A stretch of 61,300 bases of DNA, filler included, from Basidiobolus ranarum (lineage: Eukaryota): NCBI GenBank assembly GCA_040143965.1. It is 13 parts of 13 records of this genome, joined end to end, with 100 filler letters (N's around TTAATTAATTAA, not from the genome) between each part and the next. Parts side by side here need not be neighbours in the genome. Positions count along the whole stretch, not along the records: positions 23,682 to 28,309 come from JASJQH010008763.1; 12 more parts are not named here. The stretch is one strand, 5' to 3'. This document shows, piece after piece, positions 1 to 61,300 of the stretch (the first letter of the stretch is position 1; every line of letters begins with the position of its first letter). Both the position numbers and the translations under genes were made by a program. The notes under the pieces are model-generated. The model worked only from the letters and a program-made list of their open reading frames with translations, had not been told where the DNA came from and ran no database searches.

Positions 1-2095
1 CTACCAGAATCTGTAAAATCTAGGTTTCTTTGAGAACATGTACAATCATGCAATTGCATTGGCTCTGGATGGTTTCTTGCCAAAAAAATATACCATTGGA
101 AAAGCTTGCTGGCCAATAAATTTAATTGACTTAAATTTTCCTCCTTCTTAATGGTATAAGAGTCAAAATATTTTGATACTATCCATCATATCTGGACTTA
201 AATCACCAGTGCTTATAGATAGCTTCTTGGAGCCTTTGATTGCAGCATTTGAACAATTATCTAATGGAGTTCAGATGGGCAAATGTTTTATTGTAGCTAA
301 AATCACTGTATGTATTGGTGACACTTCTGCCATTGGCAAACTTGGAGGCTTTTTGAGCACAATGCGCTATCTTGCAGTAGATTTTGTCAAATCAATGGAG
401 TCTACTCAATCAGATATATACATTGCTACTATCCAAATAAAAACTAAACTCTATAATTTTACCATTGAGAGCCCAGTCAGATTTCAACATGATCACTGAT
501 ATCAATTCATCAAATGGTCAGTCTTACATCAAACTTGGTATTAGCCATAAGCCTAAGATTATATTGATAAAGGGGATCAGCTGGAGCCAGAGCTTCCCAT
601 TAGGCACTATGCACTTACTATTCAACTACATTCCAATTCTACTTACGCAGCTATATAGTGGAAAATTCAATATGAATGAGCCATTTTAGATAGGATCAAA
701 GTTTGAGTCAATTGGGAATATGCTGATGAATGTCAAGATATCATCATATTTTACCAGGACTCCCATTAATATCCACTCATCTAGGTATATATTTAAATTG
801 CCAATACTGGATTTATTGGACTTGTATGGATATATAAATGGAATCTTGAAATGATTTCTGCCTGATCAGTATTGGCAACATTGCAGTTGTTTGTCAATAT
901 TCTTAATATATTCTTACAGCAGCAACTCACATTTGCAGATCTCAGGCAGATACAGTGACTCTGCAAAGATTTTGTAATCGGATATGAAGAACTTTATTAC
1001 TGGATTAAAGAAGACAGGCTGAATCTATACTTGTATTTAATACATTCCCAGCTGCATCTTTCACAATACTTAGAGATTATAGGCCCTTGCTCTACATTCT
1101 GGGAGTTTCCAATGGAGCACACCTTTGGTGAAATGATGATCCATGTAAAGTTGTCAGTATTACTGTATGCTAATCTGATTAACAGTTTATCCACAAAATC
1201 AGTGATGGATGTAATGCCATGGGTCAAGGAGACTCCAGAGTATACTAACCTTACAACAAAGGGCTCTTTTCAACAGGCTCATGGGTTTTAGCATTGTTTG
1301 AACACAATAACAGCAACAAAGCCCAGTCCATGGACACAGAGTAGGTTCCTCTATAATTTGGACTAATTTGTTTGTGTAATAATCTCATGGTATTTCTAAC
1401 AAAGCTGCAAGACAGACTTCTTGGTGAGAAAGATAGAGATATGCAGTATTGTCATTTTAGCCATGGGGTAATCTATTCAAACCATGACACATCTACTTGT
1501 GGCAGGACATTTATTGACTGCAAGTGGGGGATATATTTGCTGAATTCTTGATGGAAATTTGCCAACATGCAAGAGCTTATTCTCATTGTGAATGGTAACA
1601 AGAGTCAGTTATTTGCCAAGTATCAGTATTATTCAAAATTTCAGATGTTTAGCAATTTTTCCACCATTAGTTTGCTGGTAAAGCATATTGATATTATTGA
1701 GTTATGTCTGATCAGTCATATATGTGCATATGTAGAGACTAAACAGAACAAGATTTTCTTGTTTTTTGATTCTCATTAGGGCTGGAATACAAAGCCCAAA
1801 ATATCTAAATAAAGGTATGCATATTAACTTGAATTCCTAGAGCAGAAACCAGTAATTTGCCATTCAAAAGTTATTTTTTTGCAAAAATTGCTGGAAATTA
1901 ATAATGAATGCCAAATATGAGGATTAATACTTTAATATATACAAATACCATCAAAATACCTTCAAGAAACCACTGTCACACCATCAAAATCTCTGGCAGA
2001 ATGCAAGCCACCAATATTGTGATGGTTCTCTAATGGCTTCACAATTTAGAAAGGTGGATCCAATCCCGATCACATTGATTTAATTTTTGTTAGGG
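1..2095 (+). mobile_element. Degenerate CACTA/En-Spm (CMC) DNA transposon, 3' part with right terminus
   Basis: Frameshifted Tnp2-like motifs: GLDGF..CWPINL..NFPP, IISGLKSP..IDSFLEPL, GDTSAIGKLGGF, FPLGTMHLLFN, HSQLHLSQYLEIIGP..FWEFPMEHTFG. Similarity to the second copy ends at TTTTTGTTAGGG (2084-2095). Confidence 0.8.
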
Positions 2096-2293
2096 CATAG
2101 TTGTATCAAATTGGCTAAAAATATCACATTTCATAATAGAAGCAAACATATAGATATTAAGCATCACCTCATTGGAGAGATTATAGAGAATCAGTTTATT
2201 CAACCAACTTATTGCTCTACTGAAATCATGATTGCTGATATATTAACCAAACCATTAGGTAGACAGAAATTTGAGAAACTTAGTCTCTGTTAG
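2096..2293 (+). pseudogene. Ty1/copia pol C-terminus (RNase H) remnant
   Basis: SCIKLAKNITFHNRSKHIDIKHH...YCSTEIMIADILTKPLGRQKFEKL is the copia RNase H end; followed by a purine-rich PPT-like tract (AGTTGATGGAGAG) and an LTR. Confidence 0.85.
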
Positions 2294-2327
2294 GATTGGT
2301 TTATGTGACTATTTAGTTGATGGAGAG

Positions 2328-2665
2328 CTTTAAAGTTAACATTACCTAAACACCAATATAGTTTAGTACTTAGTTATGTTATAATTCACTCAGATATTTT
2401 CCATTATTCTCAATTGGTATCTACTTGGAATATTTTTACCCACTTAGAAGTTTTTAGATATATGGATTTTTCAAACTTGTGCTAGAAGCCTCAAACTTTG
2501 CACACATGTTCCTGGGATCTCCCTTATCACACTTTACATGTTAGTTTGTTTACATCTTGACAGTACTACAAATGTTAACTTTCTACTCAAAAAATCAATA
2601 ATTGATGACCACCAATATCTCTGTTTCTCTAAACAACTTCCAACCAGCTCCCAAATACGTTAACA
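2328..2665 (+). mobile_element. 3' LTR of copia element (reference copy of the ~340-bp LTR family)
   Basis: Directly follows RNase H and PPT; ends ...CTCCCAAATACGTTAACA; similar to copies at 9625, 16059, 30262, 39646, 53180. Confidence 0.75.
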
Positions 2666-2669
2666 AGTA

Positions 2670-2870
2670 GCTTATGATTAGCTACATTCCCAGAAAACTA
2701 TGGATAAGCACATGTGCAAGTAACAAAACTCAAATGTTACACATTCACCACTTGAATGGTGTTCTGTCACCTTTGAAATTCCTAGTTTTTTTTGATATAC
2801 TCCACTGTATAGTTATATAGAGTTCTTCACACCCAAGATTTATCTCATATGCAACACAAGTCTGTAACAA
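2670..2870 (-). repeat. Fragment of unclassified repeat family X
   Basis: Matches 36345-36540 and 57365-57560 (gattagctaca..cccagaaaactatgg..cacatgtgc..tgtcacctttgaaa). Confidence 0.7.
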
Positions 2871-2932
2871 TCTCTCCATCAAAGCCAACCATTGGACTAA
2901 TGTTGCCAAATCAACATTCTTCCTGCTATCTG

Positions 2933-3436
2933 GAGCTTGTTCTCATTGTGAATGGTAACAAGAGTCAGCTATTTGCCAAGTGTCAGTGCTATTCCAAATT
3001 TTAGAAGTTTAGCGATTTCTGAACCATTAGTTTGCTAGTAAAGCATATTGATGTTGTTGAGTTATGACTAATCAGTCAAATATGTGCATATGTAGAGACT
3101 AAACACAATGAGATTCTTGTACTTTTTGATTCTCATTATGGCTGGAATACAAAGCCTAGAATAACTAAATAAAGGCATGCATATTAATTTGAATTCCTAC
3201 AGCAGTAAACTCAATAATTTGCCATTCAAAAATTATATTTTTTCAAAAGTTGTTGGATATTAAATAATGCATGCCAAATTTGAAGATCAACATTTCAACA
3301 TGCATGAAAGCCATCAACAAACCACCATCACACCATCCAAATCCCTGGCAGAATGCAAGCCACCAATATTGTGACCATTTTGCTATTTTGGAGGGTGGAA
3401 CTGATCCAGATCAAATCAATTTTATTTTTGTTAGGG
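2933..3436 (+). mobile_element. Second copy of the CACTA/CMC 3' end
   Basis: Direct repeat of ~1574-2095, ending at the same TTTTTGTTAGGG (3425-3436). Confidence 0.8.
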
Positions 3437-4112
3437 ATAGCAAGGGCCTATATTCTCTAAGTATTGTGAAGATACAGCAGAGTATGTATTGAACACTGGC
3501 ATAGATTCAGTCTATCTACTTTAAACCTGTAATAAAGTTTTACATAGCCAACTATAAAATCTTTGCACACTCACTGTATCTGTCTGAGATCTGCCAATAT
3601 GAGTTGATGCCTTATGAATATATTAACAATATTGACAAACAACTCCCAATGTTGCTAATAATTATCAGACAGAAATCTTTTCAAGATTACCTATGAATAT
3701 ATACAAATCCAATACTTCCAGTCTTTGCATTTGAATAAATGCCTAGATGAGTAGATATTGATTGGAGTCCTGCTAAAGTATGATGGTATCTTGACATTTT
3801 CAAGCATATTCCCAATTGATTCAAACTTTGATCCTATCTTGAATGGCTCATTCATATTGATTTTTCCACTATATAGCTGAGTAAGTAGTATCAGAATGTT
3901 GTTAAATAGTGAGTGCATAGTGCCTAATGGGAAGCTCTGTCTCCAGCTGATCCCCTTTAGCAATATAATCTTGGGCTTATGGCTAACACTGAGTTTGATG
4001 TTAGACTAACTATTTGGTGAATTGATATCAGGGATCATGTTGAATTCTAACCAGGCTCTTGAAAGTAAAATCATGGAGTTTAGTGTTGTATTTGGATAGC
4101 AGTAATACATAT
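3437..4112 (-). pseudogene. Inverted CACTA transposase fragment
   Basis: Reverse-complement match to ~415-1090; ORF 3691-3963 (KGISWRQSFPLGTMHSLFN) parallels 465-689. Confidence 0.8.
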
Positions 4113-4416
4113 GCTTGTGAGTATTTCTTCTAGCCTCTGGCTTTCATAGCACAAGAATTTGTGACAATAACAGCAGGGCTTCTTTAATTGTTTGTGTTGA
4201 GGCATGAGAAGGATATTGTAGAAAAAAGAACACCTCCCACATAAGGGTGATGTTTTAGGTATAGCCTATCAATATCATCAGCTGATTCTGAGACAGTGTC
4301 ACAGATGAGTCATCAGGGGATTTATAAAATATTTCTGGTAATAGATGGTAACTTTGGTTTATTATAAGCTGTTTCTAAGCATTTTCATATACCAAGTTTA
4401 CCATCTGAAAATTTCA

Positions 4417-4641
4417 ATGCCATTCAAAAAGCATTCAAGATATAAATCAAAATCAGCTTCCAAGCCAAAGCCTGCTGGCACAAAAGGAAAAAAACCAGCA
4501 AGAACAGAGGATCTAATTGATGAGTAGTCTAGCAATCCACTATCCACTTTGGAAGGCATTAACATGCCAGAAACTAACTCAAGTAATGATGAAGCATTAA
4601 TCAATTTACTAGAAGTGTTCCGATCCAGCAATAGTGCAAGT
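4417..4641 (+). repeat. Repeat family X, start of putative ORF (MPFKKHSRY...KKPARTEDLIDE)
   Basis: Matches 57760-57915 and 24420-24580. Confidence 0.65.
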
Positions 4642-4741
4642 NNNNNNNNNNNNNNNNNNNNNNNNNNNNNNNNNNNNNNNNNNNNTTAATTAATTAANNN
4701 NNNNNNNNNNNNNNNNNNNNNNNNNNNNNNNNNNNNNNNNN
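4642..4741. other. Artificial contig linker (first of 12)
   Basis: N44-TTAATTAATTAA-N44, with stops in all six frames. Others at 9380, 14117, 18852, 23582, 28310, 33033, 37752, 42467, 47179, 51890, 56598 (100 nt each). Confidence 0.99.
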
Positions 4742-4879
4742 CTGAAGATAAAGCTTTCACCAGAGGAGCTGACTACCATCCACCAGTTAGCTAAAGCAGA
4801 AGATTCGGATATTTTGGGCACTCGGTATGCCGCCGAGTTTAATAAGGATCTGTATTTAGACACTCCTGAATTGGAATAA
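4742..4879 (+). CDS. Aldo-keto reductase C-terminus (AKR13/YakC-like), 5'-truncated
   Basis: Own translation from the contig edge: LKIKLSPEELTTIHQLAKAEDSDILGTRYAAEFNKDLYLDTPELE*, resembling the L.L+PEE...G.RY...DTP.L ending of these AKRs. Confidence 0.6.
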   Translation: MKIKLSPEELTTIHQLAKAEDSDILGTRYAAEFNKDLYLDTPELE

Positions 4880-6625
4880 GGATAGTAAACGTAACCTTTG
4901 TTGCTACTCCCATTAAATAAAACATCAGTTATTATTAAAACTTATTATCCTTATATCTATATATATTATAGCTGATGGCTAGTTCATTTTCTTGAAAGTA
5001 TTTTACAATGACAGCGTTTCTGTAGTTACTACATGTTTCAATTTCATATCTAACACACAGCGTAATCTAAGTCCCAATAACAGTCTCTGACATTATGAAG
5101 GTGATTACACTCAGTGATGCTACTTTTATTTGTGTCTAGTAGTACCATTTATGTCTACATCAGAGCCCCCATACTTTACTTGAACTAACACAGGCTATAT
5201 TTAATCATAATATTCTTACAGTCTCTATAATAAGTATGTGAACCTTAACCCTGATATCTACCTCTGATTCTAACTAGTAAATAGATCCTAAGCAAAGTGC
5301 CATGGATTCTAAATTTCTTCAGTACCTAGAGAGCCAGCATTGCTGGTCAACATTCAAACGTCAGCCAATGCTAAATTTCAGTATGTAGTGTATACACCAT
5401 TATTGATAACGCCTTCGGAAAAGTACTTTCCAATATTCAAATATGTTCGATACCAAAATTCCCATTTGAAATTTACTCAAAAAATGAACCTGCCATATCG
5501 GTTAAACATGCCATATATTTAGAAATAGTTCTAACCAGCTGTAATACAATTCGATGATGTAGTGGTGCTTAACAATTAACTCTAAGTTGAAGGTGGATCT
5601 GTTCATAAAGAGTGATTTTCTTAGTGATACTTCGATTATGTATATAGTATCTGGAGAGAGATACAAAGTATATGCTTTCATGGGTATCTAGCACCTTTAG
5701 ATCACCAAAGTAACTATGAATAATCGGGAACATGTAGATTAGACATTCTCCAACTTTGACTTCTGTATATATCCCATTGATAATGATTATTATAAATCAA
5801 CGCTACATAGAATCTAGGGTTAGGGCGTGTCAATAAACACGTATAAATAAACATGGACATGTGTTACATTTCGCCTTATCACCAAATGCAATACAATATT
5901 ACTTGGAGCATCAGAAAGGGAATGTGGAATATTCTATGGCAATGCTTGCTCACAGTATATACACTGAGCCACTGCATAGTACTAGAGATCGAATTACAAT
6001 AAAATGCTATTGTATTGGTGGTAGCCAAGGTTGTAGTGGCCGATTTGCTGAAAATCCTGATCATCATTTCGTTTATCCAGTGCCTAATTCAGGTTGTTAA
6101 AATGCAAGGTAAATTGGTGGTAGATGGCTTGATGTATGTATTTCTACCTGATGATTATTTCTTCAGCCAACCATGGGTCATGCAAAAGCTACCGAATACT
6201 TGAAATACTATTTTTCTCCTCTTCACATGCTAATAACAAGCCACATTGGCGACAGCCACCTAAGTTTGTGACCCGGTGATGCTTCCTTGTATATTTCTAG
6301 ACTTAGTTCTTGAAAGTGTCATAGGCAGTGACGATAAACTGTGGTTACTGAATGAAGCTAATCTTGTGAGATACTAGCAGTGTGGACCTAGTATCAGATT
6401 GCCAGATAATGCCATTCACAAAAGAAAATTCCCATCAGGGGAAACCCAAGTAGATTATGACTGCTTCCATTACAATGATAGGGTAATACACGCACACCAG
6501 ACTATCACAAGCAAAAATACCTAAAAGGGTATTGAAACCCCTACCGTTGCGGCAAGTTTCTGGGTAATTGTCTACCCTCATTCCATCCATAGAGTAGTGT
6601 GCTCTATCTTCAACTGTAAGAAAAG

Positions 6626-6633
6626 TATATAAA
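6626..6633 (+). promoter_or_regulatory. TATA box of lipase gene
   Basis: TATATAAA about 40 nt upstream of ATG 6667. Confidence 0.5.
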
Positions 6634-6666
6634 CAGCAATGGCCATTAGCTAGTCTTCACTTAACA

Positions 6667-7761
6667 ATGTTATCACACAGCTTGTACCTTCTTTTCTTTG
6701 GCTTAGCTGCCTCATTCCCTTGGGGAGACTTGGACCCCAAGCCAGCTGATCCTTATATCCCAGTTGAGAGCTCCGTTCTGTCGATGCTAAAGACCTCAGC
6801 CAAGTATGCATCAGCTGCCTATTGTCGGGAAGACCAACTTGTAGATTGGTCTTGTGGATTTCGCTGCGTCGGTAACCTCAACGTTACTACCTACTTTTCA
6901 AATAGTAGTACCGATATGGCAGGATATGTCGGGTATAACCAACAAGATAAACTGATCGTTGTAAGTTATAGAGGGTAAGTTACTTTAAAATTAATGCTGT
7001 GTATGGCACCACTTACTAATGAGGAAAAACCTCAGAACTGCCAATCTAGAAAATTGTCTTATGGACATAGACTATCTCCCTCGGTCATTTGTATACCCCA
7101 AGGCGTATCCTAACACTAAGGTTCATCGTGGATTCTACGAAACTTATACTAGTGTTGAGCCCCAAGTTAAAGCTGGGCTAGCAAAGACCCTTTCTATCAT
7201 TGGTGATGATTCTTCAGATTACGAAATTCTTGTTACTGGACACTCTTTGGTAAGGAACTGTACAATCATTGGATCAGGAACCAGATTCTTATAGTTTTCT
7301 CAATTTAGGGAGCGGCTGTTGCTACTTTTGGAGCCTTGGATATCAAGAGAATATATCTTAATCCAGAGCATGAAGAGGCTTTTAATCCTTCATTGTTGAA
7401 TATTGTGGATGCGAATAAAGTTCGCTTACATAACTACGGATCCCCTAGAGTTGGCGACGCAGCCTTTGCAGCATTGGCCTATTCCACACTTACCAATGGT
7501 GATAATGACTTTGATAAGATTTGCCGCGTCACCAACCATAATGATATTGTACCAAGAGTTCCCCCGGAATTCTTTGGCTTCCTTCACACTCCTCATGAAA
7601 TATGGATCAATTTCGATCAAGTTACTGTTGATTGCCATGATATAGTCAATGGCACTATTGTTGAAGATCCAAATTGTAATGCTGGACAGTTCCCTATGAG
7701 TATAGCTGCTCATCTCAAGTACTGGGATATAGATTTTGGAATAGGTTGCGATATATTTTAG
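6667..7761 (+). CDS. Secreted class-3 (Rhizomucor-type) lipase; exons 6667-6974, 7036-7249, 7309-7761 (324 aa)
   Basis: Signal peptide; splicing two GT-AG introns restores SYRGT and GHSLG; also VHRGF, YGSPRVG, HNDIVPRVP and the terminal catalytic His (AHLKY). Confidence 0.93.
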
Positions 7762-9624
7762 TTTTGTTACCAAGTAAATAAATCCATTTGCTCAGCTAAT
7801 AACAGTATTTAACGTAATATAACTGATAAGTATTGTAATTAAAGTTTTTAAGAGTTTCATCGCCAGAGTTGATGCGCTTCTAACATCATCTAATATATAC
7901 ATATATGGTGAAGAATGTTAAATAATGGGGTTAGAGTTCGGGTTAATCCAAATCCATACTTTCTAAGCCACTTTGGGGAGGTGAGTTATTAAATAGCAAT
8001 TCTATTTGTTCTTAGCTTAACTTAGTTTATCAATCCATTGATTTCGAGATATCCCGAAAGAATCCTTATCAATTTCCTTTTCCTTGGCCCGTTTGTTGTT
8101 TCTTTTTAGAGCAAGTATTCTTGTCTGATAGCTTTTTCAAGAGGCCATTTACATTTTGAAAGGTGACGAGTACAAGTACGATCCGACTACGGAAATGGTT
8201 TTATCGGATGTACACTAATAAAGAACACTGGGCCCATACACTAGTAACTAATTACTCAGTACTACCAAGTCAATGAATTTCATGCGACCATATGGGGATC
8301 AGACCTAGTCGTAGGTTGTATGGATGGCCAAATTTCTTAATTCTCAGTGTAATTTCTGCCTTAACTACTCAATTGATTGCCGCTTAATCAGAATAAATAG
8401 CATCTATGAAGTAGTCACTGACAGATAGTTAAGTTATATAAAGTTATGAGCTACAATTCATAGGATGTTTTCAGTAAGCTGAGAATGTAATCAGAAAATC
8501 AAGCTGGCGAACCTCATATAGTAGTACTTCTGCTGAACAAGGTTTTTACACAGTGAACTTGTATCAATGTATGTTGATTTTTGTAAACTTAAGAGGCTTT
8601 TCTCAAGTGAAATTATTCAAAGCTTACATCTTTTACTGCCCTCGGAAGTATACTGATACAAAATTCAACAAAACCCCAATATCCTTTGTCACCACATACC
8701 AATCCTGTTGCCATACATAGTTATCATATCGAGATTAACTCATATCAAGATCAGATCCGGAATATATCATTTATTAATTAAATATATAATTATTAATTCG
8801 GATCGTCTAATCGAACTGACCTAGCCTTTTATAGTTGTAGTTGGGTCACTTGATTTTAATCATTATCTTGAGTTTACTCACCTCGTCCAATGGGTAAAAT
8901 AGCAGCATGATTAATTACCGACACTCAAACCGCTAAATGGGTATTTTAGTAACCACAATGTGTATATACGTGCCTTTAACAGAAATGACTCAACAGTCTA
9001 TTTTCCAGAACTCGTGAATATGAGGCACGATGCGCATTTACTCAATAAGAAGTATTTAATTACAATTTCTAGTTCATATTATTCTAAAGACAACGTACCT
9101 GTGAGCCATTGCAATGGTATTAAATAAATCTCCATCATTTTTTAGCAGTGAAAGTAAATACTATAATTCTGTTTTCCAATCCCCTGACGAACTTACTTAG
9201 GGCTACCCTAACTTATCAAGGTTCCTATGGTATCTATTCAGGGTACAAATGATGATATGAGATTACGTTCCTTCCATCATCAGACGTTCTATAAATCATT
9301 TTGAATAAGGTCAAGTCTAGATACATCTATTCAAAGCCACGTTTAGGCCACGAAAAAACTACTGAGTTTGTTTTCCAAANNNNNNNNNNNNNNNNNNNNN
9401 NNNNNNNNNNNNNNNNNNNNNNNTTAATTAATTAANNNNNNNNNNNNNNNNNNNNNNNNNNNNNNNNNNNNNNNNNNNNCAATTGATGCAAAACTAACAG
9501 AAGAATTGGTAACTCAAAATATGCAAGCTTGGGTACAAGATGCACTCATATTTCACCATCAAAACAATACTCAAATGAGATATGGAAACTGTATATTTAT
9601 TTAGGTGCTTAACCATGGAAATTC

Positions 9625-9973
9625 TGTTCTAGTATTTTGGGAGGCTGTTGGAAGTGGTTTGAAGAACTAGAGAAATTGTTGGCTCTCACTTATTAATTTA
9701 TTGAGTATTCAGTTGACATTTATAGTTTTGTCAAGATGTAAGCAGACTAACATGTAGAATGTGTTAAAGAAGGTCCCAGGAGCATGTGTGCAAAGTTTGG
9801 GGCTTCTAGCACAAGTTTGAAAAATATATATATCTGAGAACTTCTAAGTTGGCAAAAATATTCCAAGTAAATTCCTTTTGAGAATAATGGGTGATATCTT
9901 GGTGGAATATAGGATAACTAAATACTAAGCTATTTATCACTATATAGGTGTTTAGACAATCCTAATTTTAATA
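9625..9973 (-). mobile_element. Solo copia LTR with 5-bp TSD
   Basis: Full-length family copy; AATTC at 9620-9624 and 9974-9978. Confidence 0.85.
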
Positions 9974-10149
9974 AATTCTTCATTGTAAATATTTAAGTGG
10001 ATTGCAATAGGATTGAAAGAATTCCTTCTCTATGTTTGGAAATAATCGCCAGAACAATTGCATCTGTCTTCATGATGAATTTACTATTAGAATCAACAGC
10101 TTCATTAGCCACAATCACTTGCTCTATCATAACCAGAATGCAATCGGCG

Positions 10150-10600
10150 TTATCTACTAGAAATCACTCTATCGATTTGCCATTATTTCGTGTGGCTGGA
10201 TTGGACGACGGTCGTGTGGATGGTCAAATAGGTTATACGCACATTCAAACACTACTAGTCATGATCACCCCGACGTTTGAGTTTCTAACAATGGAAAACA
10301 AAGGCAATGGAAGACATGATTGTATAACCAGTTTAGATGGTGATCCTTTCAAAAGATTCAACAGGAGATATTAGGCATGTCCTAAATCCTTTTTTTCAAT
10401 ATGGTTCGCAATATTCCAGCAGAAATTCAGGTATACTGGACACATTGTTCAAGACAATGTTCCTAGTAAACCACATTGTAATGAGATTTTACAGATCTGT
10501 AGCGACAATGGGTTTAGCCAAAATCCAGAAATCTTGAGTAGTGTTGTCAATGGCTATATTGCTGTGATTTGGGATCTGAAAAGCTTCTATTTTTTAAGCC
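10150..10600 (+). pseudogene. Possible decayed WD40-repeat (Sec31-like) gene
   Basis: Interrupted frame with VAGLDDGRV, GRHDCITSLDGDPF and VVNGYIAVIWDLKS; contains a stop. Motif resemblance only. Confidence 0.25.
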
Positions 10601-11598
10601 AACATCCATTTGAAGACAAATAACTTGATTTCGCAGTTTTATCCTTTTCTACAATGTTGCTGCGAATATAATATCAGTGAATTAAAATCAGATAGTGGAA
10701 ATGATAAAGTGGGCAAACATCTCACGTTGATAACTATTCCACTTCCATTGGTAGATTTAGAGATCATCCACAAAGGATTGACTGTTATGTACGGCTTGAA
10801 GGGGTGTTGCAGATGTATGTATTATCCAATTTCAGAAATATCACCTACACCAAATAAAATTTTTCTACGGGTGCATTCGAAGATTGACTACACGGCGAAA
10901 TAACTTACTATTCTTCAACGGGATCTTTCTATCTATCGATGCCAACCTGAGTTAAGAACTAGTTCGAATATTAACATGTGGCTACAAAGCCTGTAGACTT
11001 AGAGCTGTTGGGTCAAGAATGGGTCTTCCTTTGGTACCAAAAGTCGGTTTCAACATAATATATGATTTCCAGTGATTCTCTCCAATAAGGCATTGCGTTA
11101 GGGTGGATCATTGATTAGGCCATCAACTGGTCACTAACATAGCGAATCAATCATTACGGTAGGAATAATTACTTTGAATCCAGCAAAATTTCGGTTTCGA
11201 TCACTCACGTCATGGCGCCTAAATCTATATCACTGTGAAATACCTTACAGGATACTGTCAAAGAGAATATCAAGAGATATCTATATACGGCAAGGCACTA
11301 TTCTCTAGTCAATCGGTCTCCCCCCAATATTTAGTAAATATTAGATTTCCAATCAAGTCCACGAGAGAAATTTCCAATTTGTAATTCACTTTATTACTCT
11401 AGTGTGATATACCTTTCAGTTCCACCCTTGGTCGCTCTATCCAGAAAAATCAGATACGAAACCCGAACTAAAGGCAATGAGTTATAACTTGACAAATTAA
11501 CTCTCCAACCAATCTGGAGTCTTGAATTTAATGGCTTATTTACCAGTGTACTTTGGAACGTTAAGTCATTCGAAGACATCTTCCTAGGGTGTGAGGAG

Positions 11599-11607
11599 TA
11601 TATAAAA
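11599..11607 (+). promoter_or_regulatory. TATA box upstream of chitosanase
   Basis: TATATAAAA about 110-120 nt upstream of ATG 11718. Confidence 0.45.
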
Positions 11608-11717
11608 CACCGTCTTTAAGAAACTAGAATGCATTATCTCATCTCGACGCGTTCTATTCCTTAAATACTTTTAGTACAGTTTTTACCTGACAGAAAGTCA
11701 ACTCTTAACCCTAAACC

Positions 11718-12683
11718 ATGCGTGTTCTCTTAGTATTGCTGGCTGCTACGATCACTTGGCTAAACATCGAAGGAATCAACGCTGATAAGTTTCCCTATTG
11801 CAAAAATGAATACTCAATAACTAGTGCTCACTGTCAGTTTCTTCGAAAATACCCTAAAAACAATCGAAACTATGAGAAAAAAATCAAACAGCTCCCTATG
11901 GTGGATTTGGAACCTCAGCCCAAGCTTATGGCAAAAATGATAACCAATGTATTTGAATACGGGACCACAACATTTGGCTATGCTACATGTGCTAAGCTTG
12001 GTGATGGCCGTGGATTTACCTGTGGTCTTGTTGGCTTCACTACTGGTACAAATGATGCTTTGGCTGTTGTTGTAGCATATGATAAAGTCAAACCCAACTC
12101 TGAGCTGGCGAAGTTTATTCCGGAATTGACTCGTTTAAGCAAACTAGATTGGGATACTAGTGGGCGTGATGATACTAGTAAGCTTGGTGGGTTTACGGAG
12201 GCTTGGACAAAAGTTAGCTGTACGGACCCAGATTTCCGTGCAGTTCAGGATAAAATTGCCGATCACCTCTATCTTATTCCTGGTTTGCAACTAGGTGAGG
12301 CTGCGGGTATTAGTACAAATCTAGGTAAAGCCATAATGTACGACACTGCTGTCCAGCACGGATGGGAGGAAGACGACGGTATCAGTCTACTTACTATTCT
12401 CAACTTGGTTGGACCTCCAAATGGCAGAACTGAAGCCCAATACCTTGAAGATTTTATAAAGGTTCGCTGGATACTTCTTTGCTGTACCAAGGATAATGTG
12501 TGGCCAGCCTCAGCTGATAGAACAAGCGATTTGATGGAGGTTTTAAAAACCGGGAATTTTGATCTGAATCCACCGATTGACCTCAAGGCATATACTGCCA
12601 ATATCACTGGGAGCGAAGACCCTAGCAAAAACATCAAAGGGTGTAGTGGAAGCAAAAAAGATAAAAGTGGAGGTGGTCATTAA
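11718..12683 (+). CDS. Secreted chitosanase, glycoside hydrolase family 46 (intronless)
   Basis: Signal peptide; TNVFEYGTTTFGYATCAKLGDGRGFTCGLVGFTTGTNDA matches the GH46 signature (catalytic Glu and DGRG Asp); also DPDFRAVQD and YDTAVQHG. Confidence 0.9.
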   Translation: MRVLLVLLAATITWLNIEGINADKFPYCKNEYSITSAHCQFLRKYPKNNRNYEKKIKQLPMVDLEPQPKLMAKMITNVFEYGTTTFGYATCAKLGDGRGFTCGLVGFTTGTNDALAVVVAYDKVKPNSELAKFIPELTRLSKLDWDTSGRDDTSKLGGFTEAWTKVSCTDPDFRAVQDKIADHLYLIPGLQLGEAAGISTNLGKAIMYDTAVQHGWEEDDGISLLTILNLVGPPNGRTEAQYLEDFIKVRWILLCCTKDNVWPASADRTSDLMEVLKTGNFDLNPPIDLKAYTANITGSEDPSKNIKGCSGSKKDKSGGGH

Positions 12684-14216
12684 TACACTGATAAAAGGAA
12701 TCGCGATATCCAATAGAGGATCTATGCTCTAAACGTTAGAGTAAGTTTGTGAACATCCCGACTTTGATTCCTACTTAAAAAACGATTTTTCCAAATGGCA
12801 TTTCAAGAGCATTTTCTAAGTGTAGGATAGTACTTTATTCGCGTTTATGTTTCCCTTAGACCAGTGTATGCATTATCCTATGCAGTCCCTTCCGGTTAAT
12901 GGACTACTTTGGTTTTACTTGTATAATCAATAAAAAAAGGATCAATAGTGAAGTAATGTTGCATCTGTACGCTTTGAAGACTCTCAATAATCTCTAGAAC
13001 TTGTGGGCTCATTAAAGTGTTGATGTTGCGACTACCTTTGTCATGTTTAAATGTCCATATTGACCCAGTCTCTCTCAGATGACCATATGGTATCCTAGTT
13101 GAGTAATGCAGATATTCAGAAGACTCAAATTGAACATGTTCAGGTATACCAGTGCAGGCACTATTATCAATGATTACAACCGCAATATAAATATAACAAC
13201 CAACACATTAATTATCCAAATATATAATCAACGGTGTACTTTAGTCAGACATGATACCTATTTGACTGCACAACCACGAGTCGTCTTGCTGTAGTGAGCG
13301 ACCAGAAGTCTTTCCTAACCAGGTTTTTTGATTCTATATTTAAAAACGTTTCACGTACTATCAAGACACCTGTATCAAGAAGATCTGGAGAAATTGTATC
13401 ATGACACCAGGTCGAGTCATTCAACTTTTAGCTTGAAATAACTCCAAATATACGCAACCCATAGGTGCAACATAGCCCAATTAGCCATCAACGTCAATTC
13501 TCAAGTGATTTAGGCAAGCAAGGGCTATTCATATGACTACAAAGATCAATAATATATGTGGTTTTATTCATCAAGAAATAATGTGATGTGTCGTTGAGGC
13601 TGGACTAACGCAGACGCTATAATAAGATAATCATCTTGAAAATAGTGCCAGCGATCTATACATAAATATCAATATAATTCTGTAATCAAATAATCAATAT
13701 AGCTGAGTTGGCATAGCTCATCTGATCACTCGCATCAGATTGGAGCCTTAGGGTTGCAAAGTGAATGGTGAGTGGAATAGCAAACGCTGATCAGTATTTA
13801 CGATGCAATCTTAACGAGAATACAACCGCATCCCAAAACTTAAGTCGGATATCTATTTATTTTTTATATCAATATGCACTTACAACATCAGGGAACACCG
13901 ATTGGGTGGAGCTGGTGTTTCCTCTCTACAGACACCAGTAGCCAGGAGTTGAATCACGGTCTTGTAGCTCATTCGCTTAGAGGAGATATAATAATGGGGC
14001 AATGATGCGAACTTATTTTTGGCCTCTGATACTTGTAATGCTAACGATTGACTCTGATCTTTCACTGGGAACTACCCCCCAACTGAGCTCATCTAGGGCC
14101 TTCTAATTACCTGTTCNNNNNNNNNNNNNNNNNNNNNNNNNNNNNNNNNNNNNNNNNNNNTTAATTAATTAANNNNNNNNNNNNNNNNNNNNNNNNNNNN
14201 NNNNNNNNNNNNNNNN

Positions 14217-16599
14217 GGGGGTCATAACCAATAGAGACCTAGATGGATATCTATTCCTAAAATATACTGAAGTTGAAACCAATTCAGCCCAGAACTGTTT
14301 TGGTAAATATTGATCATGAAGCATTGATCTTATCTTTTTTATTACTGATCTGTTTGCATATTCTGCTAATCCATTATGTCACTGCAGTCTGCTGTTTTAT
14401 CCCTTGTGTTGAGTAGAAATTAGAGAAGAGTTTTGACGTATATTCCCCTCCATTAACAGTACAGATAATCTTTAGCATTGGACCTGATGCAGTCTCCACC
14501 ATTGGTTTAAGTTTCTTGAAGGTAACAAAGGCTTCATCCTTACTGGCCAGAAAGTACACCCAAGTATACTTTGTCTTATAAACATTCAAGGTCTTAAAAC
14601 CGCTTTTCCTACAAAGGATTTTGTCTGCATTGGGTCACACAGATCTGAGTGTATCAGGCCCAGTTTTTGATCAATTTGCCCATTCCCAAGCCTACAAATG
14701 GCTGTCTGTGTTGCCCACCATATAGGCAGCCTTGACATGGCTCCAGATTGGCAGGAATTACAAAATTTTGTCCCAAAACCATCTTGTTCTTGATTAAATT
14801 CCTCATATTTTAAGCTCTTAAATGACCCAATCTCCTATGCCATACTTTCCAGTCTATATCTTTGGCTGTGGCAGTGTAAGCTTGTTCATATAGCCTACAA
14901 GTTAATAAGCTTAGCTCCAGAAGCTATGTTGTTTCCTTAATGCTCCATGATTGTACAGCCATTCTGATCAAAATTAAAGCTTTATCTCTCAGATATAGCT
15001 TTACTCTCTGATAACAATTGTTTTGCTATCCCAGGCACATATAGCACATTTTCAGTGTCAAATAAATGTCCCCAGAGATGCCCCCAAGATCCACTTAAAG
15101 TTCTCAAACTCTCAGAGCTTCCAGTGGCAGGTCATCTCCCATGTAAACATTCTTTTTTATGTCAGTTTAGAATGTCTTCAACCAGTTTTTTGATTGGAAA
15201 AATGTTGAGAGGCTCCAGAATCAATATATCTTGTTCTACATTCTTGTTCAGAGGTCACTGAAAGTGCAGAAAAGAATAAAACTTCCTCTTTGGTTGTAAT
15301 CTGATTTGATTGTCCAACTTCTCATTTTTGTTGTAATTTCTTGATTTGCATTCATTTAACTGGGGTTCTGATTTGTTACATCCATGGCATAAACTTGGTT
15401 TCCTTCTTTATTGAGAAAACATAGGGTGTTTGGAGGAACTTTAGAAAAGTGGAGTTGTTAATAGCTTTTGTGAGAAAATTATTTATTGTCCAGAAATAAA
15501 GCTTTTTTACATGTTGGTGGAAATTTGGAAAACTAACACTGGGGTTGTGTTCAGAACATCTGTGGGAGTAAAATGAACTATCTTTGGGTAATTTGGACAA
15601 GTTTGAAATTTCCAATATGGAATTGCTAATTCTCACATTATTCACATATATGTATATTATATGTTCCGATTTTCAGTCAAGTGATATTTGACTAAGTAAT
15701 GTTAACTAACTTATATGTGATATATGAAATAGTTAGATGTATAAGGATAGAGATAACAAATATGATAAAGGCAATAAACTTCAACTGACAGAACAGTGTG
15801 CTAGCAGGCAACCCATGTCATCATGTACCCAGCTTGGTTTCTTTGTAGCCAATTATTTATCTCAATTGGCTAGTACTGCAACTTTTGACCATATAGACTG
15901 CAGTTCCCCACTGCTCTCAGGTACATAGTTCCATAATTAATCTTATCTCTATTGATTATCTATTAGGAACTGTAAAAAGGTGTGGTAATTCATGTAGTTA
16001 TATATATAAACTCTGAGTCACTTTGTATCAAGATGAATATCCTCTAAATCCTTATGACTGTTGAAACTACCATAGCCAAGCACCTATGTAGTCATATATA
16101 GCTAGTATTTAGTTATTCTATATTAAATTAAGATGTCACCCATTTTTCTTACATGGAATTTATCTGGAAAATTTTTACCAATTTATAAGTTCTTAGATAT
16201 ATAGATTTTTCAAAGTAAATTTCAATTGAGAAGAGTGAGTGCTATCTTAGTGAAATATAGGATAACTAAGTACTAAGATATACATGACTATATAGATGTT
16301 TAGACAATGCTAATTTCAACATTTGGGACCTTCCTTAACACATTCTATGCATTTGTTTATTTACCTCTTGATAAAACTATAAATGTCAACTTTCAACTCA
16401 ATATATCAATAAGTAAAACTAATAATTCTTCTAGTTCGAAAAATCACTTCCAACAAACTCCCAAAATACTTTAATAATGACATCTTCGAAATGGATCTAA
16501 AGTTACAAATCGTAATCACTGTATTCTCCTTAGCAGTAGTGAACAAGTGAAAGTGGTAGTAGAGATCTGGTTTGCTGCAAACTTGGGGCTCATAACTTG
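14217..16599 (-). mobile_element. Degenerate Ty1/copia element (PBS, gag, protease, integrase)
   Basis: Integrase remnants FLASKDEAF..IICTVNGGEYTS and RSMLHDQYLPKQFWAE..FRNRYP; on the minus strand the LTR end CA is followed by AGTTATGAGCCCC (16585-16597). Confidence 0.75.
16059..16476 (+). mobile_element. Solo copia LTR with TSD and internal inverted segment
   Basis: TGTTGAAA...ATACTTTAATA flanked by ATGAC (16054-16058 and 16477-16481); ~16215-16321 is an inverted copy of the LTR 5' part. Confidence 0.8.
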
Positions 16600-19500
16600 C
16601 TGTATGTATTTGCAACTAATTGGAAGTGGTAAGGATAATTATCTAAATACGTTGAAAATAAGTATCTATCTTTAGGTTATAAATGCAAAAAAACACCAAG
16701 CAAGTTGGGAGTAATGTTTGCGGAGTTTTTTCATTTCAAGATATACCAAATATAGATATTTTCACTTGTGAAATATTCGATAAATACACATTAAACATGC
16801 TAAACATGACGTATAAATATTAAAGTACTTAACTTCAATGTTTCAACAGGGCTGAGAAATATGTAGTGGTTTTCCAACTGCTCTGATCAAAAGACATACT
16901 GATAACATCCGCACCGCAATAATAATATAAACAATGAGATTTGGTCATTGGTTATTTAAATAGATATAAAGTCACATGTACAATAACCACACTACCTGCA
17001 AATCATGACAGCCACTTATCTAAGTTGGCCAAAATATTGGAATCGGTTGAAGATTTTTGATACATGTAGGAACTTTATTCACATGTACGAGGCCTAGATT
17101 GGAGGTGTTGAGGGCTAGTTTGAAAATGTGCTTTGTGTTCTATGCCTTATCCAGAAGAGAGGCAATAAATTCAATCAATCAGCGTATATAAACGCAACAA
17201 TAGCTGAGTAATACAGATTGTATGAAGACTTGGAAATATTGTTTTGGCGACATGACATCATCATAGGTAATTCACAGATAACCTAAAATCTACGTAGTCT
17301 ATCTAATTATAGCAATGGTAATTCATATAGAGCTTTATCAGTGCAGGCTTTTTGCTAGCTCTACCTATTCTTACACTGTATAGCTACTCACGAGACTTTA
17401 TAGTCAGGGCTACTTGGAAAAGCAACAGGGGCTATCAATGAATTGTTGCTTTGTTATAGTATGGCATTCACTCAACTTGTTACATCCAACGGACAAAATA
17501 TGAACTCTTCAACCGACTCGACGTCAGGAAGAGCCGAGCTAGTATAGAATGGAATCCAAGGCCGATCCATACATCCTAGATATCTTGTAAATAGTCTCTG
17601 TGCATGTCGCAATATATCCACCAATACCTATGAATATCTTCGAGTTGAGATCAGAAATTTCCTGTGCATTCACAAAGACAGAGACCTTTCCATCCATGTC
17701 GACTATATCCAATTGCTGCACCCAAGGGTTCTAGGCTTTGATGCAAGGGTTATTTGACAGAACTTGCTAATGACAAATTTGGATCTTATTATCCGGAAAG
17801 ATCCATCGATAGAATCCCAAGAACAATAACAAAGTGTAGAGCTTCGTTCACTGTACCATTACCAAAATTGAGCCTGGAGATCCATCCGGTAATCTCTGAT
17901 ATCAACATGGGTCTGTTCGTTCATTATCTATCATTTGCACATCCGCGTAGAATTCTGTAACATCTGTTACATTCAGTCCATCTTGGCGTAATTGGCTCAC
18001 AACAGAGCCACACTCCACGAGATGATCCACTAGCAAAATCACATTCCACTGCACAAATGGAGTATACGTCAAATCAGTGATCAGAATGACTTGTTGACAA
18101 CGGGCCATAATTGTACATGAAGCGGACCGGGTGTGGGTTGAACACAAGCACCCCTTCCCTTTCTGCGTGTAACTCCTTGGAAAGATAAGATTAACGTTTG
18201 GAATCAAGTTTTCTTTGGCATGCAAGGTCTATGATATACGGTTAGAAATGAAGTACTTCCCAGTCATCCGCATCCACACCCGCATCCACACCTACACCTG
18301 CCATATTGTTTAAATTGCACCATTTGCATTTAGCTGGTAAATCAGCGGCGTCCTAATTTGGTCATTACCCTGTCATAATATGGTACTAAGCTTTATTACG
18401 TTATTTGTACTACAAATGAGTATGACCATTACTTGATTTTCAGCGAACTGACGTGATACCATATTAAGCAGTCCGCGGCCGACCAGTCCCATTGGACGGT
18501 GGAGACGAATTAGGAGACCTATCAATCTAACCTGATTGAACGCGTCATCTAATGGCCGCGATAGAGCGAGTATTCCTGGCTTTATCAAACTTTGCAGTCA
18601 GTGGATTCTTGGATGTATGCCGTCGAATCCACACCTCCTCGCGAAACAGTAACAAATAAAGATGAAACTGCAGTCGGCGCAGCCATTTGTTCTTACCGAG
18701 TAAGCCTCGAGTTCAACAGCCCCGATCTACTGCCAGTTACTACGGGGCTATCCATCTGAGTTTGGAATTCGCTCGCCGTCGAGTGTTGCTGTAGACTGAT
18801 TAGGAAGCAGACGAGTGAATGGGAGGGGTTTGCAGGGCCACGAATGTAGACNNNNNNNNNNNNNNNNNNNNNNNNNNNNNNNNNNNNNNNNNNNNTTAAT
18901 TAATTAANNNNNNNNNNNNNNNNNNNNNNNNNNNNNNNNNNNNNNNNNNNNTTGGCATGTATACCATGATTATCAAAGATGCTAATATTATGGGCCACAC
19001 TGTATTGTAGTAAATACATGATTTGGTTGGTCAGGGTATATTATATGATATAGCACCATAGTCTGTAAGTATTAAGCATGGTGTAAACATTGCTTTGTGA
19101 TGCATGACATCAAACAATCGGAGCTATCTCTAAGAAGCACTCTCAATCTAAAGCAGGCACATCCTAGACACATGTTCCAAAAATTAAAATACTGAAGTCA
19201 AAGCCCAATAAGTATGCTTCAACAGACCAGGGGCACTAGACTCATTGCAGATCTTACCATACAGTGTCAAATTGAGCAGTTGCAATTTTAGCCTACACTA
19301 AGTATGAAGCACAGAGTTGATAAATAGAACTATTTCTAGAATGTACTAACAAGGAATCGTATATTTTTTTCCGTGACTCGTACCTATTTTAACATTAAAA
19401 ATCTCAAAGCAAGTATAAATTTGTCAATCACAGAATTTTGACATTATCGCATGGATATCTTAAGAAAAGCCAGTTTTTCCAGATATTCTATAGAGAAGTA

Positions 19501-19797
19501 TTTCAAGAAGCTCGGTTACATCCCGATATGTTAGAGTATTCATTTATTCAAAACATCACTTCGGCCATGTTGCAAGATGGGTGATATATACATCAGTGAA
19601 TATATTGGATATTCAATTGAGATGTTTGCCTATGAAATTGATTATAAATCCAATCGACATCAAACTCTGTACCCCCGAAATAGTCCGAAATAAAGGAGCA
19701 ATTCTGAGAGAAGATGGCGTGATGCATGTGGTAAACAACTATAAAAATCATTGAAGGTTCACTTCTATCTCGTACATTAAGCTATCGAAATCACACC

Positions 19798-20187
19798 ATG
19801 ACCGCCGAAGTTAGTCAAGAATTTGAATGGCCAAGCCAGGGACACGAGGTTAGTTACGAAGATATACGCCAGATAATTTCCAATCCGAGGGAGATTGTTT
19901 TGATTGATGTACGAGGAAGAGAAGAATTTAATATGGGAAATATACCGAATTCGGTGAATTTACCTTTGGATGAGTTGAATGATTCTATGAGTATCACAAA
20001 TGATGAATTCTTGAAAAAATTCGGTTTTATCCGCCCTCAGATAGATACAAAAATCGTATTAACTTGTCGCACTGGACGTAGAAGTGGTATCGCATATGGA
20101 CATTTATTGGATTTTGGATATAAGTCGGTATTGAATTATCCGGGTAGTTGGAATGAATATTCCGAGAGGATTTCGGGGAAACTGTAG
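19798..20187 (+). CDS. Single-domain rhodanese/thiosulfate sulfurtransferase (RDL1/TSTD1-like)
   Basis: LIDVRGREEF..GNIPNSVNLPL, active-site loop CRTGRR, YPGSWNEY; TATAAAA at 19740. Confidence 0.9.
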   Translation: MTAEVSQEFEWPSQGHEVSYEDIRQIISNPREIVLIDVRGREEFNMGNIPNSVNLPLDELNDSMSITNDEFLKKFGFIRPQIDTKIVLTCRTGRRSGIAYGHLLDFGYKSVLNYPGSWNEYSERISGKL

Positions 20188-20453
20188 TTAAAGAGTAAAT
20201 CTGCACAACTCTCTGTCTCTGTATGTCTTATTGAGGGATGAGACTGGTCTGACTCTCAACGATTGATGGAGTGGGCACTTCACCAAGAGACAAATAATAG
20301 AGCAAATCGTTAGAGAAATCGCCTTCCTATCCCAACCCAACCCAACCATTCCTTTCTTTCTTTCTTTCATTTTCTCCTAAATATGTGTGAATGTACAATA
20401 AAATGTGATGAAAGAGAAAAGAAGAATGGTTCTCTTTAATGGTCTATTCGTTG

Positions 20454-21994
20454 CTACAGTTGATTGAGTTTTTTGATTATCAATTCATAAGTTAAGATGG
20501 TCAACGCACTGGCAGGCACAGTTCGAAATAAGTTCGTTGGCATTCCCTTGTAGAAAGCGGTCCAACCTTCTTCCCGGTTGATGGTACTGATGGCGTGAGT
20601 TACTCCCAAATATTTGTACGGGGGAACAGTTTGATTTTGGAGTCTTGTACGAATGACCTTATTTAAAAGAATGAATGAAAGTTTGGTTGAGGCTAACAGC
20701 AAGTGACTTACCTCGTGAGGATATGTCACTATACTAGCGGCCATTTTTGATGCCGAAGAGGCAATTAAGATCGAGGTGGTTCCTAAAGGCTCTCCATTCT
20801 CAGGCCCTACGAACAACAATGTTGATTAGACAGAAATTCTCAAGTGAGAAGTGTCAATCTACATATACTAACGCAAGGAGATCTTCAACTTTTCATAGAG
20901 TGGAAACTGAACTGCCACATGTACGATTCCAAGTAAACTTGGTGTCAATCCTTTGTAAAATCCTCTCAACCCTTCATGCTTCCAAATTGTAGCGAAAGCA
21001 TCGAATGTGTTGCGATAATGATAGGCGGTGCGTTCCGATTGGGTCTAAAGTATCAACATGTTATTGAAGGATACATACTGTATGTTCTCTCTTCATCAAA
21101 CTCCTCACACTTGCGCCTGCACCTGCACCTACACCTTTACATTACATACCATGAACCGAGTTTTTATGACCCACAGTGGATTGGTCAAAATGGAGCTAGC
21201 AGCGCCAGCCCCCATAGCCGATGCGATATGTACCAGCACATTATCTTGAGATCTGTCTAGAAGGTTTCCTCGCATTAGTAAAGTGAATGATCCTTCTCAG
21301 TAGATAGCATATTCAAGATCATTGATAATAGAAGTAGTTGATCAATACACCTACTAGACTTGTTAGCGACTACTATTTTCAGATGATCGTAGACACTAAA
21401 ATAGATGGCCCAAGTTGGAAGATATCCGTAAATAGTTGGTCCCAAGCCACGATATAAACCCCGTATTCCCTCCTCTGCCCAAATTCTAGTGAGTGTTCCT
21501 ACAATTTTATGAGTCACTTGCTTCTTTGAAAAGGGAGACTTTTACTGAGTTAGAAAAGTATTTACAACCTGCTGTTCCTTTATAATTTTTATGTCCAAGT
21601 TTGGGTTCAGTTATACGGTGTCCTTGGTTTTGTAATCTGGTTTTTACCACATCTAAAGGGCATGTTAAGATTGAAGTCACACAACCAGCACCAGCTCCAG
21701 CGATGGTATTTTTCAAGTTATCTGAATTCCTATGTTTATATAGGTGAGTATATATTTCAGTATTAAGAACTTCATAAGGATAATTATTTTAAAGTAAAGT
21801 GAGTCTCTAGAATATCTAATAGTGGTTTGGTTTAACTACTGCAAGAATTTCAACCCATTTTCATATACAAAATGGAGGGGAAAACGTGGTGTAGAGGTAG
21901 GTTTTAAAGTATTTTCCCTTCCCTTCCCTTACTCCTCCTCCTTTTTAACTACAACATACCTAAGGTGAATCTGAAAGTTATTCCAACTTTCCAT
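20454..21994 (-). CDS. Mitochondrial carrier, NAD+ transporter NDT1/YIA6-like (multi-exon)
   Basis: Three carrier repeats (CPLDVVKTRLQ, NPLWVIKTRFM, YPHEV-IRTRLQ) and GYLPTWAIYF. Exon 1 (21994-21960, MESWNNFQIHL) splices in frame to 21729. Confidence 0.88.
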
Positions 21995-22890
21995 ATTGTG
22001 ACTGTTTGTTTGATTTCGGTCGAGTCACTCTAATGCAGGAAATGATATTTAAGTAGATGAGTGTTAAAGATGCTTGAGTGAGTTGAATCACGTAAGGTGG
22101 AGCGAATAGAAAGTAAAAGTGAGGTGACTATTTTGGTTAGAATTCTCTACAAGAAATAAGACGTGTGGTATAAAAAGAAGAGATGGAATTGTTAAGCCAC
22201 CAACGTCTTATAACCAGTATAAAATAACGATCACACTCTCACTTATTTGCAAGTAGTCCACCACGTACTAGGGAACAGAGAAATTACGAAATTACGAAAT
22301 GGTAATAAAAATTCCATCTGTATTTACGTATAACCAAGTAGCATAAAAGAATGGATAAAGCAACGTCATATTTCGCATTGGTTTGCTCGGTTTCAAGCCT
22401 GATTTCGAGTGTGGATGTTAGTCGAGGCGCTGAGTATGTCAGATGATATTCCTCACGTGATACACTGTCATGCTCTCTCTAATATATACAATATATTGAA
22501 TTACAAATCTCCCAAGAAATACGGAAACTGATATATCGCTTTGCATACCAAATCGCTCTCCATCAAAAGCTTATTCTATAAATATGGAATATCGTTCGTT
22601 TCTTAAATCCACGCTATTGAAGCATGGATCTAGCATGATTGGTGAGATGGACTCAGTAGTGTGACATTGAGGGGGAATACACAGAGAGTATTAGTAGCAA
22701 TAATTCAGTTTGTACCATTCTAACCAATCAACTGAGTATAAATGATGGCTATTCTCATAACTAGGACGAACATCCTTTTCAATTTCTTCTCTTTTTTTTA
22801 GCCTATTTGATTGACTTGTCGCTCATTTCAATTCTTTGGCCCGAAAAGTGCATTTTCACAATTGATTTTTAAAATCCGATTAGGGAAATT

Positions 22891-23581
22891 ATGAATCTTC
22901 GACAGTTACTTCTATTGTGGGTATGGAAGGTTTCGTTAGTGTGGGGACAAGCCACTGAGAATGTTAGACAGAATACATACGCTTTAGAGGATGGCCGGAC
23001 CATCTGGAATATCGCTAGAATACAAGATACCAACATATGGAAGAATAATCTTGATATATCACAACCAGGTGTTGCCGATGCACTTGACAAAAGTAGTCTA
23101 GACGATATGGTAGTGGTGTATGATACCAACCGTACGTTACTTTTTCAAAAGCCAGTTCCCAAGGTCATAAAAGATAAGGAAGCCCAATGGGTTTCTCTAC
23201 CCAATGGTGACTTAGGCTACTTTTATGTGAAATTTGGTACCCACACTTTGTATCTTCAAATCTATAGCCCCACCGGTGAACCCAAATTAGGTCCTTTCCC
23301 ATATAGTGAGGTTCTATGTTTTTCGGCGAGTGCTAGCTCTCAACGAGTAGATGGTCGTCATTACATAGCTGTGGCATTTGTGGAAACCAATTTGCAGGTG
23401 AAGTTATTACTATTAAATCCCGACGGAAGTCAAGTGAGTGACTCTATGATGATCACCAGTTCGTATGACGCTTCCGCTGTAGAGATTGACCACAAAATCC
23501 ACACTACCGCTGCTGCCGACGGAAGTTATTTAGTGATATGGTCGGATAAATCCAGAAACAATAACAAAGCGATACGTGCGG
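22891..23581 (+). CDS. Unknown protein with signal peptide, 3'-truncated by contig end
   Basis: 230 open codons, hydrophobic N-terminus, beta-rich pattern, normal CpG content; no family recognised. Confidence 0.7.
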
Positions 23582-23681
23582 NNNNNNNNNNNNNNNNNNN
23601 NNNNNNNNNNNNNNNNNNNNNNNNNTTAATTAATTAANNNNNNNNNNNNNNNNNNNNNNNNNNNNNNNNNNNNNNNNNNNN

Positions 23682-24400
23682 AGCTATATTTGCCAATTAG
23701 TGGTGGACAAAGTGCTACAAAACCAATAAATATCTGGTTGCTAAGATTAGGTGAACTCTTCACTCCTCATTAATTAAAGCTGCTTTGTTTACTGTAAGTG
23801 TAATTGGTGGACTAATGTTTCCAGTTTCAAAGAGTCCATAACAAAACCATTGTCTTCTTGATCTTGTGATATACTGCCATCATTGCCAGAATAACCAAGG
23901 TTTACATCCACCAACATGCCCTGAGAGTTTTCTGGACTTACTGGCTTGATGGAACATGTACTTCTAAGCACATCAGTCTGGTCATATAAGTGTGGTAACT
24001 GCACAGCATCATCACTTTCAACATTGTTAGATTAGGATAGCCAAAGTCAACATCTTGCTGAATGTTCTCAAAGTTCTCAAGACTTATTGGTTTTACCAAT
24101 CATGCACTTCCACTCACATCATATGAATCATATAATGGTGGTAACTCCACAGTATCATACATTTTGACAATGTAGCCCAAACTTTGTGGTAAGCATAGCC
24201 AATGAATTCAGTGGCAAAGCTAAAGTAGTCCCTGTGTGCTTAGGACTAGAGGACTTTCAGAATATTTCCAATACTAGATGGCAATTTAGACTTTTGATAA
24301 TTTATATCTAAGCAATTTCACTCTCCCAAGTGTTTAATATGAATATTTTAATATTGTAGCCAAATTTCCAGAATCTTAATCAAAGTTGGTTTCCAAACAC
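23682..24400 (-). pseudogene. Possible Ty3/gypsy gag-protease remnant
   Basis: RRQWFCYGLFETGNIS resembles a decayed zinc knuckle; CpG-depleted region. Confidence 0.3.
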
Positions 24401-24419
24401 TAGCCTGCTGGAAAGAGAG

Positions 24420-25510
24420 TAAAAAAATCAGCAAAAACAATAAACTTAGTTGTTGAGTGGTCTAGCAATCTATTATTGACTTTTGGAGGCATTGAAATGC
24501 CAGGAACTTACTCAAGTTATGGTAAAGTGTTACTCTACTCATCAGATGTATTCTTTTCTGCTGTTGGCGCAAGTGAAGAGGCTACAATTCCCCCATCTTG
24601 TAGAAAGTCAAAAATTTAGCATGTTTCAATGAACTCACCATCAACACTTTCACCTTCCAAATGCCTACTTTGGCATCTATTGAACATCCCACTGTAGGCA
24701 ATTTGGCTAGAATTAATACAACAAGGGAATCTCAGGCAGAACACAGTAATGATATTTATGAAATTGTAAGTAAATGCTACATAGTTACTATATAGGCCAT
24801 GACAAGCCATAACACAGGTATATTGGGCAAATGTCATTGAAAACCAGCAAACCAAAAGACTCTGAATGTTAGAGCTGCTTACACTTGCTCAGCTGACAGA
24901 TGGTTTGACATTTTGGAAACTATGCAGAATCTTGCCCATAATGACCTTGATTTTTGCTTATCTTAGAAAAACCAAAGACCGGGCATTGCTCATTAGGTCA
25001 TTGACTTATTTCATGTGGAATATCTTGGGTTTTTGCTAGCAAATAGCAATAGGGATTGTATAGGCATAGTCATGAAACATCTCAAAAAGGTATATGATTG
25101 TTGACTTGGAAGAGAAAGAAAAGCAGCTAAAGCTGTACTTAAGGAGATGGAAGTAATTTAACCAAAGGGAAAAGCAAAAAAGCTGGTGGTTGTTGACCAC
25201 ACTGTCCCACTTACCAATTTTTTGCACCATTAGAAAGACCTGTATTTCCTGAGTTGGAAATACATAAAAATATACTGTTGAATGCATGATTTTGTGGTAC
25301 AACCAAAAATACCAGCTTGAAGAGGTCAAAGGTAGGAGGTATATCCTACACCTGACACTTCTCAACAAGCTAAAACACCAGCAAACAAAGCACATGGCTC
25401 TCCAATCTCAACTGGTCTTTTCAAAGTGTTCAAATTGCCCCAAACTTAAAGGCAAGCAAAAAGACACCCAAACACTGCAAAGCACTCCAAGTAGTGTCAT
25501 ACTAAATGGA
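24420..25510 (+). repeat. Repeat family X copy (internally deleted)
   Basis: Collinear with 57765-59085 (gaaaaccagcaaaccaaaagactct; caaacttaaaggcaagcaaaa). Confidence 0.75.
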
Positions 25511-26020
25511 TAAAAAATTACTGTTAGGGTAATAGCAAAGCCTGTTATCCAGTAATTCCACCCAACTGGAATCTTTCACTAATTGACTATCTCATTAGTA
25601 AAAACATTACAGTGCTCTTGCTCAAATTGGACCTAAAGCTTCCTGTCAATACCAGCAGCTTTTACTGTCACAATAAGGAATTGGACAAGGACTGAATACA
25701 GTAACTAGAGGTTAGAAAGCAGGATAGTACTTGGGTGTAGACCACAAGGCAAGACCAGACAAGACTGGACAGGGAAGATACTCTGGCTGGAATCTTTATA
25801 GATAAATGGCATCAAATAGGAGGTGGTCTCATTAAGGAAAACAGGGAGCTTATATAAATATTGCCAGGTGAAATATAATATACTGAATAGAAGTACTGTG
25901 GCAATTTCAAGTCTCAGGGTGTTGAGGACTGCAAGGACCAATATAATGGGGGTCAATGTAAGGATGATCAGATGCCTTTCATGAAAGGTCTTGGCAGATT
26001 TATACTATTCTTGGTATGTA

Positions 26021-26303
26021 TGTTGAAAGTCTGGTGACTTGTGGTACAAGCGGTAATTCCCAGAGAGGAAAATATGAAGTATGGTGACTGCATCTGAAGA
26101 CAAAGTCTAAGGCCAATCAGTTGCTTGTATAGCAGAAATGCCAAAGTTCCATACATTTAACAGACTAGGTTAAGGTTCCTTAGCAATATAGGCATAGCAT
26201 ACAAGGACTGGTAGCTCAGTGGTTAGAGCACCTTGCTAGAGTGAAGGAGGTCCCAGGTTCAAATCCTGGCTGGACCAATATTTCTCCCTAAATAATTTCA
26301 ATA
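26021..26303 (+). mobile_element. LTR-like unit carrying a tRNA-derived sequence
   Basis: Starts TGTTGAAA, ends TTTCAATA; tRNA-like segment at 26205-26277; its 3' end is shared with the copy at 37651-37751. Confidence 0.6.
26205..26277 (+). ncRNA. tRNA-derived sequence / pseudo-tRNA with intact Pol III A and B boxes
   Basis: 73 nt; A box TAGCTCAGTGG, T arm CCAGG-TTCAAAT-CCTGG. Mismatches A3:A70 and G31:G39; AGA at the anticodon position without the long Ser variable arm. Confidence 0.8.
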
Positions 26304-26483
26304 TTATTATGATTGCTTAGGTTTAATAGAATATTCCAAAGATATGACATCCATTTAAGATAACCTGGATGAACTAGCACAAAATTGCCAAGAAAGGATG
26401 GCACAACAGACATGATGTCAGTATCTAATAATGACAGAATTCCATTTGCAATGAAGGAGCTTGCTAAGATCAGAATCATGACT

Positions 26484-27180
26484 GTTTCCTTCCTTCAGCA
26501 ATGTCTTCCAGACATCATTGGGCCAGGTTTTTTCTGGGTAGCTTTCATGAAACTCCTGGAAAAGTTCTTGAGAGTTGGAAAGAGTTTTTGCTGATTTCCA
26601 TGATTGATCATTTTCTGAGATTCCCTTCCAGTCTACTAAATATTGAAATTTACATCAATAAATTCTTGAATATAGAATTTTGATAACTTCATATTCAAGG
26701 TGCTCCTTTACCTGGATTGTTGGGTGAGGGTCAATGGATTGGCCATGGAGGTGTTTCCAGAATGAGGCTCTAGGGGAGACACATGGAATACATTGTGGAC
26801 TTTGCAATAGTCTGTGAGTTTAAGGTGGTGTAGTTGTTTTGGGGTGTAAGCAGCAACTAAAACTGCAATATCCTAAGGGTTGTGTGAGGTGTTCAAAGGG
26901 TGCAGTAACCATGGTTGAATAACTCTGGGATGTACTGTAATATGGTTCTGTCTCTTGCCTCTTGGGTCTTTGTGAAAGGGAATCAAGCCTCTGGAAATGT
27001 CTGAGGACTAATAAACCACAATGCAATGTCTGGCTTTCTGTTGAATAATATGCTGGTGCCTGACAAAAGAATATAATGGCTTCAATGTCCTTTGAGAATG
27101 ATCTGATAAAAATGGTATATCCAATTAAAAACAACTGTAAACTCAGCCAGCAGGGTCTTGAATGAGGATGCACTAGTAGT
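26484..27180 (-). pseudogene. Chromovirus remnant: gag-like piece next to integrase C-terminus and chromodomain
   Basis: Own translation HNVFHVSPLEP...EYEVIKILYSR..QYLVDWKGISENDQSW..QEFHESYPEK (about 26520-26800). Confidence 0.75.
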
Positions 27181-28409
27181 GATTTATCAAAGGATGTGAA
27201 AAGTTTCTTTCCTATGCAGACAAAGCTAGGGAAAAAAATATAAAGTATCAGAAATATAACACCTACCTGGCAGTACTTCCTTTGAGCCAGTCAAGTCCTT
27301 TCTAGTCACACAGTAGCCTGTAACTGCCTCTAGTAGTCTCTGTTGAGCTTCCTCTTCAGAGGTCTTGTAAGTGGTGATAAAAATAAGGGGTGGTCACAAG
27401 TAGTAATTGTTAGTTGAAAACCGGGATGATTTTTATTTGAAAAATATGGCTCCTATTTATACTTTTCTGAAGGTAGATATGATAACTAATGAGAATTTCC
27501 AGAAAGTCTCAGAGAATTCTATTGGTCAGGGTCTGGGGTTATGATATCATCATAAATCATAAGATTAGTAATCCATGAAATGTTCTGGCAAAACCAACTT
27601 TTGCTTGGTCAAAACTCAATCAATGATCAAATATTCCAAGAATCTTGTGGAATGTTCTGGAAGAATGTAGAGTTTTCCAGAAAATAATAGGGCTAATGTG
27701 GGTTAATACCAATAAATGTGAAATAATAGAGGATAATACTAATGGTGTGATATGATTGTGAAGAAAATTTGGGTAAGTCACATATTGATAATAAAATAGT
27801 AATTGTGCAATGGTAATGATATGAGCTTGGAGTAGAAATAAGTCAACCTGCCAGTGGGCATGATGATCTTAAAAGGCCATAGTGAATTATGATTAAGCTT
27901 ATCACAAGTTGTAGAGGTCTTTATATTTTTTTGGATCAGCTTCACATCACTCTTGGCTTGACATCTGGGTTTGGCTTTCTATTCTTAACAGCAAAGTTCT
28001 TGTATTGTGATTTAGCATGTTCCAACTGGGATATTAATTGTTAATGATGTCCTCAAGGAAAGTGACATGATCTGACACAGCAGGGCAAGGTAGATTGGAA
28101 GGTGGGTAAACCGTACAACAAGACAAAATTAATAATTTGCAAAGAAAGGAGTTTGTTTTATTCAGATATCATTAGAGCTGTTGTAAGTAAATTCAGCAAC
28201 AGGTAAGAGTTATATCAAATAATTTTGATTATATTTATGGTGCATCTCAAATATTGCTCAAAAACTATTAGGGATTGGAAGTGGCTATAGGTGGCCATAG
28301 GGCTAATGTNNNNNNNNNNNNNNNNNNNNNNNNNNNNNNNNNNNNNNNNNNNNTTAATTAATTAANNNNNNNNNNNNNNNNNNNNNNNNNNNNNNNNNNN
28401 NNNNNNNNN

Positions 28410-28958
28410 GTTTCCCGTGTGAAGAACCTTCATACCTCTGATTGCTTACGTGCCAACAAGTCCACCATGGCTTGGGGTTTGGAAGCTCGTGTACCTTTCT
28501 TGGATAAATCTTTCTTGGAGGTCGCCATGAACATTGACCCCCGTGAAAAGTTATTCGGAGGAGACACCAAGCGTATGGAGAAGCACATCATTCGTAAGGC
28601 CTTCGACACCTCCAGCGATCCTCTCGCCAAGCCTTATCTTCCTGACAGCATTCTCTGGCGTCAAAAGGAACAATTCTCTGACGGTGTCGGATACAGCTGG
28701 ATTGACTCCTTGAAGGACAAAGCTGAAGAGCTCGTTAGTGATGATAAATTTGCCAAGGCTGCTGAAAGATGGCCCAAGGATACTCCTCAAACCAAGGAGG
28801 CCTACTGGTATCGTGAGATCTTCGAAGAGCACTTCCCTCAAGAAGCTTGCACAGAGTCTGTTGTTAGATGGATTCCTCGTGGTGACTGGGGTTGTCCTGC
28901 TGATCCTTCTGGTCGTGCCCAAAAGGTTCACAATGCCGCTTATGAACCTAAAGCCTAA
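28410..28958 (+). CDS. ASN1: Glutamine-dependent asparagine synthetase, C-terminal part
   Basis: [48 protein letters not shown]. Confidence 0.95.
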
Positions 28959-30261
28959 TTTAGCACCACGTGTACTGTTCTATTAGATTATATACTGCTC
29001 ATTCATTCATCTCGCCCTTGTCTTTTACAACTTCTAACCTATATGTTAGTCTTTTATTTATTGATTAGTATGCAGTAAAAGCTTGCATTCATCACTGTAA
29101 TAAAGATAAAATCGTCATATGTACTCTATCAAATCCATCCCTTAACCGATTTGGCAATGTTTAAAGTTTTACCAAGGCAGACCATGACCCTGGTACAAAA
29201 GATTATCTACTATTGGAACGGCAACGGGAGATCCAATAAAAAATTGTGACCACAACTGGAATATACCCGAGATTGATAAAGATATAAATGGTTTAATATT
29301 TGCCTGCGACGGTTCAACCAACCCGTTTCATTGAGCAAGTTCCAAAAGATAACTTTCTTGATATGATCAAGATAGCCAACTGCATAAGTTGTCCATGATT
29401 ATCATGGATATTGGGTGGTTTACCTGTTTCAAGTGATACATTCACGATAATTAATTTACCCTATCTAATTTTGAATTCCAAATGACTGATTACATATCAA
29501 CATATTAAGGTGTGCATTACCTCATTAGTTCAAAAGCATCATCTTGATATTCGTGTATCATATAATACATTCTTCATTCAGGCCTCGACAAACGGATTTT
29601 CCATTCAATACTGGTCGAGATTTTATTCTTGTATTCTAAATGTCCTCGATATTTTGGATGTGGTAGTAATATCTAAAGGCAAACATATATAATTGGGAAT
29701 ATTGCTCAAGATTCTTTTAAACATCAAGAGTCAACTAACCTTCTTAAAATTTGTATTCTTAGTCTTTACAAAGAACCGCATTCCCTACTAAGAATACTTG
29801 AGTTTAGAATTATGATAGTTGGAAATAGATATTGAAAGTTATGTGTACTGAAGGAGATTTAAACTTAGGGTAAGGTTTACTATGGTTTAACATTCAATTA
29901 TAGATAGTACTCAGCATGTCTGAAAGATTATCTTAAGTTCAAACCTAGAGTGAACAAATCCTATATACTAGAGAAAGAGATTATTAATGATATAGACAGT
30001 AGTATAAATTGGGTAGAAGCAGATCAAGAGTTTGACCAGAGTCTCCATGTTGACAAAAATATTAATACTTAAGAAGTGTAGATTCAGGTGAAAACTATAC
30101 TGATGTTATTGAGGTATTAAATTATAAGAAATGTATGACATAACTTACTAGATACATAGACAGATCATCAAATCAAAATCACTCACCAGTTTCAGACTAT
30201 TTATTGCCTCATTAATCCAACTTGTAAGGTATACTATAGGGCAGGTATTAGTCCAAACAAA

Positions 30262-30612
30262 TGTTCAAGTATTTTGGAAGCCTGTTGGAAGTAGTAGTTT
30301 GGAGGAATAGAGAAATTGGTGGTGCCACCTATCAATTTATTGAATTGAAAGTTGACATCAATAGTTTTGTCCAGATGTAAGCAAACTAAAATATAGAATG
30401 TGTTCTGGAAAATCCCAGGAACATTTGTACAAAGTTTTGGGCTTTTGACACAGGTTTGAAGAATTTATATATCTGAGAACCTCTAAGTGGGTGTCAATAT
30501 TCCAAGTATATTCCTCATGAAAATAATGGGTAATATTGTAGTTCAATATAGGATAACTAGACATTAAGCTATATATGACTATATAGGTGTTTAGACAATG
30601 CCAATTTCAACA
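30262..30612 (-). mobile_element. Full-length copia-family LTR
   Basis: TGTTCAAG...AATTTCAACA; no TSD seen; further LTR fragments at ~30675-30723 and ~30797-30870. Confidence 0.8.
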
Positions 30613-30971
30613 ATTTATTTGTTGTTGTGTTGTTCTAGGTTCAATATCTCTCTCTTGCTGTGAAATGAAACTATATTCTAGTTCTCCAAACAACTTCCTA
30701 CAAACTGCCAAAATACTTCAATATCAAGATCTCCTTCACAATGAATAAGACTTCTTATTCTAGATGTATCTTATTGAATATATAATCTTCATTGTGTTGA
30801 AGATGATATAGCTTAAGTATCTATGTAGTCAAGTGGTTAGTTACCTAAATTTCACTGTGTTCTTATTTAGTATCTTCACGAGGAATTAATTGAAAATATT
30901 GGGACTAAATTCTCATTTTCAACTACTCTGTGCAGAGAAATATTACCACTCTATTTTTCTACATCTCCTAC

Positions 30972-31453
30972 TGTTAAGGTATTTTGGAAGCGTGTTGGAA
31001 GTGGTTTGGAGAAATAGAGAAATTGGTGGTTATCACTTATTGATTTATTCAGTTGAAATTTGATATTTACAGTTTTATAAGCAAAATAACGTGTAAAATG
31101 TGCCAAGAAAGATCTAAGAGACATGTGTGCAAAGTCTGGGGCTTTCAGTACGGTTTGAAAAATCTATATATTTGAGAACTCCTAAGTATATTCCAATCAA
31201 GAATAGTTGCTGATGCCTTAATGGAATATACTTAGAAGTTCTCAGAAGATAAGATTTTTCAAACTTGTGTTAGAAGCCCCGTAATTTCCACACATGTTCC
31301 TGGGACCTTTCTTAGCACATTCTACTGGTTTGCTTGTGTACCTTGGACAAAACTATATATGTCAACTTTCTACTCAATAAATCAATAAGTGAAATCCACC
31401 AATTCTTCTAATTCACCAAACCGCCTCCAACATACTGCCAAGATACTTTAACA
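30972..31453. repeat. Fold-back of two inverted LTR 3' halves
   Basis: Arms ~30972-31195 and ~31222-31453 are reverse complements around a ~26-nt spacer; outer ends TGTTAA...TTAACA. Confidence 0.8.
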
Positions 31454-32188
31454 ATTGGCTTAGAAATAGATGCTGTAGGTATTTGAAATAAGTAAGAAAT
31501 ATCTAAGATAATTTGCACGTATTGCTCTATTGAATCACAAATAAGCGTTTATACTCAAGTACAGAATGGAAGAAAGTAATGAGAAGTAGGTCCTTCCAGA
31601 GTACTTAGAAAGTTGGGATTCTAGTTTGGGGAGCTATGGACAAGCTTAAAAACCTCAGTCTTGTCTGAGCACATTTGTCAATATATCCAAAATACAAGTG
31701 ATGCTTTTGAATTACGCACTATTAGCTAAATAAATAGCAACTATGCTCAACAAGATATGTGTTTAATTTGAATACTACAACAATAGGAGCACAATTATTG
31801 GATACCCCAATTTGATCAGCATCAAAGTCAACATAAAATGTACTAAGATTGAGAGGAATATATTTTACTAAGCTCTTACCAACAATAAAACTGACACTTG
31901 TTATTGATTAGATATTATACGGTGAAGATTATATTTATATATATAATTACAACATGGGTCATTCGAAAGCTAACAATGTTACAGACAACACTATGATTTT
32001 AGTTTCTGAATTGATAAGGATATTTTTGGATTAATTATTTATTTTGAAATGATTTTAATTCTCATAGTACGCTAAAGTTAGACAATAAGCTCATATTTAC
32101 ATGTGAATTCGATGTAATGTGGTATTAAAGATTAGATCTAAATGGTCATTGATATATGCGGTAATTCTAGGGAAGTGGGTATAATAGA

Positions 32189-33032
32189 TTACCAGGCAAG
32201 TCTGGAAATTAATCCAAGCGGGAATTTGCGGCAATAGTATTTACGTGTCTCATCAGCGGCTAAGATAAACAATGCTCCACCAATAGGGATAAACCAAAAT
32301 TGGACTGGAACATGTCGGGTATTGAAGATATTGTTAAATGCTGGTAAGTAAATAGCAAGCAAGGCTAAACCAACAGAGCAACATTGAGCTCCATATAACC
32401 AGAGATTACGGGAAGGTTCGGCCCATGGGGGATGCTGGAGGACTGAGAGACGACGGGTACGAGTGGCCAGTAAATTACCGAAGGCTTGAAGCATAACCAG
32501 TGTGACAAAAGTAACACACTGAGCGGTATAATGTAAATCATCAAGTTCTTGTTGTGTTTTACCCAAATGTTCGGGGGACCAGTTGTTGAAAGCGAGCAAG
32601 ATATCCTTAACCTTGATGTTACCATATTCTTGAAGATAATAGAAGAACATGCAGTGAGAGATTAAGGTTTCCATCAGACCAGTGAATAAATAGGCGTGAC
32701 GGAGTAACTTGAAATTCACCAAACGATCTTGGTCAGGACGACGAGGTGGACGTTTCAACAAATCAGATTCGGGGGTTTCAAACATGATTGCAATCGATGG
32801 GAACATATCAGTCAACACACAGATATAGATCATTAAGAAGGCAGAAAGAGGAAGTGGGATACCGAGTAAAAAGTTGGACAGAATTGGAATCAACTCGGAC
32901 CATGAACCAGCGGGAATAAGGTAAAGGATAACTTTCTTCAAGTTGTCGTACACCAATCTTCCGTTCTCAATAGCGACAATGATAGAAGAGAAGTTGTTAT
33001 CGAGAAGTACCATGTGAGCTGCCTCCATGGCT
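32189..33032 (-). CDS. P-type ATPase, type IIC (Na+/K+-ATPase alpha-like), C-terminal part
   Basis: MVLLDNNFSSIIVAIENGRLVYDNLKK, PLPLS, PESDLLKRPPRRPDQDRLVN, TRTRRLSVLQ, DETRK; M5-M10 helices. Confidence 0.88.
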
Positions 33033-33132
33033 NNNNNNNNNNNNNNNNNNNNNNNNNNNNNNNNNNNNNNNNNNNNTTAATTAATTAANNNNNNNNNNNN
33101 NNNNNNNNNNNNNNNNNNNNNNNNNNNNNNNN

Positions 33133-34320
33133 TGGCTTTTTTTGACTTTATAGAACAATGGCAAGCTATTACTGGAAATGGCCTTATGCTGTGCAACTAA
33201 AGATCCTCAGATGATCCACACTTGGTTTAGCTTCAAATAGGGCTTCAAATAGAGTAGAATTTGTAGCAATCTTGGTGGGCATCTGTTTTCAATAAAGATG
33301 GCAATGAAGACAGATTCAGCCCAATATTGGTAATTTTACTTTTGATCATGTAACATTGATATTGCCATATCCACAGTGGTCCTATTAGCATGTAATGCAG
33401 CTCCATATTGCTGTGGAGTATAAGATACTGTAGTTTGTAGCTCAATAGATGTGTAGAGCAAAAACTTGCAAAGTCTTTAGAGCAGTATTATCCACCATGA
33501 CAACTCAGTAGTACCCTTGTTTTTTGTGCTGCTTCTTTCTCTACCATGGCTTAGTGGTGCTTGAATGTAGTTAGGGCTTGAGATTAGGATTTAGGAATGA
33601 ATACCCAAGCAAATCTTGTTTTGTCATCAATGAGCATCATGAAGTACCTTTTAGCATCTATTGAGATGTTTTTCATGTGCTCCTATGAATCAGAATGAGT
33701 CAGGGCAAAATTCTGAGTGGCTTTGACCGCTTGTATCACCAGTTTCACCCAAGTTTGCATGCTAAGAATGCAAGTTGTTGATATATAGCTTGTACAAGTT
33801 TTGATATTTGATCCCGTTAGCTAATTTGGTATTATTCTGATCTGTGCTAGTGCATGCAGCATTGCTGAACATAAAATTTAGTCCTTGAGCTGTTGCTTGG
33901 CTTGCTGAGAGCAGATTATTAACTGCACATGGTAGATAGAGTATATCATCCAATTTTGCAGATGGTGTAGCTGAACTTCAGTCTAAATTTAGCACAACTG
34001 TGCCCTTGCCAACTGCATCTAGTGCTTAGTTATCACCTAAGTAGATTTTCCTTGTTTGCCTGGGTTATAAGCTTGAGAATCAATCTTTCTTGTTTGACAT
34101 ATGCTGGGATGCTCCTGAATCAATGTACCATGTTTCTGAGTCTTCTGTAGTGGGTACTGATAGGGCAAACACAAATAGATGCACCCTGTCAGTGCTTGCT
34201 TGACTTGCTTGCTTCAATTTTGGCTTTTTGGCAAAAATGCTTTTTCTGCAATTTTAATTAAATGTCCTGGTTTCTTGCAATACCTGCAGATGATTGATTT
34301 CTATTAGGGGCACCATAACT
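33133..34320 (-). mobile_element. Degenerate Ty1/copia (zinc knuckle, protease, integrase)
   Basis: Minus-strand CRYCKKPGH, WYIDSGASQHM, NNLLSASQAT, YFMMLIDDKTRFAWVF. Confidence 0.85.
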
Positions 34321-34326
34321 GGAGCA

Positions 34327-36340
34327 TGTTGGACACTTTACAGCTCCAAAAATTGCCAATCATACTGGAAATGCCAAGATCTATGTTTATGGTTGACTGG
34401 AACATCCTTGATCAGCTGATTCCATTAGTCAGGATTATTGCTTACCATGGCCTATCAATATGATTATCCTATCATCAAGATCTATTTACAATTGGTAATT
34501 ACTTAGATTAGATACTTTATTGGTGCCATCCCCAGGTATGGATAGATCAAATGTCTTTGCAAGTTTAGCCTCATTATAATGATTTCAGCTATGGTCTTTT
34601 TATTTAATATTAGTTAGTAATCTAATGATGGGTTATCTGCTTATCACATCAAAGAATTTTAGTATAAAAGGGCATCCCCCACCCTTTGAAATTAACAGCA
34701 CTATCTATAGTAACATTGTGTAACTACACTATCACACTTACATCTTGACTCATCCATCCTCTGCCATTAGGTTATGACCCCATTACTACTTACATGAGAT
34801 GAATATGAATATAAGAGACTTTGGCTGCTCTAATAGAGAAGACTTTCTGATCTGATGCCCCAGGGTGAATATGCTGCTCTCAAAGAGAAACCTTTGGAGA
34901 ATTGTTACTAGTGTCAGAACTCAACTCAGTGCCTCAAAGCTTAAGGATCCAGCTGACTTTAAGAGAAGGGAGGTGAAATCCCTTGCTGCTCTAATGCTGT
35001 ATTTTAATGATGTTTGACTAGTTCTTGTACTCCATGTAGGTCACCTAGTGAGGTCTGGGAAATCTTGAAGACCCTTTACAAAATTTTAGGAACTACATAT
35101 TGTATGTATATATAAAGATAACCATATGACATCCTCAAAAAGGGAGATTCTGATATATCAACTGAGCATTTCAACACACTCAAAGCCATGGTGCAGAAGC
35201 TGGCTGCTGTTGGAGTAACTGTTTCAATAATTGACTTTATTGGTATATGATTTGGTACTCTACTATCAAGTTACTCTATTATTATCACAACTATAGAGTA
35301 TATTGATAGGAAATACATACTAAGACCTATGTTGCTTCTAAGTAATTCCATGAAGAGAGAAACTAGTGAGAGGTGGGGCTAAATATAAGAAGCAGAGTGC
35401 CTTTTATACAAACAAACAATATGTGGGTACAAAGAGCTCTTACAAGAAGACCAAATTCTATGGCATTGTTGAAACAAGCCTGGGCACTATACCAAGAACA
35501 GCTACACAAAGAAAGCTGATATGCAATAAAAGACAGTGCAAGCAATCTATTTTAGCACTAATAAGGACTTTGCATTTGTTTTGACTACGGCCATAACTAT
35601 TGACTTGCATTGTGAATATATTGGCTAATATGCATTGAAAAATATTACTCACCATAGCAACTGGCTTATTAGCTTTAGGTTTGTACCTGTCAAGAAAGTT
35701 TACATAGGTGGTATTTGTACTCTTGATGCTGTGGGAGTTGCAAAGGTTGACTTGGCTTTAAAATTGATAGAAAACTGTTGCATTGCACCTTGACTGATGT
35801 ACTTCATGTGCCTGGAATTTCAAAGAACCTGTTTTCTGCTAGTAAAGCTACATCTGAAGAATGACAAGTGAAATTCCCTGATTGGAAGTGCCTTATTTTG
35901 TAAAAGGACAAGTAAAATACACCTATTACTGAAGTAACAAGGAGTCAAGCTCTTAACTGCCTGAATGCTACAGTTATCTACTCAGAATATGTGAACCTAG
36001 CTGACAACAAGTTGAACAAGCTTTCATGGTGCACTCCAAGAGAAGGAGATGGTTATAGGACTTGAACTAAGAAATTCAACAGCTAAAGAATTTTGTATAG
36101 GTTATTGGAGCCAAGCAGTTTCTAGGACTTGTTGAATTTCATCTGTATCTATCTATCACTATCACCTCTCTAGGTGATTCAAATACCTCATTCAATTTGT
36201 CACTGACTTTTCAACAATAATGTTGGTGTCCTTCTTAAAGAACATAAGTCAGAGTCTAGAGGTATTCTGGGAGTTTCATGATGCAGTAAGGAATTAAACA
36301 TGCAAGAAAGTTAAGGCTATAAGAACAGATAATGCAAAAT
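34327..36340 (+). mobile_element. Second degenerate copia (5' LTR ~34327-34766, PBS, gag to integrase) abutting the first
   Basis: TGTTGG start, TATAAAAG, PBS GGTTATGACCCC (34770-34781), decayed knuckle KPGHYTKN, integrase KVKAIRTDNA. Confidence 0.7.
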
Positions 36341-37645
36341 TGGTGCACATATTAGCTACAGTCTCAGAGAACTATGTAACAACACATGTCCAACAAACAT
36401 AACTCAAATTTTACACATTCAGCACTTGAACAATAATTTGTCACCTTTGAAATCCCAAGTTTCTTTGATATATTCTCCCAAATGTTTTTATAGAGATCTT
36501 CATACCCAAGGTAGAACTCACATTCAACACAAGTTTATATCAATGTCTGCATCAAAGCCCACCAATGTACTAACATTGCTGAATCCACATTCCTACAGTT
36601 ATCTGGTGGATACCCTGCAATATTGTGCCACTCTGTATTAAGTTCTTCCCAGATATCTTCACAGTCAACACCAGACTGAATGTCAGATTGAATGTTCTTG
36701 TTCTCAAGCCACATTCTGCATACTTGCACCATGCTTTTCCCTTCATAGATCTGAAAATCTTCCTCAAGCACTTTTACTATTATTATATATCTTTGTAGTG
36801 TGACACTACTAAGGGTGCATTGCAGTGTTTTTGTGGCTTTTTGCTTGCCTTTAAGTTTGGGGCTAACTTTAACACTTTGAAAAGTACCAGTTGATGTTGG
36901 AGGGCCATGAGATATATTTGCCAGTGTTTTGGCTTGTTGAGAGATGCCAGGTGTTGGATAAGCTTCCAAATTTAGCACTCTTCCAACTGGTGTACCTAGT
37001 TCCATGGTTATATTATGCTTTTTGTTGGTATATCTGACTCTGGAAATACAGATCTGTAATGGTGTGAAGAGTTTAATAAGTTGGACAGTAGAGCCCAAAA
37101 TCACGGCTCCTTGGCTTTTCCCTTGGGTTTACTAACTTCCTGCTCCTTGAGTACTTCTTTAGCTGCTTTTCTTTCTTTTCCAAGTCAATAATTGCATGCA
37201 TTTTTAGATGTTTTGTGACTAGACGTATACTAGCCCAATTGCCATTTGCTTGCAAAAACCTAGGATAAGCCACAAGAAATACGTCAAGAACCTTCCGAGT
37301 AATTTCCAGTTTTTGGTTTCTCTAGGATTGGTTCAAATCAATGTGATTTTGGGCAAGATTCCACACAGTTTCCAAGATGTTAAACCACTCATCATCGGAG
37401 CAAGTAATGGCAACTCTGATTTTCAAAGTCTTCTGGTGTTCCAGTTTTCCTATGAGATTTCTACTTTCATGTGCCCTAGCAATTTGGGATTGTAATGTAG
37501 GCTTAATGGTCCAACACATATTCTGCTCTGCTACATGGTCATGGTGAGATACATATGTATGGTGTGGGATTGATTGCAATCCCATTGGAGAATGTACAAA
37601 GGGAGCAGCATGTTGCTGTAGCTCAAGTATAGCATTCTGAAGGTT
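36340..37645 (-). repeat. Repeat family X copy
   Basis: Reverse complement of ~58225-59430, extending further; truncates the copia integrase on its left. Confidence 0.8.
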
Positions 37646-37650
37646 AAAAG

Positions 37651-37751
37651 TGTTGAAATTATTTAGCGAGAATTATTGGTCTGGCCAGGATCTGAACCTG
37701 GGACCTCCTTCACTCTAGCAAGATGCGCTAACCACTGAGCTACCAGTCCTT
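37651..37751 (-). mobile_element. Second copy of the tRNA-bearing LTR-like unit (truncated by contig end)
   Basis: tRNA-like segment followed (minus strand) by ATAATTCTCGCTAAATAATTTCAACA, matching 26278-26303; abuts repeat X. Confidence 0.65.
37677..37749 (-). ncRNA. tRNA-derived sequence / pseudo-tRNA, copy 2
   Basis: GGACTGGTAGCTCAGTGGTTAGCGCATCTTGCTAGAGTGAAGGAGGTCCCAGGTTCAGATCCTGGCCAGACCA; near-identical to 26205-26277. Confidence 0.8.
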
Positions 37752-39645
37752 NNNNNNNNNNNNNNNNNNNNNNNNNNNNNNNNNNNNNNNNNNNNTTAAT
37801 TAATTAANNNNNNNNNNNNNNNNNNNNNNNNNNNNNNNNNNNNNNNNNNNNACTTGGTACTACATCTACGACTAAAGAAGAAATGGAAAACACCGTATCC
37901 CCATTCATATTTGTTGTCCCTTTAGAATACAAACAAGTGGCAAGTGGGTTGGATCGTTTGCGGATCTGATCTATCAATTTGGGGTGCTTTCCTCCGACAC
38001 AGGCCCCTTATTCGCCAGGGGCTAGGGTTAGGTTAGCGGGATCTCTATAATTAGTAACACTGAGAAAGAGGATCAAAAATAGATGATCGATAATTCCTTG
38101 CTCCATAGTGACATCATTTAGACTAGAGATGGGGATACCAGGCTACCCACCGAAATTGGTTTCGCCTACTTAAAGGTTAGTTAAAGCTCTACGTCAGCCC
38201 TGGCATTCATATCCGCAGAAAGATGCTTCAGGTTTTGATGCGAAGGTGCTTAGAGATCATGGACGGCTTGAAACCACAAGAAAATATTATGGTTTCATTA
38301 TTCTTTTGATTTTGGATTTAATGATTGCTAATATGGCAGCATTTTGGCCATTCCTATATTCTGGAATTGCTATCAGTGTTGGTTATAGACTTTTATGGGT
38401 TCTGAAGATCATGATAGGGCCGTGAGGAACTTCGCATCCACGCTGGGCTGGTTGGCCAAGTGGCATCTACTATCTTCCGCCTATCTTTCGCAGCCCACAA
38501 GGCAGAAGCTTTGTAGGGGGAAGGTGTGGAAGTTGCTGATGAGAAGCTAAACTCTATTTCATATCGATTATACTGGTATAGAGTACCTTAATCAGCCGCC
38601 ATCATATTTATTGGTAGAGGGTGTTTTTGGAGTGTTCTAAAGTCAGGCATCGTTCTGCGTCCACCATCCATTCCAAATATAGTTATTCTCTAGGCGGAAG
38701 CTGAAAAAGAGGGCTTCAAATCTCCCCATTTCTGCAGGTGGATATATGAATAGCCTAATGTTACTTTGTATCTTTAAGTTAGGTGGAGAACCCCCCCCTT
38801 TTGCTATCATCCATTCCATCGAAAGTGACTTTTCTACACTGAAGAGATCCTTGAAAATCTGTAGTACAGCATACAGCAACTCAATAGGTCCGCTAAATTA
38901 TTTTTTCTGTTCATCTGGAGAGATCTGTGATACAGCGTTCTATATTTGGACAAGGGCAGAGGGTGTGAGCAGTTGTCATGATATCAGCCCTCATATGCCA
39001 TGATTTTCGTGTAGGTGCATCGGTAATTTACAAACAAATGGCGATCATTTTGTTTGAGATATTAGTAGCTCTAGGCTTGTCACAAAAGGCTCATCACCTG
39101 CTATTCTCATACTGATTTTTCATCTATGGGAAATGACTTTCGGGTACGCAATGTTCATTCATTGGTACTTACTAAATCCATAATAGAAGGCTGCGGGAAT
39201 TCGCTAAGGAATAGTGAATGGGATGTAACTTACTATGTACTCATAGGTATCCTTTTGGAAAATCGACAGATCATAGATGTGAACTAATCTCCATCACTAA
39301 CCACGCGTCCCGGCCCTCTCGAAACACGCCCACTATCCATTGTTCCTCGGCAGTTTTCAAGCCCTGAGGTTCCTTCTGTCTGATACTTGAATTGTAATCA
39401 TCTTATATGATGTCAATAAGCGTTCTATGATATTATCATCACGTGCCACATGATTCGTTCTGTTCCAGACCCCTCTCCCCTTAGTAGAAATGTTAGCCCG
39501 CTCTATTCTTTGCTGAAGGGATGAAAATCAGGAATAACAATATGATGTCTCAATTTTCAATATAGCTACCCCTTGTTACTTCTGTTATTCAGATCTAGCA
39601 ATTTAGCCATCAATCGAATTCTCATTGGTTTGCGTGCATATATGC

Positions 39646-39910
39646 TGTTGAAAATGACATAGCTTAAGTATCTATATAGTCATATAGCTAGCTACCTAAG
39701 TTTCGCTATGTTATTATTCAATAAGATTTTCTCAAACTTGTCCAAAAGTCCCCAAACTTTGTAGACATGTTCCTGAGACCTTCCTGAACATATTCTACCG
39801 GTTGGTTTGTCTACTTCTTGACAAAATTATAAATATCAACTTACAAGTGAAAAGCACCAATTCTTCTAGTTCTTCAAATCGCTTTCAACAACTCCCAAAA
39901 TACTTCAACA
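39646..39910 (+). mobile_element. Solo LTR (variant subfamily, internally deleted) with near-TSD
   Basis: TGTTGAAA...TACTTCAACA flanked by TATGC and CATGC. Confidence 0.75.
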
Positions 39911-40164
39911 CATGCAAGAGTAAAATTCCAAGTTCTATATGTATAGATTAATGGAGCCAAGTTGGTATGAATAAATGAGAAGACAAAAGGTGGTGACTGA
40001 TCTGAATTCATCATACAAAATACACTCTATGTATACAATCTCTCAGAGATACATGTATATTACCCATGCCCACAACTTTATCCTATATCACATAAATCTT
40101 AACTTTTCTCAACCCAAGCATCCCATCCAGTGCTATTCCCAACCATATGTTCTATTCAATGATT

Positions 40165-40234
40165 TTAAAGTGGAATAACTAAATACTAAGCTATATATGA
40201 CTATGTAGGTGTTTAGACAATGCTAATTTCAACA
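40165..40234 (-). repeat. LTR 5'-end fragment
   Basis: ...aggtgtttagacaatgctaatttcaaca matches the family terminus. Confidence 0.7.
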
Positions 40235-40783
40235 ATCTTCACCCTTAAGGTACCAGCAGACAATCATTCAGTATTCATTGATTGTTGGAGATGACAAACA
40301 ATGAGCAGAATGCCGTTAAGATACCTTCTAAAAAGGTAAAAACATCGACTGAAATACAAATTGTGAAGTTTTCTCTAAAACATTGCAAGGAACATACCCT
40401 AGATATGCTTGTTCAGAATCTCAAGTACTGGATACTGCAGTATCAATTTCATGACTTGCTATCGTAAGTGACATCCACCTCATGAAAAAGTAAACAAAAA
40501 TAATAACCCTTGGTCTCCAACTGGCAAAAAATTCATAGTTAACAATATACCCTCTTTAAATACACATCTTCAAGTGTGCAATATGACTGTAGTGTAAGTT
40601 ATGAATAAATATGGTTGAAGGCGAAGAACAGGTTTACTACACTTAATCGAGGCAGTGAGCTATAAGTTTATTAGAGATATGTAATACAAGCGTGCAATGC
40701 TCGTGAAGGAAGTTAAGAGCATATGTTCTATTGATACTTGTGTTCTAAAAAGTATTTTGGTCGTTTTAAAGAAACCTGTTAGT

Positions 40784-41370
40784 CTACCAGTTAGGCTTCT
40801 CCTCATAAGTAAACTCTCCTTTGTCAAGTTCACCCTGGAAAGTATCAAGGATATGTTGGCACATGTCGGTAAGATCATCGAGACCTTTTTGGAGAGCGTC
40901 CACAGCAGTGGTATCATCTAGATTAAGAGTGGAAATTGTTAGAGAAAGCTTTCGGAGATTAAATAGAGTAACATTCATACCATCTGTTTGGATGCGGATA
41001 TTAAGCTTGGCTTCAGAAGGATGTGGAATGGTGTAACCACAGTAGTTAACGTCAGGGCTTAAAGAAATGCGGTTTAGTACGAGAATTGACTTAATAACAA
41101 GTAAAGAAATGATTACTTCTTCATGATGACGTATCTCAAAGCATTTCCTAGAGTATGATCTTCGTCTTTGAGACAAAAGGTAGCAGCAGTTAAATCAACG
41201 CTACTGCCAGCAATGATTTCTATTTTGTCATTCTCAATTTCCTCCTGAGCTTCGACCTCACCTTCATTTTCGCTCTCTAATTCTTCCTCTACTTCCTCTC
41301 CAGAGTTTTGGATTGAGTCGGTATCCATCTCCTCGGAGTTAATGTGTGCGGTTTCTTCTTTAATTGACAT
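40784..41370 (-). CDS. RPC19: RNA polymerase I/III shared subunit AC19 (RPAC2/POLR1D); exons 41370-41117, 41057-40981, 40917-40784
   Basis: [40 protein letters not shown] after splicing two GT-AG introns; acidic N-terminus. Confidence 0.93.
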
Positions 41371-42566
41371 GACTAGTTTGGCAACCTTTGAGTTAGGTGT
41401 GGTGTTATGTTAGCAAGCTCGAACACTATGAAGATATTTTTGAATTTGAATGTCGCATGCGTGATTGAATTTTTTTTTTCCATTTTTTTCTTAGTTACTA
41501 GTTGAAAAGAAATTTGATCAGCGCATTCACACTGTTCGGGAAAAGAATAAAAATAATAGTTTCTGGATTGATTGTGATTATTAATGAAGCAAACTGATCA
41601 ATATTTTCCATCCAATGCTAACAAGTGATTGATTCATTTTGAAAATATTGGTGTTTCCTTTATTGGATTGTATGATAGAGAGTTGGTTTTTTTCTTTACT
41701 TAGTTCATTCAAACAGTGCCTGATTTTCACTTGAATATAAACAACTTGGCTAACTTGCTTGGGTGCTAATATATCCATCTAGAAGTTGCTACACTTACCT
41801 TCTACAATAATATAGATTTGTGGATAAAATTTGAACTGGAAGAAACCTACTTGGTGAGTGCTACCATCTCTACTTTCTGAGATGCGCTTCCTACCTTGCC
41901 ATACACCGAATATTCATTTTGAATAAAGATCTAGAGAGGCCAAGAGCATCACTTGGATTTCTATGATCCTAATGGACCATCCAGAGACAACGCGTATTAG
42001 CACTGTTAAAATGTATTTTGCAGGAGTAGTGCGAATTGATAATATTATAATATGCAGGTGAGAAAACCTCTGAGAAATATAGGTAATTATGGCTATCCCA
42101 TAATTAAAGAGAAAATAGTGGTTGAATAGTCAATCTAGTATTTATAGAAGCAATTCAACCGTCCTAGGAGCACGCAGTAATTTACCAGTCGCTCTTACTG
42201 ATCTAATCTTACAATTATGATATATGCTATAATAGTTTCATGCTTTAACCAATGTCAGGGTGCATTCTTAAACCATTTTCCAGTATCTATGTAGCTCAGT
42301 GCATCATGGATTAGGGTAGAAAGGTAAGGAGTTTTAGGGTGAATCGTGGTTGAGACTCCTATTTATGCATGGCGCTCAGGGCGAGCTATACTATGAATCA
42401 GTTGGGGGAAGGGGGAGGAGGGACAATTGTTGAGAGAGGTGCTAGCGGTTATCCCTAGTGGCGGATNNNNNNNNNNNNNNNNNNNNNNNNNNNNNNNNNN
42501 NNNNNNNNNNTTAATTAATTAANNNNNNNNNNNNNNNNNNNNNNNNNNNNNNNNNNNNNNNNNNNN

Positions 42567-43178
42567 ATCCTCAGACGTTGTTGGTTGATCGTCGGTAATT
42601 TTAGGACATGCTTCATCGCTCTTGACTATTTCGGGCATAGGGATTGTTTCGGGAAGTATATCTGGCTTGTTGAAGTCTCCCTCAATAATAGTTGAACCAC
42701 CGCAAACAAAGAGAGTGAAATTAAAGACTACGTAGAACATGGCTGTATAGGCAGATCCTTTGGCAGATTCCCCGGGGAGAAATGGTGGACTATTGCCAAT
42801 AGACATCAGTACAGCTAGTGGGAGATCAGCAAAGTTACCCCACACATTCATAGAAACAAATCCCCCCTTGAACCCTTCGGGTAGAGGAAGGAAGCACTTC
42901 ATTATGAGGCCACCCACTAAACCAATCAAGATATAAGTGACCAAAACCAATATAGATATCCCCATATTCGCAATTTCAGCAATATCAAGGTGAGGCACAA
43001 GCTTGGATATCAGAAGAGAAGGAAGAAGCAGGTTAACAATGATTTTCGACAAGATTTTGGCGCTGGCAGGAGTAATTATTCCTGCTCTTGCTAATGCAAA
43101 GCCACCAGCTAAAAAATTCAAAGCAACAGTTAGAACCAGCTCAATGTAATGATAGGCAAAATCTATAATTACCCGCAT
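42567..43178 (-). CDS. Auxin-efflux-carrier/PILS (Mem_trans, ECM3-like) transporter, N-terminal half
   Basis: LSKIIVNLLLPSLLISK, WGNFADLPLAVLMSI..PPF..GSAY; several TM segments; truncated at contig edge. Confidence 0.82.
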
Positions 43179-44922
43179 TGATTAAGAGTTTGAGGATAGG
43201 CTTAAGTGCCATCCATATTACGTCTTTTGTAGACAGTGACATGTTGAAGATATTAAACTTGAATGTTGATCAGTCTAAACATGCGGTGGCTTTTATACTG
43301 CACTGCTCATTCACGAGATTGTTCGAAAATCTGTTGACATTTGTCTAGATGGGTAGCGCAATCAAATCCTATTGTAATTTTCCAAATATAGCTAATTAAA
43401 GATTAGCCACTGTTATTCTCCAAATTCACCAATATAGTATACCAAAAGCACTGAAGCAACCAATTTGCTTTTAAACTTCCTGTCAGCTCACAGTGTCAAG
43501 TGAGCATAGTACCATCATTGTCTGCAGAGGAGCGGCCTGCCAAGACACCTACAATGTAAAATCTTGAGGTGGAACTCTTACAAAATCAAGACGCTGAGTT
43601 GACATGGCAGTCCATCCCAAGTATGAGAACGATCTTCAGATTAGGAAGTGACACTCCTCACAATCGAGCTCCCGAAATGTACATTTTCATAGACTCTAGT
43701 AGAGAACATCGAAATTTCTGACGATAAAAACAAAACCTAATTCGTGTTACATTGTGTTGAGCCGTATTGTCTATTCATAGCGTGAATTTCTTGGTCTCTC
43801 ATAAGCTCGATTCATTCATAAACGTCACCTTCCTCACTTTATCGATCGCTTTCTTGACTTTTCATGATTATTCAACTGTCGTGGCTAGCCCCTCCGACCC
43901 TCACTTATATGTCGATGGCTAGATTGTGAATGCTCCAGTATAAAATGAATGGGGCCTTCAATGAGATCATCAAGGGGCTTCATAACTAATAGGCTTGTGG
44001 ATGGTAGTCCAAACCACGCCATCTGCAGCATATACAATAGTATTAGTATAATGCCTGTTGAAGCTTATGATCCATGCAAATATGGCCACTTCATTGCCAT
44101 ACTTACACAAAGAAATTTTGCTAACTTGGTAGACACTACGATCCGTATATCTCAGTTTCGGGAGTAGCAAAGAAATTGGTTGGCTATCTCGGCTAAATTC
44201 CCTGATGCCTAATCTTCCAAATCAAGATGTCACCATCTGCACATGTAAAGTTCAAACCAACTATTGTGCGATTTCCAATTGGTTGGCAGAAGAATATTGA
44301 CTGCATTAGATATTTCTGGTGCTAGCTGTAGCTGCTTAACTGTACAGCAGGAAATGGTGGCCTAAGAGCTCAGAGTATTTCTGGCGAATGGCACTTCTGG
44401 CCCTCTGGAATGCATGACCAAAGGACAAGTCTCGTTACAAATCGGGATGGATGGCAGCAGCCAATGGCATCCTTCAAGCTGTATATGGCAGTTGACATGA
44501 ATGACTATTGTGACTTATTTGAACACCGGGAATTTAATTACGACTTCGTTCAAGTGAAACAATTGAAATCTAACTGCGCTTATCAGTAATTCCAGCGTGG
44601 ACTATCATTGGTTACTGTTACTCGAATGGATGAGCAACAAACAGCAAGATTTCCTGATTTAGAGATGGATAGTAAAAACTCGGTAAAAAGTTTGACAGCA
44701 AAATTTGCTAGAGATAGGAGCATATTTGTATACCTGCTATTTTAGATTCGCTATTTGGATGATGATAAACATTTGATCCGATTTTTATTTGTGTTCAATC
44801 TAATAAACCTGTCCTCCTATGGCACACTGGCTCTGCTCAACCGCACAATATATAAAGACCTTCTACTGTCTACAACTAATCATTGTGTACTATTTCAAAT
44901 CACTACAGTCAAGATCTCAAAG

Positions 44923-46016
44923 ATGTTCAATCAAGGAATATTTCAAATCGAGCTGTTACAAGATCGGTTTATTACGAGCGCTTTCGAAGATGATAATTCT
45001 GTCTTCCTCATCAAGGGTAACTTGATATTCGCGCCAACCTCTCCTGTGAAAATTCACAAGATTCACTTGCAGTTCCAAGGAAATCTAACACTGTATAGAG
45101 GTATGCTTTTAAACTTATCATTTTCCTAATGCATTCATTTACTAAACATGCATCAAATTCAGGAATTCAAAAAACTCAAAGAAACTTAGTCAATCATGAA
45201 TGGAGCTTCCTAGATGTAAAAGCTTCAAAGACCTTCGAAAAGAAGACCTACTCATATCCCTTCGAACTCGCCCTTCCATCGAGCCTGCCAGAATCCCTCC
45301 AAGCCGAGGGCGCTCAAATAGAATACGGCTTCAAAGCCATTGCCGAGACATCTCTATTCCAATTTAATCTTAAAGCAGAAAAACCTATACATATCTCCAA
45401 AGTGGTTAACCCCCTTGTATGTAATTCATTCAATACGAAATCCCAAGGCGTATGGAAAGACGTTGTTTCTTATGATGTCTCCATTCCTAGCTACCAGCTC
45501 AACCCTGGAAAAGTCATCCCAGTCCACTTTCATCATATTCCGCTTTACAGACAAGTTCACATTGTCGGGGTGGAGGTCATCCTTGGAGAAATCACTCTAT
45601 ATCGAGTACCAGATGTGAATGATGCCAACAGCATTACTACAGTCGAAAGTAGAAAAGCCGTTCACTCGGTGTCCAATTATTTGAATTGTGATGAGACTGA
45701 GCAAGTAATCAACATTCGAATTCCCAAAATATCGAGGCGGTTACACTGTGACGCCTCATCTGAATATGTTGAAGTAACCCATAGATTATACGCTAAAATT
45801 GAGATGGAAATTAACGGAACGTACACGAGCATGGTCACATCACTTCCTATTTTGGTTGCCTCTGATGATAGTGACAAGTGCAGTACCGAATATGTTATGT
45901 CCGAGCTGCTACCAAATTACCAAGAAATCACCTCAGATCGTCCACCCTCATATCAAAATCATATTTCCAACCTAAATTATCTACCCCCAAGCTATTCAGA
46001 CATCGTTTCATGCTGA
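44923..46016 (+). CDS. Alpha-arrestin; exons 44923-45100 and 45163-46016
   Basis: IKGNLIF, YSYPFELALPSSLPESL..IEYGFKA, VTHRL; C-terminal LPNY, PPSY, PPSY motifs; TATATAAA at 44849. Confidence 0.88.
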
Positions 46017-47282
46017 TTAGCACTCGCTTACATTTGTACAGAGAATTCCACTTGTAAATAAACAGTATATTTGACATACATAAGCTTTGATTATTCCTAC
46101 TCGTCACAGTATTTGAATGGTTTATCCCTACGAGGAGTCAGTAAGCCTCTCCATATGGAAGCGCACTTTCCCTGTACAGGTTTGATGAAGTCACTTCCAA
46201 AACGGATCAAACGGGTAACCAGAGATCCTTTTCAAATATATTACTTTGAATAACGTGGGCATCATTGGATATCCCTAAAATGCAGTTAAATCAGGATTGC
46301 AGGGCTCAATGAAAGTTCCAGAAATAGAAAGGTGATTGATCGATATTTTATGCCACGAGAGAATAGGGGGTTGAAACCCCTTGAGTAACACTCAATTCGG
46401 TTATTCCATTCATCCATTGAATGGGGTTGGGTTTAGACCAGAGAGAGAAATAAAATAAAACCCTAATATTTCTATCCAGGATTGGACCAAGATTCCAAAA
46501 GCTACGCAAGAGGAAATTCTAGAATATAGACAGATGGAAATCATTATACCGCTTTCTCTGACTAACAAATGCTACGAAAGATAGAGGCTTAAGCAACCAC
46601 CGACAGGCCTCCTCTTACCTTTATCAGAGCCGACTGTTCGAGGGATCCAGTAGCGATGATTTAGAGCAAAACTCGGGAAATACCCAGAATGTGGTGAAAA
46701 ATACGCTTTTTGGAGAGTTTGGTTGTTTAAGTATGGCAAAGTCCTGATTTGGACAGATTTCCAAATCCACTAGTGAACTATATTAGTACCGAAAAAACTT
46801 CAGTCGAATCATTACTGGCTGCAGAGTTGTACCTATTTAGAGATGACATCGATTGTGATCATGTGGCAAAATACCTACTCACTCAACATATCTTTGTGAT
46901 GACTTTGTTGGTTGTGGCGCCAATCCAGTTAGAGCAAAGATATTTCTCTCAAATCCTTTAATTTACCATTACATCATTATCGTATACCGTCTGATGGTAT
47001 TCACTCGGTACGATAACGCTCTAAATTGGCGAGGATTCTGTGATCAAGTCGTACTTGAGCAGAATGTGGGGCTACATTCGTAGCTAAGATTTAGCAGAGC
47101 TGTGTAAGCAATTGATTTATGACAGCACAGTTATGTTGCTTACATCATATTCAATCAGGCATAATCTTAACTCTATTCNNNNNNNNNNNNNNNNNNNNNN
47201 NNNNNNNNNNNNNNNNNNNNNNTTAATTAATTAANNNNNNNNNNNNNNNNNNNNNNNNNNNNNNNNNNNNNNNNNNNNATAG

Positions 47283-50284
<3,002 letters not shown>

Positions 50285-50711
50285 GCCCGCCTTTTTTATT
50301 CCGCTCAATGATTGCGTATGGTTTCCGCGTGACAAACGTATTGATTGTTGTTTCATCTCACCCTATTTTAATTGTTTGAGTGATGATTTTGCTAGGCGTT
50401 CAGAACTATCATCTGTAGAATTTTAGTACATATTATGAAGATAGATTGGTAACCTTTATTTGTAAGAAACTATCGTAATAAATCCACATGGCACAACCTA
50501 TCTATTTTCCTTGCTACAAATCCATTCCTTTCCTGTGATTTTATTAGGGGAATCTCCATGAATTCCTGGTGATGAGAGGATCAGTCAAGCTAATCCAACC
50601 ATAGAATAAGCCATTCTCAATATGAGGCGACGTATCCTCGTCCAATAATCGATATATCAGCGGATATTGTGACCTTCATATGTAAGCTCCTACTCCAATT
50701 CCACCTCACAA

Positions 50712-51889
50712 ATGAATCGCCGTGGACTATTTCCTTGTCTAGTAACTTTTGTAGCTGTCTGGTTAGTTACCTTCGCTCATGGAGCTGAAGAGACCAAAGA
50801 TGAAGGCAACAAGATATATCTGAATTCACATTCAATTCACATGCCGTATATTGGTATTTCATTTCGGCTTCAGATACACATGAAGTGTCAAAGACTGACT
50901 CTAAGTTTGATTTAGATGAAGAGATGCGTTCCAAATATTTTGAATATGGTGGAGATACTCTAATCAACACCTACAAAGCCATTCAACTGACTCCCGACTT
51001 ACCCTCAAGAGCTGGTTGGCTCTGGAGTAAGCATGTGAGTATTTTCTAGTACAGGTGAGAATGTAGTGTGGAATATTAGTTCTAAATCAATTTGTCTTTA
51101 GGCTCTCCCAACTAGTTCTTGGGAGATTGAGTTTGAGTTTAAAGTATCAGGTGCTGGTGCCAATCTGTTTGGAGATGGGTTTGCCTTTTGGGCAACGACG
51201 AATGATCCCTCAACTGGTCAGTATTTTTGAATAATAGTGAATGTTGTTACGACACCTGCACTCACACACGCCTAATGCTTTTCTTTAGGCCCTGTATTCG
51301 GTAGTGTGGATAAATTTGATGGGTTGGGTGTTTTCTTCGATACTTACGCAAATTCAAAAGCAAACGTATGTAGATATTTATATTATGAATTGACATACAT
51401 TTTCATCCATCCTAATCCAGATTATTTAGCATAACTTTCCATATGTAATGGCCATGATTGGAGATGGAAAAACCTCATATGATAATAGTAAAGATGGTTC
51501 TGATACCGAAGCGGCTGGATGCGAAGTAAAGCCCAATTTCGATATATAAGTGGAAGTGATTGTCGAAGATACTAACAAATATGGCCCTTCCAACCTCTTT
51601 CTTCAGGCTGATTTCCGAGATAAGCCATTCCCAACCAAAGCACAAGTTACATACTTCCGTGGGGAATATCTTCAGGTGATCTAAACTTCCATTTGGATGA
51701 TTGAGTGACACTAACCTATGTTGATTTAGGTAAACCTTCAGTGGGAAGCAGAAAATCAATGGACTCCATGCTTTACCATTGATAAGGTGAAATTGCCCAG
51801 CCTTGTGTTCCTCGGATTTAGTGCGCATACAGGGGAGATATCAGGTAATACGAATCTGTATTTGATATGGTGTTACTCGACTAATCTTC
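50712..51889 (+). CDS. Legume-like (L-type) lectin cargo receptor, VIP36/LMAN2/EMP47-like, 3'-truncated, multi-exon
   Basis: Signal peptide; IQLTPDLPSRAGWLWSK, WEIEFEFKV..LFGDGFAFW, GPVFGS..FDGLGVFFDTYAN, FPYVMAMIGDG..YDNSKDG. Confidence 0.9.
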
Positions 51890-51989
51890 NNNNNNNNNNN
51901 NNNNNNNNNNNNNNNNNNNNNNNNNNNNNNNNNTTAATTAATTAANNNNNNNNNNNNNNNNNNNNNNNNNNNNNNNNNNNNNNNNNNNN

Positions 51990-52523
51990 TATCCGATCTT
52001 TGTCATTAGTCAAGCAACCTGCACATATGGCGGCATACGTTTTGCCGCAGACGGACTGACCCCATTCCCACTCAATCCATCCCCAAGTAGCTACTATTCG
52101 TTTAGACATGGCACGATATATAACGGAACGGTTTACAACTTTCGTAACTCTCCACAGCTTGGCCACACCTCACTTGTATTTCGACCTACTGTCGATGAAC
52201 CGATCATTATCAGCTTCAATACGACAGTCCAGTCTGTCAGCTTGGAGTTGGCAATCTGCGGCAGTGGTGGAGTAGCTTTTGCCGAGGCTGTCACGAGCAA
52301 CAATCAAACTGAGCCGATATTAACGAAGACTATACAAGGAGAACCCTGTGGTTTGGATTCCGAGCCATTGTATTCTGATTCAACATACATACTTCGATTA
52401 AGTGGACCACCATTTGATAGTATCAGGGTATATTATGATATCCCACCCGCCGGTTGCTCCTCTATCTCGGAATGTTCGTATGGTGTAGCCGTTCGTTCGC
52501 TAAACTATTTTCTAACATGTTAA
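51990..52523 (+). CDS. Unknown Cys-containing, probably extracellular protein, 5'-truncated
   Basis: The frame of ORF 52242-52523 is open back to the contig edge (177 codons, YPIFVISQATCTYGGIRF...); NGT, NTT and NQT sequons. Confidence 0.6.
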   Translation, partial: YPIFVISQATCTYGGIRFAADGLTPFPLNPSPSSYYSFRHGTIYNGTVYNFRNSPQLGHTSLVFRPTVDEPIIISFNTTVQSVSLELAICGSGGVAFAEAVTSNNQTEPILTKTIQGEPCGLDSEPLYSDSTYILRLSGPPFDSIRVYYDIPPAGCSSISECSYGVAVRSLNYFLTC

Positions 52524-53179
52524 TTGGGATATACTTGACCTCTACATATGTACATAATCCATGGTTTTGTTCATCCAAGTTTACTACTGCCTACCCCTTC
52601 CCCTTCCCCTCATCCACCATTTTTTCTCATCACAATGTGAACGAAGAGATGTGATTAATTCATGAGCATTGATCTCATTCAGTCATTCTCATTCGTTGTC
52701 CATGTAACATTTATTCCTAACCTTGACATATAAACGAATGAATATCCCACATCCCATCCCATACGGTCCTATCAACAGCAATGAGGAGTCTTTTTGCTCT
52801 CTATTGAGAATGAATTTTGGCGCAGTGCTTGATTCAAGTTAATGAAAGCTGCAATAGGTATCAATTTTCCGATCCTATGGCCCAATCTTCGATATAGCTA
52901 TCTATGATGATGTCACGCTCATGATGACATGTAGCCATTTATATTTAGGAAGACTATGTATAGATGTGGGATTTCTGGTGTATATATAGATCACTTAGTT
53001 AGGTGGACTTGGGTCCTATTTAGAATGTGAATGAAACTGATCTCGGTTCATCAGATTTATGGAACTTTCCAAGTCTATTGATTAAAGCAAAGCTATAGTC
53101 AATATGTATATGCGAATGATAAGAGATTCAGTAGAATTTGTGTAATTGATTATGTGCAAATATATACTAGGGTATATAG

Positions 53180-53519
53180 TGTTAAAGTATTTTGGGAGCC
53201 TGTTGGAAGTGGTTTGGAAAATTAGAGAAATTGGTGGCTTTCACTTGTTGATTTATTGTGTATTCAGTTGACATTTATAGTTTTGTCAAGATGTAAACAA
53301 ACTAACATGTAGAATGTGTTAATGAAGGTCCCAAGAACATGTGTTCAAAGTTTGGGGCTTCTTTGAAAAATCTATATATCTGAGAATTTCTAAGTTGGTG
53401 TCAATATTCTAAGTAAATTCCTCTTGGGAATAATGGGTGATATCTTAGTTCAATATAAGATAATTAAATACTAAGCTATGGATAGCTATATAGGTGCTTA
53501 GGCAATGCTAATTTCAACA
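53180..53519 (-). mobile_element. Full-length copia-family LTR
   Basis: TGTTAAAG...AATTTCAACA, 340 bp; no TSD seen. Confidence 0.85.
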
Positions 53520-53863
53520 GTTTATTGATTGAAAACAAGTATTAATGCTTACATTGAGATTCAAGTAAATTAACAACGTTGGGGTGCTTCTAGGGTATTC
53601 AGAAAGCTGAGGTTGAAGTCTGAGGAGTGTTGAACAAGTGTGAAGACATCTATATTTTCTGAATATTTCTGACATCTGTCAGATATATACAAAATATATG
53701 TGATGATTTTGACTTGTGTAATACTAACTAAATAAATATCAACTATGTAAGCAACATATATCTTAATTCTAACATTTCAGCAAACCTCTCATAGCGCAGC
53801 AATGCTATGAATGGCCACATAATAAGCTAAAGCATCCAAAAGTAGATTATGAACTCTCCAGGA

Positions 53864-54446
53864 TGTGGAAAATTACCTAAATCTCACTATGTTGTTATCC
53901 AATATCTTCATGAGCAACTTACTTAGAATCTTTTTACCAACTTGGAAGCTCTCAGATTATACAATTTCCTCAAACTTTGTACTCTACATGTTAGTTTATC
54001 TACTTCTTGACAAAAGTATAAATAACTTCTAGTTCTCCAAACCACTTCCAATAACTCCCAAAATACTTCAACATGGGAAAGTATCTGCGTTCATTGACAA
54101 TAATTAGAAGAAATAGGTGGAATATCCTTACTGTCTTACTAAATCCTAGAAAAGTACCTATGCCTGTTGATATTCTTCTTCATTTTTAACAATAGTATAT
54201 GCTCCTAGAGCATACAATAATTTAGGGAGTTTTAGATAAATTTGGAAATTTTATTAATTCTTAGAGTTATCCATATTGCAACTTTGATAAGTTGCTTAGT
54301 AAGTGATGTTGCAATTAGCATTGCCTATTTTTCAAAGAAGCCCGAAACGTTGCACACATGTTCCTGGGACCTTCCTTAGCACATTCTACATGTTAGTTTG
54401 TTTACATCTTGATAAAACTATAAATGTCAATTGAATGTGGTTAACA
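53864..54446 (+). repeat. Two deleted LTR-family copies (~53864-54073 and 54307-54446)
   Basis: ...ctcccaaaatacttcaaca end at 54073; tgttgcaattagcattg start and cacatgttcctgggacc core in the second copy. Confidence 0.65.
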
Positions 54447-56764
54447 TCAATATAAATAGGTAGACACTAGGTTCTAATATTTCAACAATCTTGTGGTGCA
54501 ATATAATCAAATCCCAACCAGTTAGCTATATTCCTGAGGTACATAAATGAATATTGTTTGTAACCAACGGAATTACGTAGATGAAGAAAGTAACCAATAT
54601 GATGCTTTGTTCAGAGCAAAAGCAACATTAAATACTCAGATGATAGTTAATACATATGCATACATAATAGGAAAAAGCAGTCAGATGGACAGAATTGAAT
54701 TGCTAATTGAAAGGGTTCAAGTTGCAGGACAAAACTTGAATGATGAGAGATATCTTCTGCATCTTCCACGGGTCAGAAATCTGAATTAATTATTGACATT
54801 ATCAACAGTGGTAACTGGATATATTATGGTACTATAAAAGTAGAGCTAGCACAGTTCTATTGCTACTAAATGAGAATTTAATTCGTGAATATCAGATACA
54901 AAACAATCGAAAGTATGAATCTCAGTAGCTGGGACAACAACTGCAGCTTCAATCTGCCATAGATTAGCAATACCACGACATCCCAACCAAGATTTATCTA
55001 AGATAGACGAGATCTAGCTATCAATGAGAGGTTTGTATTTGTACAATCCTAGCATATGATTTCTAAACACAGTATTCAACCAATCATCGAGCACCATCAA
55101 GTGTGTGCTAGGTAGTCACTGCATCGTCATTCTACATGGACGGACTAAACGTTGCAGATGAGATTGGGATTAGTATTATTACACTGCATCAATAATAAGA
55201 GAGATTGGATTGACATCTGAGGTAGTTTCAGACGAGCAGAGGGAAGAATTTGGTATGATTAGAATAAATATGGATGTATTTAAATCCTGGATGGGCCAAG
55301 ATGTATTCCTCATCAATGTAGTCCTGGCTATCTGTACAAACTCGGAGCCGTTTTTAGAAAACCATAGCTTACTTTGGAAAGAGTTCACAGTATCTTTGGT
55401 ACAATATCCTAGTCAGCCCGCCTTAGAGTATCTTGTTTCAGTAAGGATAGTTGCGGTAATTTAAAGATCTTCTGTGGCCAGTTACTACCAAGCGGTAAGA
55501 ATCAACTAGATCGCCAAGAAGATTGGGATTTCAATCTACATCAAGGTTTTGTTCCCAGGGGATATCTCAATGGTCAAGAGTAGCCTAAAATGCTTCCGAG
55601 GTCTATTGGGTTCCAGAGCATGATGGTTGACATTTCGAAATTCTATGTTACTTAGCTGTCAACAGGATAAGTTTCGTAATACTTGAGGAGGACTCGTAGT
55701 ACAACATACGCTCCAAAGGAACAGCAGTCATCAAGTGGGTGGATGTATGCACAGCATATGATGCATAATAAAGTGTGGGTGTATTGTAGGTTAAACTTGA
55801 TCAATACAACTCTCAAGCCGACAAGAACCAGTAAGCAGTGACAGAAAAGGAAGATGTAGAACCAAATAATCCCAGATCAGATATGCATGGTGATTCAATT
55901 TGACTTCCAAGTTGGATCCATACATTTTGAAATCTATCAAGGGCGAGATCCTTTTGGATTCTCAAACAGCAGGAACAACCGCTAGAATTCATCTTTTTCA
56001 ACTGAATTAACTCACTTCCTATGGATGTAACAAGTTGCTTGCGAGGTAAAGTTGAACTCAGAAATGCCATTTATTTCTTGAACAATTCAATCGACTGCCT
56101 TGAGCTATATTAATTATCATTACAGACCCGAGGTTTGAGAAGCAACTGGTGAAAGAGAATCCACCGAAAGTGTCTGTTATATTCATCAAGGATTCTTTAG
56201 CTACCATCAAACGGAGGGCCGTTGATAACCAACGCTGCGAGTTCTCTAGATAAAGTAATTGATTAGACTAGTCTAATAAATGCTGACACCTGGGAGTGAA
56301 TCTAATCCAACTATTAGATAAATATGTGTAACGAATCACATCTATATTCGGTATTACCCGATAACTTCTATACTATTTAAAGATACCTTGGTCAGGAAAA
56401 GTGCATTGAAGCCCCAGTTACTCGCATCTACCGAATTCCATATCATTGAAATGTCTTCTCGTCTTGCTTGGATTTCTAGCCTCAGTATCGATGTTGAGGC
56501 AACCTCAAAGAGGAGAACTGGTATTAACTGTACCATTGGTACAAAGACTAACAGTGTTGAAACAATAAATCAACTTCGGGACGCGGGCTGAAACATTNNN
56601 NNNNNNNNNNNNNNNNNNNNNNNNNNNNNNNNNNNNNNNNNTTAATTAATTAANNNNNNNNNNNNNNNNNNNNNNNNNNNNNNNNNNNNNNNNNNNNGGT
56701 TTCAAGGTTGGAGAACAGGAATGGAGAGAAGTCTACAGGCAAGTGTAAGTAGTCTGATCAAACT

Positions 56765-57000
56765 GCAACAATAAGGAACTGGAATAGCACTGGAAACAAC
56801 AACATGAGGCTAAAAGGCAGGAGAGTACTTGGGTGTAGACCACAAGACAAGACAAGGCAAGGCTAGACAGAGAATATAGCTTGGACAGAATTTATACTGA
56901 TAACTGGCCTTGATCAAATTGAGATTGTATCAAGGTATATATGGAGCTTATATAAATATTGCATGGTGAAACACAATATATTAAATACCAGCATATTCTT
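56765..57000 (-). repeat. Gypsy-type LTR related to 25666-25900
   Basis: Shared agtacttgggtgtagaccacaag and ggagcttatataaatattgc. Confidence 0.65.
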
Positions 57001-57231
57001 TTGTCAAGGCACCAGGCATTTCTTCAACAGGGAGTTGGACCTTGCATTATGGTTATCATTGCTAGAGAAACTTGTGGTTTTAAAACCCATGACTGACCCA
57101 CTGACATTTACTGATGTATCCATCAGGCAGTTAAATGTGACAACTGGTTGTTTGAAGGACAACAACAAAGAAATATGGCTCCTTTCTTTTCTCCTTCCTC
57201 CTCTACCCCTAACAGAAATTTTAGGATTGTA

Positions 57232-59520
57232 ATTGTAGGAAAACCATCACAATTTTAATTCATTTGGGATTGACCATTTACTTACCTTCAAATCGTCAAG
57301 TTTGATTTGGTTTTAATCAATTTTTTAATTTCAGGAGTGAAATTTCCAGTTCTCACAAAAATGTTGCACATGATTGGCTACAATCCCAGAGAACTATGGA
57401 TCAACACATGTGCAAAAAAGGTAACTTAAACATTACACATTTACCGGTTGAATGCTAATTTGTCACCTTCCAAATTCCAAGTTTCATTGATATACTCTCC
57501 TGAATATTCTTATAGAGTTCTTCATACCCAAAGTTTAGCTCATATCCAACAGGAGTTGGTATGAATATATCCTTCAAAGCCTACTAATGTGTTAACATTG
57601 CCGAATCAACATTCTTTGAGCTATCTGGCAGATACCTGGCAATATTGTGCCACTCTGTATTAAGTGCCTACCAGATATCTGCATGGTTAACACCAGACTA
57701 AATGTGCAGTTGAATGTTAGTTTTTGCAAGTCACTTTCTGCATACTTGCACTGCTTGAAAGAAAAAAAACCGGCAAGAACAGGGGACTTCATTGATGAGC
57801 AGTCTAGCAACTTAATATCTGCTTCAGTAAGCATTAACATACCAGAAACTAACTCAAGTAAATATGAAGCATTGATCAATTTACCAGATATGATCCTTTC
57901 TAGCAATAGTGCAAGTGAAGAGACTGTAATCTCCCAATTATATAGTAAATCAATAGTTGAGCAAAGTTCTACATAAAGACCATCCACTGCAAAAATGGCT
58001 ACTTTACCAGCTATTAAATCAGCCTCCATAGAAAATTTGTATAGAATTACAACAACAAGAGAATCACAGGCAAAACACTGTAATGCTTTGTTTGTGATCA
58101 TAAGTAAAAACTACAAGGTTGCTATACAGGCCATGACAAGCAATAATGCTGCAATATTGCAATTAACACAGCATTTGGCAGCAACTAGTCAATAGTTAGA
58201 GAGTCACACAACAATGATACAAGACCTTCACAATGCTGTTCTTGAGCTGCAGCAACATGCTGCACCCTCTGTCCATTCTCATATGGGATTTCAATCAATC
58301 TCTCAATATATAAATGAATGTCACTGTACCAGTCTACTTTTGTTGATTATGCTTTGGACCATTAAGCCTACACATAAACCCCAAAATTGCTTGAACATAT
58401 AAAAGTAGAAATATCATAGGAAAACCAGCAAACCAAAAGACTCTAAATGTTGTGGCTGCTGTCACTTGCTCCAATGATGAGTGGTTAAATATCTTGGAAA
58501 CTGTGTGGAATCTGGCCCAAAATCACCTCACTTTTAGCTGAGCAAGGAGAAACCAAAATCCAGTCATTACTCTGAAGGTTCTTAACATATTTCATGTGGC
58601 TTATCCTGGGTTTTTGCAAGCACATGACAATTGGGCTTGTATAGGCCTATTTATGAAACATCTCATAAATGTACTCAAACATCAACTTGGAAAAGAAAGA
58701 AAAGAAGCTAAAGAAGCACTCAAAGAGTTGGAGATTAGTTAACTCAAGTGAAAAGCAAAGGAGCTAGTGAGTTTAGGATCAACAGGCCCACTTACCAAGT
58801 TCTTAATACCATTACAAAGATCTTCATTTCCAGAGCTAGATACACTGGCATAAAGCCTAATTTCACCATGGAACCAGGTACACCAGTTAGAAGAGTGCTG
58901 AATTTGGAAATTTATCCAACACCTTGCACCTCTTAACAAGCTAAAACACCAGCCAATAAAACTCATCACTCTTCAACCTCCACTGGTACTCTTCAAAGTG
59001 TTGAAATTAGGCCCAAACTTAAAGGCAAGCAAAATGCTGCACAAACACCGCATAGCTCCCCCAGAAGTGTCACACTACAAGGATATATGAATATAGCCAA
59101 AGTACTTTAAGAGTGTTTTGAAAAATTTGATGGGAAAATGTAGACAAGCATGCAGAAAATGTGGCTTTAGAAGAAGAACATTCAACTTGACAGTCTGTCT
59201 GGTGTTAACCATATTGCTAACTGGGAAGAACTCAATACAGAGTGGCACACTTCTGCAGAGTATCTGCCAGGTAGCTGGAAGAATGTTGATTTAGCAATAT
59301 TAATACCACGCTGGGCTTTGATGCAGATATTGATTCAAACTTTGGTTGGATATGAGCTAAACCTGTGGTATGAAGAACCTTATAAAAATATTCAGGAGAA
59401 TATATCAAAGAAACTAGGAATTTTGACATTGATAAAATCAAATTAAACTTGACAAATTTATGATGGTAGGTAAACAGTCAATCCAAAATGGATTAAAAGG
59501 CTGATGGTTTTCTACAATAT
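57232..59520 (+). repeat. Longest copy of repeat family X (57760-59520) preceded by an inverted copy of its distal part (57232-57755)
   Basis: Matches copies in contigs 1, 6 and 8; 57232-57755 is a reverse complement of ~59140-59520. Confidence 0.8.
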
Positions 59521-59599
59521 TAATACACAAATTGCTGTTGGGGATAACTTCAATGACCAGCTGCAACAATGAGCATGCAGTTGGGACAACCATCATCAA

Positions 59600-61060
59600 A
59601 AATGTTTCTTTGCTATACATTGCAGTCTCTGCGTCATACCTACTATTAAAGCTGCCTATTACACTCTTGTTACCAAATTGCAAGTGGATAAAACCAACTT
59701 CACTTCTTGATTCAGGTGCTTCCTCCTGTTTTATTGACTGTGCCTTTGTCAAATCCCCCTCTAACCAACAATGAAGAAATCTAGTCCAGTCCTTGTAGAA
59801 GTTATTGATGGAAAACTGCTATTACTGGGTGCTGTAACACATGAGAACATCTTTATGACACTCATATCCACTACTCATCAAGAAGAAATAGCATGTGCTA
59901 TCATTTCTTCACCTCATCACCCCGTCATTCTTGGTATCTCGTGGCTCATGCAGCACAACCCAGTAATTAACTTGCAGATAAGATTATCACGTTCAAGCAA
60001 GCTTCACCTCCTAGTCCATGTTTGCCAACCTGCTAAGTATCTAAATCTTCATCAGCCTAAATCCTCAAAGCATCTATAAAGCCAGTATTGATTGAAAGTG
60101 TGGCTGAAGAGCTGCAAACAATAAAACCTATAGTTCTTAAGCTTCACTCAAATACTTAGCCTTTGCTGATGTCTTTACAATAAGAAGTACCACATTCTAC
60201 CAGCTCACTGCTGATAGGATTGCCCCATGGATCTACAAGAAGGAATACAACCACCATTTGGGCATATCAATGGGCTGACCCAGCTAGAACTCAGCATTCC
60301 AAGTGATTATATTGTAGAAAATCTGGATATAGGCTTTATCCAACATTTTAAGTCTGCATCAGGCTCTCCATTCTTATTTGTCAAGAAAAAGAATGGATCT
60401 CTCCATCTCTGTGTTGATTATTGAAGCCCAAATAGTATTGCAGACAAGAATTGGTACCCCTTGCCATTAATCAACCCATTCTTGTAGGTGCTTGCTATAG
60501 CTAAGGTATTTACGATATTTGATTTAAGATTTGACCACAATATTGTAAGAACCAGACTGGGGGACCAATGCAAAACTGCCTTTTGAACAGGCTATGGATA
60601 CTTTCAATACAATGTCATACCATTTGGACTTACCAATGCCACTGCTGTCTTTCAACACATGTTGAATGATATCTTCAGTCAGTATCTTGACCAGTTTGTG
60701 GTAATCTATCATGACAATATCTTGGTCTTCTCAAACTCTCAAGAAGAACTTGTTATTCATGATTCCCAAGTCCTGGAAAAGTTTGAAACCTCTGGTCTCT
60801 ATACTAAACTTGAGAAATGTGACTCTGCCCAAGCTCAATTTGAATTCCTTGGATATAACATCAGTCCATCCGGCATCTTCTCAGACCCTACAAAGGTTGA
60901 ATATGTTTTCTCTTGATATACTCCTAAGAGTATGTAAGATGTAAATCTTTCTTTGGATTCGCAAATTCTTACCAACAGTGTGTCAGAAACATCTCCAAAA
61001 TATCTGCTCCATTAACAAACCTTACCAAGAGCAAGCTCCCATTTGACTGGAACCCATATT
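59600..61060 (+). pseudogene. Degenerate Ty3/gypsy (Tf2-like) pol: protease and reverse transcriptase
   Basis: LLDSGASSCFID, HPVILGISWL, SGSPFLFVKKKNGSLHLCVDY, PFGLTNA, VVIYHDNILVFS (decayed YLDD), EFLGYNIS; stops and frameshifts. Confidence 0.92.
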
Positions 61061-61300
61061 GCTGATAAAAGTGTTTAGGGGATTTGGAAGTGTTTTGGAC
61101 AAGATTTGGATTTGTGAATCAGACACTTAAGTCTTATTGAATTGAATATGTCCTATTTATAGTTTACTATGAGATCCGACTATTGGACGTGCTTAGATCA
61201 TAACAAATATGCCTGTTAAGCATGGGTGAAAATTTGAGGTGATTTGGAGAAGTTTTGAGAAAATAGTGAAAATTGGTAAAAGTGATCTAATTGATATTTC

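What the first reader, a model, noticed from the sequence alone, without database searches (positions are those of the whole stretch)
26021..26303. LTR-like mobile unit carrying a tRNA-derived Pol III promoter (two copies)
Seen: a 73-nt tRNA-like sequence occurs at 26205-26277 (+) and 37677-37749 (-) on different contigs. Both have the same 26-nt tail ending in TTTCAA(C/T)A, and copy 1 begins 184 nt upstream with TGTTGAAA, giving a 283-bp unit with the same inverted termini as the copia LTRs here. Copy 1 sits inside a gypsy LTR; copy 2 cuts repeat X a few nt from its terminus. A and B boxes are kept while the acceptor and anticodon stems share mismatches (A3:A70, G31:G39), and AGA lacks the Ser variable arm. 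Known: Cassandra TRIMs carry 5S rRNA in their LTRs, and tRNA-bearing TRIM LTRs have been described as Helenus (from recall, should be verified). Inference: a Pol III-driven non-autonomous LTR element, possibly mobilised by the local copia integrase and possibly a new family in this lineage. No TSD is visible on copy 1.
Basis: partly seen in the sequence, partly recalled or inferred. Interest (0 to 1): 0.75.

Follow-up and report, generated by a model that had tools for sequence, protein, structure and literature searches.

The report
Helenus solo LTR with Copia hybrids
This is a leftover end-repeat of a tiny gene-less jumping element that carries a tRNA look-alike, a kind described in 2024 as Helenus; here it sits in an early-diverging fungus, where hybrid copies point to the three larger Copia elements it probably rode on.

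Summary
26021-26303 is real: a solo LTR of a Helenus-type TRIM (Kojima 2024). The genome holds at least 262 copies of its tRNA-like core. 32 of 45 solo LTRs have 5-bp TSDs with at most one mismatch. Two-LTR copies enclose a 51-bp internal part with a polypurine tract and a 14-nt PBS complementary to the host's own iMet anticodon arm. The tRNA is not functional-looking (A3:A70 and G31:G39 unpaired in 50 of 50 copies). The host is a non-Dikarya fungus, outside Kojima's fungal list, and no published family matched. This scan has reported the same family in this genome many times before. What is added here is a tally: 10 of 24 internal parts follow the LTR of one of three unrelated Copia families (A, B, C), joined at the shared PBS, and 8 Helenus LTRs lead into Copia gag. 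Among 200 listed Copia-A/B gag starts there was no A-B cross. My best reading is plus-strand switching in shared particles, which would name the helpers. It is unproven: no hybrid showed a spanning TSD (0 of 3 searches), and survival bias inflates the share (about 4% per insertion). Pol III activity was not tested.

The parts
26021..26303 (+). Solo LTR of the Helenus-type TRIM (copy 1), TGTTGAAA...TTTCAATA
   Evidence: 41 near-full-length hits at 93-100% among the 40 candidates scored of 404; ends and flanks
26021..26204 (+). Part of the LTR upstream of the tRNA-like unit (U3 by inference)
   Evidence: Shared by the genome copies; mean pairwise difference 0.068 over 50 LTRs. U3 status is inferred from a Pol III start at 26205
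26205..26277 (+). tRNA-like unit, anticodon AGA, no long variable arm; putative internal Pol III promoter
   Evidence: ARAGORN, RF00005 54.2 bits; 19 of 21 stem pairs kept in 46-50 of 50 copies, 3:70 and 31:39 in 0 of 50
26212..26223 (+). Box A (TAGCTCAGTGGT)
   Evidence: Commonest form in 28 of 50 LTRs; fits the TRGCY/YGG motifs in Kojima 2024
26257..26265 (+). Box B (GTTCAAATC)
   Evidence: Commonest form in 31 of 50 LTRs
26278..26303 (+). 26-nt tail ending the LTR; longest T run is 3
   Evidence: 45 of 50 LTRs have no run of 4 T on this strand
26304..26308 (+). Five extra bases at the insertion site (length of a decayed TSD; sequence does not match the left flank 26016-26020)
   Evidence: Comparison with uninterrupted host copies; 3 mismatches
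25666..26483 (-). Host: 3' LTR of a chromodomain-bearing gypsy element, interrupted by copy 1
   Evidence: 804 candidates in the genome; continuity across the insertion; Chromo PF00385 at about 26544-26645, minus strand; ends and purine tract
37651..37751 (-). Copy 2: last ~100 nt of another LTR of the family, cut by the contig end
36450..37644 (-). Repeat X, interrupted internally by copy 2 (class not determined)
   Evidence: Self-BLAST; other copies continue past the insertion point; no Pfam hit on the frames tested
15409..15785 (-). LTR of Copia family A (candidate helper; 378 bp, no tRNA), on another contig
   Evidence: 92.9% to the A reference
9625..9971 (-). LTR of Copia family B (candidate helper; 348 bp); further copies at 2330-2665, 30262-30612, 53180-53519
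61063..61300 (-). Part of an LTR of Copia family C (candidate helper; 351 bp)
   Evidence: 91.2% to the C reference

Best explanation
26021-26303 is a solo LTR left by LTR-LTR recombination of a roughly 615-bp Helenus-type TRIM (LTR, 51-bp internal part, LTR) that inserted into a gypsy LTR. SHOWN: structure, 5-bp TSDs in the family, PBS matched to the host iMet anticodon arm (nt 26-39), PPT, non-functional tRNA shape, and a PBS shared with three Copia families. INFERRED: Pol III starts at the tRNA-like unit of the 5' LTR and reads through tail, PBS, internal part and 3' LTR (about 400 nt or more). This RNA is packaged in Copia particles, primed by a 3'-truncated iMet half-molecule, and copied and integrated by Copia enzymes. 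INFERRED, less firmly (about 0.55-0.6): hybrids joined at the PBS arise when the plus-strand strong-stop DNA of one passenger anneals through the 14-nt PBS to the minus strand of the other. That would make families A, B and C all helpers.
For: Family size at least 262. TSD with at most 1 mismatch in 32 of 45 solo LTRs, 21 perfect at 5 bp and none at 4 or 6 bp; shuffled pairs 66 of 2000. Paired LTRs around a 51-bp internal part. PBS 14/14 complementary to the host iMet gene in L145; the same first 12 bases occur 48 times in Kojima's supplement. A real Ser-AGA gene (82 nt, long arm) exists apart. Hybrids: 10 of 24 internal parts follow an A (3), B (4) or C (3) LTR. 8 Helenus LTRs lead through the PBS into Copia gag (A 5, B 2, C-like 1). 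Both three-part hybrids read B-internal-H-gagB. In 2 hybrids the A LTR is a 3' LTR after the RNase H end and PPT, where no PBS normally follows. Among the first 100 of 158 gagA starts: 98 A-like, 2 Helenus, 0 B; among the first 100 of 484 gagB starts, no A end.
Against: No expression data were available, so promoter activity is untested. Copy 1 lacks a sequence TSD, and 13 of 45 solo LTRs have 2 or more mismatches. Of the two-LTR elements with both ends, C12063 has a near TSD (TTATC/ATATC) and C1835 has none. No hybrid has both outer ends with a TSD, and three searches for the missing partner end found none. Native elements collapse to solo LTRs while hybrids cannot, so 10 of 24 overstates the birth rate (about 4%). 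The lack of A-B crosses is weak statistically if all 262 LTRs count as partners (p = 0.04 to 0.12). The predicted RNA folds no better than shuffles (z 0.03 and -0.60).
Confidence: 0.92

Rival explanations
1. (Concerns the hybrids only.) They arose after insertion, by DNA recombination at the 14-16 bp shared around the PBS (for example a one-LTR Helenus circle recombining into a chromosomal Copia), and say nothing about shared particles.
For: No spanning TSD found (0 of 3 searches). 13 of 45 solo LTRs lack a good TSD, so ectopic recombination is common here. B-internal-H-gagB is also what a circle insertion would give. Sabot and Schulman count 20 recombinant against 2 template-switch complexes in Triticeae.
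Against: B PBS ends (484) outnumber Helenus PBS ends (about 24), yet B-led gagA is 0 of 100 and Helenus-led 2 of 100 (p = 0.002 on those weights). Two hybrids start from a 3' LTR, which has no PBS behind it.
Confidence: 0.3
2. (Concerns the hybrids only.) They are assembly or library chimeras in a fragmented assembly (13,754 contigs).
For: Many loci end within or near the elements. No reads could be checked.
Against: The joins recur at one 14-16 bp site, in both directions, on 16 different contigs, with diverged copies (80-95% to references). That overlap is shorter than usual assembly k-mers (my knowledge). A-B joins are absent although the same overlap is available.
Confidence: 0.1
3. The tRNA-bearing LTR is the native LTR of an autonomous Copia element, and the TRIM is its deletion derivative.
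For: 8 places where this LTR is followed by PBS and Copia gag.
Against: 36 of 40 best gagA starts and 36 of 40 best gagB starts carry their own tRNA-less LTR. None of 13 purine-tract/LTR-start matches is a Copia PPT: 11 are the TRIM's own, 2 look like chance flanks. The gag partners belong to three different families.
Confidence: 0.03
4. It is a tRNA-derived SINE or a scattered tRNA pseudogene with a tail.
For: tRNA head with boxes A and B, short tail, most copies single.
Against: A fixed 184-nt upstream part, TG...CA/TA ends, TSDs of exactly 5 bp, paired copies with PBS and PPT, no A-rich or repeated tail.
Confidence: 0.01
5. It is a functional tRNA gene (Ser-AGA or a recoded isotype) amplified by a mobile carrier.
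For: ARAGORN calls most copies tRNA-Ser. 19 of 21 stem pairs are kept although the sequence is far from all 62 host tRNA sequences held.
Against: Unpaired 3:70 and 31:39 in 50 of 50 copies; no Ser variable arm; a normal Ser-AGA gene is present. Diversity in the unit (0.056) is about that of the flanking U3 (0.068).
Confidence: 0.02

Closest known systems
Fungal Helenus (TRIMp3), Kojima 2024, Biology 13:119, PMC10886601 (main text parts 1-4 and 6 of 6 read; supplement parts 1, 4, 10, 11 of 11 read and three word searches)
   Same: TRIM under 1 kb; tRNA-like unit with boxes A/B near the LTR 3' end; anticodon and isotype disagree; PBS on the iMet anticodon arm with the same first 12 bases; PPT; 5-bp TSD; many solo LTRs; PBS shared with Copia; predicted Ser-AGA inflation as for Helenus-9_PSt, -2_UVF and -6_CroRib.
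   Different: Host outside the listed fungi (Pucciniales and three Agaricomycetes). No listed family has the LTR/internal lengths 281-283/51, and five family-specific words gave 0 hits in the supplement (line breaks can hide words). No intron-like stretch in the tRNA unit and no T4 run in the tail, unlike several rust families (by eye). Hybrids with Copia LTRs are not mentioned in the parts read.
Cassandra and Ajax (5S rRNA-bearing TRIMs; PMC10886601; PMC7215508 passages)
   Same: Pol III promoter from a small RNA gene inside the LTR; tandem LTR-internal-LTR arrays.
   Different: The promoter here is tRNA-derived, not 5S (only RF00005 hits in the window). The arrays here also mix in foreign Copia LTRs.
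Template-switch complexes and chimeric TRIMs (Sabot and Schulman 2007, PMC1950507, whole text; sugar-beet TRIM-08 with LTRs from TRIM-01/-05, PMC13570524, passages; second strand transfer through PBS homology, PMC6894440, passages; Du et al. 2010 'LTR swapping', title in a reference list only)
   Same: Two elements share one LTR; LTRs are exchanged between families; co-packaging is the proposed cause.
   Different: In Sabot and Schulman the switch is at the R region between related elements, with matching outer LTRs and TSDs. Here the LTRs are unrelated, the join is at the PBS, a Pol III TRIM pairs with three Copia families, and no spanning TSD could be shown.

Membership tests
Helenus (TRIMp3) | Two LTRs around a short non-coding internal part, total under 1000 bp | tested here: met
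   C1835, C4047, C6387, C10919, C12063 and others; internal part 51 bp, total about 615 bp. Copy 1 itself is a solo LTR.
Helenus (TRIMp3) | tRNA-derived sequence with boxes A and B inside the LTR | tested here: met
Helenus (TRIMp3) | PBS directly after the 5' LTR; in fungi mostly the anticodon arm of iMet | tested here: met
   14 of 14 bases complementary to nt 26-39 of the genome's own iMet gene
Helenus (TRIMp3) | Polypurine tract before the 3' LTR | tested here: met
   GAGGGGGAA or a near variant in the internal parts printed
Helenus (TRIMp3) | 5-bp TSD (fungal families) | tested here: met
   21 of 45 solo LTRs perfect at 5 bp, 0 at 4 or 6 bp; 32 of 45 within one mismatch. Not met in sequence by copy 1.
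Helenus (TRIMp3) | tRNA-like unit unlikely to be a working tRNA | tested here: met
   Fixed unpaired 3:70 and 31:39, no Ser arm, separate true Ser-AGA gene. tRNAscan-SE isotype scoring was not available.
Helenus (TRIMp3) | PBS shared with autonomous Copia families of the same genome | tested here: met
   Families A (158 starts), B (484) and C. Pfam confirms Copia gag for A (also protease and pre-integrase domains) and weakly for B (E 0.002); C rests on a recalled gag motif, with no Pfam hit.
Helenus (TRIMp3) | Transcription by RNA polymerase III | not testable with these tools
   No reads could be consulted; not validated for published Helenus either
A published Helenus family | High identity to a consensus in Kojima's Data S1 | tested here: inconclusive
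   0 hits for five family words and for three of six further words; no matching length pair in Table S1; no alignment was run, and parts 2, 3 and 5-9 were seen only through searches
SINE2 (tRNA SINE) | Element starts at the tRNA, has an A-rich or repeated tail and variable-length TSDs | tested here: not met
   184 fixed nt upstream, TG...CA ends, 5-bp TSD only
Autonomous Copia with a tRNA-bearing LTR | This LTR at both ends of a coding Copia | tested here: not met
   0 of 13 matches put a Copia PPT before this LTR; native LTRs of A and B are different
Cassandra / Ajax | 5S rRNA-derived sequence in the LTR | tested here: not met
   The Rfam scan of the window gives tRNA only

The most novel reading that the evidence does not exclude
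The PBS-joined hybrids are a fossil record of shared particles. One Pol III-driven TRIM was carried by at least three Copia families whose LTRs are unrelated to it and to each other, with only the half-iMet primer site in common, and plus-strand strong-stop DNA jumped between passenger and helper there. If so, helpers of TRIMp3 elements (unknown for Cassandra, one indirect case for Helenus according to Kojima 2024) can be read directly from genome sequence, and helper choice needs no LTR or internal homology beyond the PBS. Helenus would also extend to a fungal lineage far outside Dikarya.
Probability: 0.55. Interest if true: 0.62.

Novelty: new member of a known kind. Interest (0 to 1): 0.4.

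Why it matters
As a Helenus family it is a range extension to an early-diverging fungus and a warning for annotation: a few hundred false tRNA-Ser(AGA) calls in one genome. The hybrids matter more. Kojima 2024 states that it is not known how a TRIM's dependence on its autonomous partner is kept, and that no partner is indicated for Cassandra. Hybrid junctions at the PBS offer a sequence-only way to name partners and make the question testable with a long-read assembly.

Tried and rejected
(1) Autonomous Copia with this LTR: rejected. (2) TSDs across hybrids: three partner-end searches, for C3473, C3167 and C9218, found only native host repeats, chance matches or nothing. None of the nine contigs with a foreign-led internal part holds both outer ends intact. 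(3) The pair table was one column off register and was discarded; one search replaces it (the T-run, diversity and LTR-pair figures do not depend on it). (4) Parent tRNA: no close match among 62 host tRNA sequences held; best were Cys-GCA and Thr-AGT at low scores, so the isotype of origin is open. (5) RNA folding of the 99-nt head plus tail and of the 406-nt predicted transcript gave no signal over shuffles. (6) Absence of T4 runs on the sense strand (45 of 50) fits read-through, but it descends from one ancestor and has, by my rough estimate, about a one-in-four chance, so it is not counted as evidence. (7) Rows dropped from the 24 internal parts: C12688, C11931, C12665 (5-21 nt at contig ends) and C201, C7455 (chance matches). 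C2117, seen only in the table, is probably a further native element and would make 10 of 25. One of the 45 'solo' rows (L005) is probably a 3' LTR cut by its contig start. (8) Fisher test 10/24 against 3/76 gave p = 2e-5, but survival bias and uneven handling of two unclassified rows make it generous; I do not rely on it. (9) Expression and read support could not be examined. (10) Paper searches for later Helenus/TRIMp3 work or hybrids of this type found only the works cited; Du et al. 2010 could not be read, so that precedent may be closer than I can judge.

Full report
Setting. The window is 13 unrelated contigs of about 4.6 kb joined by N spacers. It comes from a 65-Mb assembly in 13,754 contigs. 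A GH46 frame at 11715-12680 has its best named relatives in Basidiobolus (48-50% identity), then Umbelopsis and Calcarisporiella. An SMC3 frame at 47678-49666 is nearest to Glomeromycotina, Mortierellaceae and Umbelopsis (54-57%; full-length SMC3 proteins were partly outside the searched lengths). The host is therefore an early-diverging fungus outside Dikarya, possibly near Basidiobolus; I did not fix it more closely.

The observation. Copy 1 starts with TGTTGAAA at 26021 and ends TTTCAATA at 26303. It interrupts the 3' LTR of a chromodomain gypsy element on the minus strand. Against the host copies aligned it adds exactly five bases, the length of a TSD, though the two flanks differ at 3 of 5 positions. 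Copy 2 is cut by its contig end two bases before the tRNA, and it lies inside repeat X rather than at its end.

What it is. The 283-bp unit is a family. There were 41 near-full-length hits at 93-100% from the 40 candidates scored of 404, and 262 matches to a 20-nt core with 0 in the reversed control. I examined the 30 best loci and 50 of the first 100 listed core matches. Of 45 LTRs with both ends and no PBS or PPT beside them, 21 have a perfect 5-bp TSD and 11 have one mismatch; none is perfect at 4 or 6 bp; shuffled flank pairs reach one mismatch or fewer in 66 of 2000 draws. Thirteen have two or more mismatches, copy 1 among them. Several loci hold two LTRs around a 51-bp internal part that begins GGTTATGAGCCCCG and ends GAGGGGGAA. 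The first 14 bases are the exact complement of nt 26-39 of the genome's own initiator tRNA gene. LTR pairs are 269/279 and 252/282 identical, and mean pairwise difference over 50 LTRs is 0.065, so there is no sign of current activity.

The tRNA-like unit. In 50 LTRs, 19 of 21 stem pairs are kept in 46-50 copies, while 3:70 and 31:39 are paired in none. The anticodon is AGA in 47 of 50, but there is no long variable arm, and a normal 82-nt Ser-AGA gene exists elsewhere. Boxes A and B are intact in the commonest form. It is best read as an internal Pol III promoter, which is inference: no expression data could be consulted.

Comparison with what is known. Kojima 2024 (PMC10886601) defines Helenus as TRIMs with a tRNA-like sequence in the LTR, a PBS, a PPT and, in fungi, 5-bp TSDs, mostly iMet anticodon-arm priming and PBS similarity to Copia. 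Every testable feature is met. The first 12 bases of the PBS occur 48 times in that paper's supplement. No listed family has these lengths and family-specific words were not found, so this is probably an unlisted family; I could not run an alignment. The fungal hosts listed are Pucciniales and three Agaricomycetes. Searches for later work showed no report of Helenus in early-diverging fungi within the library. This scan, however, has already reported the family in this genome many times (79 notes fit the look-up, 8 shown).

What the tally adds. Not every internal part follows a Helenus LTR. Pooling, 14 of 24 internal parts follow the family's own LTR and 10 follow a tRNA-less LTR: family A (378 bp) 3 times, B (348 bp) 4 times, C (351 bp) 3 times. 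These LTRs are unrelated to each other and to the Helenus LTR. Each join falls at the LTR end/PBS boundary. The reverse also occurs: 8 Helenus LTRs run through the PBS into Copia gag (A 5, B 2, C-like 1). Pfam confirms Copia gag, protease and pre-integrase domains for A and a weak gag hit for B; C is called from a recalled gag motif only. The native LTR of gagA is A (36 of the 40 best loci; 3 Helenus, one being the query; 1 other), and that of gagB is B (36 of 40; 2 too short, 1 other, 1 not recovered). No Copia PPT precedes the Helenus LTR (0 of 13), which rules out a Copia that natively carries it. Judged by eye on the 11 bases before the PBS, the first 100 of 158 gagA starts show 98 A-like ends, 2 Helenus and no B; the first 100 of 484 gagB starts show no A end (two odd rows proved to be B). 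In C3167 and C3748 the A LTR follows an RNase H end (motif recognised from my knowledge) and PPT, so it is a 3' LTR with a Helenus internal part behind it. C10616 and C12958 both read B LTR, internal part, Helenus LTR, gagB.

How it most likely works. The second strand transfer of LTR elements uses PBS homology (PMC6894440, passages). If Helenus RNA is copied inside a Copia particle, plus-strand strong-stop DNA of either partner can anneal to the other's minus strand, giving exactly these joins, including the shared-LTR concatemers that start from a 3' LTR. It also predicts what is seen: Helenus mixes with each Copia family while the Copia families, packaging their own RNA, rarely mix with each other. 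I put this at about 0.55-0.6. Against it: no hybrid could be shown to carry a TSD around its outer ends, and three targeted searches found no partner end; the assembly is fragmented, but that is still a miss. Native elements collapse to solo LTRs and hybrids cannot, so the rate per insertion is nearer 4% than 42%. The shortage of A-B crosses has p = 0.04-0.12 if all Helenus LTRs count as possible partners and 0.002 if only PBS-bearing ones do. Post-insertion recombination (0.3) and assembly or library chimeras (0.1) remain. Precedents exist for shared-LTR complexes by template switching (PMC1950507), for TRIMs with LTRs from other TRIMs (PMC13570524) and, by title only, for LTR swapping between autonomous and non-autonomous partners (Du et al. 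2010, reference list). My searches found no paper on PBS-joined hybrids of a Pol III TRIM with several Copia families; most subscription journals are not in the library.

Verdict. It is a new member of a known kind, in a host lineage not listed for it. The hybrids are the part worth following, since they could name the helpers that Kojima says are largely unknown. Interest 0.4.

Noticed in passing
window, contigs 1-4641, 23682-28309, 33133-37751, 56698-61300: CpG is almost absent (observed/expected 0.03-0.09) in these four repeat-filled contigs, against 0.48-0.75 in the other nine: the mark of long-term CpG methylation of repeats.
   Followed up: no
L125-L151 (e.g. G000:C1890, C9147, C8468, C2156): True tRNA genes lie mostly in dense mixed clusters, up to 8 genes in about 3 kb, with recurring orders such as Pro-Ala-Cys-Lys and Val-Ser-Thr-Val-His-Gln on different contigs.
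   Followed up: no
G000:C6957, C6885, C7711, C1188, C9726: A second set of RF00005 hits with nearly one score (57 bits) occurs many times on a few contigs, in both orientations; an array of one tRNA or another tRNA-bearing repeat.
   Followed up: no
window 26242-26264 (T arm and the bases before it): By eye, 23 bases here are identical to Helenus-2_MLP, -4_CroRib and -16_CroRib, and GACTGG at the 5' end is shared with that group; a 14-base word occurs 7 times in the supplement, once in a mussel family. Shared ancestry with rust Helenus or box-B constraint.
   Followed up: partly
L120 / G000:C6956 near 32600-32679: A Helenus LTR and internal part are followed, right after the PPT, by an unrelated sequence starting TGTTAG up to the contig end: an insertion or a switch on the PPT side.
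   Followed up: no
L073 / G000:C12063: A solo B LTR is inserted antisense into the PBS of a two-LTR Helenus, with GTTAT duplicated; another B LTR sits just before the tRNA in C3730.
   Followed up: partly
L118 (C2165) and L207 (C6647): Two Helenus LTRs share the same right flank at 92% identity, so the region was duplicated after insertion or is allelic.
   Followed up: no
L104 / G000:C5938: Tandem units of Copia-A LTR plus about 300 bp of gag with no PPT.
   Followed up: no
window 30972-31453: Two partial B LTRs lie back to back as an inverted pair.
   Followed up: no
window 11715-12680: An open frame of 322 codons for a GH46 chitosanase whose relatives are in Basidiobolus, Mucoromycota and bacteria; that the family is mainly bacterial is recalled.
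   Followed up: partly
L019 (C3116), L070 (C9412): Helenus LTRs followed by a PBS stub and then unrelated repeat sequence; possibly aberrant cDNA ends or later deletions.
   Followed up: partly
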